Shown here: positions 1-64,000 of the stretch, piece by piece | Layout: each line of letters starts with the position of its first letter | Position numbering within the stretch: position 1 is the stretch's first letter | NCBI GenBank assembly: GCA_964535655.1 | Contig: CAZHTP010000002.1 | Coordinates: 154,054 to 218,053 of the forward strand | DNA: 64,000 nucleotides | Direction of reading: 5' to 3' | Origin: an uncultured Gammaproteobacteria bacterium | Lineage (GTDB): Bacteria; Patescibacteriota; Microgenomatia; JALYQM01 | The notes under the pieces: model-generated | The model's database searches: none | The model's input: the letters and a program-made list of their open reading frames with translations, nothing else | What the model was told of the DNA's origin: nothing | Made by a program: the position numbers and the translations under genes

Positions 1-47
1 GAATAAAATGATTGTTAACGATATTATTATTTTATAAGGAGATCGCA

Positions 48-614
48 ATGAAAAAGATACTCAAATGGGGCGGAATAGCTCTACTAGTCTTAATAGTTAT
101 CGGTGCAATAGCATCAAATGGGAGTAATTCATCGAATAATTCAACAAATCAGTCCAACACACAAACTACCCAAACTGCCAATAATACTCAACAAAATACT
201 GCGAGTGCTGTAGTAGGGTTGAATCAACCAGCAACAAGTGATGATCTTACCTTTACTGTTACTAATGTTGCTAAGGCTCAAACACTTGGCAGTCAGTACA
301 CTAAAAAAGATGCTCAGGGTACGTTTTATATTTTGACGGTCAAAATAGAAAATACAGGCAAAAAGACCGTTACTTTTGATAGCTCGATGGCAAAAGTGGT
401 AGATAGCGAAGGTCGAGAGTTTGAACGATCTATAGATGGTCAGACTGCAAAAGGTATGAGTGAAGGCAAGGTAGACTTATTTTTACAACAAATTCAACCC
501 TCGTTATCCTTAACGGGTGATTTAGTATTTGACCTACCAACAACTGTTTCCAATCCTCAACTGCTTGTAAAAGGTGGCTTGTTTTCTAAAGGTGCGAGAA
601 TTAACCTTGAATAA
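48..614 (+). CDS. DUF4352-family secreted/membrane-anchored protein
   Basis: AAGGAG RBS before ATG at 48. N-terminal TM/signal, then an S/N/T/Q-rich linker and a C-terminal beta-rich domain typical of DUF4352. Confidence 0.55.
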   Translation: MKKILKWGGIALLVLIVIGAIASNGSNSSNNSTNQSNTQTTQTANNTQQNTASAVVGLNQPATSDDLTFTVTNVAKAQTLGSQYTKKDAQGTFYILTVKIENTGKKTVTFDSSMAKVVDSEGREFERSIDGQTAKGMSEGKVDLFLQQIQPSLSLTGDLVFDLPTTVSNPQLLVKGGLFSKGARINLE

Positions 615-721
615 ATTTTGGGATAGATATCCGTTATAGTAGGTGTTATCAAGGATAATGCCTACTATATGATATAATCATACCAAAAATAGCAGTCCTG
701 CCCAAGTAAAAAGGACAACAT

Positions 722-1279
722 ATGAGTGCTGAAAATCGTAACTTGGCGGGTAGCATTATACAAACAGATAACGGTTCATTCTGGTATTGTTGCGGCAACT
801 GGAATCCTGAGGGAGTTTCAGATAGCTTACCCGCAATTCTTGCCTATACCCCTGACACTGGAAAGTATCCAAAAATAGAAGGACAAAAAGTGCTTGAATT
901 TGGTAAGCACCGCTTTCTAAAAGCCTTTGGTACACCATTTCAAATTTATAAGGGCAACTATTTACCTGAAATGGGTAATGTAATTGATGCTACCACACTT
1001 GGCAGAGTGGCGTTCGTTTCAAGACGCCATATCACTGACATTCGCGATCCCCATTCATTCACTGCAAAATATCTCGAAAAGTTGCCAGAAGTACGGGAAA
1101 AACTCCGTAGACTAACAAGATTTCTTGATTTGGATCTTGAAGATTTAGGCATCACGGGCAGTTCTTTAATGATGCCTGAACCAACACTAAGCAAGAAACT
1201 GATTTGGGTATATATGGGAGTGATAAAAGCCGAAAAGCATATAGGATTCTTGAAGACGCACGAAGTAGAGGAGAAATAA
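722..1279 (+). CDS. Hypothetical protein, possibly one frameshifted gene with the next ORF
   Basis: 185-aa ORF with coding-like composition and no motif I recognise. It overlaps the next ORF by 76 nt in another frame. Confidence 0.35.
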   Translation: MSAENRNLAGSIIQTDNGSFWYCCGNWNPEGVSDSLPAILAYTPDTGKYPKIEGQKVLEFGKHRFLKAFGTPFQIYKGNYLPEMGNVIDATTLGRVAFVSRRHITDIRDPHSFTAKYLEKLPEVREKLRRLTRFLDLDLEDLGITGSSLMMPEPTLSKKLIWVYMGVIKAEKHIGFLKTHEVEEK

Positions 1280-1641
1280 AAAGATGGGTAGACAGATATT
1301 ACTTACCGTTCGAATTCGAAGGAACAGCTTTTGATCCTCAGTTTAGCTATGGTCACACGGAAGCTCATCCATTTGAAGGAGTGTCGTTTGGAAAACCAGT
1401 CGAAAGACCAAACACAGAAGTGCTTATAGGCGAGTCGCCTGATGCCATATTTTATCCAGCAGTTTACACCACAAAATCTATGAGGTTAGTAACATTCAGA
1501 CCAGGACAAAGGGGCTACTTTAAGCAAGGTGATCAAGTCGCCTTTGAATCAATTAGTGAAGTTGATGTTAAGTGGAGTAATGGGAATACTGAGCGAGTCT
1601 ATGCCGTAATGAATGATGAAACAGGCAGTGTAAAGGAATAA
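1204..1641 (+). CDS. Hypothetical protein (TTG start), possibly a frameshift continuation of the previous ORF
   Basis: 145-aa ORF beginning at a TTG. The overlap with 722..1279 suggests a frameshift, a pseudogene or a genuine overlap. Confidence 0.3.
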   Translation: MGIYGSDKSRKAYRILEDARSRGEIKRWVDRYYLPFEFEGTAFDPQFSYGHTEAHPFEGVSFGKPVERPNTEVLIGESPDAIFYPAVYTTKSMRLVTFRPGQRGYFKQGDQVAFESISEVDVKWSNGNTERVYAVMNDETGSVKE

Positions 1642-1644
1642 ACT

Positions 1645-2379
1645 ATGAAAGTAGAAGGTCAAGCAAGTAGAGATGAAACACGATATATCGTAGGGGCAGA
1701 AAATAGCGGTCAACTAGTTACCCATTTGCTCAATAATGGATACGCACCGCTAGAATATGTCCGTCAAGGCGTTCAAACTCTATATTTTACAACTGCAAAA
1801 TTTGAAAAACCCTCATCGGGATATTTAAGAGCGAGAAGATACAAGTTGTTTCCATCTATTGGAACTATTGCTCTTGACGATGACAGTGAATGGAATTTAG
1901 AGCAAAAAGATGCTGATGGTCAAAAACAGCGTATTTCACTACCATACGGTGAAATTAGGGCTTTACTTGCTGATCCTCAGCGTAGAGAATCACTCACCCA
2001 AGCCGTCACACCTCTTCGGAGAATTAGTACAGAACCAGTTGGAGTCGTAGCCGCAACAGAATGGATAAGAACTCACTTTGTAAATCCTACTGATTCGGGA
2101 TTACGAATCACACTGGATAGTTCAAAAAGGTACTATGGCTACATGTGGGGACAATCAGAAGGTGAACTAATGGGAGTAGTTGATGGATTATTTGTTGAAC
2201 TAAAACAAGAAACTTCACAAAATGGGATAGATGTACGAAAATTATTAGGAGATGTACCATACACAGTAATAGATGATAAGTGGCATGAAGCACAAATGCG
2301 TGAAATGTATGGCAAATACATGCTAAGAAGGATAAAAGGAGTAACACATGAAACCGTCAGTGAAAGCGTTAATAGTTAA
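1645..2379 (+). CDS. CYTH/VTC-like triphosphate-tunnel domain protein (tentative)
   Basis: About 244 aa. The pattern ETRY..., ...TLYFTT, ...LRARRYK, ...LEQK...KQR recalls bacterial VTC (polyphosphate-polymerase-like) / CYTH domain proteins. Assignment made from memory of the family pattern. Confidence 0.35.
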   Translation: MKVEGQASRDETRYIVGAENSGQLVTHLLNNGYAPLEYVRQGVQTLYFTTAKFEKPSSGYLRARRYKLFPSIGTIALDDDSEWNLEQKDADGQKQRISLPYGEIRALLADPQRRESLTQAVTPLRRISTEPVGVVAATEWIRTHFVNPTDSGLRITLDSSKRYYGYMWGQSEGELMGVVDGLFVELKQETSQNGIDVRKLLGDVPYTVIDDKWHEAQMREMYGKYMLRRIKGVTHETVSESVNS

Positions 2380-2797
2380 TAATAAAAAGTTATTGCTCAT
2401 TTTGCGTGACAATATTCCTACAATCACCGATCCAAATAAATGGTCATTGGCAGGTGGTGAAATAGAAGAAGGCGAAACTGACCGACAATCACTCGTGCGA
2501 GAACTGCAAGAAGAATTGAATATGCAACCAAAACAAGTAATATATTTGGGTAAAATGACGGTAGGAGTAGATCACTCATTTTATTTTGTCCCATTAAGTG
2601 ACGAAGAGGTTCACCAACTAAAATTAGGTAATGAAGGGCAAGAATTCAAATTCTTTTCAGTGGATGAAATAAGTAATCTTGACTTAGCTCAAAATATCTC
2701 AAAATATTTCCCCTTAGTGAAAGATCATCTTAAAGAAATAATTGAGGAAAATAAAAAGCCAGATTTACAACGTTTAGGACTTTCAATTAGTCATTAA
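2348..2797 (+). CDS. NUDIX hydrolase
   Basis: Nudix box GGEIEEGETDRQSLVRELQEELN (GX5EX7REUXEEXGU). Confidence 0.8.
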   Translation: MKPSVKALIVNNKKLLLILRDNIPTITDPNKWSLAGGEIEEGETDRQSLVRELQEELNMQPKQVIYLGKMTVGVDHSFYFVPLSDEEVHQLKLGNEGQEFKFFSVDEISNLDLAQNISKYFPLVKDHLKEIIEENKKPDLQRLGLSISH

Positions 2798-3073
2798 CGC
2801 TGAAACGGCTTTGATTGCGTCTACGAATGGTTGATCCTGAGCCTTAGTTTCCTCAGATAGCTCACTAAAAGGAACAATAGACTTGTGTTGAGGATCTATT
2901 GTGAACATCCAAGCTGACCATACATGATGGACATCTTCTCTGCTAACAGTTTGCCCTTTAATCAGCACCAGTACGGCATACAGTGCAAATAAGGCAGAGG
3001 TATCGCCTGATGGTAAAGAACTCTTCGGAATTTGCTCTTTAACTAAAGTGGCTATTTTTTCTATGTATGACAT
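2783..3073 (-). CDS. Small hypothetical protein (third gene of the TIR operon), with an RxxxxH motif
   Basis: 96 aa. 13-nt overlap with the upstream membrane-protein gene indicates translational coupling. Contains SREDVHH (Rx4H, HEPN-like; weak). Confidence 0.4.
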   Translation of the reverse strand: MSYIEKIATLVKEQIPKSSLPSGDTSALFALYAVLVLIKGQTVSREDVHHVWSAWMFTIDPQHKSIVPFSELSEETKAQDQPFVDAIKAVSALMTN

Positions 3074-3531
3074 ACTGCTTTTATTAAACTTTCAAAGTCT
3101 ATCATACTGATTAACAAATAAAAGTAAAATAGGATAAATAAGAATGGAACTATTCGCTCAACTTGTCCAAGCTCTGCATATCGTTTACGCCAAGATTTAA
3201 CTGGATCTTGCTTTAACTTACTCCATTCATCGGTAAAAGGTTTAAGTGGCAGTGAAACTTCCATTTCCTGAATCACCTGAAATTTCGCACTATTCAACTC
3301 ACGGTAACTTTTCAGAAGCATCCACCATGAAACGCAAAAGACAAGACCGATTAACGCAAGAAAAACAGTATTAACTTTATCATGCAATAACAGCAGGCCT
3401 GAGTTGAGAGTTAAGAAGAACGTATTTGCGGTGTCTCTTCTACCTGAAACCTTGTCTGCCATTTCTACCGCAAGCTTATATGTTTCAAATGGTATATTTT
3501 TATCGCCATCATTAGACATGACTATACCCAC
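3061..3531 (-). CDS. Small multi-TM membrane protein (putative effector, SLATT-like?)
   Basis: 156 aa. Soluble N-terminus, then two hydrophobic helices (FFLTLNSGLLLL, VFLALIGLVFCVSWWMLL), about 60 aa soluble, then a C-terminal TM (IVPFLFILFYFYLLISMI). Overlaps the TIR gene by 10 nt. Confidence 0.5.
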   Translation of the reverse strand: MGIVMSNDGDKNIPFETYKLAVEMADKVSGRRDTANTFFLTLNSGLLLLHDKVNTVFLALIGLVFCVSWWMLLKSYRELNSAKFQVIQEMEVSLPLKPFTDEWSKLKQDPVKSWRKRYAELGQVERIVPFLFILFYFYLLISMIDFESLIKAVCHT

Positions 3532-3902
3532 CGCTTCAACTCATCAACAATGTCTTTGAAGTTCCATCGTATAACTCGATTGGATGACAATCCCTCAGGA
3601 ATGATGTAAGTCTTATCTTTATTGATCTGGATGCCAAATATAGGATGCTTTTGTCTTAGCGTTTCAGCAATTTCCCATAAACATGCTTCCGAAGAATACG
3701 TTTGCGATCCAATTAAAACGATTGTTCCATGAGTCCTAGCAATTCTTTCCTTACAATTCGTCTTCCACTTTTTACTGAATGGTTCATGAACAGAATAATC
3801 GTGAAACTCTATATCATTATCTTGATCTTTTGCATGCTGAACAAGAAACTCTCTTGCCCATTTATCTTCCATTTGAAAACTAATAAATGCACGGGGTGTC
3901 AT
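3522..3902 (-). CDS. TIR-like domain protein (DUF1863 / ThsB-like)
   Basis: AAGGAGG RBS 6 nt before ATG at 3902. N-terminal AFISFQMEDKW (TIR betaA-like FIS[FY]..D) and SSEACLWEIAE matching the TIR S-x-W-C-x-x-E catalytic-Glu region. About 126 aa. Confidence 0.6.
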   Translation of the reverse strand: MTPRAFISFQMEDKWAREFLVQHAKDQDNDIEFHDYSVHEPFSKKWKTNCKERIARTHGTIVLIGSQTYSSEACLWEIAETLRQKHPIFGIQINKDKTYIIPEGLSSNRVIRWNFKDIVDELKRWV

Positions 3903-3971
3903 AATCTGCCTCCTTATGACCATGTAATGACACAATTTTATAACAAAAAATGAATAAATATAGAAGCAATC

Positions 3972-4193
3972 CTACTTACTATTTCGTAACTTTGTGTTGA
4001 TATCGTGTAGTAGTGCCTTATCAGTTGTTTCTGTTGATGTAACAGATACTTTTAGTGATTTTATAGGAGATAACGGATTATTGAACATGACATTGGGAAA
4101 CGAAAGTCTCAGTACAGTACCTTTTGTCATCCAATTCCGTACGACATCTTGCACTGATGGTAGCTCGGTGGCTTGTTCTTTGTTGTCTCTCAT
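3972..4193 (-). CDS. Small hypothetical protein upstream of the TIR operon
   Basis: 73-aa ORF only; no motif. Confidence 0.2.
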   Translation of the reverse strand: MRDNKEQATELPSVQDVVRNWMTKGTVLRLSFPNVMFNNPLSPIKSLKVSVTSTETTDKALLHDINTKLRNSK

Positions 4194-4370
4194 TTTGCCC
4201 TATTCTAACAAACAGCTTATCCAACCCGCCATAGGAAAAAACTAACGGAAGTGGTTTGTATTTAGTTTTTGGTATAATAAGGTTGGTAGATAGTTCGTGG
4301 TGCGAACGTCTAACCCACACCAGAGCTTCAACATCATGCTAGATATTCAATAATGTGATATCATATAAAT

Positions 4371-4625
4371 ATGAAAGATATTATTATTCAAGATCCAGAG
4401 ATTCTCGGTGGAAAACCCATAATTGCGAGTTCGCGGATGTCTGTAGAAACCATATTAGAGCTTATCTCATCTGGGTTGGAGATAGGAGACATTCTAAAAG
4501 AGTATCCTTATCTAACTAAAGAACAAGTGCAAGCAGCAGTTGATTATGCCGCAAAAATTATGAGCAAAGAAGAACGATACATATTCACTAATCCAAAAAC
4601 GTCTTCCTATGAAATTCCTAGCTGA
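4371..4625 (+). CDS. DUF433-family antitoxin-like protein
   Basis: ILGGKPIIASSRMSVETILE matches the DUF433 core. Confidence 0.65.
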   Translation: MKDIIIQDPEILGGKPIIASSRMSVETILELISSGLEIGDILKEYPYLTKEQVQAAVDYAAKIMSKEERYIFTNPKTSSYEIPS

Positions 4626-4857
4626 TATAAATATCCCTCAATCTGTCATTAAGCACTTAATAGAAATAGGTCATTCTGCCCTTTCGCAGTTCCCGCTGTA
4701 TCAGCATTCAACGATCGTAATTCGATTAAGAAATTTAAACCCTGAAAATATCAGAATTCACTTAGACGAACTCCTCAAGAATCAAAAAGAAGAGATCTTA
4801 ACTAAATCACTAACGATTGTAAAAGATGAATCTGCACTTTCTTACGGTTTCTCTTAA
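4609..4857 (+). CDS. DUF5615 (PIN-like/Mut7-C-like) toxin-like protein
   Basis: MKFLADINIPQSVIKHLIEIGH is the typical DUF5615 N-terminus. 17-nt overlap with the DUF433 gene. Confidence 0.6.
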   Translation: MKFLADINIPQSVIKHLIEIGHSALSQFPLYQHSTIVIRLRNLNPENIRIHLDELLKNQKEEILTKSLTIVKDESALSYGFS

Positions 4858-5093
4858 TCGTGATTAGTTAGGAAATATTTTATATCTTTACTTAATAATA
4901 CAATCTCTTCATAATAATTAGTTCGTAACGTATCCACTAGAGCCCACAAATATTAATCTAAGCCTATTACCATTAAAAGCATGACCATAGAATCAATTGG
5001 CGGAATTTCCTACTTTATTTTCAGATATTATGGAAGATTCATTTTATTTCTCATAGTATATTATCTGATAGGGAAAATCACGCAGATAAGGGC

Positions 5094-5300
5094 TTGATTG
5101 GATTAGTGGGATTTATTTTTCTTCTCATTCTCCAAAAGATTCGATCCAGTATAATAAAAGTGATTCTCATCACCGCAATGCTTATCTTCCTGTTACAAAA
5201 TCAACATAAAGTAGGAGAAGCAACATCGTCAGCTCAACCTCAAACACAAGAAGTCACTTGGTACGATCAAAAGACATATACCGACAATACTTTCCTTTAA
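5094..5300 (+). CDS. Small membrane protein (hypothetical)
   Basis: 68-aa ORF with two hydrophobic segments. Confidence 0.2.
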   Translation: MIGLVGFIFLLILQKIRSSIIKVILITAMLIFLLQNQHKVGEATSSAQPQTQEVTWYDQKTYTDNTFL

Positions 5301-5564
5301 ATACGCGCAAAGCTGGTACACCAAAAAGTATTATTGAAGATATAGGACTGTCAGTCGAAGAATTTACAAAACTTCAGCATGCAGCATCGTCGGCAAATTT
5401 TTGCAACAGAGCACAATAGTGTTAAGTCTAAGACAGATCAAACATCTATACAACGGTTTATGATACGTTTGAGTTGTATGGCGAATAATTTGAACAGAGC
5501 TTGACTCAGTCAAGTTTTTCTAGTATTAAATAATAAAGGGACCCCACATGGCAGGGGATTTTTT

Positions 5565-6626
5565 ATGCGTCAGACAAATATTCCGTTAGCACTATCCTAT
5601 GGTGATGTGTTGCTCGTTCCACAATATTCAAAAGTACGCTCCAGAAAAGATATTAATTTAAAAACTAAAATCGCTCATAATCTGGAATTAAACTCACCAC
5701 TTATGTCCGTTAACATGGACACGATAACCGATATCGACATGGCGGTTGCATTAAGTAACAACAATGCTATTGGGTGCCTACCGCGTTTTGATAAGCCTGA
5801 ACTCCAAGCAGATAAAATGCAAAAAATTACCGATGCCGGTGCCCGCGCAATCGGGGCCATTGAAGTTAATGGGGATTTTATAACCCGTTCCGAGATGTTA
5901 CTTAAAGCAGGAGCAATCGCATTGACCATCGATACCCCACATGCACATACTGCTTTTACCATCGAAGCCATTACAACGTTTAAATCTCATTTTAAAGACG
6001 TCCCCCTTCTCGTTGGAACAATTGCTACCTATCAAGCGGCGTATGATCTCTTTGAAGCGGGTGCTGATTCGGTTTGTGTCGGGATTGGAGCAGGAACCAT
6101 TTGCACGACCCGTATTGTTGCGGGCTCCGGTGTTCCACAAATTACCGCAATTCTTGAAGCTACCCGTGCCAAGGAAAAATTTCCTGGTAGGCATGTCATT
6201 GCCGATGGAGGAATTGTTAATTCTGGAGATATTGTCAAAGCGTTAGCCGCTGGTGCAAGTGCCGTAAAAATTGGATCACTATTTGCCGGAACAGACGAGT
6301 CTCCGGGGACCATTCTTGAAATAGAAGGAAAATTATATAAAGAATATAACGGTTCAACTTCCCGCACTGAAAAGTTACGGCAACTAAAAAAAGACGCGAG
6401 TGGCAAAGAAAATCACTTTATTACTCATGTCGAAGGAGTTGAATCTCTTGTTCCCTATAAAGGTTCCGTTATCAATATAGTTGAAACTTTACTTGCCGGA
6501 GTTCGCTCAGGTATGAGCTACAGCGGTGCTCTAACGGTCGAGGAGCTGTGGGAAAAAGCGGAATTTGTTCAAATCACTGCTGCCGGGCTCCGCGAAAGCC
6601 AAAGCCACGACGTAATTTTACGGTAA
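5565..6626 (+). CDS. IMP dehydrogenase/GMP reductase family TIM-barrel protein (no CBS pair)
   Basis: N-terminal [13 protein letters not shown] and [11 protein letters not shown] (IMPDH/GuaC catalytic-Cys loop). The 353-aa length fits a CBS-less form. Confidence 0.8.
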
Positions 6627-6649
6627 GTATATCTGGTATAATTGGTGCG

Positions 6650-8026
6650 ATGAATTATTTTATCCAAACTTTCGGTTGTCAGGCTAACAAAGCCGATTCC
6701 GAGCGTATGGCCGGAGTCCTCGAAGCCATGGGAATCGAAGAGGCAACAGAAGCCTCTGCCGCCGACGTGATAATCCTTAATACCTGTTCGGTGCGGCAAT
6801 CAGCCGAAAACCGGGTATATTCACGCATGGAATCACTCCGCGAGTTAAAAAAGTCCAAACCAAATCTAAAAGTAATTGTAGCCGGTTGTATGATTGGCCC
6901 TCATGGGGATGCTCCGCGTGATAGTAAAATCTCTGACCGCCTCGAAGGTGCCGATAAGCTCGTGGGAACGCAGGATTATTCTCGTTTATGGGAAATATTC
7001 AAGGATCTTAAGCCAACTCCCGCAGAGTATCTTTCCCAAAGAATCCCCTATAAAAAAATGGAAAAAGACCAGGGCTTTGTCTTAATTTCCTCTGGATGCA
7101 ATAATTTTTGCACCTTTTGTATCGTTCCGTATGCCAGGGGCAAAGAGATCTCGCGTCCATTTGAAGAAATCATCCAAGAGGTGAACGAATTAGTCTCAAA
7201 AGGATACAAACGCATCACACTCCTTGGACAGAATGTTAACTCGTATGGGGCAGATTTAATATTAGGAAAACCACTGGGTGGGGACCGCCTACAGATTAAC
7301 GAATTAAAACGACGAAAAAAACTTGGTCTACCTCTCGTAAAAGATGCAGAAAATACCGTTGCTGGTCCCTATGAAGATCTTAATGCAGTGCAAAAAGCCG
7401 CCGATGCCGTAAATACAGTTAAACTTCCTGGCGATATCGAAGTTAAGCCAGTGTATGTTAAGCATTTGGGGAAAACTCGAGTACCAACACTATTCCCTCA
7501 TCTCCTCGAAGCGGTCTGCAACATTCCAGGAGTAGAAGAGGTTTCGTTTATGTCCTCAAATCCATGGGATTTCTCCAATGAACTTATTGCTACTATCGCT
7601 CGCAATAAAAAGATAGATCGCCAAATCCATTTACCAGTACAGTCAGGGGATAACGAAATCTTGAAAAAAATGAATCGGTGGTACTCTCGAGAAGAATATA
7701 TTGCGCTAACCAAAAAAATTCGTAACGTGGTTCCCGGTGTTACGTTTACAACCGACATTATTGTCGGGTTCCCAGGTGAAACAGAAGAGCAGTTTAAAAA
7801 TACCGTTGATCTTGTCAGGCATGTTGGTTTTAAAGTAGCATTTATCGCCGAATATTCAGTACGTCCGGGCACCGCCGCTTCAATGATGAGGGATGATATT
7901 AAAAACTGGGACAAAAAACGCCGCTTTCAAGTTCTTGATGAACTCATAAACGGCGTTAAACATTCGGAGCATGCACCAGTCAAAGTTCCTGAGCTAAGTA
8001 ATGGAAGCAATCTTAGCTCGGTATAA
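6650..8026 (+). CDS. miaB: tRNA methylthiotransferase (MiaB-like radical-SAM MTTase)
   Basis: MNYFIQTFGCQANKADSE (MTTase N-domain Cys) and CNNFCTFC radical-SAM CxxxCxxC. The ORF-track start at 6548 overlaps the upstream gene, so the ATG at 6650 is preferred. Confidence 0.8.
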   Translation: MNYFIQTFGCQANKADSERMAGVLEAMGIEEATEASAADVIILNTCSVRQSAENRVYSRMESLRELKKSKPNLKVIVAGCMIGPHGDAPRDSKISDRLEGADKLVGTQDYSRLWEIFKDLKPTPAEYLSQRIPYKKMEKDQGFVLISSGCNNFCTFCIVPYARGKEISRPFEEIIQEVNELVSKGYKRITLLGQNVNSYGADLILGKPLGGDRLQINELKRRKKLGLPLVKDAENTVAGPYEDLNAVQKAADAVNTVKLPGDIEVKPVYVKHLGKTRVPTLFPHLLEAVCNIPGVEEVSFMSSNPWDFSNELIATIARNKKIDRQIHLPVQSGDNEILKKMNRWYSREEYIALTKKIRNVVPGVTFTTDIIVGFPGETEEQFKNTVDLVRHVGFKVAFIAEYSVRPGTAASMMRDDIKNWDKKRRFQVLDELINGVKHSEHAPVKVPELSNGSNLSSV

Positions 8027-9118
8027 TGTCTTATTTTTTATAATAGCAAAAAGATCTATTTCATTCTCTGCGATATAGTCAAATATCTCTTTTCTGACAT
8101 CTCCATTTGTCGTTACCAAAAAAGACTCTAAAATATCGGTAGGGTCTATAAGAGAATCTTTAATCACACTGAGTATTGAATCTACTTGATCAGAAGTTGA
8201 TAATTCAAAATTAGATAAGCCATGTTCTTTTGCAATGAGCTTCAATCTTCCTTTTGTCAGTTCATCAAGTAGACCTTCAGAACAAAAGTTCATTAGCAGC
8301 TTAGTACCATTTAAGGTAGTTTGTTTAGAATGACATTCAAATACTGCCCTTGCGGTGATTGGATCGGAAGCTGCTTTAGAAAGTAAGGAATCAGTAGAAT
8401 GCTGAAGCGCAAACATTTCATTGGTAAGATTTATAAATTTAATCGAATCTGAAGAGTGATTAAGTGCAAAATCAAGTTCGGCGATTTTTCCCGCAATCGT
8501 CTTCCATTGTGGATAGCGTAATATATTCTGAGCAAGTCGGATAAAATCGCCATTTGTAACTGTTTTAAAGTAATCACCTTTTTCTGGGTTATAGTCTCCC
8601 TTAGCAAGGAAATCATGTAAAAACCCTGCAAAAATACTTAATTCTACCTCATCATCGCAACCAATCGCGTCATAAAACTCGTCACTTTTGTCTGGCCTAA
8701 GCTCTCGCATTAGTCTTCTGAGAATTGCGTTCGATTCTTCATAAATCGGGTGTTCAATGTCCAGTATGGGATCGATATTGCGATTAGAAATTTCGAAAGC
8801 CATAGCAAAAAATGAAGCATCACGAACTTTTTCGCCAACACGATACATCCGTGATCGTATTTGCAATTCTGAAACATTCCGCTCGTCCGTATACTCAGGA
8901 GAGACAGTGGTGGTGTATACTCTACCTTCAAAAGGAACGTACACTTTAGTGGCTGGAGCAAACAAGCTACCTAATATAAAGAAGTCAGCAATATCTTGAG
9001 AACTTAAAATACCAATCTTTCGTGCAGCTAATTCATGGGCAGCAATTACATCGCACGCATCTGAAATCAAGCTATAGTCTAAATTTTTATTTCCAAGTTC
9101 TCGGTTTTCATCTTCCAT
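7994..9118 (-). CDS. Hypothetical 374-aa protein
   Basis: Long clean ORF with no recognised motif. Confidence 0.5.
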   Translation of the reverse strand: MEDENRELGNKNLDYSLISDACDVIAAHELAARKIGILSSQDIADFFILGSLFAPATKVYVPFEGRVYTTTVSPEYTDERNVSELQIRSRMYRVGEKVRDASFFAMAFEISNRNIDPILDIEHPIYEESNAILRRLMRELRPDKSDEFYDAIGCDDEVELSIFAGFLHDFLAKGDYNPEKGDYFKTVTNGDFIRLAQNILRYPQWKTIAGKIAELDFALNHSSDSIKFINLTNEMFALQHSTDSLLSKAASDPITARAVFECHSKQTTLNGTKLLMNFCSEGLLDELTKGRLKLIAKEHGLSNFELSTSDQVDSILSVIKDSLIDPTDILESFLVTTNGDVRKEIFDYIAENEIDLFAIIKNKTLYRAKIASIT

Positions 9119-9121
9119 AAA

Positions 9122-11083
9122 TTACTTCCAACTCGGTAACCAATAATAATTTTCCCTCGTCATTTCAGGAACCAATACGCCGGTTACGTGAGGATAAAAA
9201 TAAACAAAAGTAACCAGCACCAGGCCTAAATAAACAAATACTGCAATTCTTCCGTATTTCTTCCATTTTGTATAAATAGAATAAAGCGCATACGCCATAA
9301 GGGGGTAAAAGAATGTCATAGGCGGGAAAAAGTGATAAAAGAACATAATACGAGGCGATCTGGCCCACGGTAGCCATAACCCAGCAAAGGCAATAAAAAT
9401 TACAAATAAGGGCATAACTTTCTTAAGCATAGCTTGCTCCTTTGGCAACTTAGTGAACACTAAATCAAATAGCTGAACACCAACAAGAAACACATATAAC
9501 AACATCCCAAAGAGCATAACTTGCGGCAATACGCCGTATACTACAACGCCTATCTGATCAAATATACTTTTCACTTCTTGCGGGCGGACATAATTAGCAT
9601 TCCACTGTATCAGTAATAAGAAAGCAGCTGGAATTATTGCATAGAACCAAACTCGATATTTTCCAATTAAATACACAGAGATTAATGCAAGCGTTGGGAA
9701 GATCATCCAGAATATTGTTGGGTTACCCATGGTATAAATATCGGCGATCGTTTTATTCGTTCCAGAGTGTGCAAAGCTCTCTTTACAGCGCAGAGCATTG
9801 AGTGATGCACCTACTTCATCCCCAGAGTTACAATACTGCACATAAAACCACACTGGGCGTAAATCCATTGGCCACATCCACCATTGGGACTGATAACTAT
9901 GGGTAGCTTTCAAGTTAGTATGATACCACCACATTTGTTTTTGCAGTCCCCACCAAATCCAGTACCGGTCAGCAAAGGTTGCGTTAAATGAGTATAATGG
10001 TCGCCAAAAACGAATAGACCTTAATTTTTCTTGCAGGTCAGCTTTTACTTTATTTTTGTCACAATAATCGGGAACAGACTCATATCCCGTACAGTTACCA
10101 TCGTTGATCATCTTCAACCGTTCTTGCAGTGACTTAGCGTCATTTTCCCACTGATTATATTTCATGATATCAACAAGCGAATTTCCTTTGTAATCGTAAA
10201 TCGGCATCGTAAAAAGCTGCCAGTACGAAAGAAGGTAGATGATAAAAGGGATAAAAAGAATACACGTAAACCCTAATACAACTTGCTGAACAAACAGTAG
10301 CGCATTCACTTTTATAGTCGGCCTATGGTGGATCAAATAATAAAATAGAGTTAACAATTGATACGCGCCCATAATTCCAATGGCAAAAAGCGGTGTCCAT
10401 TTGGAAGCAACTGCACAGCCAAGAAAGAATGAAGTAAGGAGCCAATATAATAGGCTTAGCCGGTGGTTAAGCAAGTGTGATGGCAAATCCTCACGCGATT
10501 CTCTCTTTGTAAAAAAGTAAAATGCAAAAAGAAGGAATGTAACGGCAAAAATATCATTCATGGCAGTGCGGGATTGAACCAGCGGAAGTAAATCAAAAGT
10601 AAAAAGGAATGCGGCAATCACACCTATCCATTTATTCTTAAATACAGATCCCGCTAAAAGGAAAATCGCGACGGTGGCCAGAACACCAAAAAATGCAGAG
10701 AAAAATCTCCATCCAAAGGCTGAGTTCGCGAGAATTTTATTCGTTTTCTTTTCAGCTTCCTGCTCTTCTTTTGTCTGCACTTGTTCAGGATGGGTTATTT
10801 TAGTTGGTAGCTGTCCGGGTCCCCCAACCATTTGTACCCCCCACGACATTATTACCTTAGCAAGAGGTGGATGTGTCCATTCATACGCAACTCCATCCGG
10901 TGGAGTTTCCCACCAAACCCATGCCTCATACCTGTTTAGTGCAAACATTTTTGCTGTAAATGCGTGATAGACTTCGTCAAAAACATATTCAGGAATTGAA
11001 CCTATTTGCCAAAATCGGGTAAAGGTACAGAGGATTAATAGAGTGACGATCCAAAATTGCCACTTTTGTATTATTTTTTTCAT
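9122..11083 (-). CDS. GT-C fold glycosyltransferase, PMT/GT39-like (lipid-carrier-dependent)
   Basis: 653 aa, polytopic. FDEVYHAFTA (the DE-containing first-loop motif of the PMT/ArnT family) and a large Trp-rich loop domain. Confidence 0.65.
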   Translation of the reverse strand: MKKIIQKWQFWIVTLLILCTFTRFWQIGSIPEYVFDEVYHAFTAKMFALNRYEAWVWWETPPDGVAYEWTHPPLAKVIMSWGVQMVGGPGQLPTKITHPEQVQTKEEQEAEKKTNKILANSAFGWRFFSAFFGVLATVAIFLLAGSVFKNKWIGVIAAFLFTFDLLPLVQSRTAMNDIFAVTFLLFAFYFFTKRESREDLPSHLLNHRLSLLYWLLTSFFLGCAVASKWTPLFAIGIMGAYQLLTLFYYLIHHRPTIKVNALLFVQQVVLGFTCILFIPFIIYLLSYWQLFTMPIYDYKGNSLVDIMKYNQWENDAKSLQERLKMINDGNCTGYESVPDYCDKNKVKADLQEKLRSIRFWRPLYSFNATFADRYWIWWGLQKQMWWYHTNLKATHSYQSQWWMWPMDLRPVWFYVQYCNSGDEVGASLNALRCKESFAHSGTNKTIADIYTMGNPTIFWMIFPTLALISVYLIGKYRVWFYAIIPAAFLLLIQWNANYVRPQEVKSIFDQIGVVVYGVLPQVMLFGMLLYVFLVGVQLFDLVFTKLPKEQAMLKKVMPLFVIFIAFAGLWLPWARSPRIMFFYHFFPPMTFFYPLMAYALYSIYTKWKKYGRIAVFVYLGLVLVTFVYFYPHVTGVLVPEMTRENYYWLPSWK

Positions 11084-11089
11084 ATTCTC

Positions 11090-12466
11090 CTACTTTTTAA
11101 TATGTTCAGGCGCTAAACGTTTAATATAGTGTGGAGCAGAAACAACAAATATCCCATATATGAGCAATTGTATGTAAGACCAGGTAGTAAGGTAGGATTC
11201 TACGAAATAGTAAAAGGTATTAGCAGTAGGAACATTTATTCGCGGCTGAGCGAGGAAGTAGAGATAAAATACATATACGTAATACAAATTAAGCGAGTGC
11301 AGAAGCATCGTTAGTATAAACAAGGCCCAGGCTAGCATGACAAGCAATAGGTCTTTCTTTGCGCGTCTCTCACCATTTAAATAGTGAAGGGTATACAATC
11401 CGGCAAAGAGAATGAAGTAAACAAAGAGGGGGTACAAATATCTTTCGTGCATTCGTGTCATAAACATAACAGCCGAGAAGACAAAATAAGTAGAAAGAAG
11501 TGCAGCATTCTTTTCCACAAGCTCTCTCTTTGGCGAATACAGAGCACGAATTCCAAAATAAAAACCACCTACAAGGGTAAGGCCCCAAACTAAGTAGCCA
11601 AAAAATCGTTGAGTCATTCCAAATAAATACACTGTTGTGTCGGGCTTCCAGAAGCCCAATATGCCCCAATAATTAAAGGTGTTTATAGAAGAATACGGGT
11701 AAACATCAACAGAGTTTTGCAGCAATCCCCACATCCCACTCAAGGCAGTAATGCCAAAGAAAGGCATAGTTAAAACATAAAAAGTTACCATTGAATAAAG
11801 TACAGATTTCGCAAGAAGCATCCAGTTCCATTCTTTTATAAATAAGAGTAAATAGAATGGAGCGAGCACAACAGCCTGAGGCTTAATTACTGCCGCTACA
11901 ACAAAGATTACGCAAGAGATTGAGAGCTGCTTTTTTAGAACATAGTAAAAAGATAAAAGTAGAAAAAATACATATACAGAATCTACTTGACCCCATGCTG
12001 CACTTGTTAAAATGGTGAAGGGGCTCAACAAATAAAGACCCGCTACAATTTCTGGCAAATAAAACATTTTGACTTGCGCAAAACCTGCATATTTATGGCT
12101 TAGGTATATCATTATCTTATATAATAATACGCCTGTTAAAATATCAAAAAGCATGGGAACGGATTTATGCAGAAACTCATATAGCTCCCGTGAAGCAGAT
12201 GAAAAAAACGCGTGTTTAATAGCCGCTACTAACCACATAAAATACATATATCCCGGGGCGTAGTCACTCCATATACCACTCTTGTAAAACCGCCCTGGCC
12301 CAACCATAAGCATCTGTTCGCCCCACGCTATAAACGAATCCATATCACTTTTAAATGGAGGAAAAGTTGCAAAAAAGAGCCGTACTAATACCGCGAAACT
12401 CGCAATAGTAAAAAATTTTATATGACGTTTAATCATTCTTATACATCGCTCCTTCTCTTCGTTCAA
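11090..12466 (-). CDS. Polytopic membrane protein, GT-C-like glycosyltransferase (tentative)
   Basis: 458 aa with at least 10 hydrophobic helices, in a cluster with GT-C genes. Confidence 0.45.
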   Translation of the reverse strand: MNEEKERCIRMIKRHIKFFTIASFAVLVRLFFATFPPFKSDMDSFIAWGEQMLMVGPGRFYKSGIWSDYAPGYMYFMWLVAAIKHAFFSSASRELYEFLHKSVPMLFDILTGVLLYKIMIYLSHKYAGFAQVKMFYLPEIVAGLYLLSPFTILTSAAWGQVDSVYVFFLLLSFYYVLKKQLSISCVIFVVAAVIKPQAVVLAPFYLLLFIKEWNWMLLAKSVLYSMVTFYVLTMPFFGITALSGMWGLLQNSVDVYPYSSINTFNYWGILGFWKPDTTVYLFGMTQRFFGYLVWGLTLVGGFYFGIRALYSPKRELVEKNAALLSTYFVFSAVMFMTRMHERYLYPLFVYFILFAGLYTLHYLNGERRAKKDLLLVMLAWALFILTMLLHSLNLYYVYVFYLYFLAQPRINVPTANTFYYFVESYLTTWSYIQLLIYGIFVVSAPHYIKRLAPEHIKK

Positions 12467-13949
12467 CAGTAACTCCCCCTGGATACGCGCGAGTCCACTT
12501 AACAGTACCTTTTTTAATTACCGTCTTTTTCCATCCATCCGAACCATACGGATTCTTGGGATCATCCTTTTCAATTATTAAGTAAAATAAACTATCTTTA
12601 CTATCATTTGGTACGTACGAATATTTAGTAGAGCCTCGCCACCAGAAAAGATAATTATAATTGTAATCATAAATTGGTGGCGTGTATACAAATGCGCCAA
12701 ACGGCTTTCCTTGACTGTCAGCATAAATATCGTCAATAATGCGGATTTCATTTCGAAAAGTCCCTGGATTAGTATCAACAACCTCAGAATGCCCCCAATA
12801 GTGGGAATAGGTGTAGACACTCCATATAAGCAATAGCGCACTCAAAACTAAAAAATTTACCTGATGTAATTTCATAAATCGGGACATAGCATATGCAACA
12901 AAAAAGTAATAACTTACCTGAAGGCCAACCCAATACCATTCCCAGGCCGGGCGGGGATACAGAAGAAAAAAGGCAAAGAACCACAGAGGGCAAGCAAGGA
13001 AGAAAAGAATTCGCTTACCTTCGAGTGAATCAAGTTTATACATGGTGCGAAAAACATACGCAAGGCCAATCAATGCAAACAAATAGCGGAAAAAGTCGGC
13101 TCCTGAAACAGTATTAATCGTCGCTTTACGTATTTCATCAAGTCGATAGTAAAGGCGAGTAGGGTACGGAATTGATTCTCCCAAGCTTACATTTTTACCT
13201 TCGAGTAATTGGATAATTGATCGAGACATTAAGAATTCATGTTTAAGATCAAATAATATTTGAGCTGAAAATGAAAGCAAAAAGAGTAGAATCATATACC
13301 AAAAATAGTTGTTTGCGTAGAATTTTTTGATAAAAAACAGTGATAAAATGATAGCTACCAAAATTAGATTCCCGCCAAAAGCAAGTTCAAATTGAGCGAT
13401 CACTCCAGAAATAACTCCACACCAGAGCAAATATTTTGGATTTTTTAGTGCTTTATGCATGCAATACATAAAGAAAATCATACAGAATGGAATCCAATAA
13501 GGGTTCCAGAAAATAGTCGAAAAGCTTATAGATGCGGGAGAAAGTGCAAAGAATAATGCGACAATTATGCCAAACAATCGACCATACATTGTTCGACCAA
13601 ACAGGTAACATAATAAAGTTCCAAGTACTCCTAAGAAACCCATGGTAAAAATATTGGCAGCGGGGTTACCTTCGGATATCAGAAAAGGCATCGCCAAAAG
13701 GTAATAATGCAGAGGTCCTTGGAATACTCCCTGCAGACCAGTAAAAGGACCAATAAGTGTAGGATGATGATTAACGACTATATTTTTTACCTCAAGCATA
13801 TCCCTGCCGTGATCAAAAAGGAAAGGGAAACCACCATCAAATACAGGAGTAAAGCGAATAACACCAGTAAGAACCATCGCCAGGATTACGAGTATGTAGT
13901 CAAATTTATGATGTATTATTTCGTTAGCTAAGCTGCGTCCAAACCCCAT
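12429..13949 (-). CDS. GT-C fold glycosyltransferase (ArnT/PMT_2-like)
   Basis: 506 aa, polytopic, with a soluble C-terminal domain. Clustered with dTDP-sugar genes. Confidence 0.5.
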   Translation of the reverse strand: MGFGRSLANEIIHHKFDYILVILAMVLTGVIRFTPVFDGGFPFLFDHGRDMLEVKNIVVNHHPTLIGPFTGLQGVFQGPLHYYLLAMPFLISEGNPAANIFTMGFLGVLGTLLCYLFGRTMYGRLFGIIVALFFALSPASISFSTIFWNPYWIPFCMIFFMYCMHKALKNPKYLLWCGVISGVIAQFELAFGGNLILVAIILSLFFIKKFYANNYFWYMILLFLLSFSAQILFDLKHEFLMSRSIIQLLEGKNVSLGESIPYPTRLYYRLDEIRKATINTVSGADFFRYLFALIGLAYVFRTMYKLDSLEGKRILFFLACPLWFFAFFLLYPRPAWEWYWVGLQVSYYFFVAYAMSRFMKLHQVNFLVLSALLLIWSVYTYSHYWGHSEVVDTNPGTFRNEIRIIDDIYADSQGKPFGAFVYTPPIYDYNYNYLFWWRGSTKYSYVPNDSKDSLFYLIIEKDDPKNPYGSDGWKKTVIKKGTVKWTRAYPGGVTVERREGAMYKND

Positions 13950-14022
13950 ATTAGATATATTATACCTAATAAAAGCACACTATGTCATGAGGATGTGATA
14001 CTATTTCGGGAAAGGAGAGATT

Positions 14023-14862
14023 ATGAAGATTTTAATCATTGGAAACGGCTATGTTGGAGCTCGTTGCGCAGCAGCATGGAGCGATAGCGTTAGCTCAACA
14101 AAACGAGTCAATTCGGTCGACGATGCCCTCGAAATCCTTGAAGAACATCAGCCTGATGTGGTGCTAAATGCTGCAGGAGTGACGGGAAAACCTAACGTCG
14201 ATTGGTGCGAAACTAATCAACTGGTAACGGTAAACGGGAACACCATTTTGCCCTGGCTAATTGCTGAAGCCTGCCGGAAAAAGAATACCTATCTTCTTCA
14301 TGTTGGCACTGGCTGCATTTTTTATGGTCCTGCTCCTGACACTAAAGGCTGGAAGGAAGAAGATTTTGCCAATCCTTTATCCGTTTATTCGAAGGCTAAA
14401 TATGCTTCAGATTTCCTTTTATCTACTCTTGATAATGTTGGCATTGCTCGTATCCGCTTGCCCATCGACTACATTCCTTCCGACAAAAATCTTATTACAC
14501 GCTTTACCAAATATAAAACAATTCTTGATGTAGAAAATAGCATCACCGCCCTTGAAGATATGGTTCGCGTCTTTAGATTACTCCTTGAAAAGAAAGCCAG
14601 TGGAATTTTTCATTGCACTCAAAAAGGTGGAATTCACTATCGCCGGTTTATAGAACTATATAATAAATATATCGACCCAAATGACATCAAAGAGTTTATA
14701 ACTGAAGAAGAATTAGTGAAGCGTGGCAGTGTCTCTAAAAACCGCGCAACAAATGTCCTTCAGTCCTTTAATCTTGAAAAATATGGTATTCAAATGCGTG
14801 GAGTCGATGAAATGGTGACTGAAACTATGCAGCGGTACGCTGAACAGCTGCATCAACATTAG
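14023..14862 (+). CDS. NAD(P)-dependent sugar-nucleotide reductase/epimerase (RmlD-like)
   Basis: MKILIIGNGYVGARCA Rossmann N-terminus and SKAKYASD (YxxxK-type). Sits next to rmlB/rmlA. Confidence 0.5.
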   Translation: MKILIIGNGYVGARCAAAWSDSVSSTKRVNSVDDALEILEEHQPDVVLNAAGVTGKPNVDWCETNQLVTVNGNTILPWLIAEACRKKNTYLLHVGTGCIFYGPAPDTKGWKEEDFANPLSVYSKAKYASDFLLSTLDNVGIARIRLPIDYIPSDKNLITRFTKYKTILDVENSITALEDMVRVFRLLLEKKASGIFHCTQKGGIHYRRFIELYNKYIDPNDIKEFITEEELVKRGSVSKNRATNVLQSFNLEKYGIQMRGVDEMVTETMQRYAEQLHQH

Positions 14863-15829
14863 GTCGACCCTGCTTCAAAGGCTGCCACCACCAGGTATTA
14901 TCTTTATACCAGTTAATGGTTTCATCAATGCCTTTTTCAAAGGTATAGCTTAGATCCCATCCCATGTTCATAAGTTTTGAGGCGTCAATCGAATAGCGTA
15001 AGTCATGGCCTAAGCGATGCTCAACTTTTTCAATCCATGAATCATCTTTACCAAAATGTTTTAAGATTATTTCAGTGATTTGTTTATTTGTATGTTCCTC
15101 ATTGCCACCAATACAATAGCGTTCTCCAATAGTCCCTTTATGAACTATAAAGTCAATGGCGCGACAATGGTCTTTAACATGGAGCCAGTCTCTAATATTC
15201 TCGCCATTGCCCATCAAAGGCAATTTCTTCCCTTCAATAAGGTTAGTTATAAAGCGAGGTATCAACTTCTCCGGATCCTGGTACAGTCCATAATTATTGG
15301 AACAATTGGAAACTGTCACCGGCAGGCCGTACGCACTCCCATAACTAAAGGTCAATAAATCAGAAGAAGCTTTCGATGCCGAATAAGGCATGCGTGGCTT
15401 TATTGGTGATTTTTCATTAAAAGAAGGCTCATCCAGTGTTAGTTGACCAAACACTTCATCTGTCGAAACATGATGATATCGTGAAACCTTATTTCTTCGT
15501 GCTGCATCAAGCAGTAGTCCTGTGCCTAACACATTAGTACGAACAAATGTCATTGGGTCAAGGATAGATCGATCAACATGTGATTCTGCGGCAAAGTGGA
15601 CAACAAGGTCAACACCTTTCATAACTTCATCAACAACAGAAGCATCGGTGATGTCCCCTTTAACAAAAGAATAGTTGGGATTATTTTCGACGTCTTTTAA
15701 ATTTTCTAAATGCCCCGCATAGGTAAGCACATCAAGGTTGACTACTTTGTCTTCAGCATGCTCAGTTAACCAGTGATGGACAAAGTTGGAACCAATAAAC
15801 CCAGCACCGCCCGTAATCAATACTTTCAT
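14825..15829 (-). CDS. rfbB: dTDP-glucose 4,6-dehydratase
   Basis: MKVLITGGAGFIGSNFVHHWL and YSASKASSDLL (YxxxK). Confidence 0.85.
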   Translation of the reverse strand: MKVLITGGAGFIGSNFVHHWLTEHAEDKVVNLDVLTYAGHLENLKDVENNPNYSFVKGDITDASVVDEVMKGVDLVVHFAAESHVDRSILDPMTFVRTNVLGTGLLLDAARRNKVSRYHHVSTDEVFGQLTLDEPSFNEKSPIKPRMPYSASKASSDLLTFSYGSAYGLPVTVSNCSNNYGLYQDPEKLIPRFITNLIEGKKLPLMGNGENIRDWLHVKDHCRAIDFIVHKGTIGERYCIGGNEEHTNKQITEIILKHFGKDDSWIEKVEHRLGHDLRYSIDASKLMNMGWDLSYTFEKGIDETINWYKDNTWWWQPLKQGRPNVDAAVQRTAA

Positions 15830-15838
15830 GAAGCCTCC

Positions 15839-16918
15839 TTAGACATTAACCTGACATTTTTCACCGATAAATAATTTAATTGTTGAAGTTGGGCCATCTG
15901 TATGGCCAATTTCACTTTCTGCGCCAATTAAACTTGAATCAATTGGTTGTGGAACATGAAGTATCTTTACATTATTTAGAACAACACTATTTTGAATATC
16001 GCTTCCTTCAATGAGGCAATTATCACTAATCGAGGTAAAGGGGCCGACAAATGCGTTATTAAGGACAACATTATCTCCTAACACTACTGGACCTCGAATA
16101 TGCGAATTAATAATTTGGCAATCTTTACCTATCTTAACTCGATTCTCAATGGTCGAAGTTTCATCAGGGGTACTGTGCATATCAGACTCTAAGGTACTAT
16201 CGAGTATGTATTGATTAGATTCAATCCAATCGCCAAACTTACCAGGGTCAAGCCATTTGCCAGTATATTCTAAAACATCGACCCTATAGCCACGATCAAT
16301 CAACCACTGATAGGGAGAGCTTATCTCAAGTTCGCCCCGTGCAGATGGAACAATTTTTTCATCACCTTTAAAACACTTAAATACATTCGTATCAAAAAAG
16401 TACAAACCAGGAATCGCAAAATCGTGCGGTGGGTCCAAAGGTTTCTCTACATACTTAATCATTCGCCCATTTTCATCAAAATAGGGAACACCCAAACGTC
16501 GATTTTCTTTATGATGTAGCATCGTTACAAGACCATTCGGCTTCTCTTTTTCAAAATACTCAACAAATTCTTTAATTCCTTCTGTAAAAATATTATCTCC
16601 CAAGTGCATTACAAATGAGTCCCCATTAAGCCACTCTTCGCATACTTGGAAAATGTTAGGCAACCCAAGAGGTTTTTCCTGGGCAATGAAAGTGAACTGA
16701 ACATTCCATCGTGAGCCATCACCAAGAAGAGAAGTTACCATTTCATAAAAAGAAGGATCATAAGTAATACCAATTTCCTTGATACCCGCTTCAACTATCG
16801 TCTCAATCGGATAAAAAATTAAAGGTTTATTAGCTACAGGAATAAAATGTTTATTTGAAGAAAACGTCAAAGGACGCATTCGTGTGCCACGACCGCCAGT
16901 AGGGATGATTGCTTTCAT
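15839..16918 (-). CDS. rmlA: Glucose-1-phosphate thymidylyltransferase, long form with C-terminal left-handed beta-helix
   Basis: MKAIIPTGGRGTRMRPLT (G-x-G-T-R-x-x-P-x-T NTP-transferase motif). The 359-aa length and hexapeptide repeats at the C-terminus fit the long form. Confidence 0.75.
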   Translation of the reverse strand: MKAIIPTGGRGTRMRPLTFSSNKHFIPVANKPLIFYPIETIVEAGIKEIGITYDPSFYEMVTSLLGDGSRWNVQFTFIAQEKPLGLPNIFQVCEEWLNGDSFVMHLGDNIFTEGIKEFVEYFEKEKPNGLVTMLHHKENRRLGVPYFDENGRMIKYVEKPLDPPHDFAIPGLYFFDTNVFKCFKGDEKIVPSARGELEISSPYQWLIDRGYRVDVLEYTGKWLDPGKFGDWIESNQYILDSTLESDMHSTPDETSTIENRVKIGKDCQIINSHIRGPVVLGDNVVLNNAFVGPFTSISDNCLIEGSDIQNSVVLNNVKILHVPQPIDSSLIGAESEIGHTDGPTSTIKLFIGEKCQVNV

Positions 16919-16951
16919 GTAGAGCTATCCTAATCTCATAACTTTAAATTG

Positions 16952-17827
16952 TCAAATCTTTTTTGCATATACAATCATATTGTCACCAAAGTATAAATAC
17001 AACCATCGAGTTCCGAACAACTTCATCATAATCTTCGAATTCATAAACCGTTCAAAAAAAGGTATATTAAAATGTTTAGCTACCCGGGCAATATAGGGAT
17101 AGGTTAGCCATTTCCCCATACTCTCAATTTTTATAACCTGATATCCTGATTGTTTAAGCAATTCAGTAACTGTTTTGCGAGACAAAAAGAAATAATGGTG
17201 CGGAGGAGCAAAGAAATGATTATGTGTACCCAATATCTGGGCATAAAGTGAACCAACATCGCCAGTGCCAATAACAAGCAGCCCACCCTTTTTAATCGAC
17301 TCAGATAATTTTATTAAATCTTTTTTAGGGTCAGATAGATGTTCAATAAGATCAAACATAAGTACTACATCAAATGAATTAGCCGGAAAATTAGCTTTAT
17401 GTAATGGTGTAGTTTGGATTTTATCTTTCAAGTGAGAGGAAGCCAGACCAGTTATATAGGCTGAAGTATCTATACCGCTTACAGAGTAGCCTTTTTTCAA
17501 CGCTTCATCCATAAAAAATCCGGCAGCACAACCTACATCCAATAACGCTCCATGGTCGGTTATCTGGTAAATTTTTTCTAGATAATGAGCGGCATTCTTG
17601 CGTACCATCGGTTCTTCAGAGAGGTAGTCCGCATATCCAAACTTTTCATCTTTCCCCATGAAATAGCCTTCACGGTAATATTTCTCTAAGAATTGATCAT
17701 AATCTTGATCCGTTTCCAACGTGTACAGCCCACACGTATCACAATGCAAAATTGTGAACCCATTCTTAACAAAGCCAATTTGAAAATATCCTCCACAGGA
17801 CAAGTAACACGCATCAAGTCGTTTCAT
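16952..17827 (-). CDS. Class I SAM-dependent methyltransferase
   Basis: LLDVGCAAGFF (motif I) followed by an acidic motif II. Confidence 0.7.
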   Translation of the reverse strand: MKRLDACYLSCGGYFQIGFVKNGFTILHCDTCGLYTLETDQDYDQFLEKYYREGYFMGKDEKFGYADYLSEEPMVRKNAAHYLEKIYQITDHGALLDVGCAAGFFMDEALKKGYSVSGIDTSAYITGLASSHLKDKIQTTPLHKANFPANSFDVVLMFDLIEHLSDPKKDLIKLSESIKKGGLLVIGTGDVGSLYAQILGTHNHFFAPPHHYFFLSRKTVTELLKQSGYQVIKIESMGKWLTYPYIARVAKHFNIPFFERFMNSKIMMKLFGTRWLYLYFGDNMIVYAKKI

Positions 17828-17828
17828 A

Positions 17829-19397
17829 TTATTTTTTTATATACTCGTATACTAAATAGGGACCAAACCGCGCAGAAGTTCCCGGCGACAATTGTGGTTC
17901 AGAAGTAGATTGAATCATGTAATATTTAACAGAATCTCCTTTAGCTGTTTCTATCTCTCTTTTTAACACATTTTCCCAGTAATAGTGAGCAGCAGTATTA
18001 AGTGCTTGCACGGTAGGCTTTTCGATATCGGTACTTATAACATACGATGTGCCTCCTTTTGCTATAGAATCCGACTGCGCCCACTTCATTGCATTATCTA
18101 AAAATACATACGGTATATCCGAAAAATTGCTTAAAGCGCCTAATGGATAATCGTAATGCTCAATAAAAGAAAAATAACGAACAATATAGATTACCCACCA
18201 GGATGAAATCAAAATAGGTATCATAAGTAGTGAATACGCGCTGGTTTTCCATGAGCGCTGCAACAATAGGTGATAACAATCATTTATGCAAATACCAAAA
18301 AGAAGAGCGATCGACGGAAGGGCTAGGATAAAATACCGAGGAACAATGATGGGTACTTTTACAAAGGTCATAAACCATAACGGGCCAACAGCCCAAAGCA
18401 AAAGCAGAAGTCTAAATAATCGTCGTGATGTGTTTTTATGAAAAAGAACGATAATGCTATAAATAAGTACAACATAAAGAAGCGACGAAATAAATAGTTT
18501 GACTGGTGTGTTGAGAAATATTTGCGAATGAAAAACATCATTTGCATACCCAAGTTGCCATTGAAATCCACCACCAGGGATAACGTCAATATATGTACGC
18601 GCAACATCCAAAAATTGAAAATAAAAAGGTTTATCTTTAGCCTCAAATTTTTGAGTAGCACTAAAGAACGCGTTAAACATTGAAATATTACTACTATAAT
18701 AATACAGAGAAGGAATAAAGAGCACAGTTAATAAAGTTATTCCAAACCCTAGATATGTCTTAGATATGTCTTTTTTTATCTGTGCCAGAGAAATAACAAC
18801 ACTCGGTAAAATAAAATGAAGGCAACTTATATAAAGCTGAAATAAAACCCCCCACAGCAAAAGGAGTAAACTAACTAGTTTGGTTGAAGGTTTCTCTAAA
18901 AAAAGAAAAGTAACTAAAATACTGAAGCTGATAAAAGTCGGGACTGGTGTAGGTTGATACACCATTCGTGAAAAAATCTCCCACCACGGGTGAGTAGCTA
19001 AAAATAATCCTGCAAATAGTCCAGCAAGGGGAGAAAAATATTTTTTGCCGATATAAAGCATCACTACAATACTCGACATGTTTATAATCGCTGTGAGAGC
19101 AGAGACTACAAGGGGATTGGAAGAGATATAAAAAAGTGGCAGGTAAAAATATATTAGAGCCGGTCCCCAGGAATAATTACCCCAAGGTGATTCAAGAGTG
19201 TACGACTGGCTGGTAAGGTAACTACCATGCTCGATATAATCGTGTAAAACTAGTCCAAGGCGAGGCTGGTCATACCCAAACTCAATAGTATCCATCCAGC
19301 CAAGTCTGAGCACTAAATAAAGGAGCAATAGTAATCCCGAAAAAACGTAAAAATATATACTTTTAAATCGATACCACATATAATTTGAGTTATGCAA
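17829..19397 (-). CDS. Polytopic membrane protein, GT-C-like glycosyltransferase
   Basis: 522 aa with many TM helices and a soluble C-terminal domain. Confidence 0.5.
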   Translation of the reverse strand: MHNSNYMWYRFKSIYFYVFSGLLLLLYLVLRLGWMDTIEFGYDQPRLGLVLHDYIEHGSYLTSQSYTLESPWGNYSWGPALIYFYLPLFYISSNPLVVSALTAIINMSSIVVMLYIGKKYFSPLAGLFAGLFLATHPWWEIFSRMVYQPTPVPTFISFSILVTFLFLEKPSTKLVSLLLLLWGVLFQLYISCLHFILPSVVISLAQIKKDISKTYLGFGITLLTVLFIPSLYYYSSNISMFNAFFSATQKFEAKDKPFYFQFLDVARTYIDVIPGGGFQWQLGYANDVFHSQIFLNTPVKLFISSLLYVVLIYSIIVLFHKNTSRRLFRLLLLLWAVGPLWFMTFVKVPIIVPRYFILALPSIALLFGICINDCYHLLLQRSWKTSAYSLLMIPILISSWWVIYIVRYFSFIEHYDYPLGALSNFSDIPYVFLDNAMKWAQSDSIAKGGTSYVISTDIEKPTVQALNTAAHYYWENVLKREIETAKGDSVKYYMIQSTSEPQLSPGTSARFGPYLVYEYIKK

Positions 19398-20600
19398 TTA
19401 GCTACAAATAAAAATTATAGTACGTTTTTTGGAATTTTCGTACTAACACTACTTGTGTATTCGTATACGCAATTAAAAAGCCCAACACCATACGATTACT
19501 TTATTAGATTATCAGATAGCTTTATCCATGGCAAAGTATATCTTACCGATCATCCCGCATGGTTAAATGAACTAATCCCTACTTCTGATCCAAATAAGTA
19601 TTACGTAGCCTACCCACCGATGCCGGCAATTATTGCAATCCCCTTTGTAGTATTTAATATCGCTAATAAAAGTCAGACCTTTATTGCCGTTATTTTTGGC
19701 AGTATCAATGCAGCAGCGCTCTACCTGGTTTTAAAGCGAGTTTATTCGTATCAAGCGGCTGTGTTAGGTGCACTGTTACTTGCCTTCGGCACGAACCATT
19801 GGTATTTAGCCACCGAAGGATCGTCTTGGTATATCGCACACATTATTGCTGTGTTCTTCTTGTTGATGGCATTTTTACTAATAATTAAAAAAACTGAAGA
19901 TAAAAATCTGGAATTCTCCTCAACACCTTGGCGTTGGCTCGCTGCTGGGCTGTGCATTGGTGCCGCATACTGGTCGCGATTGCCGGCAGTACTAATTGCG
20001 CCTTTTTTTGGATTAGTCCCTTTAACCCAACATGAGCTAAAAAAATATCTTAAACCGCTTCTGTTATTTAGTATTGGTGTTGGAACCTTTCTATTGCTTA
20101 ATTTTGGATATAACTATACTCGCTTTGGTACTATCTCTGATCAAAGCTATGTCCTTATTCCCGGTGTTCTCAAAGAGCCATGGTTTAATAAGGGGATTTT
20201 TAGCATAAGCTATTTGCCGACAAATATAAAATTTTTCTTCGCCAAAACCCCAACTCCCTACGCCTCATTTCCCTATTTTAAACCAAGCATAGAAGGTATG
20301 TCTTTTTTCTTGACATCGCCATTTTTCATTCTTTTACCTTTTATCAATTGGAAAAAACAATACAATATAGTTGCGTTAGCAATAGGTATTCTTATGTTGG
20401 GCCCAGGGCTTTTGCATGGCACGCCGGGGTTTGCTCAGTTCGGGTATCGTTTCGCCATGGAAGCAACACCGTTATTCCTTATCTCTTTTTGCTCAGTCCT
20501 TGAACGTAAATGGTGGCAAGTAAGCGTACCGCTTATGCTCTTGGCTGTAGCGATAAACTTCTGGGGAATATACTTTATTCGGGTTCTTAACATTTACTAG
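19392..20600 (+). CDS. Polytopic membrane protein, GT-C-like (tentative)
   Basis: 402 aa with at least 9 TM helices. Its start overlaps the divergent gene start, so one of the two starts is probably internal. Confidence 0.45.
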   Translation: MQLATNKNYSTFFGIFVLTLLVYSYTQLKSPTPYDYFIRLSDSFIHGKVYLTDHPAWLNELIPTSDPNKYYVAYPPMPAIIAIPFVVFNIANKSQTFIAVIFGSINAAALYLVLKRVYSYQAAVLGALLLAFGTNHWYLATEGSSWYIAHIIAVFFLLMAFLLIIKKTEDKNLEFSSTPWRWLAAGLCIGAAYWSRLPAVLIAPFFGLVPLTQHELKKYLKPLLLFSIGVGTFLLLNFGYNYTRFGTISDQSYVLIPGVLKEPWFNKGIFSISYLPTNIKFFFAKTPTPYASFPYFKPSIEGMSFFLTSPFFILLPFINWKKQYNIVALAIGILMLGPGLLHGTPGFAQFGYRFAMEATPLFLISFCSVLERKWWQVSVPLMLLAVAINFWGIYFIRVLNIY

Positions 20601-20622
20601 GAAAATAAGATATAATCCTTTA

Positions 20623-21501
20623 ATGATAATAATAACTGGACAAACAGGTACAGGAAAAACATCGCTCGCTCTTGAACTTGCTCGCGCTAGAAACGGCGAA
20701 TTGCTTTCAGCAGATTCACGTCAGGTATTTTCAGAAATGGATTTGGGTACGGGTAAAGTCGACTCATTGGAAGATCTTAATAACAGAAACGGTATTTGGC
20801 ATCTGCGCGGTATCCCGATCTATGGCATTAATCTAATCAAAGCAAATCAGATTTTTAGTGCTGGAGATTTTGCTGAGTACGGGAAAAACGTCATAGCAGA
20901 TATTATCGCCCGAGGCAAACTACCAATAGTAGTAGGAGGAACAGGGTTTTACTTAAAATCGTTACTTGATCCCGATGAAACGGTCTCTGTTCCGCAAGAT
21001 TTTGAACTTCGTCGAAAATATGAATACAAACCCACGCAGTATCTTCAAACTACGCTTGCAGAAAAAGATCCAACCAAATTATCCAGCATGAACAATTCCG
21101 ACCGCAACAATCCACGTCGACTTATTCGCGCTATTGAAGTTGCCGATTGGAAAAGGCGAAATCCAATAGTTCCCAAGAGTGGATTCAGTTTTGCCCCTCT
21201 CGAGTGGATTGGACTACGTGCTTCACGAGAAGTATTAGAAAAAAGAATTGATCAGCGAATTACGCAGATGCTAAAAAATGGACTGCTTGAGGAAGTCACT
21301 AAATTAGTAGAAACATATTCATGGGGATCAGCGGGCTTAACCACTATTGGATATAAAGAGTGGCATCCGTATTTCTTAAACCAGAAAACAATCGATCAAG
21401 TCAGGCAAGATATCCTCACAGCACATTTGCAGTATGCCAGAAAGCAACTAATTTACTTCAAACATCTCCCCGAAATTAACTGGCAAGAGATCACGGGTTA
21501 A
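20623..21501 (+). CDS. miaA: tRNA dimethylallyltransferase
   Basis: IIITGQTGTGKTSLALELA P-loop with MiaA-like architecture. Confidence 0.8.
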   Translation: MIIITGQTGTGKTSLALELARARNGELLSADSRQVFSEMDLGTGKVDSLEDLNNRNGIWHLRGIPIYGINLIKANQIFSAGDFAEYGKNVIADIIARGKLPIVVGGTGFYLKSLLDPDETVSVPQDFELRRKYEYKPTQYLQTTLAEKDPTKLSSMNNSDRNNPRRLIRAIEVADWKRRNPIVPKSGFSFAPLEWIGLRASREVLEKRIDQRITQMLKNGLLEEVTKLVETYSWGSAGLTTIGYKEWHPYFLNQKTIDQVRQDILTAHLQYARKQLIYFKHLPEINWQEITG

Positions 21502-21547
21502 GGCAGTCATTCTTGACCCTGGCAATCAAACCCTTTACGCTATAGCT

Positions 21548-22606
21548 ATGGACCTTCGCTCTACAACAACAATTAAATGGGATATTTCGCTATCAGTAAT
21601 TGTCAAAATAGTAGGCACTGCGATTGTACTATTCTTAATCTACTATCTTCAGGATGTACTTGTTTCACTCTTTATAGCAATAATTTTAATGGCCGCCATC
21701 GCGCCCCTTGTTTCTATTGTAAAAAATATACTTAAAATCTCAAACCGATTTGCCATTACTATTGCGTATGTATGTACCCTTACTGTTATTGTAACTATAA
21801 TTTATCTAGTTGTTCCTCCATTACTGCGACAACTAGGGTTATTTCTTGTTGATCTGCCAAAATATACTCGTTCAGTTATTTCATCATTGGGATTTTTTAA
21901 TAACGATACGCAGATAGATTTATATAAAGACAATGTTCTTAACTATTTTAACGAGCAAACCGGTAGAATTGCTGAGAGTGCATTCAATGCTACTATTGGA
22001 TTATTCTCAGGAATACTCCAGGCGATAAGCATTGCTGTCTTCACTTTCTACCTACTATTAGAAAAGGAAGCTACGCAAGGAAGTGTGTTAAGATTTATTC
22101 CTTGGATATCTCATAATCAAAAGAAAGAAATCACTAGACTCTCCAGCGAGATTCAACTGAAGCTCGGTCACTGGGCCCGCGGCCAAGTATTACTTTGTTT
22201 GATCGTAGGAATAGGAACTTTTATTGGACTTACATTGTTACAAGTCCAGTTTGCTTTGCCGCTCGCCGTAATAGCGGGAATCCTCGAAATAGTCCCCATT
22301 ATTGGGCCAGCTATCTCAGCGGTACCAGCGATAATTGTGACACTTGCGGTAGAGCCAGACAAAGCAATTTTTGTTGTTGCACTATACCTCCTCATACAAC
22401 AGCTCGAAAATAGTTTTATAGTGCCTCAGGTAATGAAAAAAGCAATCGGACTATCGCCAATTGTAACCTTGCTAGCCTTAATGATAGGGGAAAAGCTCAT
22501 GGGGACAACCGGAGCGCTGCTATCACTTCCCGCGACAACCGCCATCCTCGTTATCCTCGACTATTATACTAAGAAAAAAGACAAGATATCGATTAGGTTA
22601 GATTAA
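21548..22606 (+). CDS. AI-2E (PerM) family transporter-like membrane protein
   Basis: 352 aa, about 8 TM, with topology and length typical of the AI-2E family. Confidence 0.55.
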   Translation: MDLRSTTTIKWDISLSVIVKIVGTAIVLFLIYYLQDVLVSLFIAIILMAAIAPLVSIVKNILKISNRFAITIAYVCTLTVIVTIIYLVVPPLLRQLGLFLVDLPKYTRSVISSLGFFNNDTQIDLYKDNVLNYFNEQTGRIAESAFNATIGLFSGILQAISIAVFTFYLLLEKEATQGSVLRFIPWISHNQKKEITRLSSEIQLKLGHWARGQVLLCLIVGIGTFIGLTLLQVQFALPLAVIAGILEIVPIIGPAISAVPAIIVTLAVEPDKAIFVVALYLLIQQLENSFIVPQVMKKAIGLSPIVTLLALMIGEKLMGTTGALLSLPATTAILVILDYYTKKKDKISIRLD

Positions 22607-22608
22607 AT

Positions 22609-23235
22609 ATGTATGCAGTAGTTGTCAGTCTTGCTATATGTGGTGTAATTTTATTTATTCTTTTTTTAAGGAAAGTACATACTTCGGAAAATAATAAGGA
22701 GCATCATGTTTCCAAACTATATGTAGATTCTGCTATCATCGAGTTTGAAGGTGAACAGATAAGACGGAATGGTAAACTCGATTCACAGGTTCCACCAGGT
22801 CATTTTGAAGAATTAATTGAATCGCTCAATCGCTGCTCAAGATATAGGGAGATTTATGGGAATTATAAAGAATATATCGCCGTAAATACTATTCTTAAAA
22901 TTGGACTGCTAACCCGTTTTGCTCGGCAAGAACGCTTTGCCCATATTGAACCAACGAGTTATCGAGCTGACCTTAAATATGGCGGTTGCTACTTTGAGAG
23001 CACTGATGGTGTCGCCATGGTTTATGCAATAGGTGATACTAGCGCAATCCTAGAAATGTGTTCTCAAATCCATGATAAGGAAGAAATACTTAGAGTAGCA
23101 CAAAAGTGGGCGAAGCAAAATTATTTAGTTACAGCAATTGCGACAGGTGATGTATATAGCGATAAAAAGAATGTCCTCACCCGCGGTGTTAAAGAAAAAA
23201 TGACATTTTTGGGGCTACTTGCTATTCCCAACTAA
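22609..23235 (+). CDS. Hypothetical protein with a P-type ATPase N-domain-like C-terminal segment (possible gene fragment)
   Basis: N-terminal TM. The C-terminus ...AIGDTSAILEMC...KEKMTFLGLLAIPN resembles the nucleotide-binding domain of P-type ATPases up to the L(T)F(L)G(L)... hinge, then stops. Confidence 0.3.
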   Translation: MYAVVVSLAICGVILFILFLRKVHTSENNKEHHVSKLYVDSAIIEFEGEQIRRNGKLDSQVPPGHFEELIESLNRCSRYREIYGNYKEYIAVNTILKIGLLTRFARQERFAHIEPTSYRADLKYGGCYFESTDGVAMVYAIGDTSAILEMCSQIHDKEEILRVAQKWAKQNYLVTAIATGDVYSDKKNVLTRGVKEKMTFLGLLAIPN

Positions 23236-23282
23236 TTAAATCTACTTGATCATCTTCGGGTTTTATTGTATACTACCATTGG

Positions 23283-23582
23283 CCTTAGGAAACAGTTTGG
23301 TTAGTCGGAGAGAGTCGCAAGACGAATCGAAGGCAGGAAAGTCCAGACAGCATAGAGCAAGGGTGTCCCGCTTAACTGTGGGAACGCGAAAGCGCTAGTT
23401 AGAGCATCAGAGACGATTAAATCATCTTCGAAAAGCTTTGGAGATGATGGAAGGTGAAAAGGGCAATCCTCCCCGCTGCAATCCTAGACAGAACCGATAT
23501 CAGGTGGCTTGCCGAGGTTCAAATCAGGAGCATTAGATAGATTACCATTAAAACAGAATCTGGCTTACTCGTCTCCTAAGGC
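23283..23582 (+). ncRNA. rnpB: RNase P RNA (bacterial type A)
   Basis: GGAAAGTCCAGAC...CATAGAGCAAGGGTG..., GGTGAAAAGGGC, and 3' ACAGAATCTGGCTTAC (P4 strands). P1 pairing CCTTAGGA/TCCTAAGG. Confidence 0.75.
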
Positions 23583-23653
23583 TTTTTAAAATCCACAATC
23601 AAAAATCCACTGCTTCTTGCAAAAGCAATTTCTTTTATTGCACAATTGACTAA

Positions 23654-25186
23654 ATGTTAACAATTATAACCTCTGCGGCTATTGTGGGCCTTGAGGCAAG
23701 ACTCGTCTCAATTGAAGTTGACATTCAATCACAAGGCTTGCCCCATTTTATCATTGTTGGACTTCCCGACAAATCCATCGATGAAGCAAAAGAGCGTGTC
23801 AAAAGTGCAATCAAAAATAGTGGGTTCGAATTTCCTAATAAAAAAATTACTGTCAATATGGCACCCGCCGATGTTTCTAAAGAAGGGTCACGGTATGATT
23901 TGCCAATCGCTATGGGGATACTTGCTTCATCAGGACAAATACCTGCAGTTTCTAAATCTAAATTATTTTATGGTGAACTCTCACTTGATGGTTCAATTAA
24001 GCCTGTCAGTGGAAGTGTCTTAATTTCGATTCTTGCAAGAGAATCACCTATAGAGGAACTATATTCTCCACATGATAACGCCAAAGAAGCCGCGCTTATT
24101 AGCGGTACAAAAATATATGCCTGCGATAAGCTAAGTGATCTCGTTTCTCATTTCGCAGATAATTTTCCGCTCACCGTGCAACAACATCATATTCCTCTTA
24201 CTCAAAATAAAAACTCACTCGCAATTTTCACTGACATGTCCGATGTACAAGGTCAACAACAAGTAAAGAGAGCCCTAGAAATAAGCGCTGCCGGAAGCCA
24301 CAACATTATTTTAATAGGCAGTCCGGGAGCAGGAAAAACCATGCTCGCTCGAACATTCCCTTCTATTTTACCCAACATCACCGTTGATGAAGCAATAGAA
24401 TTAACAAAGCTATATAGTGTGTCAGGAAACCTAACCAGCGATTCTCCCATAATTTCTGAGCGCCCGTTTCGCCATCCACATCACACCGGTAGTGTTTCAT
24501 CGATTATAGGTGGGGGAACAAACCCTAAGCCTGGCGAAATCTCGCTTGCCCACCGCGGAGTATTATTCATGGACGAATTTCTCGAATTCCCCAAAATAGT
24601 ATTGGAATCATTACGTCAACCACTTGAAGACGGCGAAATTACGGTGTCTCGTACCGCTTCAACAGTAACATTTCCTGCTAAATTTATTTTACTGGCAGCA
24701 TGTAATCCATGCCCGTGCGGCTTTGCATATAGCATGGACCCCGGCAAGCAATGCTCTTGTAGTAGTTCTCAATTAACACGGTATAAAAAGAAATTATCGG
24801 GCCCTATTTTGGATCGGATCGATTTGCAAGTAAAAGTTCGCGCAGTTCCGATTCACGAGCTAGCAGCACGAAGCGAATCAGAAAAATCAGAACATATCAA
24901 GGAAAGAGTCCAAAATGCTCGAGAGATCCAATATAAAAGATTTGCTCATACAAATTTAAGATCAAATGCTGAAATGAGTAGTAGCGAAGTTCGCGCTCAT
25001 TGTAAATTTTCATCCGAAACCGAAGAATTGTTAAAGTCAGCAGTTACAAGAATGCACCTCTCAGCTCGAGCCTATAACCGCACAATTAAAGTCGCTAGGA
25101 CTATTGCGGATCTGGCTCAGGAAGAAATTATTACTAAGCAACATATCGCCGAATCGCTCCAGTACAGATTTAATGATATTATATAA
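23654..25186 (+). CDS. comM: Mg-chelatase-like AAA+ ATPase YifB/ComM
   Basis: N-terminal Lon-like domain, Walker A GSPGAGKT and a C-terminal ChlI-like region. Confidence 0.85.
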   Translation: MLTIITSAAIVGLEARLVSIEVDIQSQGLPHFIIVGLPDKSIDEAKERVKSAIKNSGFEFPNKKITVNMAPADVSKEGSRYDLPIAMGILASSGQIPAVSKSKLFYGELSLDGSIKPVSGSVLISILARESPIEELYSPHDNAKEAALISGTKIYACDKLSDLVSHFADNFPLTVQQHHIPLTQNKNSLAIFTDMSDVQGQQQVKRALEISAAGSHNIILIGSPGAGKTMLARTFPSILPNITVDEAIELTKLYSVSGNLTSDSPIISERPFRHPHHTGSVSSIIGGGTNPKPGEISLAHRGVLFMDEFLEFPKIVLESLRQPLEDGEITVSRTASTVTFPAKFILLAACNPCPCGFAYSMDPGKQCSCSSSQLTRYKKKLSGPILDRIDLQVKVRAVPIHELAARSESEKSEHIKERVQNAREIQYKRFAHTNLRSNAEMSSSEVRAHCKFSSETEELLKSAVTRMHLSARAYNRTIKVARTIADLAQEEIITKQHIAESLQYRFNDII

Positions 25187-25188
25187 AT

Positions 25189-26085
25189 ATGAAAGTTCTT
25201 ATTGCCGGCGCGACAGGTTTTATTGGATCACTCATTGTAGAGCAGCTCTTAAAAAAAGCGCATGATGTCTGGGTGCTTTTACCTGATCAATCACAACTTG
25301 AAGAATACCAACATATGAGCGTCCATGCCATGGTTGGAAATGCAGCAGAAAACGGTACTTGGTTGAGCCAACTTCCTGATAATTTAGATTTTATCGTTAA
25401 TGCAATCTTTCCAAATATTTCAGTGCGGCTTTCTCTCAAACAAATCGAGAATGAAGGAGCTTCACATTATTTTAATGTTGGGAAAAATTTACTGTATGCT
25501 GCTGAAAAAACTGGAGTAAAGCGAATGTACCAATTCGCACCTCTATACTGCTACACAAATACTGGGGTAGAAATTACTGAAAAATCCATACTTAACCGCG
25601 ATACGAACACCATCGGAAAGTTATATATGGATTTGCTACCGTATCTGACAAATCAAAAAGTTCAATCCACGGTGTTAATGCACGGCTTATTATATAATTT
25701 TACTGGATTTACTTTCCCCGAAATACCACGCGTAGCAGGGCGCATACCAATTATTGGAGGAGGAGAGAATCTCCTGGTACTAACTCACATTGTAGATCTA
25801 GCTTCAGCTTGTGTATTTCTTCTCGAGAAAGAAATTGCAGAGCACTTTATAAATGTCGTTGACGATAAACCTCTTCGGCAAAAGGAAATAATGCAGCGTC
25901 TCGGGTTGAAGACCCAAAGTGGAACCGTACCTTTGCCAAAGTTTGCAGCGACCCCCCTTCTGGGTGATGTTCTTACCAGTACGCTAACAGAATCAATTCA
26001 AGCTAAAAATAATCTACTCAAGTCGTTTGGGTATTGGTTAAAGTATCCGGATATGAATGCAGGCTTTGCGGCAAGCACTATTTAA
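25189..26085 (+). CDS. NAD-dependent epimerase/dehydratase-family (SDR) protein
   Basis: MKVLIAGATGFIGS Rossmann motif. Confidence 0.6.
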   Translation: MKVLIAGATGFIGSLIVEQLLKKAHDVWVLLPDQSQLEEYQHMSVHAMVGNAAENGTWLSQLPDNLDFIVNAIFPNISVRLSLKQIENEGASHYFNVGKNLLYAAEKTGVKRMYQFAPLYCYTNTGVEITEKSILNRDTNTIGKLYMDLLPYLTNQKVQSTVLMHGLLYNFTGFTFPEIPRVAGRIPIIGGGENLLVLTHIVDLASACVFLLEKEIAEHFINVVDDKPLRQKEIMQRLGLKTQSGTVPLPKFAATPLLGDVLTSTLTESIQAKNNLLKSFGYWLKYPDMNAGFAASTI

Positions 26086-26412
26086 CTATATGGAGGAAAT
26101 AGAAAAGTAATTCGCCTAAGACAACAGCACCACCAACTAAAAGCGATTTACGGATATCATGCGAGTAGGCATTAATTTCGTGAGAATTTCTTTCTTTCTG
26201 CGACTGTGCAACGCGATCTGAAGATTTTCGTAGGGTGTTAAGCGAAACTCCTAAACCTTCAGTGTCATGGGTAGTAGTAGATTCTTTTATAACTTGTTTT
26301 TGAATTGTCATACACGGGAGTATACCGCGTAAAGTCTGCCTTGACAAGCAAATACTAGTGAACTTATCATTGAGTAGCTTAGGTGCGCAATTTGGCGTAT
26401 TTAAAAATAACT

Positions 26413-27597
26413 ATGAATCAGAAAAAAATAATTACATTAAGTATTGCCGGTATTCTTGTCCTCGGTCTATCAATATTTGGCGCCTATACTATTACAAAAT
26501 ACGTAAACACTCCTACTGAGACCGTCTCTTCAAACCCATCCAGTAGCCCTGAACCAACAATTAAAAAAGTTGATGCAGAAAGCTATTGTCCGCTTAACGG
26601 GAAAAAATATACAACAGATGATCAGCTTCGCTGGGAACAAAAACACCCGGTTGCGGTAATGATAGAAAACCACACTGAGGCACGACCACAATCAGGGTTA
26701 ACCAGTGCCGATGTCGTGTACGAAGCAGTAGCAGAGGGTGGCATCACGCGTTTTGAAGCCTTGTTCCTGTGCGATACACCTCCGCAAGTTGTTGGTCCAG
26801 TGCGTAGTGCCCGCACGTATTTTTTGGATTGGCTATCAGAATATAACGCTTTTTATGCTCATGTTGGCGGTGCTAATTCTGGTGGCTCTGCTACTCAAAG
26901 TAAAGCCGATGCTCTACAACAGATTAAAGATTATGGCATAAAAGATTTCGATGGAATAACAAGCAACGTTTCAGAAGGATTTTATCGTGATGAAAACAGA
27001 AATCCAAACGTAGCATACGAACACACCATGTATTTAGATATTGAACGTTTACGCAAATATGCCAAAGATACCTTTAACTGGGGAGTAGCCGTAAATGGTT
27101 CTCGCTGGGACAGTACGTTTGAAAAATGGAAATTTGTTGATTCTAAAACAATTCCTAAACCCACATCAGTCGAAGCATCGTCTGCTGCTACTATCAGTTA
27201 TCAATTCTGGGATACTTCAGCCAATTTATTTAACGTAAAGTGGTCATACGATACTGCAACAAAGTTATATGCTCGGAATATGGCGGGTAAACCGCATGTC
27301 GATAAAAATAATAATGAACAAATTAAAGTAACCAATATCATAGTTCTTTTCCAAGAAGAGAGCCGCGCCGACGACGATTATCACGATAATTTGCACCTGC
27401 TATACAAGACGATCGGTACAGGACAAGCCTATATCTTTATGAATGGGAACATGATAAAAGGAACGTGGAGCAAGTCTGGAAGGACTGCAAAAACGAAATT
27501 CCTTGACTCCACAGGCCAGGAAGTGGCTCTTGAGCGAGGTAAAATCTGGATTTCAATCGTCCCTACATATAGTAAGGATTCGGTTAAAGTAAACTGA
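26413..27597 (+). CDS. DUF3048-family lipoprotein-like protein
   Basis: PVAVMIENHTEARPQSGLTSADVVYEAVAEGGITRFEALF...PVRSARTYFLDW matches the DUF3048 core. N-terminal TM. Confidence 0.6.
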   Translation: MNQKKIITLSIAGILVLGLSIFGAYTITKYVNTPTETVSSNPSSSPEPTIKKVDAESYCPLNGKKYTTDDQLRWEQKHPVAVMIENHTEARPQSGLTSADVVYEAVAEGGITRFEALFLCDTPPQVVGPVRSARTYFLDWLSEYNAFYAHVGGANSGGSATQSKADALQQIKDYGIKDFDGITSNVSEGFYRDENRNPNVAYEHTMYLDIERLRKYAKDTFNWGVAVNGSRWDSTFEKWKFVDSKTIPKPTSVEASSAATISYQFWDTSANLFNVKWSYDTATKLYARNMAGKPHVDKNNNEQIKVTNIIVLFQEESRADDDYHDNLHLLYKTIGTGQAYIFMNGNMIKGTWSKSGRTAKTKFLDSTGQEVALERGKIWISIVPTYSKDSVKVN

Positions 27598-27628
27598 AAA
27601 TAACTACTCCTGCCCGAAAGGAGATTCT

Positions 27629-28210
27629 ATGTTAAACGATCTGTTCATATCCAAAGTTCGGGTAAAAATGCTACAGCTTTTCATGCTTAACCCCATGACC
27701 ATGTTTCATGTTCGCGAAATTGTTCGGCAGGTAGACGAAGAGATTAACGCCGTACGAAGAGAATTGCAGCGCATGGAAAAAGGTGGAATGGTGCGCTCGG
27801 AATGGCGGGCAAATAGGCGCTACTACGAATTTAAAAAAGAGTATCTATTCTATCCTGAACTGCTTGCCATGATGAACAAAATTACCGGCCTTGGAGGAGA
27901 GATTATCCAAAACCGGGCAAAACTGGGTAAGGTTAAATTTGCCTTCATCTCGGGTGGATTTGCTCGAGGTAAAACCCCTGGTCCAAAAGATGTTGAGCTC
28001 TTAACAGTTGGGACAATAGTATTACCAGAACTTTCGGCACTAGTTAAATCAGAGGAGGTCAAAAGAGGCCGCGAGATCAACTATACTGTAATGGCGGAAG
28101 ACGAATATAAGTACCGGGTCACAAGGCGCGACCCATTTATCCTTGATGTCCTTGAAAGACCTAGAATTATGCTTATTGGCGAAGAAGAAGCCCTTCTTGC
28201 AGACGTTTAA
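27629..28210 (+). CDS. Winged-HTH plus minimal nucleotidyltransferase-domain protein
   Basis: N-terminal wHTH. C-terminal GGFARGKTPGPKDVEL is a Pol-beta-type NTase-like GS/x-D-x-E/D region. Confidence 0.5.
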   Translation: MLNDLFISKVRVKMLQLFMLNPMTMFHVREIVRQVDEEINAVRRELQRMEKGGMVRSEWRANRRYYEFKKEYLFYPELLAMMNKITGLGGEIIQNRAKLGKVKFAFISGGFARGKTPGPKDVELLTVGTIVLPELSALVKSEEVKRGREINYTVMAEDEYKYRVTRRDPFILDVLERPRIMLIGEEEALLADV

Positions 28211-28986
28211 AGTGACGCACTTTTTATTATTTCGCTAAAGTGTCGCACTTTATTCAAGTCACTTTCACTATAGCTAAATGATGCAACATCTTCAGCAAGT
28301 TTTTCAAAATCGAGAGTCTCACAAAAACTGATAGTTTTAGCCCTCAATTCGTTTGAGGTACCAACTCCAATTTTGTAATTCAAATAGTCATAATCAGGCT
28401 TAATCGAAAAAGACAATAAATATGCAATGTCAAAAAAATCACGACCTAGTACGCGAGGTCTATTAAATAACGCATTAAACTTCTGTGCAAGTAAAATATT
28501 TTTTGGCGTAACACGTACAGTAGGATTTAACCCGAACCGCTGCAAAGATTGCACGTCAGGTTGGTAAGTATATCCATGTGCCGTGCTATCAATTTGGATT
28601 AAAATTTTCTCAGATTCTAAAGGTGAAATCTTTTGCTCAAAGAGAATATGAGGAAGGCGAACATTACACCGAAATGCCCCCTTATGAACAAAACTAGTTT
28701 CTACTTCATAACCTTCTTCTTCAAGTCGCAACTTCACAGTGCTTCCAACCGAAAGAAATTCTTCTTCTGTTAGGCCAAAATTATCAAAATCTAAGTCTTC
28801 GGAAAAACGGGGGCAACCATGAATAATTCTCAAGGCAGTTCCGCCTAAAAAAGACAATTTAAAGGCGAATTCCGATGCAAAAATCCCATCAAGCATCAGA
28901 CATTGCAAATATTCTCTCAAAATCTGTCGCTTATCTCGTGTTTGAGAAGGAGGATAATATGATTGGATTGTTTCAATAGTGAACAT
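28207..28986 (-). CDS. AbiEii/AbiGii-family nucleotidyltransferase toxin (type IV TA)
   Basis: FLGGTALRIIHGCPRFSEDLDFD matches the AbiEii core. Confidence 0.7.
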   Translation of the reverse strand: MFTIETIQSYYPPSQTRDKRQILREYLQCLMLDGIFASEFAFKLSFLGGTALRIIHGCPRFSEDLDFDNFGLTEEEFLSVGSTVKLRLEEEGYEVETSFVHKGAFRCNVRLPHILFEQKISPLESEKILIQIDSTAHGYTYQPDVQSLQRFGLNPTVRVTPKNILLAQKFNALFNRPRVLGRDFFDIAYLLSFSIKPDYDYLNYKIGVGTSNELRAKTISFCETLDFEKLAEDVASFSYSESDLNKVRHFSEIIKSASL

Positions 28987-29611
28987 ATGTTGGACTCCTT
29001 AAGTAGTTAAGTAATAAGCGGGCGCGCCTTTCTAACGCACCATTTTCAGAAATGGTAATGTACTTCCAAAAAAGAGGTTCATCAAAATGAGCAAAAAGCT
29101 CTTCAGAATTTATACGCAGTTCGTGCATATCACCTTCGGTTTTTAACTCTGGATGAAAATAGAGGTAATCTACCAAGGCCTTTTCCTTCGTAGCTATAAA
29201 AAATGACATAGATCCATACGCAACGCTGGTATACCCTACCATCATAGTTGGCTTGATTGACTTAAAAAGGAACTCTCCAAGGGGTGTTTTATATACTGCT
29301 GTCTTTCTTGTACTAATGCTTGTTGTACGAAAAACTCCTTCTGAGATGAGATTGTAGTAGCGTAGTGCCGATTCAAGAGATATATAAGAAGGTGAATAGA
29401 GGTTCTTAGCCACTGCAAAAAGGCCATAGGAATCAAGCGCACTCGCCAAGTCCGCAAAGACATAATAACCACGCACCAATCTTTGAATATAACCTATCCT
29501 TTCCCACCGCCTAAGCTGGGTTGTAGCGATATTCGGTTCAAAAAACCGTATATCATGTGGGGTAAAGACGAGCTTATTCTTAAGCGATTGTTGTAATTCT
29601 CGGTACTTCAT
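28973..29611 (-). CDS. AbiEi-family antitoxin/transcriptional regulator
   Basis: N-terminal wHTH (MKYRELQQSLK...LRRWERIGYIQRLVRGYYVF). 14-nt overlap with the AbiEii gene. Start moved to the MKY codon. Confidence 0.6.
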   Translation of the reverse strand: MKYRELQQSLKNKLVFTPHDIRFFEPNIATTQLRRWERIGYIQRLVRGYYVFADLASALDSYGLFAVAKNLYSPSYISLESALRYYNLISEGVFRTTSISTRKTAVYKTPLGEFLFKSIKPTMMVGYTSVAYGSMSFFIATKEKALVDYLYFHPELKTEGDMHELRINSEELFAHFDEPLFWKYITISENGALERRARLLLNYLRSPTYVHY

Positions 29612-30090
29612 ATGTTTCTCCAAAGATACATTTATGTATTCTTTAAGAAATAAAATAACAGAAATGAGAGAGAAAGGCAAGGGGTAATAGATGAGCCTAG
29701 ATATCCTAATAGCGATAATGAGTGAGCGTGATATGTAGAATAAAGAAGACCTATAGCTATTGACAAAGGGATATAGGTGTGTTAACATCACGATACCTCA
29801 ATAGGAGGCAACCTCAATTCGAGGCTGTTCTACTTGAGAGGCCCGAAGCCTTAAAACTTCGGTAGCACATTCAAAAGAGGCAGATTACTCCTAATCTTAG
29901 GAACGGGAAGTAGTCCAACGAAGTCTCTTGTCGAATAAACATCTAACTCCGCCACTATGTACCGCCACCTAAACCTAGGGGGAAGGTAATTGGCCGCACA
30001 TTTTTAACCCAATTTATTGGGCTACTTTGTGTAGGTATTTTCTTCTACTTTTCTCAAAATATTGTTGATTGTGCTCCCTTTTCCCGTCCG

Positions 30091-30178
30091 CATTCCGTGA
30101 CGGATTGTAGCCCCGGTTGTCTACCTTGTATGCCTCACAGCATCAAGTAGCTACTGAGTCTACAATCCGTCACGCGAA
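30091..30178. promoter_or_regulatory. Long inverted repeat (15-bp perfect arms, about 50-nt loop) just upstream of the secreted mini-protein gene
   Basis: cgtgacggattgtag (30096-30110) pairs with ctacaatccgtcacg (30160-30174). The loop contains the palindrome agtagctact. Confidence 0.5.
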
Positions 30179-30235
30179 TAAGAAAGGTTGGCAAAGAGCC
30201 CACCATTCTCGTGGCGAGAAGTAGGAGACTATCAC

Positions 30236-30535
30236 ATGTCTATCAGTAAGCTCAGCTTGATCATCATCACTATGCTCGCCTTGACCATTACTCCGGCCCA
30301 CGCGGCCGAACAAAATGTCAACTCTAGCGTCGAGGTCTACCTCGAGTGTTGGGACGGCAACGGGTGTCTAGCAACCTTCCCAACCGGGAACGCGTGGAAC
30401 ATCTACCGCTGGTACGGACCAGAGCTAATCTCTGGCCCGGCCAGAATTACTCGCGACGTGTTTGTCATTCCTGGCTCTGTCCGGACATATAACGGCGATA
30501 CGGGATTTGCATACGCTGCTCCTCCTTCTTGGTAG
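30236..30535 (+). CDS. Small secreted protein (signal peptide, two Cys), high-GC cassette
   Basis: AGGAGA RBS. Signal peptide MSISKLSLIIITMLALTITPAHA with AHA-AEQ cleavage. About 55% GC against about 38% around it. Confidence 0.5.
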   Translation: MSISKLSLIIITMLALTITPAHAAEQNVNSSVEVYLECWDGNGCLATFPTGNAWNIYRWYGPELISGPARITRDVFVIPGSVRTYNGDTGFAYAAPPSW

Positions 30536-30965
30536 AGAATTAGGCTGAGCGCCGGTAGCATGCTTCACAGCATGGCTGAGTTAACCGCATCGATTGATGT
30601 AGGAACTAAAAAACCGGCGCAAAGCCAAAAACAATCAAACAAAAAAAGAGAAAGAAAGGAGAAAAGAAAATAATGATAAAAAGAAAGAAAAGTTATTCAA
30701 GTCGCTTGAGACCTGAAATATACTTCCTATTTCCACTTACCATTCATTACAATTCCCATTCTGCCTCCCTGTTTATAGAGTTAAACAAATCTCTATCTGA
30801 AGATGACAAAACGAAGTCGAAAACAGGAAGTTAAAATTAAATACACACCACACGAGTTCTGGTAAATCATCTTAACTTAGTATACAATATCATAAAACTT
30901 ACATACGAATGCCCTCGTATGTTTTTTTGCGCTTATAATGGGTAATTGCACAAGGAGTACACTAT

Positions 30966-31226
30966 ATGGCAGCAGAAAACGGATTCTTTTTAGATGAGTT
31001 ACCAGACGTTTCTGGATCAAATAATAAAGCTCAGCTTTCACCAAGAATGGTTCAACAGCAAATGCAGCTCGACCCTGCAGAACCTCAAACGGCAGCGGAG
31101 GAAAAGCTTGTAGATTTTCCGGATATTGATGGAGTTCCTGGTGGATTTAGTGGGCGTCGGCTCGGAACTTTAGGCGGCGGTTTAACAATCGGACCAATGG
31201 TACAACCTAAGCAGCGAGGCCGCTAA
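30966..31226 (+). CDS. Hypothetical small protein upstream of secD
   Basis: 86-aa ORF with a TATAAT-like -10 upstream. No TM, so not YajC. Confidence 0.3.
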   Translation: MAAENGFFLDELPDVSGSNNKAQLSPRMVQQQMQLDPAEPQTAAEEKLVDFPDIDGVPGGFSGRRLGTLGGGLTIGPMVQPKQRGR

Positions 31227-31271
31227 CCCTCCATTGACTCTCGCTCAAAATAAAAATATAATACCGCCATT

Positions 31272-32687
31272 ATGGCACAACACAACCGCTACGCGAATAA
31301 TCCACAGACTAAGAAAACTGGACGCCCAGTGCGTATGTTTATGTTTGTACTATTTATCACCGTAGTTACACTCATCTACAATCTTCCAGCAATTAAAGTA
31401 AATAAAACAGTTTTTGGTAAAAAGATCGACACTATCGGTGGATACAATATTCTTGGTAAAAAAATGGAACTTAAAAAAGGTCTGGACTTGCAGGGTGGAG
31501 TGCAGTTAACTCTTCAGGCAGACATGGCTGGAATTAACGAGAAGGATCGCCAGCAGGCCCTCGACTCAGCACGAAATGTTATTGATCGCCGCGTAAACTT
31601 ATACGGAGTATCCGAACCAGTAATTCAATCTTCAAAATCAGGAAATGATTATCGAGTAATTGTCGAGCTTCCTGGAGTTACAGATATTAACGAAGCTTTA
31701 AATTTGGTAGGTAGAACCGCTAAACTGGAATTTCGCGAGCCCGACGAATCAACAGAAAGTGCTGTAAAAGCGCAGCAAGAAGCAACGGCTTCAGCAATGT
31801 TTCAAAATCTTGACGCTTCAATGGCAGCGCAGTTAAAAGAATATATCGCATCACAGCCACGCTACAAAGCGACAAAGTTAACTGGAAAAGAACTTAAAAA
31901 AGCCGCAGTCGCCTTTAACCAACAAAATGGTCAGCCAGAGGTTAGTATCGAGTTTAAAGACGAGGGTGCAAAATTGTTTGGCGATTTAACAACTAAATAT
32001 GTTGGTAAAACTATTGCAATTTACCTTGATGAAGATTTAGTAAGTGCCCCAACTGTGAATGTTCCTATTACCGATGGTCGCGCGGTTATCTCCGGTGGAT
32101 TCAGTGTGCCTCAAGCACAGCAGCTTGCTACACAGTTAAATGCAGGAGCGTTGCCAGTACCAATTCATGTCATTGAACAACGAACCGTAGGTGCGACACT
32201 CGGTAATCAGTCAGTTCAGAAAAGTATTGTTGCCGGTGCAATTGGAATCACACTTGTTGCCTTATTTATGCTGGTTTTGTACGGATTCCAGGGATTGCTA
32301 GCCGATTGTGCACTTATTCTTTACACCTTAATCTCACTTTTCTTATTCCGTTTCATTCCGGTAACACTGACACTAGCGGGGATTGCCGGATTCATACTTT
32401 CCATTGGGATGGCTCTTGATGCAAATATCCTAATCTTTGAACGTATGCGCGAAGAAATGCGCTGGGGACGAAGCAAAAAAGACGCATTACGCCTCGGCTT
32501 TGATCGCGCATGGTCTTCAATTCGCGATTCAAACGTTTCTTCCTTGATCACTTGTTTTATTCTCTACAGCTTTGGTACGGGTATTATTCGAGGATTTGCC
32601 TTAACACTCGCAATTGGTATTTTAGTATCGCTCTTTACCGCTATTACCGTATCACGCACTTTGTTACGAATGTTTATTAGGGACTAA
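31272..32687 (+). CDS. secD: Protein translocase subunit SecD
   Basis: N-terminal TM, a periplasmic domain and a C-terminal 5-TM SecD/SecF block. Confidence 0.85.
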   Translation: MAQHNRYANNPQTKKTGRPVRMFMFVLFITVVTLIYNLPAIKVNKTVFGKKIDTIGGYNILGKKMELKKGLDLQGGVQLTLQADMAGINEKDRQQALDSARNVIDRRVNLYGVSEPVIQSSKSGNDYRVIVELPGVTDINEALNLVGRTAKLEFREPDESTESAVKAQQEATASAMFQNLDASMAAQLKEYIASQPRYKATKLTGKELKKAAVAFNQQNGQPEVSIEFKDEGAKLFGDLTTKYVGKTIAIYLDEDLVSAPTVNVPITDGRAVISGGFSVPQAQQLATQLNAGALPVPIHVIEQRTVGATLGNQSVQKSIVAGAIGITLVALFMLVLYGFQGLLADCALILYTLISLFLFRFIPVTLTLAGIAGFILSIGMALDANILIFERMREEMRWGRSKKDALRLGFDRAWSSIRDSNVSSLITCFILYSFGTGIIRGFALTLAIGILVSLFTAITVSRTLLRMFIRD

Positions 32688-32690
32688 TTT

Positions 32691-33593
32691 ATGAACTTTG
32701 TTAAACACAAGAATATCTTTTTTATCATTTCCGGAGTACTTATTTTGCCGGGGCTCATTTCGCTGTTAACAAAAGGGCTTAAGCCAGGAATCGATTTTAC
32801 CGGCGGAACACTAATGGAAATCAAAAGTAATAAGTTTAACGACTCTAAGAAAAATGAGATCGAAGATTTAATTAAAAAACAGGGGATTGAAGTTTCTTCA
32901 ATTCAACAATCAGGAAATAATTCATACATTATTAGATCCAAAGAATTCAACCAGGCAAAAAACAACCAAGTCATGGCTGAATTAAATAAAAAATATGAAA
33001 AGGTAGAAGAGTCTCGATTCGAGACGGTTGGTCCAACTATCGGTGCAGAGTTAACCCGTAATGCTATTTTAGCTTTAATTGTCTCGTCAACTTTCATTGT
33101 GCTTTATATTGCCTGGAGCTTCCGTACTGTTCCTAAGCCGGCATCAAGTTTAAGATTTGGTATAACAGCCGTTGCTGCGCTACTACACGATGCGTTCTTT
33201 ATCTTGGGGATATTTTCTATACTAGGTTTTACACTTAATGTTGAAGTCGATTCATTGTTTGTTACTGCCTTGTTAACGGTTATCGGATTCTCAGTGCACG
33301 ACACAATCGTTGTTTACGATCGTATTCGCGAGAATCTGATTAAAGCCAAAGCCCCAACGTTTGATGATACTGTTAATCTTTCAATCTGGGAAACAATGGC
33401 CCGGTCCATTAATACTTCGACAACCGTTATCATCGTACTTTTGGCGTTGTTATTATTCGGTGGTGAATCAATCCGCTGGTTTGTATTTGCTTTGCTGATC
33501 GGAATTATCTCAGGAACATACTCTTCAATTTTCAATGCAGCACAGCTGCTCGTTTTATGGCAGGACTATTCGGATAAGAAGAAACAAAAATGA
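32691..33593 (+). CDS. secF: Protein translocase subunit SecF
   Basis: Immediately follows secD and shows SecF topology. Confidence 0.85.
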   Translation: MNFVKHKNIFFIISGVLILPGLISLLTKGLKPGIDFTGGTLMEIKSNKFNDSKKNEIEDLIKKQGIEVSSIQQSGNNSYIIRSKEFNQAKNNQVMAELNKKYEKVEESRFETVGPTIGAELTRNAILALIVSSTFIVLYIAWSFRTVPKPASSLRFGITAVAALLHDAFFILGIFSILGFTLNVEVDSLFVTALLTVIGFSVHDTIVVYDRIRENLIKAKAPTFDDTVNLSIWETMARSINTSTTVIIVLLALLLFGGESIRWFVFALLIGIISGTYSSIFNAAQLLVLWQDYSDKKKQK

Positions 33594-33605
33594 TATAATT
33601 TAATC

Positions 33606-34124
33606 ATGAGTCTATCGGTTGTTACTCCTGAATCTAAAGTTCATGATGTTATAAACCATTACCGTGATATTCTAAAAACCCAGAATATTGAGCTAGATCA
33701 TATCGAGTATGATCGTCCCTGGGGTGGGGAAATTTGGGTAAAAAATGAATTTTCAGTACCTTTTCAGGATATCTATTTTGCCGATACTCAGTATTTTGAT
33801 AAAAACCTCCAAGGGCCACCAACGCCTAAATTGCTTATTGTCACCCCTGGCGGCCGTCTTTCCTGGCAATATCACCGCCGTCGCCAGGAGATTTGGAGAG
33901 TAGTACTTGGACCGATAGGTGTGATCCGCAATAATTCGGATTATATGCCTGATATCGAAGTGTTTACAACTGACAGTCTCGTAGAAATTGGTAAAGAAAT
34001 TCGGCACCGATTAGTAGGCTTGGATAACTGGGGTGTTGTTGCAGAATTATGGAAACACAATGATCCCGCCAATGTTTCAAATGAAGATGATATTATTAGA
34101 ATCAAAGACGATTATGGTCGATAG
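33606..34124 (+). CDS. Cupin-type mannose-6-phosphate isomerase domain protein (type II PMI-like)
   Basis: RPWGGEIW...VTPGGRLSWQYHRRRQEIWRVVLG matches the ManC C-terminal cupin pattern (RPWG...PG..LSlQ.H.hR.EhW.vv.G). Confidence 0.55.
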   Translation: MSLSVVTPESKVHDVINHYRDILKTQNIELDHIEYDRPWGGEIWVKNEFSVPFQDIYFADTQYFDKNLQGPPTPKLLIVTPGGRLSWQYHRRRQEIWRVVLGPIGVIRNNSDYMPDIEVFTTDSLVEIGKEIRHRLVGLDNWGVVAELWKHNDPANVSNEDDIIRIKDDYGR

Positions 34125-34135
34125 AAAGGAACAGT

Positions 34136-35488
34136 ATGCAAGTCGAACCAAGCATTTTTAAAGCATATGATATTCGTGGCATTTATGGTCAAACGTTAAA
34201 TGAAGAAGTAGCACGAGCAGTAGGTAAAGCCTTTCCCAAGGTTGTACCCGCTACAAAAGTTGTAGTAGGTCGCGATGCACGCGTTTCAAGCCAATCCCTT
34301 CACAATGCCTTAATTGAAGGCCTCACATTAGTTGGAATATCGGTTGTTGACGTCGGTATGGTTTCGACCGACATGTATTACTATGCCTGCTCTACCCAAA
34401 ACTTACCGGGTATTATGGTCACCGCCAGTCATAATCCAAAAGAATACAATGGATTTAAAATGGTGCGCAAAATCCCGTATCTGTTGTCGGGTGACGAAGG
34501 AATTCAAGATATCCGAAAGTTCATTGAAGCAGATGATTTTCCTCCTGAAGCTAGCACCGGCACGGTGGAACAAATCGACATCATGGAAGATTTTGTCACC
34601 AAAATTCTCTCTCTGGTACCAACCTCAGAAATAAAAAAATACAAGATTTTAGCCGATACCGCAAATGGAATGGTGGGTCCATCTCTGGTAGAAATTTTCA
34701 AGCAAATTCCTCAAATTGAATTAGTTCCAATGTATTTTGAACCGGATGGAAATTTCCCTAATCATGGTGGAGATCCGTTACAGGAGCAAAATCGTAAAGA
34801 ATTACAAGATCGTGTCGTCTCTGAGCAAGCAGACCTTGGCTTTGCTTTTGACCCTGATGGCGATCGTTTCTTTTGTATTGACAAAAAGGGACGGTTTATC
34901 TCTGGGGATTTTATGACCGCAATTTTGTCATCATACTTCTTGCAAAAATATCCGCGCTCCATCGTTGTCTATGATATTCGTGCCTCTAAAGCAGTCCCGG
35001 ATACGGTCGAAAAATATGGAGGCAAAGCGCTCTACAATCGCGTTGGACACGCCTACATCAAGAAGCGAATGAACGATGAAAATGCGGTCTTTGGTGGGGA
35101 AGTAACCGGACACTATTATTTCAAGGATTTCTTTGGCTGTGACTCTGGGGTTGCACCGATGCTCTTTTTACTTGATCTACTCTCACATTCTGAATTATCA
35201 CTCGATCAATTAGTAGATCAATACGAAGAAAAGTATTTTATCTCCGGTGAAATTAATAATAAAGTACCTGATGTTAAAGCAGTACTCACAAAGCTAGAAG
35301 AGCAATATGGTTCTCAGGCTGCTGAAGTAATTAAGATTGATGGTATAACATGCGAATACGGCGATTGGAGATTTAATGTTCGTGGTTCAAATACTGAACC
35401 ATTAATCCGTCTGAATCTTGAAGCAAAGACAAAAGAGAAGATGGAAGAAAAACGCGATATGATATTAAAAGTTATTAAAGGAGAGTAA
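34136..35488 (+). CDS. Phosphomannomutase/phosphoglucomutase
   Basis: TASHNPKEYNGFK (active-site Ser loop) and DPDGDR metal-binding loop. Confidence 0.85.
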   Translation: MQVEPSIFKAYDIRGIYGQTLNEEVARAVGKAFPKVVPATKVVVGRDARVSSQSLHNALIEGLTLVGISVVDVGMVSTDMYYYACSTQNLPGIMVTASHNPKEYNGFKMVRKIPYLLSGDEGIQDIRKFIEADDFPPEASTGTVEQIDIMEDFVTKILSLVPTSEIKKYKILADTANGMVGPSLVEIFKQIPQIELVPMYFEPDGNFPNHGGDPLQEQNRKELQDRVVSEQADLGFAFDPDGDRFFCIDKKGRFISGDFMTAILSSYFLQKYPRSIVVYDIRASKAVPDTVEKYGGKALYNRVGHAYIKKRMNDENAVFGGEVTGHYYFKDFFGCDSGVAPMLFLLDLLSHSELSLDQLVDQYEEKYFISGEINNKVPDVKAVLTKLEEQYGSQAAEVIKIDGITCEYGDWRFNVRGSNTEPLIRLNLEAKTKEKMEEKRDMILKVIKGE

Positions 35489-35489
35489 T

Positions 35490-35921
35490 ATGGGCGAAAC
35501 TGAATCCTTATTATCAACGGTAGGTCACGAGGCTGATGAACCAGCATCGATAAATATTGATGACCCCGAATTTATGGACTCATCAAGAAAAGATAGTTCG
35601 GGATGGTATCGAATTGGCGAGGAAGTGGGCGGCAGAGTAGTGAAGTTTCTCGAATCAGCCAACAAAAAAAAACTAACACATATTGATCGAGGATATTTTA
35701 GCGATGCTGGACAAGTTTCAAAGTTTGCTAGTGACGGTGATAATGGTGCCAACATTGAAGTAACAACCTTAAGGAATCATGATGGTTCTGTAGTTAAAGC
35801 AAAACTAACTTTAAGAGAACAACGATCCCAGGGATATCTTCCTGAAGTATTTTTAACAGGCGAGGCATTAGCTTGGTTCAAGGATTTTGTAAACAATCAG
35901 GGTGAAGAAGACAAAAACTAA
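35490..35921 (+). CDS. Hypothetical protein
   Basis: 143-aa ORF tightly packed after the PMM gene. Confidence 0.4.
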   Translation: MGETESLLSTVGHEADEPASINIDDPEFMDSSRKDSSGWYRIGEEVGGRVVKFLESANKKKLTHIDRGYFSDAGQVSKFASDGDNGANIEVTTLRNHDGSVVKAKLTLREQRSQGYLPEVFLTGEALAWFKDFVNNQGEEDKN

Positions 35922-36406
35922 CTACTAAGTCTAAAAAATCCCACAAGTCTAAGGGAGGCATCATCAACAATGAATGCTTTCCCTAGATACGTATTGCCAC
36001 CCACCCAAACAATTTCATCAACTACTTTTCGCACAGATAAAGGATTTTCTTTCAAGTCATATGAAAGCTGAATCACTTTATTTTCAGACTGCAGTCCCTT
36101 TGTAACTGAAAAAGTAAACGGAAAGGCATGGAATCCGCCGTATTCCGTATTTCCGACTAAATATCCAGATTGGCGCAAAGATAAAATTAACTTCGCTGAA
36201 TGCGCGAGTATATTATCGCCACGACTTTCTTCACGAACAAAATATTTACCTCTCCACGGAAGCCAAAATTTCGATACAAAATCACCAATTTTCTCTACTG
36301 TATAAACAGGAAGTAACATTACCAGTTCGCCACGCAAAAAACCTTCTGGTATTTTTTCTACCTTGCCAATAGTGAACTGATTTTCTAATTCTTCAATAGT
36401 AACCAT
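35918..36406 (-). CDS. Hypothetical protein
   Basis: 162-aa ORF with no motif. Confidence 0.4.
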   Translation of the reverse strand: MVTIEELENQFTIGKVEKIPEGFLRGELVMLLPVYTVEKIGDFVSKFWLPWRGKYFVREESRGDNILAHSAKLILSLRQSGYLVGNTEYGGFHAFPFTFSVTKGLQSENKVIQLSYDLKENPLSVRKVVDEIVWVGGNTYLGKAFIVDDASLRLVGFFRLSS

Positions 36407-36421
36407 AGTAAAATACTATCG

Positions 36422-36667
36422 TTATTCTTCAGTCTCGTCTATAACATCCTGAGAAACCATAGCAGGTGTACCTTTTTTATACATTTCACCAACAAGCCAC
36501 AAAACTGCTTCTTTTTTGTATCGGCGATCACCTCGCTGGTTTATACGAATTGCTTGTAGCTTGCCACGCTTTCCCCACCGTTTAAGCGTAATTTTTGAAA
36601 CCCGCAAAAAATCTGCCACTTCTTGAATTGTCATTAATTCTGGTAAATCATCACCAATTGATGCCAT
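36422..36667 (-). CDS. Excisionase-family/MerR-like HTH DNA-binding protein
   Basis: LMTIQEVADFLRVSKITLKRWGKRGKLQAIRI matches the excisionase-type HTH. Confidence 0.6.
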   Translation of the reverse strand: MASIGDDLPELMTIQEVADFLRVSKITLKRWGKRGKLQAIRINQRGDRRYKKEAVLWLVGEMYKKGTPAMVSQDVIDETEE

Positions 36668-36782
36668 TGTCTAACTCCTCACAAATAAATATATCAAAGG
36701 TAATCAGAAAGTATCAAAACCCAAGGTACACTGCAAGGGGCAATTGACCCTTTAATTGATTAGGGTTTTATTCGGAGAAAAT

Positions 36783-37210
36783 ATGAACGGAGCAGATTAC
36801 AAAAAAGCCATTGAAGCAGCAGAAATAAAGAAATATTCTATACCGAAGAGCTGCCCATTGAAGTAGAATTTTCTAATTCAGAAAGAAAATCTGCTGAAGA
36901 CGAGTTAAGAAAGATTGAAGAATATTCGCAAAACATACAGTCAAAATTAAAAACAACTAATTCAGAAGTTGAAATTCGTTTAAAAGGGCTGCAAGCATAT
37001 TATGTCATGCGCGATCGCTGGTCGTGGATTCTCGCAACACTCTTAGTCGTTTCAATTATCTTCCATTTCACTCTTGTGCTAATTGTAGGAAAAAATTGGC
37101 TGGATTTTAGCAAAAATAAAGATTTCTTGCTTTTAGTAACAGGTGAAAACTTTGTGCAGATTATTGGTTTATGTGTGATAATTGTTAATTTCTTATTTCC
37201 AAAGAGCTAA
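36783..37210 (+). pseudogene. Fragmented ORF (frameshifted) ending in a small TM segment
   Basis: An ATG ORF of 27 codons, then a downstream open frame without a start until 37007. Coding-like throughout. Confidence 0.3.
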
Positions 37211-37217
37211 TAAAACA

Positions 37218-37252
37218 AAAAAGAACCGGGTTTAAATCCGGCTCTTAATTTA
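37218..37252. terminator. Rho-independent terminator (bidirectional) downstream of rplL
   Basis: ccgg-atttaaa-ccgg stem-loop followed by a T-tract on the minus strand. Confidence 0.5.
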
Positions 37253-37274
37253 AATTCTTCGACAAATCGTAGAA

Positions 37275-37670
37275 TTACTTCAATTCAACTGTAGCACCTG
37301 CTTCAACGAGCTTCTTCTTTGCTTCTTCAGCTTTTTCTTTGTTTACGCCTTCAAGTACAGCTTTTGGAGCTGACTCTACAACACCCTTAGCTTCAGCAAG
37401 TCCGAGTGAAGGAACGAGTTCGCGAACAGCTTTGATAACAGCGATTTTGTTAGCACCAGCGCCTGTTAAGACAACATTGAATTCTGTCTTCTCTTCAGCT
37501 GGAGCTGCATCACCAGCAGCGGCTGGAGCTGCGCCTGCCATCATCATAGGAGCTGAAGCCGAAACTCCAAACTTCTCTTCAAGTGCATGTACTAAATCAG
37601 CGAGTTCAAGAACTGAAAGCTCTTCAACGGCTGCGATAACCTTTTCAACTTTTGCAGATACGTCTGCCAT
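37275..37670 (-). CDS. rplL: 50S ribosomal protein L7/L12
   Basis: [27 protein letters not shown]... ends in the classic ...EAGATVELK. Confidence 0.9.
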
Positions 37671-37732
37671 AAAAATATTCTCCAAATAATTATTAATCAA
37701 ATCTCGGCGCGAATCTGAATTCGCGACGAAAA

Positions 37733-38284
37733 TTAAGCTTGAGCAGCTTTCTGTTTCTGCACTTCATTAAGTGCATAAACTAAGTTTCGGATGTTGCCAT
37801 TCAAAACGCTTACAAAACCTGTAAGAGGTGCAACGAGCGCGCCGACAACCTGTCCGCGTAATTCCTGTTTGCCAGGAAGTTTACTCAATGCTTTAACACG
37901 ATCTCCCGATAATACATTCATTTCAAGAATACCTGATTTGATTGTAGGAAGATCATTTGAAGTTGTTGCAAACTTAGTGAGCACCTTCAAAGGCCCGACT
38001 TCATCTTCGTAGGAGAAGAGAACCGCTGTTGGTCCAGCAAATGTTTCAGGAGTAACGTCAGTCATTCCTGCTTCGTTTAAAGCGCGTGCAAAGATTGTAT
38101 TCTTTGTAACGCTAAATTCGCCGGTTTCACCAAGCGTTGCACGAAGTTCAGAGAGCTTAGTCATGCTCAGACCACGATAATCGGTAACGACCATCGACTT
38201 TGCGCGACTAATTTTCTCTTTAATTTCTGCCAAAGTAACTTCTTTCTTTGGCTTTTGCGACTTTTTATTCGCCACTTTTGCCAT
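37733..38284 (-). CDS. rplJ: 50S ribosomal protein L10
   Basis: L10 N-terminal pattern, located upstream of rplL. Confidence 0.9.
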
Positions 38285-38503
38285 AGTATGTATTCACCTC
38301 ACTCCCTCTATGAATTAACCTATAAATACTAAAAAACGCCTCCTAAAGAGACGTTAACGAGACAAATTCAGAGGATAAATAACCTAAAAAAGGAGATTTA
38401 CCAGATTTTGAGCCTCGGTAGTCGACTTACATCATTAAGTCCCGAAGGGACGACTACTGTCTTTAGCCTCATCATTATACCGGATGTTAGATAGAAAAGT
38501 CAA

Positions 38504-39127
38504 TTAACGACTATTAGTTTGCCTTAATCTACGTTGAACCCATCCAAACTTTCTTTCCCCGGTTTCCTGAGCATGTTCTTCAGCTTCAAAATACACACCT
38601 GCAACGAGTACATGCCCTCGAGAGAGGCTAATCGGGGTGGGGAGTAACATCTGGACTCGAGGAACCTGGCCTTTATTCTGAATTTCCGATTTTACAAACC
38701 AATCCTTACCAACCGGTGCACCTAAATCTCGATGGCTTCCGAGGAATCGAGAAACTTCACCCACTAGATTTTGAGTTACAGTAGACCTGTCCTTGCGCTT
38801 AAGTCGCACTACTTGATTGGCATCTTCCAGAGATTCGATCTCCGGAGGGGATACATCCTCAATCGAGTACGTACCTTCTCCAGTCGCAGAAATATGTAAC
38901 CATAAGGCTCGAGGGCTTACCCATCTGGACATGTCCTCATTCCAATAGCGTTGATCATATTTGCCTGGAGGGATAACCAGTTCCAGCCCTCGTTCGTCCG
39001 GTACTATTACCTGGCGCATTCGCAACCCTGCAGTTTGGAGAACAAGTGGTACAACAACGGCATAATCTTGACTCCCCGGCAAACGGTCAACTAATTTGAG
39101 ATCTCCCCGACGAGGTTGTTCAAGCAT
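38504..39127 (-). CDS. Hypothetical protein, GC-rich (about 47% GC) relative to its surroundings
   Basis: AAGGAG RBS before the MLEQ start at 39127. No recognised domain. It occupies the position where rplK-rplA are usually found. Confidence 0.45.
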   Translation of the reverse strand: MLEQPRRGDLKLVDRLPGSQDYAVVVPLVLQTAGLRMRQVIVPDERGLELVIPPGKYDQRYWNEDMSRWVSPRALWLHISATGEGTYSIEDVSPPEIESLEDANQVVRLKRKDRSTVTQNLVGEVSRFLGSHRDLGAPVGKDWFVKSEIQNKGQVPRVQMLLPTPISLSRGHVLVAGVYFEAEEHAQETGERKFGWVQRRLRQTNSR

Positions 39128-39204
39128 AAAATATTCTCCTTGGCCGAATAATACACCCACAAACTTAAATTGACTATAATCTAAATAGAGGCTAATATAC
39201 ATTC

Positions 39205-40227
39205 ATGAAACAAATCTTCGTAAAAGACCTTAAGCCGGGAACGGCACTTTCCAATATTCCTTTTGTTGTCATTAAACTAGAAAAGAAAATAACCAAAACC
39301 GGTAAAGACTATATGGATATTACCGTTGGCGATAAGTCGGGGAGTATTGTCGGAAAAATCTGGAGCGATAAATATGATGCGTGCTCGGTAGATAAACTCA
39401 AAGAAGGAAGCATCGTATTACTAACCGGCTCTGCTGGTGAATTCATGGGCAAAGTTCAAATGACCGTTACGATGGCAACTGTTGCCGATCAGTATGACGA
39501 AGAAGATTTTGTACCAGTTACTAAAAAAAACGTCGATGATTTAGTGGCATATATTAATCAACAAATAGACTCTCTTTCTGATCGTCATTTGCGAAAATTA
39601 TTGAAAAATATATTTGCGGATCAGAAATTCGTTGCGGTTTTAAGAAAAACTCCGGCTGCCATGAAAATGCATCATGCGTATTCTGGAGGACTGCTTGAGC
39701 ACGTATGTGAAATGCTGCAGTTCGCGTCACCAATGTACGAGGTATATCAGCCGTGCAACACTGATCTCGTGAAAGCGGGTATTATCCTTCATGACATAGG
39801 TAAAACTGAGGAAATAATATGGCGCAACATGTCTATTGAATACTCAGATCGGGGTAAACTTTTGGGACATATACAAATAGGTTTACAAATAATTGATCGA
39901 TACAAGCAACCGGATTTTGATGGTGAGTGCTTACAACTTTTACAACACATTGTTCTAGCCCACCATGGAAAACTTGAATATGGAGCCGTAGTCGTACCTG
40001 CAACAATCGAAGCTAAGATTGTCTCATTAGCCGACGATGCGTCCGCCAAATTGCGTGGGTACATGACGCTATACGAAGATGGAGCAAATAATGGGGCAAG
40101 TTTCTCTGACTATAGTAAGTCCTTAGAGACAATGGTCTATGTACGGAATTATCAGTCGGCTCTTGAACAGTTTATCGAAAAGGCAGAAGAGACGAATCAA
40201 AAATTGGAGCAATTAGAATTACTCTAA
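39205..40227 (+). CDS. yhaM: 3'-5' exoribonuclease YhaM-like (OB-fold plus HD domain)
   Basis: N-terminal OB fold and HD motif ILHDIGK...HH. Confidence 0.7.
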   Translation: MKQIFVKDLKPGTALSNIPFVVIKLEKKITKTGKDYMDITVGDKSGSIVGKIWSDKYDACSVDKLKEGSIVLLTGSAGEFMGKVQMTVTMATVADQYDEEDFVPVTKKNVDDLVAYINQQIDSLSDRHLRKLLKNIFADQKFVAVLRKTPAAMKMHHAYSGGLLEHVCEMLQFASPMYEVYQPCNTDLVKAGIILHDIGKTEEIIWRNMSIEYSDRGKLLGHIQIGLQIIDRYKQPDFDGECLQLLQHIVLAHHGKLEYGAVVVPATIEAKIVSLADDASAKLRGYMTLYEDGANNGASFSDYSKSLETMVYVRNYQSALEQFIEKAEETNQKLEQLELL

Positions 40228-40269
40228 GCCATTTACAATAAAGTAAGAATAACTCAAACTAATAGAAGC

Positions 40270-42528
40270 ATGTCAGAATCTTCAGAAACCCAAATTCCAG
40301 AAAAGCCGCGTCCACTTTTTGAAAAAATAGTTGCTGAAGAAATGAAAGAAGAAATAAAGCAAGGGTTCCATTTTGACCCTCGTATGGAGCGGGACATGCT
40401 TGAGCGGAATAAAGACACTCCCCCTCAAACGGTTCGTGGAATATTACTCGATACCGTAAGTAAGGAATATCAGGAGCCAAATGCCGCAAGCCTTGTTAGG
40501 AATCTTGAAACGCTCTCTGAATCCGAACAAGAGGAAGAGCATTTAAAAGTGCTAGTTGTTAAAGGTGTCTTCACGAGCTTCTATTTAGGAGAGTCGATAA
40601 TTAAAAGGCTTGCCGAGTCTAAAGGTCAAACTGAAAAGAAAATTGTAAATGAGGGTTCCTGGCGACTAGCAGGGTTATTAGTGGTTGCTCGCGCCACAGA
40701 ATGGCTTACGACACACGCCAGTAAAAAGCAAAAAGTTGACTCACCAGCCAATACGCTCTTAAAAGTGATTAGTAAAAATATTCCTATGATGTCTCGTAGA
40801 AAAGTGACCGGCGGCGATATCCATAAACCATGGGGTGAATTTTGCGAACTAGCTGATCAGAATGAACTAGTATATCCCTTACGAGTAGGAAATGCCAAAG
40901 ACAGTAGTGCGAATTTTATTGATACAGGAGATCCAGAAAATACGCTTGATCACAGAGCTGATGTTTTATCGGATCAAATTCTAGCTATTTGTAATTCATA
41001 TACCGACATGGCACAAATCTCTGCCGAAAATGGCCAGCCATTCGGATATCGAGATAACGAAAATAGAAGAATAGCATGGGATAAAGACAGGGATCTATTT
41101 ATTCCTATCGCATTAGCAAAAAGAATTAAGGGTGAAGTAAAAGCAAAAATTGTAATGGTCCGTCCTCAAGATAATGCTAACAGCACTCTTGCGCACAATA
41201 AGATAGCGTTGGAAGCCGCTTGTAGAGGAGCTATGGAAAGTGAATTAGACTGGAAAGATCCTTCAGAAATTACACGAGCTTTATTTGCAATCAATCTAGA
41301 CAAACAAGAACGACTTATGTCAAATGAAGATACTAAAGAGCTTTTAAATATTGGTTCTGAACTGCGCCCCATGGGAGTTTGGTCTCAAGGAGAAGATGAT
41401 TTAGGTAACGTACAAACTGAATACACCGCTAACCATACGGTAGCAGATGGAATGGCTACCGATCTTTTTGTGAATGGAGGTAAGACTCAAAAAAGAGTTC
41501 GTGATGGCACAGGTAAAACTATTTTGGTTACAAAAGAGTATAAAGGAATTCGAGGGTATTATAACGAGGGTAAATCCGACGAGCAGGCTTTGCATACTAA
41601 TGATGAGGCAAGATACAACACAGGGGAGATCAATGTAGAGCGCTGCTTTAATGATGGAGAGAATCCCGACGTCATAATTTCGAGAACTCACATTGATTCT
41701 GAACAAGGAAGCGATGTACTACAATCGGCGGTAATGATTGCCAACGAAATTTTTATTGATGTTGCAAAAAAAATAACTAAGGATCCTATATGGAACGACA
41801 TCCCCATTGGAGCAAACAATACCCATTCAAGTAAAGACAACCCTTTCCTAAGACTAGTTCCTGCTTCGATTTACAGAAAACATGCAGATAAATTTAACTC
41901 ATTGCCGGATAATTATGCTCAGTATAATGAAGTTTGGGCATTACTCTCCTCGCTAGTATCATACAAAGAAAATCGTTGGCTAATTGATAATTATGACACC
42001 ACAAAAAATGAAGAATCCTGGAATGACCATACTATGCCAGCCTCTCTCGAGTCTATGGCTGGTATAACCGAGTCAAATTTACCGCGGTGGATAAAGAAGA
42101 CTCTTTTTGCAATACAAAAGCATGAAAAGTTAAAAGTACTCAGATATGCATTAACCTACACTCAAACGGTCGTAAGTGACAAGGCGACTAACGGTGATGA
42201 TTTTAAACTTGCCGATAATTCTTCCCTACATAAAACGGTAAATAATGACGGCATGCCGGGTGTGGCAATTAGGCAAGAACATGATAAATTAGGCATAGTA
42301 TTCAGTCAGTCACGATCAGGAACGCTGATACCGCCTGAATATCTGGAAGCATATTCACTTTTGACTACCCGTGTTTTAGTGGATACCAGTAAATTGTTGT
42401 CAGATGTACAAGCCGAATTTAAAGCAACAGGAAAAGTTAATCTAAAAGAGCTAAACGAAAACTTGCAGAAGTTAAAAGAAAAAAATAGAGAATCGACGTT
42501 ACAGGAGGTCACTCGAGCAACGAGATAG
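40270..42528 (+). CDS. Large hypothetical protein (752 aa), no recognisable domain
   Basis: Long uninterrupted ORF. The stop lies 1 nt before the next start. Confidence 0.6.
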   Translation: MSESSETQIPEKPRPLFEKIVAEEMKEEIKQGFHFDPRMERDMLERNKDTPPQTVRGILLDTVSKEYQEPNAASLVRNLETLSESEQEEEHLKVLVVKGVFTSFYLGESIIKRLAESKGQTEKKIVNEGSWRLAGLLVVARATEWLTTHASKKQKVDSPANTLLKVISKNIPMMSRRKVTGGDIHKPWGEFCELADQNELVYPLRVGNAKDSSANFIDTGDPENTLDHRADVLSDQILAICNSYTDMAQISAENGQPFGYRDNENRRIAWDKDRDLFIPIALAKRIKGEVKAKIVMVRPQDNANSTLAHNKIALEAACRGAMESELDWKDPSEITRALFAINLDKQERLMSNEDTKELLNIGSELRPMGVWSQGEDDLGNVQTEYTANHTVADGMATDLFVNGGKTQKRVRDGTGKTILVTKEYKGIRGYYNEGKSDEQALHTNDEARYNTGEINVERCFNDGENPDVIISRTHIDSEQGSDVLQSAVMIANEIFIDVAKKITKDPIWNDIPIGANNTHSSKDNPFLRLVPASIYRKHADKFNSLPDNYAQYNEVWALLSSLVSYKENRWLIDNYDTTKNEESWNDHTMPASLESMAGITESNLPRWIKKTLFAIQKHEKLKVLRYALTYTQTVVSDKATNGDDFKLADNSSLHKTVNNDGMPGVAIRQEHDKLGIVFSQSRSGTLIPPEYLEAYSLLTTRVLVDTSKLLSDVQAEFKATGKVNLKELNENLQKLKEKNRESTLQEVTRATR

Positions 42529-42529
42529 T

Positions 42530-42877
42530 ATGAATCAATACTACGGCAACGCTATTTGGACCAATCATGCTCTTAAGCGCATAGGGCAGCGTGGCCTTTC
42601 ACAAGATATTGCCTGGCAGGCCTTTAAATATCCCGACACAACTCTTCCGGGAAAAAACCCAGGAACATCCGAGTTTCAGAAAAAATTTGGTATCTCACTT
42701 GTAACTATAATCGCCAAGCAAAACGAGAGACGGGAATGGATTATTCTGTCATGCTGGATAGATCCTCCATTGCCTGGGTCAATTGATGCAAAAAAGAGAG
42801 AAGACTGGAAAAGATATAAAAAGGCAGGATTTTGGGGAAAGTTCTGGTTAACATTAAAAAAGCAATTGGGGCTATAA
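42530..42877 (+). CDS. DUF4258-family toxin-like protein
   Basis: IWTNHALKRIGQRGLSQDIAWQAF...IILSCW matches the DUF4258 pattern (HAleRm.eRgIs...). Confidence 0.55.
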   Translation: MNQYYGNAIWTNHALKRIGQRGLSQDIAWQAFKYPDTTLPGKNPGTSEFQKKFGISLVTIIAKQNERREWIILSCWIDPPLPGSIDAKKREDWKRYKKAGFWGKFWLTLKKQLGL

Positions 42878-42949
42878 TACATTTAAACCCAGCCTTTTAA
42901 GTATCTTACCCCTTGAAACCTGCAAGAATTTGCGCAACACTGGAAGCAT

Positions 42950-45226
42950 ATGGAAAAACTCCTTGTATGGTTTAACGAAGTTGGTAAAAATGATGTATCA
43001 CTAGTAGGGGGAAAAGGTGCTAACTTAGGAGAAATGACTCAAGCCGGAATCCCAGTCCCACCGGGATTTATTGTAACCTCACAGAGCTGGTATCAGTTTA
43101 TCGATGAAACTGGTTTGCGTAATGAAATCAAATCTCACCTAAAAGGATTGGATGTAGGAGATTCAAAGAAATTACAAAAAGTTTCAGAAGAGATAAAATG
43201 GTTAATCACTTCAACAAAAACGCCTAAATACTTAGAAGATAAAATTAAAGAATATTATCGCCAGTTAAGCAATGGGACAAACATGCTGGTTGCAGTTCGG
43301 TCCTCCGCAACTGCAGAAGATCTTCCCGACGCCTCTTTTGCGGGGCAGCAAGCTACGTTCTTGAATATACACGGTGAAGAAGAAGTCGCACGAACAGTTA
43401 AAAGATGTTGGGCATCTCTCTTTGAAGCGCGTGCAATATTCTACCGAGAAGAACAAAAGTTCGACCATTTCAAAGTAGGAATAGCTGTGCCTGTACAGAA
43501 AATGGTGCAATCAGATGTTTCGGGAATTATGTTCTCAATAAATCCGGTAACCAACGATAAAGATACTATAATTATCGAAGCAATTTATGGCCTAGGCGAG
43601 TATATTGTCGGAGGTAATGTTAATCCTGATCATTACGAAATAGATAAAAACTCCTTAACAATAAAAAATAAAATTATTGTTTCTCAGACCCATAAATTAG
43701 TGAAAATGAGCAACGGGGGTAACGAAGATCAACCAGTGCCGGAAGAATGGCAGGGTGTTCAAAAATTGTGGGATGAATCCATACCTCCGCTTGCCGACAT
43801 ATCTCGAAGGCTCGAACAACACTACGGAAAACCACAAGATAGTGAATGGGCAGTAGAGAAAGGTCAGGTATTTATTGTACAGACCCGACCGATCACGACC
43901 GTAAATGCGGTTGCAAAAGTAAATGCAACTGTTGTTAATGCAGATATTCAAGCCATTTTAAATACCCCTACGATAGTCACAGGCGCTGCAGCATCTCCAG
44001 GGGTCGCTGCTGGGCCAGTTGTTGTAATTCATTCTCCTAATGATATAGATCAAGTACATGACGGGGATGTTCTTGTTACCGAAATGACTACTCCAGATTT
44101 TGTTCCTGCAATGAAGCGAGCAGCAGCAATAGTTACTGATCTGGGCGGAAGAACCTGTCACGCCGCGATTGTGTCACGCGAATTGGGTATTCCGTGCGTT
44201 GTAGGTACTAATAATGCTACACAAGCATTGAAGACAGGGCAAATGATAACAGTAAATGGCTCGGGCGGAACGGTGCATGCTGGGGGAGTTGCACATAAAA
44301 GTGATCAAAAAGCCAAGTCTGAAGCTGAAGAAAAAGAATCAGAGAGACTTAATACGCACACCAAAGTATATGTTAACTTAGCTGAACCAGAGCTTGCAAG
44401 TGAGATTGCAGCAAAACATGTAGACGGAGTAGGCCTACTGCGAGCGGAATTTATGATCGCCGGCATTGGGGTACATCCAAAGAAGCTATTAAAAGAAGGG
44501 CGAGGCCAAGAATTTACTGATAAGTTAGCCGAAGGTTTAAAACAATTTTGTGAAGCTTTCGATCCACGTCCAATAATCTATCGTGCTACTGATTTCAAAA
44601 CCAATGAGTATCGTTCTCTTGAGGGGGGCGCAGAATTCGAACCAGAAGAGCCAAACCCAATGCTTGGGTATCGAGGTTGCTTCCGGTACATAAACGATCC
44701 CGATGTATTCCGTTTGGAAGTTGAAGCAATCAAAAAAGTTCGTAACGAATATGGTTTTAAAAATCTGCATCTTATGATTCCATTTGTAAGAACCGTTGAT
44801 GAATTAATAAAAGTTAAACATATTTTGAATGAGTTTGGTCTGCGTCGATCTGCCACATTCAAATTACTTATGATGGTTGAAATTCCTTCTAACGTTTTAC
44901 TTCTTGACGAATTCTTAGATGTGGGCGTTGATGGTGTATCAATAGGTTCAAACGATTTAACGATGCTTATTTTAGGCACTGATCGGGATAATAACGAAGT
45001 TGCGGGTGAATTCGACGAGCGAAACGAAGCAGTAATGCTTGCGTTAGAACATATTGTTAAGACCTGTAAGAAGCATCATGTTCTTTGCGGAATCTGTGGT
45101 CAAGCGCCATCTGTGTACCCTGAAATTACTGAAAAACTAGTCGAATGGGGCATAACCTCAGTATCTGTCTCTCCAGACATGATCGGACATACACGAAAAA
45201 TAATCCACCAAATTGAAAGTCGCTAA
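42950..45226 (+). CDS. ppsA: Phosphoenolpyruvate synthase (pyruvate, water dikinase)
   Basis: N-terminal VSLVGGKGANLGEM, a central phospho-His domain and a C-terminal PEP-utilising TIM barrel. Confidence 0.85.
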   Translation: MEKLLVWFNEVGKNDVSLVGGKGANLGEMTQAGIPVPPGFIVTSQSWYQFIDETGLRNEIKSHLKGLDVGDSKKLQKVSEEIKWLITSTKTPKYLEDKIKEYYRQLSNGTNMLVAVRSSATAEDLPDASFAGQQATFLNIHGEEEVARTVKRCWASLFEARAIFYREEQKFDHFKVGIAVPVQKMVQSDVSGIMFSINPVTNDKDTIIIEAIYGLGEYIVGGNVNPDHYEIDKNSLTIKNKIIVSQTHKLVKMSNGGNEDQPVPEEWQGVQKLWDESIPPLADISRRLEQHYGKPQDSEWAVEKGQVFIVQTRPITTVNAVAKVNATVVNADIQAILNTPTIVTGAAASPGVAAGPVVVIHSPNDIDQVHDGDVLVTEMTTPDFVPAMKRAAAIVTDLGGRTCHAAIVSRELGIPCVVGTNNATQALKTGQMITVNGSGGTVHAGGVAHKSDQKAKSEAEEKESERLNTHTKVYVNLAEPELASEIAAKHVDGVGLLRAEFMIAGIGVHPKKLLKEGRGQEFTDKLAEGLKQFCEAFDPRPIIYRATDFKTNEYRSLEGGAEFEPEEPNPMLGYRGCFRYINDPDVFRLEVEAIKKVRNEYGFKNLHLMIPFVRTVDELIKVKHILNEFGLRRSATFKLLMMVEIPSNVLLLDEFLDVGVDGVSIGSNDLTMLILGTDRDNNEVAGEFDERNEAVMLALEHIVKTCKKHHVLCGICGQAPSVYPEITEKLVEWGITSVSVSPDMIGHTRKIIHQIESR

Positions 45227-45254
45227 AAGCTTCGATCATGTGCACGAAGCTTTT

Positions 45255-47777
45255 TTACTTATGATGAAATTTATAATAATAATGTTTTACGAACTCAGTT
45301 ACCACGATGTAAGTTACGAGGACAATTCCAATTAAAGTTAGATGAACATAAGTAGGTGAAATAAATTTAAACACATCATGCCCAAAAGGAGTAAATGGAG
45401 TAATAATGGTAGCAAGAGCTGCAAACCCCGTAAGTATGAGCACAAACCAAGAGGGACGTTTTGCTTTAAAGAAAGGGAGCCGGGTTCTCACAAGGAACAG
45501 GAATAACAGTTCAGTTAGAACGCTCGCAATAAACCAATTGGTTTGCAATAATGAAGGCTCAAATCGGCGGAACAACGCGAATACAATAAAATCAAAAACG
45601 GTACTAGTAATTCCCAATATAGTTGCAAAAAGAGCGATATCCCGGACATCATAATTTTTGGGTCTCATTATTTCAACATCATCCACCGTATCCGTGGCAA
45701 TGGAAATCATGGGGAAATCCGAAAGCAAGTTGCAAAGTAAAATCTGTATTGGCAACATTGGAAGGTAATCTAAAATGAGTGATGCTACTGCAACCGCATA
45801 AAAGTTGCCAAAATTAGATGCTAAAGTTGCTTTTACGTATTTCAATGTGTTCGCAAAAACCGATCTACCTTCACGAATTCCGTCGATAATAACAAGTAAA
45901 GAGTGTTTTAATAAGACAATATCTGCAGCTTCCCGAGCAACATCAGATGCTCCATCTACAACTAATCCTACATTCGCAATTTTAAGAGCGGGAGCATCAT
46001 TAATTCCTTCACCCAAAAACCCTACTTCATATGAGTTTTGTAATGTCTGAATAATAGTATATTTTTGCTCGGGCGTGACCCGGGCAAATACGGAACATGC
46101 CGAGATCTTTGCAAGACGCTCAACTGGTGAAAGAGCATCTACTTGCTCACCCGTTAAAACATCCTGAGGTGAGGTAACAAGGCCTACTTGGTGCGCAACA
46201 GCCCCAGCAACTTCAGGGCTATCACCAGTTACGATCTTAACTTGTACTCCAAGAGAATGGGCTTTTTTAATTGCTGATACAGCAGTTGACTTAATAGGAT
46301 CTACAAATGAAATTAGCCCTACAAGAGACAGTCCATTTTCTGCAGCGATCAGATCGGTTGGCGCTTCAGTACCGCATTCTTTATAAGCTACCGCTATCGC
46401 ACGCTTGCCATTGGTCCCCATATCCGTTACCCATGATCTCAATTCAGATTTGAGCGATTCAGAAATCCCCGATGATATAGTAATGATATCGTCGGCCGCT
46501 CCACGCGCAATTAGGTAATAGCGAGCATCTTTTTTAACAAGCATTAAGTTGCGTCGGCGATTTGGGTCAAAGGGGACTTCATCAACGCGCGCGTAAGTTC
46601 GCAGAACTTCTCGTTCACTGGCATCGATCGCATTATGAATAGAGAGGTCAAAGGCATTGTTAGGCAGGCCAAGATTTTCATCGAGAAATGGTGCTGCCAA
46701 GCTTGCATAATGTAAAACGTTTTGTTCAGAAACTGATTTAATGTCCGCTACTTCAAGCTTGTTTTGCGTAATCGTACCTGTTTTATCAGTACATAAAATT
46801 TCAATACTTCCAAGATCTTCAATTGCGGACAGTCTTTTTACAACAACTTTATTTCTTGCAAGCGAAACAGCTCCTCGAGCAAGAGAAAATGTCATCACTA
46901 CAGGGAGCGCTTCCGGAATAACGCTAACAGCAAGGGCTATCGAAAATATAAGTAATTCAGTAAAGTTTGCTGAGCTCCCCTTTATAAACAAATTGGCCAA
47001 AAATACGAAAATAAGAGTAACAACGACCAAATTAAGAATAAATCTGCTGAGCTTATTAATATTTTTGTCGAAGGTGCTTTGATGCTTGGTTTGAGTTGCG
47101 AGATGAGTAATATCTCCAAGATTAGTCTCAACGCCGGTAAAAAGTACTATAGCCGTGCCCTTCCCACTTACAATTGTGGTTCCTGACAAAACGATATTGG
47201 ATGCTTTATAAACCTCGGCAGTTTGCCTTGCCAAAGCATCGGCGGTTTTTACGACAGGAACAGATTCTCCGGTAAGAATAGATTCATCAACGGTGAGGCC
47301 TTTTTCGATTACAACGCGTACATCCGCAGGCACAATATCCCCAGTTTCCAAAATAATACAATCCCCCGGTACTAACTCCGCGCTATCAATAATCGTCTCT
47401 TTACCATCACGAATAACTCGAGCTCGTCGTACAATGAATTTTTTGAGCAGTTGCAACGATTGCGCGGAATGATATTCCTGATAAAACCCTAGAACGGTAT
47501 TAATCGTAATAAAAAGTATAATTAATGTTGCATCTACTCGCTCTCCAAGCAAAAAAGCCAGTATTGCTGAGAAGAAAAGGAGATAAATAAAAGGAGACAA
47601 TAATTGACGAAATAACAGTTCTCGAATACTCGTATCTTTTCCTTTTATCTCATTTCGCCCAAACTTTGCGGCGCGTAAAGAAGCCTCATAAAAAGAAAGT
47701 CCATTCAAGGCAGAGGTAGTAAACTCGCGAAATATCTCTTCAACAGATTTTGATGTATATGGCGCAAATGATGACAT
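45255..47777 (-). CDS. P-type cation-transporting ATPase (Mg2+/Ca2+-type, P2/P3)
   Basis: CTDKTGTITQN (DKTGT phosphorylation motif), TGDSPEVA and GEGINDAPAL. The ORF extends to 47843, but the start is more likely at M 47777/47792. Confidence 0.85.
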   Translation of the reverse strand: MSSFAPYTSKSVEEIFREFTTSALNGLSFYEASLRAAKFGRNEIKGKDTSIRELLFRQLLSPFIYLLFFSAILAFLLGERVDATLIILFITINTVLGFYQEYHSAQSLQLLKKFIVRRARVIRDGKETIIDSAELVPGDCIILETGDIVPADVRVVIEKGLTVDESILTGESVPVVKTADALARQTAEVYKASNIVLSGTTIVSGKGTAIVLFTGVETNLGDITHLATQTKHQSTFDKNINKLSRFILNLVVVTLIFVFLANLFIKGSSANFTELLIFSIALAVSVIPEALPVVMTFSLARGAVSLARNKVVVKRLSAIEDLGSIEILCTDKTGTITQNKLEVADIKSVSEQNVLHYASLAAPFLDENLGLPNNAFDLSIHNAIDASEREVLRTYARVDEVPFDPNRRRNLMLVKKDARYYLIARGAADDIITISSGISESLKSELRSWVTDMGTNGKRAIAVAYKECGTEAPTDLIAAENGLSLVGLISFVDPIKSTAVSAIKKAHSLGVQVKIVTGDSPEVAGAVAHQVGLVTSPQDVLTGEQVDALSPVERLAKISACSVFARVTPEQKYTIIQTLQNSYEVGFLGEGINDAPALKIANVGLVVDGASDVAREAADIVLLKHSLLVIIDGIREGRSVFANTLKYVKATLASNFGNFYAVAVASLILDYLPMLPIQILLCNLLSDFPMISIATDTVDDVEIMRPKNYDVRDIALFATILGITSTVFDFIVFALFRRFEPSLLQTNWFIASVLTELLFLFLVRTRLPFFKAKRPSWFVLILTGFAALATIITPFTPFGHDVFKFISPTYVHLTLIGIVLVTYIVVTEFVKHYYYKFHHK

Positions 47778-48198
47778 AGCTACATAATACATCAAATTTT
47801 TGCTAATTAACCAGAACGTGTAATTGGAACACTTTACACCCATTTCGTCTTGCCGGATGAATTTCTATAGTTACAGTACCACCTTCTAATGATGTTGCAC
47901 TTATTTGAGGACCAGAATGAGGTACTTGGCTCAGTCTGCCAAACTTAAGCCTGCCTAACAAATCAGATTGCACTTCTTGAGGTATCACTTACTCTCATTG
48001 TAACTGGAACACATTTTAAGCCGAAACTCTTAGACTATAAAAAAAATTGGAGAAAAAAAGAGTTCAGGCTCAAAGATGTGCCCATCGGGTTAAAAAACGC
48101 GAACACCTTTGCTAACTCTATCGTGAAGCTATCAACTGTAATTAAGTCAACAAAAAGCGCTATTGCCAGCTATCCAAATTTAGAGTATCAAAGAGGAA

Positions 48199-49923
48199 AT
48201 GAAGATTAGGCACTTAAAGGTTCAAAACTTCCGAGGTATTAAAAGCCTTGACTGGAATATAACTAACGATTTAGTCTGTTTGCTTGGCGCAGGTGATAGT
48301 ACTAAATCAACAATATTGCTTTCAATAGAGTATGCGTTATACCCTTCGTATGGTCTATATTTATGTGATACTGATTTCTATAACCAAGATCTTAATAATC
48401 CTATTATCATAGAAGTAACACTTAGCGATATCCCTGACACTTTTTTAAATGAAAACAAATATGGACTTAGGCTGCGAGGATGGAATGCTGTTGATGGTAT
48501 TCATGACGAACCATTTACAGGTGACGAACAAGCACTAACTATACAGCTTTCAGTTGATGATACCTTAGAGCCGCACTGGGTTGTAATTACTCAAAGACAT
48601 CAGGAAGGACAACCTATATCTCATATGGATCGAGACAGATTAGGAGTGTCGCCCATAGGGGCATTTTTAGAAAAAGATCTATCTTGGGCGAAAGGATCTC
48701 CATTATTTAGATTAACAGGGAGTTTAAATGAAGCAAACCAAATTATGCTAAACGCAAGACGTAATATGCGTCAAAGTATAGTTAGTGATGAGAGTACAAA
48801 GGTATGGATAGACCAGTGCACGCAGTTAGCCAAGAATGCTGAGAACATAGGGGTAAAAAGTAAAAATGTTTTGTTACCAGCCATGGATTTGAAATCAAAT
48901 TCAAGCCACAACTCATATTTGTCATTGTATGATGGAGATATTCCCACTAGGCAGTATGGATTAGGTAGTAAACGATTATTGACTATGTCAATCCAACAGC
49001 AAAGTGTGGCTAACGGTGCGGTGATTCTTGTGGACGAAATAGAACATGGTCTCGAGCCTCATAGACTAAGGCATCTTGTACGGTATTTTAGACAAGCTTT
49101 ATCCATTGAAGACACTATACGTATCGGTCAAGTAATTTTTACAACACATTCAAGTATCAGTATTGAGGAATGCAAAGCAGACGAGCTTAACTGTGTGCTG
49201 AGTAGAAATGGAACAATTGAAGTAGTATCAGTTGACGTAACCCTGCAAGGCCTAGCGCGAAGCTGTCCTGAAGCATTCCTTGGGAAAAAGATAATCGTAG
49301 GAGAAGGAAAAACTGAATTTGGAGTATGTAGAGGATTAAACCAGGAATGGGATTCATGTTTTGGCCTATTAGGAGTAGTACCTGTAAATGGCGTCGGATA
49401 TACGAACGCACCTAAGATAGCAATCCAACTCAAAAAGCTTGGATACGACGTAGCCTTGATGATTGATAGCGATCAATTAATGAGCCAAGAGCATCGAAAT
49501 GAAATCGGGCAACTTGGAGTATGCCTACTAGAATGGGACGGTGGAACTAGCATAGAAGAAAGATTTTTCTTTGACATGCCATGGCCAACTCTTAAAGAAG
49601 AACTACAGGCATTAATAAGCTATTACTCGAATAATCCGTCTCATATCTTTGAACCTATCATACAAAAATTAGGAGTTAAAGCTTCACTCACAGATTGGGG
49701 AGAAGATATTGATAGCTGGTTGTCCAAAGGGATAACAGAAGTACAGTTGAGAACTGCTGCAGGGAAGGCTGCACATAGTTCAGCATGGTACAAGGATCGA
49801 GTAGGAATAGATTTAAGTCAACCCTTAGGCCAGAGAATCGCTAACGCACTAGAGAATATGAAGGGGACAAATACGTATGTTAATCTTAAAAAGCTAAAAC
49901 AATGGATACACGATGGATTATGA
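48199..49923 (+). CDS. gajA: OLD-family ABC ATPase plus TOPRIM nuclease, Gabija GajA-like
   Basis: MKIRHLKVQNFRGIKSL (OLD/AAA_15 N-terminus), a degenerate P-loop LLGAGDSTKST, an ABC signature region, and C-terminal TOPRIM VGEGKTE plus MIDSDQ (DxD). Confidence 0.65.
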   Translation: MKIRHLKVQNFRGIKSLDWNITNDLVCLLGAGDSTKSTILLSIEYALYPSYGLYLCDTDFYNQDLNNPIIIEVTLSDIPDTFLNENKYGLRLRGWNAVDGIHDEPFTGDEQALTIQLSVDDTLEPHWVVITQRHQEGQPISHMDRDRLGVSPIGAFLEKDLSWAKGSPLFRLTGSLNEANQIMLNARRNMRQSIVSDESTKVWIDQCTQLAKNAENIGVKSKNVLLPAMDLKSNSSHNSYLSLYDGDIPTRQYGLGSKRLLTMSIQQQSVANGAVILVDEIEHGLEPHRLRHLVRYFRQALSIEDTIRIGQVIFTTHSSISIEECKADELNCVLSRNGTIEVVSVDVTLQGLARSCPEAFLGKKIIVGEGKTEFGVCRGLNQEWDSCFGLLGVVPVNGVGYTNAPKIAIQLKKLGYDVALMIDSDQLMSQEHRNEIGQLGVCLLEWDGGTSIEERFFFDMPWPTLKEELQALISYYSNNPSHIFEPIIQKLGVKASLTDWGEDIDSWLSKGITEVQLRTAAGKAAHSSAWYKDRVGIDLSQPLGQRIANALENMKGTNTYVNLKKLKQWIHDGL

Positions 49924-51337
49924 TATCGACTCTATTATCAACGCAAGGCGCGGGGCAATAATTGCTGCTGCGGGGTGTGGAAAAACGCAAGCAATAGTAA
50001 AAGCTGTCTCAAAATCACCAGGGCTCCAATTGATCTTAACTCATACTCATGCCGGCGTTGATTCTTTGGTTGCAAGATTCAAACGCTTGGGTGTTAGTAC
50101 AAAAAAGTATCATGTCGAGACCATTGCCAGCTTTGCCATGCGATATACAGAAGCATATCCTGTTTTAAGTGGTTTGATCGAACATTCTTCCGAGAACGAT
50201 ATCTGGGCTGATCGATATGAATCGATGTTCCAATTGTTAAGCTATTCTGTAATTCATAAGATAATCAAAGAGACTTATTCTGGTATGTACGTGGATGAAT
50301 ACCAAGATTGTAGTTTAAAGCAGCACCTGATTTGCACTAAATTAGCGGATCTTATCCCATGTAGGGTTTTTGGCGACCCGTTGCAAAGTATCTTTACATT
50401 TGGAGGACAGCAAGTGGTAAGTTGGGATGAGCATGTATTCCCTAGTTTTGAGCGTCTTCCCGAGCTAAATATTCCATGGAGATGGTATAAATCAAACAAG
50501 ACGCTTGATAGGGAGTTAGGTGATTGGTTACAAACATGTAGGAAACTCTTAATAAGTGGATCACCAATAGATTTAAGAGATGCTCCGAAAGATGCAGTTA
50601 GCTGGGTTGAGCCTGACTCAGATGGATTCCGTACAATCCACAATCATTGCTACCGACTTTTAAAAGCATCTGGCTCTGTTATGGTAATAATGGATCAAGC
50701 TAACCAGTGTCACAGTTTGGCTCGTAACTTGGGAGGTGCGTATCAATCAATGGAAGAGATGGATTCAAAAGATCTACGTTATTTCGCTGCTCAGCTTATG
50801 AGTGCGAGTAGAGTGATGAGAGTGATTGCTATTCTTGAGTTCGCAAAAAGATGTATGACAGAATCGACCGCCATTACAGAGATACAGAAGGCATTTGAGC
50901 TTCAACGACTAGAAAAAATAAAAAGTAAATACCCTCAGTTAATATTTATTTTAGAATCGGCTACGAACAATGACACCTTACGAGACTTAGAAATATCACT
51001 GGACGCGATACAGACGTATTTAAAAGGAAAAATATTTCGTAGGGAACTATGGAGCGAGATGAAGAGAGCTTTGATTTATTCAGCTCAGAATAATGTATCT
51101 TTAATCGATAGCGTTCAAACTGTACGCAATAGAACAAGGATAACAGGAAGATACATCAACCCTAAAATGATTTCACGAACTCTTTTGGTAAAGGGATTGG
51201 AGTTTGATCACGTCCTAATATCTAGTGCAGACAAAATGACTAAAGAAAATCTGTATGTTGCCCTTACTAGACCAACAAGTACGCTAACTATCCTAACCAG
51301 ATCACCTATTCTTCAAGGTATTGATATCAAAACATAA
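49913..51337 (+). CDS. gajB: UvrD-like helicase, Gabija GajB-like
   Basis: Walker A IIAAAGCGKTQAI, C-terminal LYVALTRPTS (UvrD_C). 11-nt overlap with gajA. Confidence 0.65.
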   Translation: MDYDIDSIINARRGAIIAAAGCGKTQAIVKAVSKSPGLQLILTHTHAGVDSLVARFKRLGVSTKKYHVETIASFAMRYTEAYPVLSGLIEHSSENDIWADRYESMFQLLSYSVIHKIIKETYSGMYVDEYQDCSLKQHLICTKLADLIPCRVFGDPLQSIFTFGGQQVVSWDEHVFPSFERLPELNIPWRWYKSNKTLDRELGDWLQTCRKLLISGSPIDLRDAPKDAVSWVEPDSDGFRTIHNHCYRLLKASGSVMVIMDQANQCHSLARNLGGAYQSMEEMDSKDLRYFAAQLMSASRVMRVIAILEFAKRCMTESTAITEIQKAFELQRLEKIKSKYPQLIFILESATNNDTLRDLEISLDAIQTYLKGKIFRRELWSEMKRALIYSAQNNVSLIDSVQTVRNRTRITGRYINPKMISRTLLVKGLEFDHVLISSADKMTKENLYVALTRPTSTLTILTRSPILQGIDIKT

Positions 51338-51425
51338 ATAAGCATGTCCTTTTTCAAAAACGGGTCAAGGCCAATGACTTAATATATAAAACACACCCAC
51401 CGACATGCAAAAGAGGTAACGTAAA

Positions 51426-53048
51426 TTAACAAGTCATACCCCCGGCAAAAGTACTGTTACCACTTTGAAAAGTCAGTAGTGGTAAAACAATCGATTGTTC
51501 ATCACCTGCTAGATACTCATCAACAGGAATAACTTGGCCATCCTCCCACACTTCACCTTTCAGATATATACCAAAGTTATCTTTGAGAAATGCTCTGTAG
51601 GCTCGTGTAGCTGTGTGTACTTCATCTTTTGGAATGGAAAGTAGGAATCCATCATGGCAATCGCAGACTACTGGGAAGGTGACTTTTTCCTTTATCAGTG
51701 AGGTAATAATCCACTGTTCAAGTGATTGCATCTGCCATGCGGCATACATAGCTTGTGGGTTCTTTGCGTTGAACTTTTCATACAACTCAGAATAAATATC
51801 TCCACGGAAACCTCGTTTGTATTGCTCCTCCATCTGAAAACTAAGTCCGAGCAGATTCTTCTCTCCCACATGATTGATGATTGTCTCAGGTTTATGAATC
51901 TGTTGCCACTCTTTTCGCTTGGGGTAGAGGTCTTCTAAAAAGCAGATAAGTTTTTCGAGGTGATCTTTGGTGAACAACGCATCGCCCATATTATCAGCAA
52001 CCGTGGCGACAATCCCTTGCTTGTTACACATAAATAGCATGGCATACACGGCTTTTTTTAAATGAGCTTTGGAAACATTAATACCACTCTCTTGCATAGT
52101 TTTCCAGATACTTTTACCTTGTTCAAGAATGTTTGTGAGTTTCGTGTCAGCTGCGTTTGCATTAAGTGCCTTTGCTCCAAGCATCAATTGGCATGACTCT
52201 AGATCAAAATCAATCAATACATCAGTAGGATTGAGTGGTTTGAGGATCATTCGACGTACCTCTTTGGGAATAGCTTGTAAGCCGCCAACAGTATGCCGTC
52301 TACCAGACATCTGCAAGTGAATTGCATCGTGGTGTTGCGGAGTATCTACTAAAGCAACTGTCGAGAGTCCAAATCTAATACTATCTAACCGTTCCAGTTT
52401 GTACGTCCCTTTTTCATCCATGATTAAACTTCGCGCGTCATAGATAGCGTTAACTTTTTCTACATCTATCAAAAATGTACTTTGTTTTAGCTTCTCAAAG
52501 GTTGCTTGCAGATTTGGGTGCATCCGCTTCATATTCTTACTGTTCCAACCTTCACCCAACGTGGTCCGTTTGGCAGGCTTATCACAAAAGAACCGAGGCA
52601 ACACTTTGCCATACTGTACTTCTGTCATTAAAGCGAGCTCCAGACGCTCTAGGAAGTGTTTAGTTAATCGTAGTGATCGGGCTTTTGTTTCATCTCCAAC
52701 GCACACATACTTTAAACTGTGCGAAGCTATCACCCCATGATGTATCAACGGCATCTGGTACGCTTTTTTTAATAGACTCATCAGGCGAGTGCCACGATGA
52801 AAATACTGTTCTGGCTCTTCTCCAGTAAAACGAGAGTAGAGATACGAACAACTGGTGTAGATATACCGCAACTTACGCTTAACCTTACACTCTTGCTCGT
52901 AGGCAATGGCAGTATAGGCAATCTCAAACGGGTCTGGTTTTCGATGGAGGGTTTGGGATAATAATCTGGTGATCACATCACCGTTTACAGTAGAGAGATA
53001 TTTTTCAGAAACATACTCTCTGGCACGTACAACAAGGGTTTCACCCAT
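51426..53048 (-). CDS. Stand-alone family-A DNA polymerase (palm/fingers only, no exonuclease domains)
   Basis: SGRRHTVGGLQAIPKEVRRMI (TGRLSS..PNLQNIP...RR motif), DVLIDFDLESCQLML (motif A, DYSQIELR-like), KKAVYAMLF (O-helix K..Y..F) and VVCDCHDGFLLSIP (motif C, VHDE-like). 540 aa. Confidence 0.65.
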   Translation of the reverse strand: MGETLVVRAREYVSEKYLSTVNGDVITRLLSQTLHRKPDPFEIAYTAIAYEQECKVKRKLRYIYTSCSYLYSRFTGEEPEQYFHRGTRLMSLLKKAYQMPLIHHGVIASHSLKYVCVGDETKARSLRLTKHFLERLELALMTEVQYGKVLPRFFCDKPAKRTTLGEGWNSKNMKRMHPNLQATFEKLKQSTFLIDVEKVNAIYDARSLIMDEKGTYKLERLDSIRFGLSTVALVDTPQHHDAIHLQMSGRRHTVGGLQAIPKEVRRMILKPLNPTDVLIDFDLESCQLMLGAKALNANAADTKLTNILEQGKSIWKTMQESGINVSKAHLKKAVYAMLFMCNKQGIVATVADNMGDALFTKDHLEKLICFLEDLYPKRKEWQQIHKPETIINHVGEKNLLGLSFQMEEQYKRGFRGDIYSELYEKFNAKNPQAMYAAWQMQSLEQWIITSLIKEKVTFPVVCDCHDGFLLSIPKDEVHTATRAYRAFLKDNFGIYLKGEVWEDGQVIPVDEYLAGDEQSIVLPLLTFQSGNSTFAGGMTC

Positions 53049-53481
53049 AACAACGTGTTATGGCTATTGGATAGCCCCCTTGATTCTCTCCATCATTCCA
53101 ACACTACACAACGGTTCCTTTCATCACATCACAAACAGTAATACCATCATCTAACAGTATCCTGTAGGATATGTCAAAAATACTCGTAAGACTTTGACAA
53201 TACACCTAGACTGCATTACACTGAGCTAGTTCCACACATCACAACACAAGGAGACTCCACACAATGGGGTCTTTTTTGTAACTACAAAACAACCCATAGT
53301 GCGGAGTTTGTGCGTATGCATTTAGCCCACACTTACGGCATTATCGTAGAGCACTGTTAGAATAAAGAACGGTAGGGTGTTGCTGTGGTGTTTTGTTGGG
53401 GTTGTTTCTGTTGTTGTGTTTGAGGGTGTGTTTGTTATATCAAAGTGGTTTTTTAGTTGTGGTGACAAACGTTTGTTGTAG

Positions 53482-53550
53482 TTTCGGCTTCATTTTGCCT
53501 CATCAGTACGAGAGTTAACTCGTAAACTACACAAGAGAAAACAAAAGGAC
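53482..53550. repeat. About 70-nt intergenic repeat, copy 1, containing hairpin TACGAG-agttaa-CTCGTA
   Basis: About 75% identical to copy 2 at 54697..54770. Confidence 0.55.
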
Positions 53551-53640
53551 TACTTTAACAACATTATTAAAAACAATAACGGTAAACCGCTAAGTTTCTT
53601 CTAAAGTAACTCCAGTAATGTTTTACAAGTCTACTTTCTA

Positions 53641-53682
53641 GGTAGAGCGTCAGATGTACGCTACAGAGCTTACGCTCTACCA
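53641..53682. repeat. Perfect 10-bp inverted repeat GGTAGAGCGT / ACGCTCTACC with a 22-nt loop, at the boundary of the high-GC block
   Basis: Read directly from the sequence. Confidence 0.6.
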
Positions 53683-53695
53683 TAGAAAATGTTGT

Positions 53696-54010
53696 TTAGA
53701 TTCGGCTGATTCGCTGAACTATGTAGCGAACGACCATCGTTACGCCCGCGAAGTAGATAATCCACCCGAGTGTTATCCCTATCTGGAAAATGTCTTTGTT
53801 GGGGTTGTTGACCAGATAAGGCCGAGCGAGCAGGAGCAGTCCCATAGGCAGCAGCATTATAGCTGTGATATAGCCTAGGAACAGCAGTAGATATCTCCAC
53901 GATCGTTTAACCATGACTGATCTCCACTGAATGGTGAGTGCAACTTGCACGTGCTTGCTGCACTCACCATGCCGTTGTTCGTCTATTCGTACTTGCCGCT
54001 GTTGGTCCAC
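53696..54010 (-). CDS. Small membrane protein (hypothetical, high GC)
   Basis: 104 aa with 2 TM helices. Confidence 0.35.
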   Translation of the reverse strand: MDQQRQVRIDEQRHGECSKHVQVALTIQWRSVMVKRSWRYLLLFLGYITAIMLLPMGLLLLARPYLVNNPNKDIFQIGITLGWIIYFAGVTMVVRYIVQRISRI

Positions 54011-54483
54011 GCCTTCCGGCCGGCGATGTCGTTGGCGGGCTTACCGAACCTTCTTTCGATAGGCGTCATCAGCTTCTCGATTGGTCCGATGGTGCCCCTT
54101 AGGCCGTACTGCTGATAGATCTCTAGCAGATCGGTCTGCGTGTCCACAACCTCGTCGCCAATCTCGGCGTGGTTGGCGGGTGTTCCGGCCAGCGTCCACT
54201 CTTTGCTCTCGGCATTGATCGTTATGTTGATCCTCATGCCTTGCGAACGGACGTAGACGGTGCGGTTGACGTTCTCTGTTGGGGTAAATGGCTTCGCTTC
54301 CTGTCGCTTCAGCACGATAGCTGTGATTAAGTTGACGAGGAGGATAAACTCCCACAAAATCAACCCAACCGACACGCCAGTGATGAAAGCGAGCAGGATG
54401 TGCTCACCTTGTACTAGTGTCCAGAGCAAGCTCAGAACACCAGCACCTACCGCAACGAGAATGCTCGTGCGTGGCTTCATCAT
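53983..54483 (-). CDS. Membrane-anchored hypothetical protein (high GC)
   Basis: 166 aa with N-terminal 2 TM and a soluble C-terminal domain. Confidence 0.4.
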   Translation of the reverse strand: MMKPRTSILVAVGAGVLSLLWTLVQGEHILLAFITGVSVGLILWEFILLVNLITAIVLKRQEAKPFTPTENVNRTVYVRSQGMRINITINAESKEWTLAGTPANHAEIGDEVVDTQTDLLEIYQQYGLRGTIGPIEKLMTPIERRFGKPANDIAGRKAWTNSGKYE

Positions 54484-54696
54484 GCGAACTTCTCCTATAC
54501 TATACGATTAACGCCGGACGGTTTGTGCGATATAAACTCCTTTCACTAGCTGACTGCCAAGAAAAAGAGCTAATAAATAACTCACTTTCTTAGCAGCCAA
54601 ACTAATGAAATAGACTTGTCTTTTGTTTCTCTTGTTAAAGTGCAAACATTCAAACAATAAATTCCCCACTAAAGAGGTTCATTATTTGGATGTTAG

Positions 54697-54770
54697 TTTT
54701 CGCCTTCATTTCGGCTCATCAGGTAGCGAGTCGTTTACGCTACAAACTACAAACAAGAGACAGAGGTAAA
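54697..54770. repeat. About 70-nt intergenic repeat, copy 2, containing hairpin GTAGCG-agtcgttta-CGCTAC
   Basis: The stem differs from copy 1 on both strands, which is compensatory. Confidence 0.55.
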
Positions 54771-54883
54771 GAGACGATTCGGGAACAACAAAAACAAGAT
54801 AACACCGCAAGCGGCATCACTCATTAAGGCTGCGACCTTGTCGTTTTTTCTCTCTACTTCTATCTCATGTTTGTAGTCCAAAT

Positions 54884-55219
54884 CTACTTGCGGCGGCGAA
54901 TGATGTCGACGGTGACAACGATTGCCATTACGATCACGAACACGATCAACAGCGAGATGCTGTTGACAGCGTTCACGACCAAGTGGTCGTTGGTGATCGG
55001 ATCGGGCATTGTCTTCATGCCGAAAAACACGAGCCAGTACAGCATGATCAGGACGGGCAGCGTCATGATGAACGTCACAGTGCGGGTGATGAGTAGGCCG
55101 AGTGTCGTCGATTCAGGCAAGTTGGTTGTCAGGAGATCACTCGAGTTGCTGATAGCATTGGCGATCAAGATGATGAAAGCGGTGATGGCCAGAGCGATAA
55201 GGATCGTGCGGGGTTTCAT
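54884..55219 (-). CDS. Small 3-TM membrane protein (holin-like topology, high GC)
   Basis: 111 aa with a basic C-terminus RRRK. Confidence 0.4.
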   Translation of the reverse strand: MKPRTILIALAITAFIILIANAISNSSDLLTTNLPESTTLGLLITRTVTFIMTLPVLIMLYWLVFFGMKTMPDPITNDHLVVNAVNSISLLIVFVIVMAIVVTVDIIRRRK

Positions 55220-55228
55220 TGCTTTCTC

Positions 55229-55564
55229 CTACTTGTTGTAGTTGTTGTTGACGTTCCGATTGAACACATTCCGCGATGAGAAGAACCACTTGATGAAGGC
55301 GATGAAGCCTAGGCCGACGTAGAAATCGTTGAACGGCAAGTTAACACCGGCTTCACTGGCAGCGGACTTCACAAAACCACCTATCAGCTTGATGGCGTAG
55401 AAAATGGCGACGAGAGTCTCGTGCCGATTGTTCCACACCCAAGCTAGAGAAATGAACGCAATATAGCCAGTCATGGCGATTGCGATCAGTCCAGCAATGA
55501 GCTGCTCGGGAGTGATGCCGAAGTTCCGACGAAGCCAGAAAGCGAAGTCATTCCAGTACCGCAT
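55229..55564 (-). CDS. Small membrane protein (hypothetical, high GC)
   Basis: 111 aa with 2-3 TM. Confidence 0.4.
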   Translation of the reverse strand: MRYWNDFAFWLRRNFGITPEQLIAGLIAIAMTGYIAFISLAWVWNNRHETLVAIFYAIKLIGGFVKSAASEAGVNLPFNDFYVGLGFIAFIKWFFSSRNVFNRNVNNNYNK

Positions 55565-55948
55565 GACGTTTCTCCTTGTGCATTGAGCACGACATCAGCC
55601 AGATGGCCGACGGCTTCCTTCATGGAGAGCTTCCTACTTACTTACTAAAAAATAAGCAGAAAGCTCTCTACAAAAGAGCGGAGAAATATGAGATAGTTGA
55701 GGTAGAGAAATATTCTACAGAGTTTAAGCTGTAAAACCTTTTGTTCGTCCTTTTGAGGGACTATCTGTCTCTTGTTAAGGTACTAAGCTCATTTTAAGAG
55801 CTTACGCTCAACAGAGACAGTTACGCTCGAAATTGAGCCTAGTGACTCTATGAGCGAATATTACTATAGCACATCTTTAGTAAAAATACTATAGGCTGTA
55901 TATATTGAATATGATAATTACTCAATATATGTTTATGGACTTGTGGTA

Positions 55949-56578
55949 CTATTGTGACTTCTGAGCTTCTAAACACTGGTTCTGTTCGGCACTCATATTG
56001 CTAGTGCAATTGTTCATACAAACTGAATCTCCACTGCATCCCTTATCACATTCTTGAGCTTTTCGATAGGCATTGTTCAAACAAATATCAGTGATAAGTT
56101 TCTTTGCTTGAGCGGTATCTTCTTGCAGTTTTTGTTGTTCACTGGCTTGTTTTTCCCTAGAAACTTGCTGGTCTTTTACTATAGAACGTTGATCCATGAC
56201 ACACTGTGCCTGAGAAGTATAGAACACCCACTGATTACCTATCTGGCAACAACCGCTTGTTTCGCAAACGCTTCGTCGAATCATCTTCGTTCCACCTCCA
56301 CACTCAGAACCTACTTCACAAGAGATAATAGGATCATCAGACACATTTGATTCCTTTTGAGTGCTTGTTGTCTGCTGTTGTTTGAAAGTTGGTGTTTGTG
56401 TGGAGAGTGGTTGAGGCGTTGCAATAATCGATTGTTGTATTGGTAATGGCGTTGGAAAGTGTATTGCAATGATCACATCCTTTACTAATATAGTGAGCAT
56501 GATGAGCCCAGTACATCCAATCAAGACGATAGGCCAAAAGATACGATCAACTACTGATGTTCGTTTTTTCTCACTCAT
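55949..56578 (-). CDS. Membrane-anchored Cys-rich extracytoplasmic protein
   Basis: N-terminal TM, a P/Q/T-rich linker and about 14 Cys in the C-terminal half. Confidence 0.45.
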   Translation of the reverse strand: MSEKKRTSVVDRIFWPIVLIGCTGLIMLTILVKDVIIAIHFPTPLPIQQSIIATPQPLSTQTPTFKQQQTTSTQKESNVSDDPIISCEVGSECGGGTKMIRRSVCETSGCCQIGNQWVFYTSQAQCVMDQRSIVKDQQVSREKQASEQQKLQEDTAQAKKLITDICLNNAYRKAQECDKGCSGDSVCMNNCTSNMSAEQNQCLEAQKSQ

Positions 56579-56790
56579 AAACCTTTACGAAGCTTTGCTA
56601 CGATCCATGCAACACAAAAGAAAATCGCCGTGATTCCAGCCCAACTTACAAGATCTTTCATTTCCTTGTTACCGCTTGCATACAGCATTGAAATCACTCC
56701 AGTAACCACAATAGAAGTAAATACTGGTACGGGATCTTCTTTCTTATATTTATCTGGATACATCTCTGCTAAGTCATTTTGAGAAAACAC
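56575..56790 (-). CDS. Small membrane protein
   Basis: 71 aa, 2 TM. 4-nt overlap with the downstream gene. Confidence 0.4.
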   Translation of the reverse strand: MFSQNDLAEMYPDKYKKEDPVPVFTSIVVTGVISMLYASGNKEMKDLVSWAGITAIFFCVAWIVAKLRKGL

Positions 56791-56865
56791 AAAGCTCCTC
56801 CTTTGTTGCTCAAATGATAACCCACACTAAGAGAAAGAAACAATAGCCTTTTTTAACTCATTTTG

Positions 56866-56887
56866 CTAAGTGGTACTAAGTGGTTTA
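56866..56887. promoter_or_regulatory. Tandem direct repeat (actaagtggt x2) in the divergent promoter region, a putative XRE operator
   Basis: ctaagtggtactaagtggt lies between divergent genes. Confidence 0.35.
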
Positions 56888-56915
56888 GAGTGCGTTTACT
56901 TTTGATAATCAAGAC

Positions 56916-57131
56916 ATGAGAAAGAATGCACGTCTTCCTAAGCAGTTGGGTAAGCGCATACAAAAGATTCGTAAGGAAGCTGGTCTAACACAAGAACAAC
57001 TGGCCGAAAAAGTAAATATCTCGCGCGCGTACATAGGATATATCGAACAAGGTCGTAACGAAGCATCACTCACAGTTTTAGAAAAGATTGCCAAGCAACT
57101 CCATATATCTCTATCAGAATTGTTTGATTAA
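56916..57131 (+). CDS. XRE-family HTH transcriptional regulator
   Basis: LTQEQLAEKVNISRAYIGYIEQGRNEASL. Confidence 0.75.
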   Translation: MRKNARLPKQLGKRIQKIRKEAGLTQEQLAEKVNISRAYIGYIEQGRNEASLTVLEKIAKQLHISLSELFD

Positions 57132-57301
57132 CTTGTTACATTTCATACTGCAGTTGTAACAAATTTTTCCTATTGTAATAACATATTCGATGTTGTATAT
57201 TATCCAGTGGATAATGCAACGTAAAACAAGTTGCAAGACTCCTGGAGGGGATAGATGTTATCGGAAACAACCCACATTATATTTGATGTGGAGTTTTTAC
57301 C

Positions 57302-57487
57302 GTGTCTATCTCAGTACAGAAAGCAAAAAAGTATCTCTCAAAAAAATTTACGAATGAACAAGTACAAGCAGAAATTAACCTGTTGCAACCACTCGTTCAG
57401 CTATGTGTAACTACTGCCATATATAAAAAGCGTATTTCAAAAAACAAAACCTACGAGTACTATAATAACGATAATGAAACAACCTGA
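57302..57487 (+). CDS. Small hypothetical protein upstream of the recombinase
   Basis: 61-aa ORF overlapping the recombinase start. Confidence 0.25.
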   Translation: MSISVQKAKKYLSKKFTNEQVQAEINLLQPLVQLCVTTAIYKKRISKNKTYEYYNNDNETT

Positions 57488-58994
57488 GAGAAAAAATTGT
57501 GTCATTTATGCGCGTGTATCAACTAAAGTACAAGCTGAAGAAGGATACAGTTTAGATCAGCAAATGAAGGCCTGTGAAGAATACGCACATAAACAAGGTT
57601 GGTCTATCGGCGAAAGGTTTAGAGAAGAGGGCGAGAGTGCAAAGACGGGGAAGAGAACGAAACTAGCATTAGTGCTTGAATACTGTAGACAGAAGACAAA
57701 CAAAGTAGATGTTCTGCTGGTATGGCGCGTAGATCGATTTTTCCGCAATGTCGAAGAGCACTATATCTTCAAAGGAAAACTTAAGCAACTCAAGGTCGTG
57801 CTTAGATCTGTTACCGAACCCATTGATGATTCAATTTACGGTAAGTTTATGGAAGGAATTTTTGCATTGCTCGCTGAACTAGAAAACGGGATGAAGTCAG
57901 AGAGAACTATAGTAAACATGATTGAAAAAGCAAAAAAAGGAGAATGGCCATGGGGTGCCCCGCTTGGATACCTTAAGGGTTTTGTTGTAGATGCGGACAA
58001 AGCTCCACTCATCAAAAAGTTATTTGAAACATACGGCAACTCTAACGGTACATATTTAGTTCGAGATTTGGTACCACTCACAAAGCAATGGGGATTAAAG
58101 TCAAAGAACGGTTTAGATTTAGAACATATGGCAGTTGGACGGATATTGAAGAATCCGCTATACAAAGGATGGCTGTATAAAGAAGAATGGGAAATAGAGT
58201 GTAAGGGAACACACACGCCTCTAGTTGACGAAGCGCTCTTCGCAAAAGTTCAACAGTTGCTGCTTGCGCAAGGGCACAAACTGCAAAAAAAGCCAAAGAA
58301 CGACGAGGTGTACCCTCTGAAATCTTTGCTGAGATGTTGTTTTGAAGGGTGTGGCTCAACAATGAGGTCGCATCCTGCTTATAACAAGATAGGAAAGCTG
58401 TATGACTATTATAGTTGTAAAAAAGGGAAAGTCTCAGAAGGTCATATTAAAGTCAGCACTACCAAAGCTCATCAAGCATTTATTCAGCTTTTAAGCACTA
58501 TTACTTTCCCCGCAGAGAGGTTACAACTTTTTAAAGCCATGGTTGTCATTGAATATAACGAACAGATGAGTAGCGTTAATTCATTAATGGCAAAGCTCGA
58601 CCGTGAACTTGACTCGCTTAGAATAACGAAATCAAACATGATAAGGGAAATGTACTCAAAGCAGGATTCTTCTATTAGCCAGGATGATCTTGAAGGAGAG
58701 CTAAAAAAAATCAAGGACGATATCACAGACAGAGAAGTAGAAAGAGGTGAACTGAAGTATTCAGAACTCGAATTAGATGAAGCGATTGAGGAGTGCGTTG
58801 AGTTTTTCAATAATCCAGCCAAGCTCTGGCAACTGGCACCATACCCACATAAGGTGGCACTGCAATCAATACTTTTCCCTGAAGGGATATACACTGACAA
58901 ACAAGGAAACCTGCGAACACCACGATTTGGCGAAGTTGTAGATGGTATCAAGCAATTTGATGACTGTAAAAAACACGAGGTGCTCCCGTTGTGA
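57474..58994 (+). CDS. Large serine recombinase (integrase)
   Basis: N-terminal resolvase domain VIYARVSTKVQ (catalytic Ser) and RVDRFFRN, a recombinase domain, a Zn-ribbon YYSCKKG and a coiled coil. The last 5 codons lie inside the tRNA-Arg gene. Confidence 0.85.
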   Translation: MKQPERKNCVIYARVSTKVQAEEGYSLDQQMKACEEYAHKQGWSIGERFREEGESAKTGKRTKLALVLEYCRQKTNKVDVLLVWRVDRFFRNVEEHYIFKGKLKQLKVVLRSVTEPIDDSIYGKFMEGIFALLAELENGMKSERTIVNMIEKAKKGEWPWGAPLGYLKGFVVDADKAPLIKKLFETYGNSNGTYLVRDLVPLTKQWGLKSKNGLDLEHMAVGRILKNPLYKGWLYKEEWEIECKGTHTPLVDEALFAKVQQLLLAQGHKLQKKPKNDEVYPLKSLLRCCFEGCGSTMRSHPAYNKIGKLYDYYSCKKGKVSEGHIKVSTTKAHQAFIQLLSTITFPAERLQLFKAMVVIEYNEQMSSVNSLMAKLDRELDSLRITKSNMIREMYSKQDSSISQDDLEGELKKIKDDITDREVERGELKYSELELDEAIEECVEFFNNPAKLWQLAPYPHKVALQSILFPEGIYTDKQGNLRTPRFGEVVDGIKQFDDCKKHEVLPL

Positions 58995-59054
58995 CTCGAA
59001 CACAAGACCTACTCCTTAGAAGGGAGTTGCTCTATCCAGCTGAGCTACGGGAGC
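58981..59054 (-). tRNA. tRNA-Arg (anticodon TCT)
   Basis: Manual fold: acceptor GCTCCCG/CGGGAGC, D-arm GCTC-AGCTGGATA-GAGC, anticodon arm ACTCC-CTTCTAA-GGAGT, T-arm TTGTG-TTCGAGT-CACAA. Confidence 0.85.
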
Positions 59055-59107
59055 ATAAAGCATTTCCCATTATACCAATTTTGTAGTTATCCTGCTACAC
59101 TATCCCT

Positions 59108-59332
59108 ATGGCAAACCTGTACTCTGCTTTTCTCGCTATTCATATTTTAGGAGCAATGAGCTTATTTGCTTGGATATGCTTTGCACTACTCTCCCTAAAG
59201 ATCAAAACGGTAATGTCGTACCGTATACAGGCTAAGATCATCGCTATCAACGGGGCCGCACAACTCGCTTCTGGCTCCCTTCTAGGGATGGCGCATAGTG
59301 GCCCCCTCCGTGGACTTTTTGCGCTAAAATAG
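59108..59332 (+). CDS. Small membrane protein (hypothetical)
   Basis: 74-aa ORF only. Confidence 0.2.
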   Translation: MANLYSAFLAIHILGAMSLFAWICFALLSLKIKTVMSYRIQAKIIAINGAAQLASGSLLGMAHSGPLRGLFALK

Positions 59333-59468
59333 GCCTATATGTAGTGGTAATTGCTGCGGCCGAATGCGCCCTATTTTGGAATATGCAGGACAAAAAGATG
59401 TTTCCTAAGGCAACGGTTTACTCCAGTGTAGCCACCGGGATGCTCTTTGTGGCGCTGAAGGTAGTGTC

Positions 59469-60467
59469 TTATTGAACCAGAGCAGAGAGGAATTCCCCCA
59501 TTTTGGCATGGTCGTGCCTCACCGTGTCTAATTTATTCCAAATTTCCCGTTTATCTTTGGCTGATTCGGCAAAATCCTCAACGAAAATCTTGCAAGAAAG
59601 GCCTTCAAAACGCCTCATATCCTCCTCTGTCGGTGAAAGAACCACGATTCCATCTGCAGCATATTTTTTCTGAGTTTCCTCATTCAGATGATCACTTTTA
59701 TTAACAAGTGCATAATCGAGTACTCCTTCTCCCAAGAATTCATTCATTTTATTAACATAGTCAAAACTAGAAAATCCGTCAGTTTGCCCAGGCTGGGTGG
59801 TTGTGTTGGCAATATACACAACCTTACCAGCAGAAACCCGAATCGAATCTCTAACGCCATCAAATATTAACGCCGCCATTACACTAGTATAAAAACTCCC
59901 AGGGCCTATAACGATTAAATCTGCATCACAGATAGCATCAAGCGCAGGGCGATATGCTGGAGCAGGGGATTTTGCTAAGAACAACTTCTTAATGGGGGAT
60001 TTATTCACACCACGGGTTTCCAGTTCGTTGCGAGTAATACTTCCATCTTCCAGCTCGGCACACAAGTCTGTATCAACATCTGACACAGGATAAACTTTAG
60101 CGACACACCCCACCATCTTTTGCAACTCCTCAACCGCCTTCGAAAAGCTACCTGTCATCTGTGATAAAGCGGCTAAAACCAAATTCCCGACTGCCATTCC
60201 TTCTAATTCTTTAACACGCTCGCCATCAAAGCGATACTGTAGAAGTTTCACTAACAGATCATTAGGATCATATGCAAGGCTAGCAATAGTATTTCGAATA
60301 TCTCCAGGTGCTGGAATTTTTCCTATTCCGCGCGCTACCCCCGTGCTTCGTCCGCAATCAGTAACACTAATTATTGCCGACAAATGACTAAAATAAGGTT
60401 TGGCTGCACGAATTACCTGTGTCGTACCGTTGCCACCTCCAATCGCCACTAACTTTAGTTTACGCAT
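59469..60467 (-). CDS. yvcK: YvcK/CofD-like gluconeogenesis factor (UPF0052)
   Basis: MRKLKLVAIGGGNGTTQVIRA... The ORF-track start is upstream, so MRK at 60467 is preferred. Confidence 0.8.
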   Translation of the reverse strand: MRKLKLVAIGGGNGTTQVIRAAKPYFSHLSAIISVTDCGRSTGVARGIGKIPAPGDIRNTIASLAYDPNDLLVKLLQYRFDGERVKELEGMAVGNLVLAALSQMTGSFSKAVEELQKMVGCVAKVYPVSDVDTDLCAELEDGSITRNELETRGVNKSPIKKLFLAKSPAPAYRPALDAICDADLIVIGPGSFYTSVMAALIFDGVRDSIRVSAGKVVYIANTTTQPGQTDGFSSFDYVNKMNEFLGEGVLDYALVNKSDHLNEETQKKYAADGIVVLSPTEEDMRRFEGLSCKIFVEDFAESAKDKREIWNKLDTVRHDHAKMGEFLSALVQ

Positions 60468-60488
60468 GATTAGTATTATACTCATGGT

Positions 60489-61262
60489 ATGCCTAAACAA
60501 CCAATAGAAAAAATGTACGAAACCCACTATGAGATAGGTGAGCATCAATACGAATTAGAAAATATTCTCATCACGTTTGACTTATTAAAAGATCATAGAT
60601 TTGATTTGTTAAAACCAACGTACATTTTTGACATCGATCACACGCTTCTTAACAGCAATGAACTTAAGAATCATTTTAATGATGCCTTTGAAAGATATAA
60701 TCATGTCTTTAGTAATGGTGTTTGGCTTGAAACTTACAAACTAGCCAAAACCAGAGAGAATTTTTATGACTTTCCTAAACATATTGAAATACTAGCGCAA
60801 AAGCTTGATGGAACACTGGCAACAGAAACGATTCTTAAAGATTTAATGGAAAAGACTCTTGAGTCGGTAATACCCGACCTAATACACCCGAACCTATTTT
60901 GGCAAATTAATGGCGAAAAAGAACAGATAAATTTGGTATTAGCCACATCCGGGGAAACAACGTATCACCGTATGAAAGTGCGCTCATTAATTAGATACTT
61001 GCCGTTACTACCTATCGCAGTAATTTACATTGAACAGGCTGATAAAGGCATAGCTATAAATGAATTCTATAAACATTATAATTTACCCACCAATTATGAA
61101 TGCTATCTGTTCGACGACAACCCCTCTGAACTAGAAGATGTTCATCAAAAGTGTAAAGACAAAAAAATTAACCTTATGCGGGTAAAACAACCAAATGGGC
61201 ACTACAATCACAAAGTCGCAGCGCAACTAATCCGTTCTGAAGAGTGGAATTTCAACAGTTAA
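60489..61262 (+). CDS. HAD-superfamily hydrolase-like protein
   Basis: FDIDHTL (DxDxT motif I). Confidence 0.45.
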   Translation: MPKQPIEKMYETHYEIGEHQYELENILITFDLLKDHRFDLLKPTYIFDIDHTLLNSNELKNHFNDAFERYNHVFSNGVWLETYKLAKTRENFYDFPKHIEILAQKLDGTLATETILKDLMEKTLESVIPDLIHPNLFWQINGEKEQINLVLATSGETTYHRMKVRSLIRYLPLLPIAVIYIEQADKGIAINEFYKHYNLPTNYECYLFDDNPSELEDVHQKCKDKKINLMRVKQPNGHYNHKVAAQLIRSEEWNFNS

Positions 61263-61388
61263 CATTCCTCAAGCAGCTATTACAAATCTCCAGGTCCTGA
61301 AGGGGTAATGGAGCTACTCGAGAAATAAAACAAGTAACAAAGTGCATCGGAAATCACCACAGGAAATGAGTAGAAAACTTGACCTACA

Positions 61389-62273
61389 CTAATCGATTTC
61401 CAGTCTCTCTAAAAGTGTAACTGGGCTGGTTGTTTTAATTACCACTGTATAATCGAATAATTCTTGTGGCGCGACCGTATACCAATTGTCATCACTTTCT
61501 TCAGGATTATAAGAAGCCCCAATTTCAAAAACGCGATATTTTGTATTATGTTGCTTCGAAAAATCAACCACCATTTCCTCTTCATCGCAAGGTATATCGC
61601 TAGCCTTATGTATGGGAAAAACTTGAATCTCTCCCGTTTGTTGATGTATAGCTCGGAATTCACCTCCACAAAAGTAAAAACCAATAGAAAGATAGGATTG
61701 ATGCAATTTTTCTTTTAAAATGGAACCCATCGTTGTATATTCAGGAATGTGAAGATTTGAAATATGGCTATTATGTGACCAAACAATAATTTTCTTTCGT
61801 TCCTTCGCTAAATTTAAAACAAACTCTGCCATCAAACCATCTCGAATAGATAATGTCTCACTTCTTCGTGTATCGTTAGGATCTAGATCATATCCATACA
61901 TATGCACCGGATCAGTCATGTGCGTAGCATTATATCCTCGCAACCATCGCATTAAAAAACGAAATTCTCGCGTTGCGATAATCCAGTAACCACAGTTTTC
62001 CAAAATAGAATCTATATCGGCGCGTTGCCCAGTAACATACTCATCAAGCTGCATAGCAGTACTTTCAGAAGTTTCAATAGCAACAGAATTAAAGTGCAAA
62101 TACACAACTAAATAAATAATTAATCGCGATTTAGCCCTACTAAACTCCGCCGAGCCATGCGTCGCTTCACCTAAACCAATAATTTTTTTTCCTTTAAACG
62201 GCGCCAGTGCATTTAGCTGTCTCACAACAGGACTTATATACAAAGAATATGATCCATCAAAATCAGGAATCAT
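61389..62273 (-). CDS. Erythromycin-esterase (Ere) family protein, possibly truncated
   Basis: IIGLGEATHGSAEF and IIVWSHNSHI match Ere-family motifs. At 294 aa it is shorter than typical members. Confidence 0.55.
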   Translation of the reverse strand: MIPDFDGSYSLYISPVVRQLNALAPFKGKKIIGLGEATHGSAEFSRAKSRLIIYLVVYLHFNSVAIETSESTAMQLDEYVTGQRADIDSILENCGYWIIATREFRFLMRWLRGYNATHMTDPVHMYGYDLDPNDTRRSETLSIRDGLMAEFVLNLAKERKKIIVWSHNSHISNLHIPEYTTMGSILKEKLHQSYLSIGFYFCGGEFRAIHQQTGEIQVFPIHKASDIPCDEEEMVVDFSKQHNTKYRVFEIGASYNPEESDDNWYTVAPQELFDYTVVIKTTSPVTLLERLEID

Positions 62274-62353
62274 ATCTCAATTGTATCACGCACAAGATAG
62301 CCTAACTTCAAGGCTATCGTTCGCGCTGCCATTTTCGGAGTTATTTATAAAAA

Positions 62354-62992
62354 TTGAAAAGAAAAACAAGGCGATTCCTGTATCACCGCTGCAGCGCAAC
62401 CTGTACGAAGTCCATTAGGCGGGAAGAACTTGAAACATCACTAACGGAACTATTAAAAAAGATCACTCCTAGGAAAGAAACCACAGAGCTCTTTATCCAA
62501 CAAATCTACAAGGTGTACCATGAACGACTTGCTCGACTCAGAACAATTAAAGGTGCAGCAGATGATGAAATAACACGCCTCCAAGATATAAGAAGGCAGT
62601 TAATTGAAAAGAATTTGGCAGGCGTCTATTCTGATGAAATATTTAAAGAACAGAATGCATTAATTGAAGACAAAATGCTGAAAGCTCACATCGCCAAAGA
62701 AGATTCCACTCTCGAAAAATACAATATCGACGCAGTCACATCGTTTATGAAAACATTACTCGCAGATCTCGGAGAAACATACAAAAGATCCAATCCAAAT
62801 CAGGTCAAAGTACTGCTGAGTTCAATCTTCCCTTCTGGATTGGCTTGGAGCTATAATGGTACATTGAACACCGAGATTAGCCCATTATATAAAGATATTG
62901 TGTGTGTTGATGACCAACACTTTTCATTCAGAGCGGAGGAAGAGATTCGAACTCTCGACGTTCACCTTGGAAGGGTGACATTCTACCACTGA
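62354..62992 (+). pseudogene. C-terminal remnant of a large serine recombinase (Zn-ribbon plus coiled-coil region only)
   Basis: YHRCSATCT..., a coiled coil and ...SSIFPSGLAWSYNGTLNTE parallel the C-terminus of the 57474..58994 recombinase (...SILFPEGIYTDKQGNLRTP). No catalytic N-domain. Overlaps tRNA-Gly. Confidence 0.5.
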
Positions 62993-63013
62993 ATTACCTC
63001 CGCACTCTTACCT
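62942..63013 (-). tRNA. tRNA-Gly (anticodon TCC)
   Basis: Manual fold: acceptor GCGGAGG/CCTCCGC, anticodon arm TCACC-CTTCCAA-GGTGA, T-arm GAGAG-TTCGAAT-CTCTT, discriminator T. Confidence 0.85.
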
Positions 63014-63042
63014 GCATATAATACCAAAATCGACAAAGTGTT

Positions 63043-63246
63043 TCAATCGTTAGGAATCGAATCAAGATACCTAAAAGATACAGGAATTCCCAATTTATAA
63101 GCCTCACCAATGGCAGCGCGATATCGATCAGCAGCATCTCTAACTGCTTGATCAACGTTAATATGTAAAGCAGTATTAACAAGCCTTCTTCGGGCGCGAA
63201 TAAGGTCACAATAAGTAGTTTTTTGTTCTCTACGAAGTTTTTCCAT
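63043..63246 (-). CDS. Small hypothetical protein (possible RHH/antitoxin-like)
   Basis: 67-aa ORF with weak similarity to small DNA-binding proteins. Confidence 0.25.
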   Translation of the reverse strand: MEKLRREQKTTYCDLIRARRRLVNTALHINVDQAVRDAADRYRAAIGEAYKLGIPVSFRYLDSIPND

Positions 63247-63249
63247 AAG

Positions 63250-64000
63250 TTATTTTAGAGTGATATCTTGGGCGCTCAGTTTATCCTGCTTGACCACTTC
63301 GCCAGGAGAAGTATATGAGTGATAGGCAAGCTTTCTACCCGGGTAAATGCTGGTGTTTATACCTGTACGAACATGGTCTCCAACTATCGCACCAAGGTGA
63401 TAAAGCCCAGTGTCGACCAAATTTTCCTTAACATTTACTTTTATAACTCCTCGATCATGTCTTCTGTCAGCCGTCACCGTACCCCCGCCAAGAATAATAT
63501 TATTCCCCAAAACGCTATACCCAACAAAGGAAAGGTGCTCAATATTGACCCTGTTACCGATTGAGCTATGTTCAATTTCAACGGAAGAACCAATTTTACA
63601 GAAGTCTCCAATATCAACATTTCCCCTGATGTAGGTATGAGGACCAATAATACAGTCCTCCCCAATAATAACATTGCCGTCAATATACGTGCCCGATTTA
63701 ACTACGGTTCCTTTGCCAATAATCACATTCCCTTTAATCACAACATTTTCCTCAACTTCGCCTTGAACATCCATTTTAATATCTGGCATAAGGCGCTCAT
63801 TTGCCTGCAAGATATGCCAAGGATATCCTACCGTTAGCCAATAGCCATTAACCGAAACTATTTCCATGGGGTACTCTTGACAATATGCCGTGACTGGATC
63901 AGTAAGTTCATATTCACCACGTTTAGAAAGCGGCATGGTTTTTGTAAACTTAAATATATGCTTATCAAAATGAAACACACCGATGTTTGCAACATTACCC
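63250..64000 (-). CDS. Sugar-phosphate nucleotidyltransferase with C-terminal left-handed beta-helix (GlmU/RmlA-long-like); 5' end beyond the window
   Basis: Hexapeptide repeats (IIGKGTVV..GNVIIGEDCIIGPHTYIRGNVDIG...) and EYELTD. The ORF stays open to the window edge. Confidence 0.6.
   Translation of the reverse strand, partial: GNVANIGVFHFDKHIFKFTKTMPLSKRGEYELTDPVTAYCQEYPMEIVSVNGYWLTVGYPWHILQANERLMPDIKMDVQGEVEENVVIKGNVIIGKGTVVKSGTYIDGNVIIGEDCIIGPHTYIRGNVDIGDFCKIGSSVEIEHSSIGNRVNIEHLSFVGYSVLGNNIILGGGTVTADRRHDRGVIKVNVKENLVDTGLYHLGAIVGDHVRTGINTSIYPGRKLAYHSYTSPGEVVKQDKLSAQDITLK

Follow-up and report, generated by a model that had tools for sequence, protein, structure and literature searches.

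The island and its gene content

The window, which is the whole 64,000-nucleotide stretch of DNA analyzed here, contains an island of ~11 kb (about 47.9–59.0 kb) that carries the polymerase gene P0001; the remainder is ordinary chromosomal DNA, with genes for SecD, a YifB-type ATPase and phosphomannomutase (NCBIfam) and for PPDK (Pfam), and HIP1 shows no enrichment. In the ORF listing, P0001 occupies positions 51426–53048 on the minus strand and encodes 540 amino acids from an ATG start, and it is assigned to the family-A type by fold and profile as described below. The start context TATGGGT is kept in two related loci and dN/dS between two polymerase orthologues is 0.10, as would be seen for a real gene under purifying selection. 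A related-locus search with a two-sequence alignment returned a single genome locus, L006, and none among metagenome and viral contigs. L006 has the same module order, including a Gabija defense system, and its polymerase is 50% identical to P0001.

At its left end the island carries Gabija as cargo (48199–51337, plus strand), with gajA at 48199–49923 and gajB at 49913–51337 (PADLOC, E 5.4e-155 for GajA and 5.1e-140 for GajB). The system is convergent with the polymerase gene, from which gajB is separated by 88 nt that hold no ORF, and the same arrangement is found in L006. Upstream of P0001 lies a 620-nt non-coding leader (53049–53669, minus strand), whose C/A-rich tract at ~53330–53470 is kept in the two related loci; the leader comes after a terminator-like hairpin at 53577–53592. 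No clear iterons were found upstream of the polymerase gene, only weak two-copy repeats, and our guess is that the leader serves as a promoter or an origin. It is preceded by a run of small ORFs in the ORF listing (53670–56790, minus strand; 71, 209, 111, 111, 166 and 76 aa), none of which matches a Pfam family. Several contain hydrophobic or Cys-rich stretches by eye, suggesting putative membrane proteins, and L006 has counterparts of the 71-aa and 209-aa ORFs at 92% and 81% identity.

A gene for a Cro/CI-type HTH regulator (56916–57131, plus strand; Pfam HTH_3, E 2e-18) is divergent from the small-ORF/polymerase strand, and is followed by a large serine recombinase (57474–58994, plus strand; Pfam Resolvase and Recombinase), the predicted integrase of the island. 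The recombinase stop is overlapped by the 3' end of a tRNA-Arg(TCT) gene (58979–59054, minus strand), which probably marks both where the island integrated and where it ends on the right. A second copy of this tRNA end was sought at the other border and none was found, as expected for serine recombinases; the left border (47844–48182) is therefore bracketed solely by the loss of homology to L006. Next to the polymerase gene we found no helicase, no SSB/OB-fold partner and no recognizable origin, the only helicase nearby being GajB itself (UvrD-type), which is part of Gabija.

Relatives on plasmids, prophages and islands

An exhaustive HMM search among 1.84 billion proteins yielded 26 representatives of the P0001 family, and all database copies are labeled ‘hypothetical protein’. 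Apart from a paralogue at 52% identity, which comes from another recombinase island (L001) in this sample, the members are 17–28% identical to P0001. Word-indexed homologue searches, also when run with a profile, returned only the query and this paralogue, and phage records yielded nothing by tblastn.

The wider family occupies several kinds of mobile element. On a 24.4-kb plasmid of Synechococcus elongatus UTEX 3055, a homologue (WP_126148393.1) is encoded after parA-parB, and the annotation lists no other Rep; the paper that names this plasmid pMAS likewise assigns no Rep (PMC9239245). A plasmid of S. elongatus IITB7 that carries a homologue also encodes the Rep protein CyRepA1, umuD is found on an S. 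elongatus plasmid with a homologue, and the plasmid homologues share their replicons with CRISPR-Cas or DISARM. Homologues on a phage-like contig of 33 kb and in an IMG/VR prophage of 39 kb adjoin HTH genes and are divergent from the terS/terL/portal/capsid genes. Serine recombinases accompany the polymerase in the window, in L001, in L006 and on pMAS. From the sequences recovered, P0001 appears to represent a rare, unannotated and very divergent polymerase lineage of plasmids, prophages and integrated islands.

Assignment to family A by fold and profile

An AF2 model of P0001 built on the 26-sequence family alignment reached a pLDDT of 84.9 and a pTM of 0.80; built on two close paralogues alone, the pLDDT was 32. 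When the model was compared with the PDB using Foldseek, the best 50 matches were all family-A DNA polymerases (Bst, Taq, Klenow and Pol theta), with E values of 1.6e-7 to 2e-6, a probability of 1.00 and a core of ~300 columns superposing at ~5 Å. Its fold matches in BFVD are phage PolAs.

Profile comparison points in the same direction. With hhalign, residues 247–488 of the family profile align collinearly with residues 665–904 of E. coli Pol I over 209 columns (score 40.7, E 3.7e-4), as judged against maxima of 22.5 for 60 shuffled Pol I sequences and 19.8 for the reversed sequence, and the alignment spans the GR hairpin, motif A, motif B, a QGxxxD-type motif and motif C. T7 DNA polymerase scores 29.3. 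Kinship with T7 RNA polymerase was considered and rejected, since its score of 17.6 lies inside the shuffle range and no RNA polymerase occurs among the best 50 folds. Standard searches of P0001 with Pfam, NCBIfam, PHROGs and PADLOC gave no match: PF00476 (DNA_pol_A) misses the query, and one of the 26 family members reaches E 0.061. The family-profile hmmsearch against PDB sequences was also negative; the sole PDB matches of the ORF by phmmer, to GTP cyclohydrolase, were judged to be due to chance. Together, the model and the profile alignments show P0001 to be a highly diverged, DNA-polymerase-I-type protein of family A without proofreading domains.

Motifs and predicted active site

The GR-motif β-hairpin (residues 246–266, QxSGRRHTVGGLQAIPKEVRR; 52251–52313, minus strand), located by the family alignment and hhalign, runs S248-G-R250-R-H-T-V-G-G-L-Q-A-I-P261, then R265-R266, and resembles TGRLSSxxPNLQNIP...RR of Pol I. 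Gly249 and Arg250 are invariant or near-invariant and align with TGR (Klenow Arg668), Arg250 being the invariant residue. Motif A forms a predicted strand (residues 276–290, VLIDFDLESCQLMLG; 52179–52223, minus strand; hhalign, AF2, alignment) that reads D280-F-D282-L-E-S-C-Q287-L-M-L. The putative catalytic Asp282, invariant in 25/25 sequences, lies at the end of strand 276–284 and aligns with Klenow Asp705, and Gln287 occupies the steric-gate position of Klenow Glu710. The first-pass annotation had picked out this motif, which is present; its invariant aspartate is Asp282, Asp280 being Glu in most family members.

The O-helix, or motif B (residues 327–341; 52026–52070, minus strand; alignment, hhalign), has the pattern K327-x3-K331-x3-Y335-x3-F339 and aligns with RRSAKAINFGLIYG in hhalign. 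Position 327 is Lys in 24 members and Arg in two, Lys331 is found in 26/26, Tyr335 in 25/26, and position 339 is Phe in 22 and Tyr in three. A further motif (residues 433–448, with Ala437, Gln441 and Glu444; 51705–51752, minus strand; alignment, hhalign) aligns with ‘QGTAAD’ of Pol I and has the family consensus LAHxxQGxEQ. Motif C is predicted to form a β-hairpin (residues 460–473, VVCDCHDGFLLSIP; 51630–51671, minus strand; hhalign, AF2, alignment) containing C464-H-D466-G-F468. The second putative catalytic aspartate, Asp466, is invariant in 25/25 sequences, lies at the turn between strands 460–464 and 467–473, and aligns with Klenow Asp882 of the ‘HDE’ motif.

The second carboxylate of motif C (Klenow Glu883) is absent, and an invariant Gly467 stands in its place. 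The residue preceding Asp-Gly is Tyr in 18 members, Phe in four and His in three, and [Y/F/H]DG is the family-wide form of motif C. The HDG initially read as an individual change from HDE is thus present, but as one variant of this family norm. The loss of the carboxylate might lower or alter catalysis. In the 26-member alignment, Arg250, Asp282, Lys331, Asp466 and Gly467 are invariant wherever the region is present, and Lys327, Tyr335, Phe339 and Gln287 are near-invariant. At 17–28% identity, the invariance of the metal-binding Asp pair, of the Arg that contacts the template and of the Lys in the O-helix leads us to expect that catalysis is retained.

The N-terminal region

Residues 1–245 (52314–53048, minus strand; AF2, conservation scan) are modeled as helices in 2–103, a low-confidence hairpin in 107–128, a helix in 130–145, and then a mixed α/β region. 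The sole invariant residue of these 245 amino acids, as judged by the conservation scan, is Arg124 in the hairpin, which is flanked by predicted helices 79–103 and 130–145; in TV-Pols, a pair of antiparallel helices ahead of the Arg-bearing β-hairpin of the polymerase core makes up the thumb. Taken alone, the region has no significant hhalign match to Pol I, including its thumb, or to gp030, a phage protein discussed below. It is mostly confidently folded in the model and may include the thumb, and possibly comprises an accessory helical domain, the thumb and the N-terminal palm. A Pfam search of the ORF revealed no exonuclease domain, and the conservation scan found none of the conserved acidic columns typical of Exo I–III in the N-terminal 245 residues.

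Several proposals of the first-pass annotation are borne out by these results: the ORF of 540 aa lies at 51426–53048 in the ORF listing with the quoted motifs at their residues and in the right order, the protein falls within family A by structure as well as by profile, Asp282 and Asp466 are positionally conserved with Klenow Asp705 and Asp882, and exonuclease domains are missing. Its description as ‘palm/fingers only’ may be too narrow, the N-terminal 245 aa being mostly confidently folded and perhaps including a thumb.

Comparison with known polymerases

The best structural matches, Klenow, the Bst large fragment, KlenTaq and Pol theta, share with P0001 a collinear series of TGR, motif A, motif B, QG-motif and motif C. 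P0001 differs from these enzymes in its low identity (11–16%), in lacking both 5'-3' and 3'-5' exonuclease domains, in falling below detection by Pfam PF00476, and in its active-site replacements: Glu883 by Gly, Glu710 by Gln or His, and Phe762/Tyr766 by Tyr335/Phe339 in the P0001 family.

A closer resemblance is to the TV-Pols and to CcPol, the nearest described kinds, neither of which figured in the first-pass annotation. TV-Pols have an N-terminal helical domain, are encoded next to resolvases and are predicted primase-polymerases (Iyer, Abhiman and Aravind 2008, PMC2579912). Their published feature set (PMC2579912) is present in P0001 as Arg250, Asp282, Asp466 and [K/R]327-x3-K331, that is, the invariant hairpin Arg, the two catalytic Asp residues and the basic-x3-Lys of the fingers. 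Both are minimal family-A-type cores of 400–600 aa with no nuclease domain and an extra, mostly helical N-terminus, and both lie outside Pfam on small mobile elements, in defense-rich regions with recombinases of the resolvase family as neighbors. P0001 differs in that (i) it has no fused or adjacent D5-like helicase, (ii) its counterpart of RxxxK begins with Lys in 24/26 family members and (iii) its lineage is found on plasmids beside parAB and in the early regions of tailed prophages.

The nearest relative found is the family of gp030 from Microcystis phage Ma-LMM01, which the P0001 family profile fits better than it fits Pol I. The hhalign score of 46.5 (E 6.4e-5) exceeds the values of ≤22.8 obtained in 40 column shuffles, although at a probability of 64% the match is marginal. 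The two families have in common [H/Y]DG, D-x-x-[SK]-[CA]-[QH] and His or Gln at the steric gate. From its IS605-type transposase neighbors, we infer that gp030 is the Ma-LMM01 TV-Pol cited by Iyer et al. We take P0001 to be a probable member of the TV-Pol/CcPol kind, its sequence link to TV-Pols running through this assignment of gp030.

CcPol-MP has been shown experimentally to be an A-family primase-polymerase and is encoded on serine-recombinase islands (PMC7581432, PMC10061031). Like P0001, CcPol-MP of SCCmec and related Bacillota islands is an A-family polymerase truncated for the exonuclease, on an island with a large serine recombinase and conflict/defense genes. CcPols are recognized as family A by standard annotation, whereas P0001 is not, and their hosts are Bacillota, whereas those of the named P0001 family members are cyanobacterial; next to P0001, where the small ORFs were compared with Pfam, neither a small OB-fold partner gene nor a Cch2/Rep-type helicase like those of CcPol-MP was found. 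Pipolins (PMC5695915, PMC11551731) are also tRNA-integrated islands with a recombinase, a self-encoded polymerase and defense cargo, but their piPolB belongs to family B and is not homologous, and they mostly use tyrosine recombinases and direct repeats.

Proposed role and alternatives

We infer catalytic activity, substrate choice, priming and a replicase role for P0001, which most likely acts as the element's replicase or primase-polymerase. It is probable, in our estimate, that P0001 is a catalytically competent, exonuclease-less family-A polymerase of a lineage closest to TV-Pols, and the replication gene of the ~11-kb island. Replication of the element, one of the functions first suggested for the gene, is the best-supported one because its relatives are found in a plasmid parAB region, a prophage early region and recombinase islands. 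The bulky Gln287 at the steric gate, Tyr335 and Phe339 in the O-helix, and the lack of a Tyr at the position of T7 RNA polymerase Tyr639 point to the use of dNTPs. CcPol-MP, which by experiment is a dNTP-using primase-polymerase, provides the mechanistic model: the serine recombinase would first release a circular form of the island, the polymerase, together with its accessory N-terminus, would start DNA synthesis on the element, by de novo priming as in CcPol-MP and/or by primer extension, and the host replisome would complete replication. Given that no helicase, SSB/OB-fold partner or recognizable origin was found next to the gene, the replication module is incomplete by the standard of CcPol or TV-Pol-D5, and the presence of CyRepA1 on the IITB7 plasmid means that the polymerase is not necessarily the plasmid initiator. 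More tentatively, P0001 could be a self-sufficient PolA-type initiator-replicase that works without dedicated helicase, SSB or classical Rep, with the N-terminus recognizing the origin and the protein both priming and extending; we hold this to be possible, yet doubtful.

Four other roles can be weighed against replication of the element. The proximity to Gabija raises the question of a polymerase associated with defense, acting with Gabija or as an independent effector, for instance through synthesis of DNA that senses or blocks phage replication, and not replicating the element. The convergent position 88 nt from gajB, preserved in L006 despite a polymerase identity of 50%, would fit such a role, as would the further AriA/PtuA-like ATPase nearby in L006 and the CRISPR-Cas or DISARM systems that share replicons with the plasmid homologues. 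Gabija, however, is a complete two-gene system, and the polymerase, being convergent with gajB, belongs to a separate transcription unit; it matches none of the PADLOC models, Gabija is missing from the paralogue island L001, where the neighboring genes also give no PADLOC matches, and the homologues of phages and plasmids belong to the backbone of their elements, following parAB or adjoining early HTH genes. We consider a defense role unlikely. We regard as similarly improbable a minimal T7-like single-subunit RNA polymerase or RNA primase that transcribes the element's genes or makes RNA primers. T7 RNA polymerase has HDS as motif C, and [Y/H]DG similarly lacks a Glu after the Asp; family members have Gln or His instead of the steric-gate Glu, and for TV-Pols a combined primase and polymerase activity has been proposed (PMC2579912). 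Several results argue the other way: the hhalign scores (17.6 for T7 RNA polymerase, in the shuffle range, vs 40.7 for Pol I and 29.3 for T7 DNA polymerase), the top structural neighbors, all of them DNA polymerases, the Phe found in 22/26 members at the position of T7 Tyr639/Klenow Tyr766, and the bulk that Gln retains at the steric gate.

A translesion, repair or mutagenic cargo polymerase in the style of Pol theta or Pol nu, of benefit to the host or diversifying DNA, would agree with the missing proofreading domain, with Pol theta being among the best structural matches, and with umuD on a plasmid that carries a homologue. The gene nevertheless takes a backbone position beside partition, regulator and recombinase genes in three kinds of mobile element, has no helicase or lesion-bypass partner, and none of the loci examined places the family in a chromosomal repair context. 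The repair or diversification role that had been offered alongside replication finds little support, and we place it slightly below the two preceding roles. Least probable of all, and in our view very improbable, is a polymerase fold that has given up catalysis and now serves as a structural protein or as an initiator that binds the origin: motif C lacks its second carboxylate, and some members of the PolA-SSB family are reduced to inactive RRM cores (PMC10061031), but invariance of both Asp residues, the template Arg and the O-helix Lys across so divergent a family would be expected only if catalysis is retained.

Implications

The P0001 family marks a blind spot in annotation, as no Pfam, NCBIfam or PHROG model detects it. 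Its recognition as family A supplies a likely replication gene for mobile elements that seemed to have none, such as pMAS of S. elongatus UTEX 3055, which is relevant to the building of cyanobacterial vectors. The natural variants [Y/H]DG in motif C and Gln/His at the steric gate bear on what constitutes the minimal catalytic core of A-family polymerases. Should P0001 prove to be a self-sufficient initiator-replicase, it would be the family-A counterpart of the piPolB of pipolins, and would define an unrecognized type of replicon common to cyanobacterial plasmids (pMAS), temperate phages and tRNA-linked defense islands. With the P0001 lineage, the TV-Pol/CcPol class, made up of minimal A-family polymerases that lack proofreading, would reach new hosts and element types. 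If P0001 is the replication gene of its island, as we propose, the island would be another case of a self-replicating element that ferries a defense system, here Gabija.

Assignment of the polymerase to family A

The polymerase gene occupies positions 51426–53048 on the minus strand and, from an ATG start in the ORF listing, encodes a 540-aa product (P0001), exactly as the first-pass annotation had it. All motifs quoted there could be located: a GR hairpin at residues 248–266 (SGRRHTVGGLQAIPKEVRR), motif A at residues 280–290 (DFDLESCQLML), the O-helix positions K331/Y335/F339, and motif C at residues 464–468 (CHDGF). Direct searches of P0001 against Pfam, PHROGs, NCBIfam, PADLOC and PDB sequences (phmmer) returned nothing meaningful, so routine annotation could not have confirmed a family-A assignment.

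Family-A membership was examined by three independent tests: profile alignment, predicted structure and fold search. Using hhalign, the family profile gave a single collinear alignment with E. coli Pol I (residues 247–488 with Pol I 665–904), pairing R250/R668, D282/D705, Q287/E710, K331/K758, Y335/F762, F339/Y766 and D466/D882. The score was 40.7, against at most 22.5 for 60 shuffled Pol I sequences and 19.8 for the reversed sequence; T7 DNA polymerase scored 29.3. Kinship with T7 RNA polymerase was rejected, the score of 17.6 lying in the null range. AlphaFold2 reached a pLDDT of only 32 from two sequences, but 84.9 (pTM 0.80) from a 26-sequence alignment. In the model, strand 276–284 ends at D282, and hairpin 460–464/467–473 turns at D466-G467, a predicted placement that corresponds to the canonical geometry. 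When the model was searched against the PDB, all 50 best matches were family-A DNA polymerases, including Bst large fragment, Pol theta, KlenTaq, Klenow and Aquifex Pol I (E 1.6e-7 to 2e-6, probability 1.00, a core of ~300 columns at ~5 Å), and a search of BFVD recovered phage PolAs. Neither outcome named beforehand as counting against the proposal, placement outside family A or non-conserved catalytic aspartates, was found. P0001 belongs inside family A, with its catalytic aspartates positionally conserved.

Among 5.8 billion proteins, a word-indexed search recovered no more than P0001 itself and P0002, a 52%-identical paralogue from the same sequencing sample. HMMER, run exhaustively against 1.84 billion cluster representatives, returned 26 proteins, with E ≤ 1e-10 for 21. 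Apart from the paralogue, members are 17–28% identical to P0001. Residues G249, R250, G256, R265, D282, L288, W315, K327, K331, Y335, R378, N398, A437, Q441, E444, D466 and G467 are invariant or nearly so across the 26 members and, by alignment, make up a family-A pattern. The consensus motifs are GRxHTxGGxxxLPKxxR (GR hairpin), DLxS[A/C][Q/H]L (motif A), PKxxKKxxxYxxxFG (motif B), QGxEQ in place of Pol I QGTAAD, and [Y/F/H]DG (motif C). This conservation amends two details of the first-pass annotation: motif A is present, but its invariant aspartate is D282 rather than D280, which is Glu in most members; and the HDG described as a change from HDE is real, but follows a family rule and is no private substitution.

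The N-terminal region

The reported absence of exonuclease domains is borne out: Pfam matched none in P0001, and the N-terminal 245 residues contain no conserved acidic columns except a weak one at 197, hence no Exo I–III signature. R124 is the sole invariant residue of this region. The further description of P0001 as "palm/fingers only" is unproven, since the N-terminus is confidently folded in the model (helices 2–103, helix 130–145 and mixed alpha/beta structure thereafter, with a low-confidence hairpin 107–128), and the predicted helices 79–103 and 130–145, with a flexible tip between them, resemble a thumb. The N-terminus alone gave no significant match to Pol I or to gp030, a protein of Microcystis phage Ma-LMM01.

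The island around the polymerase gene

The gene is housed in an island of ~11 kb, and chromosomal genes of an ordinary kind make up the remainder of the window (NCBIfam: SecD, YifB-type ATPase and phosphomannomutase; Pfam: PPDK and P-type ATPase). Also outside the island, a 752-aa ORF (40270–42528, plus strand) lacking a Pfam or NCBIfam match adjoins a 340-aa HD-domain and OB-fold protein (39205–40227, plus strand). A complete Gabija system, gajA (574 aa) and gajB (474 aa) with an 11-nt overlap (48199–51337, plus strand; PADLOC E 5e-155 and 5e-140), converges on the polymerase gene, ending 88 nt from its stop. Upstream of the polymerase gene on the minus strand lies a 620-nt leader with a C/A-rich, G/T-poor tract (~53330–53470) that is kept in the related islands L001 and L006, preceded by a terminator-like hairpin (53577–53592). 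Six small minus-strand ORFs of 71–209 aa follow (53670–56790), for none of which Pfam gave a family; judged by eye, hydrophobic stretches mark the N-termini of several, and the 209-aa ORF is rich in Cys. GC content within 54–56 kb is 47%, compared with about 40% elsewhere. Beyond these ORFs are a divergent Cro/CI-type HTH gene (56916–57131, plus strand) and a large serine recombinase (57474–58994, plus strand), whose last 16 nt overlap the 3′ end of tRNA-Arg(TCT) (58979–59054, minus strand), where the island probably integrated. A tRNA-derived repeat was looked for at the opposite border and not found, as is expected for serine recombinases.

A non-coding block at 55772–55918 (minus strand) is 87% identical to L001 7427–7573 despite different flanking genes, and is partly kept in L006. 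It carries an extended −10-like TGCTATAGT and then a ~95-nt structured stretch with a GAGC-GTAA-GCTC hairpin, with 2 compensatory pairs among just 3 sequences; the block may serve the island as an sRNA, origin or regulatory site. Two copies of the 11-mer GAGCGTAAGCT lie on the polymerase strand within the island (53667–53677 and 55799–55809, both minus) and one in L001, which is statistically not compelling (at least 2 matches in 16% of shuffles, one mismatch allowed).

Related islands, plasmids and phages

L006, on MAG contig CAZGHS010000012.1 (3111–10300 and 11559–13007), is a relative of the window island, the homology ending at window positions 48182 and 57140. It shares the HTH, 71-aa and 209-aa genes (81–92% identical; 80–92% for the regulator module) and a Gabija system in the same position and order (gajA and gajB, 75% and 62% identical), and its polymerase is 50% identical to P0001 and 84% to P0002, so that by sequence comparison the two islands form a mosaic of exchangeable modules. 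An AriA/PtuA-like ATPase neighbours the L006 island, whose MAG is labelled Gammaproteobacteria while the named members of the polymerase family are cyanobacterial. L001, a second island of the same genome (same sample, SRR8893623), combines the P0002 gene (8916–10526) with an HTH gene, small ORFs and two serine recombinases, one a 144-aa resolvase and the other 501 aa long; it contains no Gabija, and PADLOC matched none of its other genes. Two L001 proteins of 523 and 524 aa, without PADLOC or Pfam matches, may be unrecognised cargo.

On pMAS, a 24.4-kb plasmid of Synechococcus elongatus UTEX 3055, parA-parB is followed on its strand by the gene of a 543-aa homologue. The 22 features annotated on pMAS include no Rep, and the paper naming the plasmid mentions a maintenance region and no Rep (PMC9239245). 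The S. elongatus IITB7 plasmid pIITB7_1 has a 603-aa homologue beside parAB, together with a CyRepA1-family Rep and DISARM; cyanobacterial plasmids commonly carry more than one Rep (PMC10899382). In Pseudanabaena FACHB-2040 (also a 39-kb IMG/VR UViG) and a 33-kb JGI contig, the homologue follows small HTH genes; the terS, terL, portal, scaffold and major head genes are transcribed divergently from it, and an endolysin gene lies downstream.

Relation to known polymerases and proposed function

TV-Pols, defined by Iyer et al., are minimal family-A-like polymerases of 400–600 aa. They possess a thumb, a hairpin bearing Arg, two Asp residues and an RxxxK motif, and are never found with nucleases; some have an all-helical N-terminal domain and adjoin resolvases, integrases or transposases in defence-gene hot spots. 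They are predicted to be primase-polymerases, and their carriers include cyanophage Ma-LMM01 (PMC2579912). In that phage, gp030 (22746–24266, minus strand, 506 aa) is annotated as hypothetical, has no Pfam match, shows GR-hairpin, D, K and HDG motifs, and adjoins two annotated transposase genes, taken to be of IS605 type. Its small family carries GLRxYExGGGLQ, D264-x-V-K-C-H, K307 and Q-H-D-G, and matches our family with an hhalign score of 46.5 (probability 64%, E 6.4e-5), above the Pol I match; 40 controls with shuffled columns did not exceed 22.8. gp030 is probably the TV-Pol reported for this phage in 2008, still unannotated. CcPol-MP of SCCmec is an A-family polymerase whose exonuclease domain is truncated. 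Together with a small OB-fold partner it initiates DNA synthesis de novo from dNTPs, and on its serine-recombinase island it acts alongside the Cch2 helicase (PMC7581432, PMC10061031, PMC10201439). For the window polymerase, neither an SSB partner nor a helicase is recognisable. Pipolins have an analogous island layout, but a family-B polymerase (PMC11551731). P0001 is best filed as a very divergent member of these minimal mobile-element family-A polymerases, TV-Pol/CcPol-like.

The residues and the genetic context make it fairly probable that P0001 is an active, proofreading-free DNA polymerase; after excision of the island, it would start and/or carry out its replication, possibly priming DNA de novo. 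The observation and main interpretation of the first-pass annotation stand. A defence-associated polymerase would fit the adjacent Gabija genes, but is improbable; the plasmid, prophage and island contexts show that the family belongs to the backbone of three kinds of mobile element, with defence systems as variable neighbours. We give equally little credence to an RNA polymerase or RNA primase, as the Gln/His bulk at the steric gate, a Phe at the position of T7 RNAP Y639 and the DNA-polymerase fold neighbours suggest the use of dNTPs. A cargo enzyme for repair or translesion synthesis seems slightly less probable again, and an inactive scaffold very improbable. As to the gene itself, comparison of the P0002 gene with its L006 orthologue (84% identity) gives a dN/dS of 0.10, and the start context is kept at all three loci (window, L001 and L006), as for a functional gene.

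The class of minimal mobile-element family-A polymerases is already known, and replication of the excised island by P0001 is a candidate function. The family is rare and unannotated everywhere (26 representatives in 1.84 billion proteins), supplies unusual active-site variants of family A, and would fill the "no replication gene" gap in several cyanobacterial plasmids and prophages.

What the first reader, a model, noticed from the sequence alone, without database searches (positions are those of the whole stretch)
53475..55830. Repeat family with covarying hairpins bracketing a high-GC block of four small membrane proteins
Two about 70-nt repeats (53482-53550 and 54697-54770) share about 75% identity. 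Each contains a 6-bp stem with different, compensatory sequences: TACGAG/CTCGTA in one and GTAGCG/CGCTAC in the other. A perfect 10-bp inverted repeat lies at 53641-53682, and a related motif family ACAAGAGACAG / TTACGCTC recurs at 54750 and 55764-55821 in both orientations. Covariation suggests a selected RNA structure or dyad operator. The enclosed genes (54% GC) encode only 100-170-aa membrane proteins. This resembles a holin-like or toxin-immunity cluster acquired separately.
Basis: seen in the sequence. Interest (0 to 1): 0.55.

Follow-up and report, generated by a model that had tools for sequence, protein, structure and literature searches.

The report
Hammerhead ribozymes ending imported gene cassettes
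The two "covarying hairpin" repeats are self-cleaving hammerhead ribozymes on the opposite strand, each at the 3' end of a foreign, GC-rich cassette of small membrane-protein genes; the ribozyme class is well known, but the conserved cassette design gives a testable idea of what bacterial hammerheads do.

Summary
Read on the minus (coding) strand, the repeats at 53476-53532 and 54692-54751 are complete type III hammerhead ribozymes. Twelve sibling ribozymes from other genomes and metagenomes show strong covariation in all three stems.

Each ribozyme ends a self-contained cassette. The parts, in order, are a conserved promoter, a structured leader, genes for small membrane or secreted proteins (GC3 0.60-0.80 against 0.31-0.40 in the host), a 3' UTR hairpin, a terminator-like hairpin, and the hammerhead.

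The same non-coding framework with different cargo occurs at three further sites:
- a third site in this window (29750-30930);
- a MAG locus (L012);
- another recombinase-bearing element (L090), which was found through protein homology alone.

In all five units a 5'-UTR segment pairs with the 8-16 nt directly 5' of the ribozyme, and the pairing sequences covary.

Most likely mechanism (inferred): self-cleavage sets the mRNA 3' end and separates tandem units, and the 5'-3' helix shields that end.

Hammerheads flanking gene blocks near integrases were described in 2011. The conserved framework and the closure appear to be new. The function of the cargo is unknown, and the holin or toxin reading is untested.

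The parts
54692..54751 (-). HHR2, a type III hammerhead ribozyme ending unit B. Stem III is UAGUU/AACUA and stem I is GUAGCG/CGCUAC with loop UAAACGACU. The core is CUGAUGA. Stem II is GCC/GGC with loop GAAAUGAA, followed by GAAA. Predicted cleavage is after U54744, between 54744 and 54743.
   Evidence: Rfam RF00008 gives 21.7 bits, below the gathering score. Also supported by the descriptor, the family model R1 at 73.3 bits, E 4e-25, and a three-way junction in the MFE fold.
53476..53532 (-). HHR1, a type III hammerhead ribozyme ending unit A. Stem III is UGUAGU/ACUACA and stem I is UACGAG/CUCGUA with loop UUAACU. Stem II is GGC/GCC with loop AAAAUGAA. Predicted cleavage is between 53525 and 53524.
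   Evidence: Rfam RF00008 gives 23.9 bits. Also supported by the descriptor and R1 at 68.3 bits. In the whole-unit fold, stem I and stem III pair probabilities are 0.93-0.98.
55855..55895 (-). Conserved cassette promoter of unit B: CCTATAGTATTT ... TGCTATAGT, with an extended -10. The inferred transcription start is near 55855.
   Evidence: It aligns with the L090 promoter (TTGACT-17-TATAGT with TG, 10/12 matches), with unit C and with L012 (alignment A3). The CCTATAGYWWTT box occurs only at units B and C in the window, against 0.1 expected.
55745..55854 (-). Structured leader of unit B. It contains the 5' strands of closure arm 1 (AACAAGAGACAGA, 55776-55764) and arm 2 (UAGUCC, 55763-55758). 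In unit B arm 1 can also pair locally with CUGUCUCUGUU at 55820-55810.
   Evidence: The fold has z = -5.75. The leader is about 80% identical to the L090 leader. The complement to 54764-54752 is a perfect 13 nt (I16).
55229..55564 (-). wB1: 111 aa, 2-3 hydrophobic segments, ribosome-binding site ACAAGGAGAA, GC3 0.71. No relative found.
   Evidence: No family hits.
54884..55219 (-). wB2: 111 aa, 3 hydrophobic segments, GC3 0.80. Its N-terminus, MKPRT.IL, resembles that of wA1.
   Evidence: (D9).
54752..54883 (-). 3' UTR of unit B. It holds arm 2' (GGACUA, 54880-54875), a terminator-like hairpin with a U-tract (54820-54790), and arm 1' (UCUGUCUCUUGUU, 54764-54752), which lies 7 nt 5' of the cleavage site.
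54606..54643 (-). Unit A closure 5' strands: arm 1 (ACAAGAGAAACAAAAG, 54635-54620) and arm 2 (ACAAGUCUAU, 54619-54610).
   Evidence: The whole-unit MFE fold gives pair probabilities of 0.75-1.0. The segment is homologous to the L090 leader, 79% identity.
53983..54483 (-). wA1: 166 aa, with two transmembrane helices and a conserved C-terminal domain of about 95 aa and unknown fold. GC3 0.72.
   Evidence: The AF2 model has pLDDT 87 and there is no PDB fold match.
53696..53914 (-). wA2: 72 aa with 2 hydrophobic segments. It is preceded by a 25-bp intercistronic hairpin at 53926-53975.
   Evidence: (I4).
53533..53695 (-). 3' UTR of unit A. In order: the conserved hairpin GGUAGAGCGU...ACGCUCUACC (53682-53641), CUAGAAA, arm 2' (GUAGACUUGU, 53634-53625), a terminator-like hairpin with a U-tract (53592-53567), and arm 1' (CUUUUGUUUUCUCUUGU, 53547-53531), which abuts stem III.
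   Evidence: It is homologous to the 3' UTRs of L012 and L090.
29750..30930 (+). Unit C, a third cassette of the same family, outside the reported region. It has a promoter at 29760-29788, a gene at 30236-30535 (99 aa, signal peptide, 54% GC), a closure helix GAGGCAGA (29877-29884) with UCUGCCUC (30760-30767), hammerhead HHR3 at 30767-30828 (variant core CUGAAGA plus an extra U; cleavage between 30774 and 30775), and a terminator at 30901-30922.
   Evidence: R1 gives 50.8 bits, E 2e-16. Also.

Best explanation
The two repeats are type III hammerhead self-cleaving ribozymes encoded on the minus strand. Each is the last element of a self-contained, horizontally acquired expression cassette.

A cassette has these parts in order:
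1. a conserved promoter (CCTATAG...TG-TATAGT);
2. a structured leader;
3. one to three GC-rich genes for small membrane or secreted proteins;
4. a 3' UTR with a conserved hairpin and a terminator-like hairpin;
5. the hammerhead.

Shown here: the ribozyme architecture and its covariation, the conservation of the non-coding framework around unrelated cargo, and a covarying helix between the leader and the 8-16 nt immediately 5' of ribozyme stem III.

Inferred:
- Transcription that passes the weak terminator reaches the ribozyme, which cleaves itself after GUAGUU(U).
- Cleavage leaves the cassette mRNA with a defined 3' end carrying a 2',3'-cyclic phosphate.
- That end is held in a duplex with the mRNA's own 5' UTR, forming a closed-loop mRNA shielded from 3' exonucleases.
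- In the tandem B-A arrangement, HHR2 also separates the two units and gives unit A a structured 5'-OH end.
- Downstream RNA is cut off from the cassette and left open to Rho, RNase J or an ordinary terminator, which insulates neighbouring genes.

What the cargo proteins do is unknown. Their setting beside Gabija and AbiE, on a serine-recombinase island, suggests accessory or conflict functions.
For: Ribozyme identity:
- The core CUGAUGA...GAAA, three stems, A15.1-U16.1 and H17 = U are all in place in both copies.
- There are exactly 2 descriptor hits in 64 kb against 0.005 expected.
- Twelve siblings from other genomes and metagenomes were found.
- In the 14-sequence alignment, stems I and II are paired in 100% of cells, 13 of 16 pairs show changes on both sides, and 0 of 500 shuffles reach the observed score.
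- The family model scores the window copies at 73.3 and 68.3 bits.

Cassette:
- L090 was found only through a 48%-identical homolog of wA1. It has a family hammerhead (53.8 bits) 3' of a 57% GC gene block in DNA of about 38% GC.
- L012 has a near-identical hammerhead, with a compensatory stem III, 3' of 56% GC membrane-protein genes in a genome of about 42% GC.
- Unit C has the same layout.
- Leaders, promoters and 3' UTRs are homologous, while the cargo proteins are unrelated.

Closure:
- Whole-unit folds recover arm 1, and also arm 2 where it exists, with pair probabilities of 0.9-1.0 in units A, L012, L090 and C.
- Unit B has a perfect 13-nt complement.
- Cognate duplexes average -20.9 kcal/mol against -11.5 for non-cognate pairs.
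- B and C differ by a compensatory change at a homologous position: GAGACAGA/UCUGUCUC against GAGGCAGA/UCUGCCUC.
- Departures from Watson-Crick pairing are G.U on the coding strand, and none is A.C.

Precedent: Perreault et al. 2011 (PMC3088659) showed in vitro and in vivo cleavage by clustered hammerheads that flank short, variable gene blocks near integrases.
Against: - There is no transcript or cleavage data for this locus.
- The Rfam Hammerhead_3 scores are below the gathering score (23.9 and 21.7 against 48.5).
- H17 is U rather than the commoner C.
- HHR3 has a non-canonical insertion between A9 and G10.1 and may be weak or inactive.
- Tested unit by unit, the closure duplex energies are only moderately better than controls: 1/300, 15/300 and 9/300 shuffles reach them, and 3/300, 42/300 and 27/300 random genomic 22-mers.
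- In unit B the closure is not in the predicted MFE fold and costs about 17 kcal/mol to enforce. Local alternative pairings there would sequester arm 1 and the 5' strand of stem III.
- Only five units from three or four independent loci are available.
- Predictions of long-range pairing in 1-kb RNAs are unreliable.
- The protective role of the closure is inference only.
Confidence: 0.62

Rival explanations
1. The ribozyme pair makes a circular RNA. HHR2 and HHR1 release a 1219-nt RNA (54743 to 53525) with 5'-OH and 2',3'-cyclic phosphate ends. The closure helices bring the ends together, and an RtcB-type ligase or the ribozyme itself joins them. The product would be a protein-coding circular mRNA, in the manner of retrozymes or viroid-like RNAs.
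For: There are two same-strand hammerheads 1219 nt apart. The end chemistry suits RtcB (established knowledge). The 5'-3' closure is present in unit A with P of about 1.0. The 3' tail GUAGUU can pair with the AACUA strand of the HHR2 body that stays at the 5' end (direct reading of the sequence).
Against: L012, L090 and unit C have the same closure but only one ribozyme and a promoter-derived 5' end, so the closure does not need two ribozyme-made ends. The chimeric stem III is out of register by one nucleotide, leaving no H17. Perreault et al. looked for circular or spliced products from clustered bacterial hammerheads and found none. No RT or RtcB gene is seen in the island.
Confidence: 0.1
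2. The closure acts as a hok-like lock on toxic small membrane proteins. As with the fbi-tac pairing of hok mRNA or the 5'-3' interaction of AapA1 mRNA, the closure would keep the mRNA stable but translationally inert until 3' processing, here by ribozyme cleavage or trimming, remodels it. The cassettes would then be toxin or abortive-infection modules.
For: The cargo is small hydrophobic proteins. A covarying 5'-3' closure exists. The cassettes sit beside the Gabija and AbiE defence genes. The wA1 domain is elsewhere fused to caspase and PNP effector-type domains. The analogy to hok and AapA1 rests on established knowledge.
Against: The closure arms lie 110-190 nt upstream of the ribosome-binding sites and do not occlude them. 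The proteins are 72-166 aa with 2-3 transmembrane segments and come in multi-gene units, unlike type I toxins. Unit C encodes a secreted, non-membrane protein. No antisense RNA gene was identified. There are no toxin or holin family hits.
Confidence: 0.15
3. The repeats and inverted motifs are DNA-level elements, such as dyad operators, attC-like recombination sites, or terminal inverted repeats of a small mobile cassette, and not RNA structures.
For: Inverted repeats flank each gene block. The cassettes occur at unrelated genomic sites, which implies some form of mobility. A serine recombinase is nearby.
Against: The invariant positions of the repeat are exactly the hammerhead catalytic core, while the stems vary freely with compensation. 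Helices tolerate G.U but not A.C, so they are strand-specific. The inverted arms lie inside the transcription unit, with the promoter and ribozyme outside them. Two adjacent units in one genome have different arm sequences, which is not expected for sites read by a single protein.
Confidence: 0.05
4. The hammerheads are inactive relics of an older element, and the genes end at ordinary terminators.
For: Terminator-like hairpins with U-tracts lie about 45 nt upstream of HHR1, HHR2 and the L090 hammerhead. HHR3 has a variant core. The Rfam scores are below the gathering score.
Against: The cores of HHR1 and HHR2 are perfect. All three stems are maintained by compensatory change between copies and across 14 family members. 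The loops implicated in tertiary contacts are conserved. L012 and HHR2 differ by compensatory changes in stem III alone.
Confidence: 0.05

Closest known systems
Type III hammerhead ribozymes (Rfam RF00008, clan CL00010)
   Same: They share the catalytic core C3-U4-G5-A6-N7-G8-A9 and G12-A13-A14, three helices with stem III open, the A15.1-U16.1 pair, an H17 cleavage site, and hairpin loops on stems I and II available for tertiary contact.
   Different: The window copies score below Rfam's gathering threshold. They belong to a distinct subfamily with a fixed 6-bp stem I closed by G-C, loop I U(U/A)AAC(GA)NU, a 3-bp stem II, and loop II RAAAUGAA. H17 is U in the window copies. HHR3 has U7A and an extra U before G10.1.
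Clustered hammerheads flanking gene blocks in prophage-like regions (Perreault et al. 2011, PMC3088659; Agrobacterium, Azorhizobium, Clostridium scindens)
   Same: Several same-strand hammerheads lie within about 1-2 kb, flanking one or two genes whose identities vary, near an integrase gene. The proposed role is processing of polycistronic transcripts.
   Different: Those examples are mostly type II, and no common non-coding framework was reported for them. Here the promoter, leader, 3' UTR hairpin and a covarying 5'UTR-3'UTR helix abutting stem III are conserved across loci, and the cargo is uniformly GC-rich relative to the host. The element is absent from the IMG/VR viral contigs that were searched.
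Phage morons (independent promoter-gene-terminator units of deviant composition inside prophages)
   Same: Each is a self-contained transcription unit with its own promoter and terminator and a base composition unlike its neighbours. They carry accessory cargo and sit in mobile or defence islands.
   Different: Morons are not known to share a conserved RNA framework or to end in a ribozyme.
hok/sok and AapA1/IsoA1 type I toxin mRNAs (5'-3' long-distance interaction, 3' processing)
   Same: These are small hydrophobic proteins whose mRNA is closed by pairing of its 5' and 3' ends, with maturation at the 3' end.
   Different: Here the closure does not cover the ribosome-binding site and the 3' end is made by a ribozyme rather than by exonuclease trimming. 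No antisense RNA was seen, and the proteins are larger and multi-genic.
Retrozymes and viroid-like hammerhead circular RNAs
   Same: Type III hammerheads occur in direct repeats that delimit a unit of about 1 kb.
   Different: Those are eukaryotic or RNA replicons, mostly non-coding, whose repeats carry the whole ribozyme so that a functional ribozyme reforms on circularisation. Here most units have a single ribozyme, and the two-ribozyme unit would reform an out-of-register stem III.
Synthetic ribozyme insulators (RiboJ and 3'-UTR ribozyme cassettes)
   Same: A hammerhead placed between transcription units standardises mRNA ends and uncouples neighbouring genes.
   Different: Those are engineered. 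This would be a natural counterpart, with an added 5'-3' closure.

Membership tests
Hammerhead ribozyme, type III | Conserved catalytic core CUGANGA ... GAAA in the correct positions | tested here: met
   HHR1 and HHR2 have CUGAUGA and GAAA exactly. These positions are invariant in all 14 family members. HHR3 has CUGAAGA, where N7 is free, plus an extra U before stem II.
Hammerhead ribozyme, type III | Three helices around the core, with stems I and II capped by loops, stem III open, an A15.1-U16.1 pair, and H17 not G | tested here: met
   The descriptor gives stem lengths of 6/3/6 and 6/3/5 bp with H17 = U. The MFE folds give the three-way junction.
Hammerhead ribozyme, type III | Helices supported by covariation among homologs | tested here: met
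   Stems I and II are 100% paired, 13 of 16 pairs change on both sides, and the covariation score is 0.70 against 0.18 in shuffles (0 of 500 reach it). Slid controls give 0.05-0.15. Caveat: the 12 siblings were chosen for having a stem I.
Hammerhead ribozyme, type III | Rfam RF00008 gathering score of 48.5 bits | tested here: not met
   The scores are 23.9 and 21.7 bits, with E 0.053 and 0.22 on a 2.8-kb search. This is a curation threshold, not a structural requirement. A subfamily model gives 68-73 bits.
Hammerhead ribozyme, type III | Site-specific self-cleavage giving 2',3'-cyclic phosphate and 5'-OH ends | not testable with these tools
   This needs in vitro transcription or end mapping.
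Clustered prophage-type hammerheads (Perreault 2011) | Two or more same-strand hammerheads flanking short gene blocks near an integrase | tested here: met
   HHR2 and HHR1 are 1219 nt apart on the coding strand of four small genes. A large serine recombinase lies at 57474-58994. L090 also carries a serine recombinase.
Phage moron | Own promoter and terminator, with composition different from neighbours | tested here: met
   Promoter matches are, terminator-like hairpins, and GC3 of 0.60-0.80 against 0.31-0.40. Promoter and terminator activity was not tested experimentally.
Phage moron | Located in a phage or prophage genome | tested here: not met
   No phage structural genes are in the island. 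There were no matches in 50,697 phage records. Four pattern scans of the IMG/VR contigs gave only chance hits.
Retrozyme / viroid-like hammerhead circular RNA | Unit bounded by two hammerheads that reform a functional ribozyme on circularisation | tested here: not met
   Only unit A has two bounding ribozymes. The chimeric stem III is out of register (direct reading of the sequence). Units C, L012 and L090 have one ribozyme each.
Type I toxin-antitoxin (hok-like) | Single small (<60 aa) hydrophobic toxin with a cis-encoded antisense RNA | tested here: not met
   The proteins are 72-166 aa and occur in 1-3-gene units. No antisense gene was recognised, although no dedicated search was possible.
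Type I toxin-antitoxin (hok-like) | 5'-3' long-distance mRNA pairing that sequesters the translation start | tested here: inconclusive
   The 5'-3' pairing is present, but it lies 110-190 nt from the ribosome-binding sites.
Holin | Match to a holin family, or a neighbouring endolysin | tested here: not met
   None of the window's cargo proteins matches any Pfam, PHROG or PADLOC holin family. One distant member of the wA1 family has a weak Phage_holin_3_6 hit at E 9.5e-4. No lysin gene is nearby.

The most novel reading that the evidence does not exclude
These cassettes may be a previously unrecognised kind of bacterial accessory-gene vehicle. A conserved, AT-rich RNA framework (promoter, leader, 3' UTR, hammerhead) would package interchangeable GC-rich cargo genes as closed-loop or even covalently circular mRNAs. 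The ribozyme-made 2',3'-cyclic phosphate end and the 5'-3' closure would make such mRNAs unusually resistant to host or phage RNases. If so, this would give bacterial hammerheads a defined biological role in defence or conflict islands.
Probability: 0.2. Interest if true: 0.8.

Novelty: new variant of a known kind. Interest (0 to 1): 0.55.

Why it matters
Apart from glmS, the biological roles of self-cleaving ribozymes in bacteria are described as "largely elusive" (Weinberg, Weinberg and Hammann 2019, PMC6765202). For clustered hammerheads near integrases, only a general mRNA-processing role has been suggested (Perreault 2011).

This locus and its relatives place a hammerhead at a fixed position in a conserved expression cassette. 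It sits directly after a terminator-like hairpin and directly beside a covarying helix that ties the new 3' end to the 5' UTR. That turns a vague idea into a specific hypothesis, testable by mutagenesis: the ribozyme forms the 3' end, and the closure then stabilises and insulates the mRNA.

It also flags a pool of GC-rich ORFan membrane and secreted proteins travelling beside Gabija and AbiE defence genes. One of them carries a domain that is elsewhere fused to caspase and PNP effector-type domains.

If the ribozymes prove inactive, or the closure irrelevant, the locus is simply two more hammerheads in a mobile island.

Tried and rejected
- Rfam at gathering score found only two tRNAs. The hammerheads appear only with the E-value threshold. 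The miRNA and snoRNA hits in that list are chance matches to hairpins.
- No other known ribozyme class (twister, pistol, hatchet, HDV-like) was found in 53200-56000.
- The phage database gave no DNA match.
- Viral contigs were scanned with four patterns: core plus loop II, loop I plus core, and two leader motifs. Results were 0, 54, 7 and 0 hits. Every hit lay in coding sequence with no ribozyme by descriptor or model.
- In the genome scan, the hits in L015, L017, L018 and L020 are chance matches inside coding sequence. The many Vagococcus lutrae hits belong to a different repeated element.
- Word-index protein searches for wA1 and wB1 returned only the proteins themselves. The exhaustive search was needed to find wA1 relatives.
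- More distant wA1-domain homologs (L091, L094, L095) have no hammerhead with filters off, so the ribozyme is linked to the framework and not to the protein family.
- A Foldseek search of the wA1 model against the PDB gave nothing below E 0.09.
- A conformational switch (leader hairpin against closure) was considered. The local sequestration of arm 1 is strong in unit B only and is not conserved in L090 or L012, so it is not proposed as a family feature.
- The host taxon of the window could not be established. The window's species was not among the genome-collection hits.

Full report
**1. The observation**

- The repeats 53482-53550 and 54697-54770 align at 70% identity over 77 columns. The best ungapped core is 34 nt at 79% (D3).
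- Each repeat contains a 6-bp stem, TACGAG/CTCGTA in one and GTAGCG/CGCTAC in the other.
- A perfect 10-bp inverted repeat lies at 53641-53682 and folds with z = -5.3.
- The motif AACAAGAGACAGA occurs at 54752-54764 and, inverted, at 55764-55776 (I16).
- The enclosed ORFs lie on the minus strand: 55564-55229 (111 aa), 55219-54884 (111 aa), 54483-53983 (166 aa) and 53914-53696 (72 aa). All have good Shine-Dalgarno sequences and 2-3 hydrophobic segments.
- GC3 of these genes is 0.60-0.80, against 0.31-0.40 in every flanking gene tested. This is the most GC-rich 700-nt stretch of a 40.0% GC window, about 4.6 SD above the mean.

**2. What the repeats are**

Read on the minus (coding) strand, both repeats contain CUGAUGAG...CGAAA. 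A 3-bp hairpin lies between the two core halves, and a 5-6-bp helix closes the whole. This is the type III hammerhead ribozyme.

- Rfam's Hammerhead_3 model aligns both copies end to end at 23.9 and 21.7 bits. That is below its gathering score of 48.5, which is why the default scan missed them.
- A strict descriptor requires the core, stems of at least 4/2/4 bp, U16.1, and H17 not G. It finds exactly these two sites in the 64 kb on both strands, against 0.005 per shuffled window.
- MFE folds give the three-way junction.
- Predicted cleavage is between 54744 and 54743 for HHR2, and between 53525 and 53524 for HHR1.
- Between the two copies, stem I differs by changes on both sides at 4 of 6 pairs and stem II at 1 of 3, while the core is identical.

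**3. The ribozyme family**

A pattern built from the core and loop II recovered true siblings from GTDB genomes and JGI/ENA metagenomes. The pattern also hit chance sites in coding sequence and an unrelated Vagococcus repeat.

- Fourteen sequences, including the two window copies, align without ambiguity.
- All have a 6-bp stem I with many different sequences, always closed by G-C. Loop I is U(U/A)AAC(GA)NU, stem II is 3 bp, loop II is RAAAUGAA, and stem III is variable.
- On the hammerhead structure, 86% of cells are paired and stems I and II are 100% paired. Thirteen of 16 pairs show changes on both sides. The covariation score is 0.70, against 0.18 in shuffles (0 of 500 reach it) and 0.05-0.15 when partners are slid. 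The siblings were picked for having a stem I, which inflates that stem's figure, but stems II and III were not selected.
- A covariance model of the family (R1) scores the window copies at 73.3 and 68.3 bits.

**4. The ribozyme belongs to a conserved cassette**

(a) L012. This MAG contig carries a hammerhead identical to HHR2 in stems I and II and loop II, but with a compensatory stem III (CUGUU/AACAG against UAGUU/AACUA). It lies directly 3' of two small membrane-protein genes at 56% GC in a genome of about 42% GC, between housekeeping genes and upstream of rpmE-prfA.

(b) wA1 and L090. wA1 looked like an ORFan in the word-index search. The exhaustive search found a 48%-identical full-length homolog, P0003.
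- Its locus L090, with the identical L093 in a second assembly, was therefore reached without any RNA information.
- It carries a family hammerhead (53.8 bits, with a different loop II) 3' of three genes at 57% GC in DNA of about 38% GC, on an element with a large serine recombinase.

(c) Unit C. R1 also found a third hammerhead in the window at 30767-30828 (+), scoring 50.8 bits.
- It follows a single 54% GC gene for a 99-aa secreted protein and sits next to an AbiE pair.
- Its core is CUGAAGA with an extra U before stem II, so its activity is uncertain.

(d) Non-coding homology.
- The promoter box CCTATAG(Y)..TTGAC..TG-TATAGT is shared. It gives 10/12 matches with an extended -10 in L090 and unit C, and occurs only at units B and C in the window against 0.1 expected.
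- The leader of unit B is about 80% identical to that of L090 over about 100 nt.
- The leader of unit A is 79% identical to the second half of the L090 leader.
- The 3' UTR hairpin GGUAGAGCG...CGCUCUACC, followed by CUAGA and ACUUG, is shared by unit A, L012 and L090. Its differences are G.U wobbles on the coding strand.
- The cargo proteins show no similarity between units.
- More distant relatives of the wA1 domain sit in ordinary contexts without a hammerhead.

The conserved entity is therefore the RNA framework, and the cargo is interchangeable.

**5. The 5'-3' closure**

In every unit, the 8-16 nt immediately 5' of stem III ("arm 1'") are complementary to a leader segment ("arm 1") about 40-80 nt from the inferred transcription start.

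| Unit | Arm 1 (leader) | Arm 1' (before stem III) |
|---|---|---|
| B | AACAAGAGACAGA | UCUGUCUCUUGUU |
| A | ACAAGAGAAACAAAAG | CUUUUGUUUUCUCUUGU |
| L012 | CAGAGUGACAAUAG | CUAUUGUC-CUCUG |
| L090 | ACAGAGAGACAAUAG | CUGUUGUCUCUCUGU |
| C | GAGGCAGA | UCUGCCUC |

- In A, L012, L090 and, more weakly, B, a second helix ("arm 2") continues directly on the 5' strand. It pairs ACAAGU... with ...ACUUGU just after the 3' UTR hairpin. A terminator-like hairpin with a U-tract is enclosed between arm 2' and arm 1'.
- Whole-unit folds of 1.0-1.7 kb recover these helices with pair probabilities of 0.9-1.0 in A, L012, L090 and C, with the hammerhead formed beside them.
- Cognate arm 1 duplexes average -20.9 kcal/mol against -11.5 for non-cognate pairs.
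- At homologous alignment columns, B and C differ by a compensatory A-U to G-C change.
- Non-Watson-Crick positions are G.U on the coding strand and never A.C. This argues for RNA pairing on that strand and against DNA-level inverted repeats.

Caveats:
- Per-unit energy tests are only moderately significant. Against shuffles, 1/300, 15/300 and 9/300 reach the observed energy. Against random genomic 22-mers the figures are weaker: 3/300, 42/300 and 27/300.
- In unit B the closure is not in the MFE fold and costs 17 kcal/mol to enforce, because both arms have local partners.
- Only five units are available.

**6. Mechanism**

Shown: the ribozyme architecture, the covariation, the cassette conservation and the closure complementarity.

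Inferred:
- Unit B is transcribed from its own promoter.
- Polymerases that pass the weak terminator transcribe arm 1' and the hammerhead, which cleaves.
- The cassette mRNA then ends in ...arm 1'-GUAGUU(U) with a 2',3'-cyclic phosphate.
- All but 6-7 nt of that end is duplexed with the leader. This should resist 3' exonucleases and polyadenylation.
- Unit A has no recognisable copy of the conserved promoter. It is probably co-transcribed with B and released by HHR2, so its 5' end would be a 5'-OH on the folded HHR2 body.
- Downstream of HHR1 lies an approximately 100-nt C/A-rich, G-poor tract that looks like a Rho loading site.
- Downstream of the L012 and unit C ribozymes lie intrinsic terminators.

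The ribozyme would therefore also insulate neighbouring genes from read-through. This matches, and sharpens, the mRNA-processing role suggested for clustered bacterial hammerheads (PMC3088659; PMC6765202).

**7. Context and cargo**

Units A and B lie in an island of about 11 kb. It contains Gabija (GajA E 5e-155, GajB E 5e-140), a 540-aa ORFan, the two cassettes, two small genes, an XRE regulator, and a large serine recombinase abutting tRNA-Arg. The same island is on a 10-kb metagenome contig.

- None of the window's cargo proteins matches a Pfam, PHROG or PADLOC family.
- The C-terminal domain of wA1, about 95 aa, forms a small family. Its members are standalone, membrane-anchored, or fused to caspase or PNP-type domains.
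- The wA1 model is confident (pLDDT 87) but has no PDB fold match.
- A conflict-related or accessory role is plausible but untested. The holin or toxin-immunity reading has no direct support.

**8. Comparison and novelty**

- The ribozymes are new members of a known class.
- Several hammerheads flanking short variable gene blocks near an integrase is an arrangement described in 2011.
- In the literature I could search, I did not find three things: the conserved promoter, leader and 3' UTR framework; the covarying 5'UTR-3'UTR closure abutting stem III; and the uniformly GC-rich ORFan cargo.
- The family is absent from the viral collections searched.

I therefore rate the finding a new variant of a known kind, of moderate interest. 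Its main value is a concrete, testable role for a bacterial hammerhead.

Noticed in passing
window 29750-30930 (+): A third cassette of the same family lies far from the reported region. It has a promoter at 29760-29788, a 54% GC gene at 30236-30535 (99 aa, signal peptide), a hammerhead variant at 30767-30828 (CUGAAGA core plus an extra U), and a terminator at 30901-30922. It sits just upstream of the secD operon.
   Followed up: yes
window 28207-29644 (-): An AbiEii toxin (Pfam E 2e-17) and a weak AbiEi-like antitoxin lie directly next to unit C. Both cassette sites in the window therefore adjoin defence or TA genes.
   Followed up: partly
window 48199-51337 (+): A complete Gabija system is present (GajA E 5e-155, GajB E 5e-140 in PADLOC). 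It is followed by a 540-aa ORFan (51426-53048, minus strand) with no family match.
   Followed up: partly
window 57474-59054: The 3' end of a large serine recombinase gene overlaps tRNA-Arg(TCT) on the opposite strand. This is probably the right end of an integrated island of about 11 kb (roughly 48.1-59.0 kb). A 10-kb metagenome contig (L001) ends at the same place.
   Followed up: partly
L004/L034, L030/L032, L035, L021: The same hammerhead subfamily occurs in Nanoarchaeota-like contigs at a fixed place in the ribosomal-protein operon, between rpoD (plus a tRNA in L004) and rpl18e. It lies right after a TATA-box-like AAAACTTTATAAA and has only 2-5 bp of stem III. This suggests a ribozyme-processed 5' end for the rpl18e transcript.
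   Followed up: partly
L005-L019 (Vagococcus lutrae CCUG 39187): At least 12 copies of a repeated element contain CUGAUGAG-UCAAAAUGAAGU-CGAAA followed by a terminator-like hairpin and a T-run, mostly near contig ends. It could be a type I-like hammerhead with a mismatched stem II, or an unrelated repeat.
   Followed up: no
window 53194-53280 (+): A strong promoter-like site (TTGACA-17-TACACT, 10/12 matches) is followed about 30 nt later by a hairpin and a T-run. This could be a small RNA of about 50 nt or a 5-codon mini-ORF (AAGGAGA..ATGGGGTCTTTTTTGTAA). It is divergent from the likely promoter of the 540-aa gene.
   Followed up: no
window 53926-53975 (-): A 25-bp hairpin, 80% complementary with no loop spacer, fills the gap between wA1 and wA2, just upstream of the wA2 ribosome-binding site. 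It may be a processing or translational-coupling element.
   Followed up: no
window 54746-54877 (-): In unit B only, a 29-nt imperfect inverted repeat (86%) pairs the region just after the wB2 stop codon with the pre-ribozyme segment, including the 5' strand of HHR2 stem III. If it forms, it would compete with both the closure and ribozyme folding.
   Followed up: partly
P0004-P0022 (relatives of wA1 residues 70-166): A domain of about 95 aa with no Pfam match (consensus R.FV.SQLMRV.I...W.L.G.PA..P..GDE...TQ..LL.IYE.YGLY) occurs standalone, membrane-anchored, or fused to Peptidase_C14 (caspase) and PNP_UDP_1 domains. The AlphaFold model is confident (pLDDT 87) but has no PDB fold match.
   Followed up: partly
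L090 6805-7962 (+): A second GC-rich gene (385 aa, about 55% GC, no Pfam hit) follows the L090 hammerhead. No second hammerhead was detectable after it. A G/T-rich tract and an IstB-like gene lie downstream.
   Followed up: no
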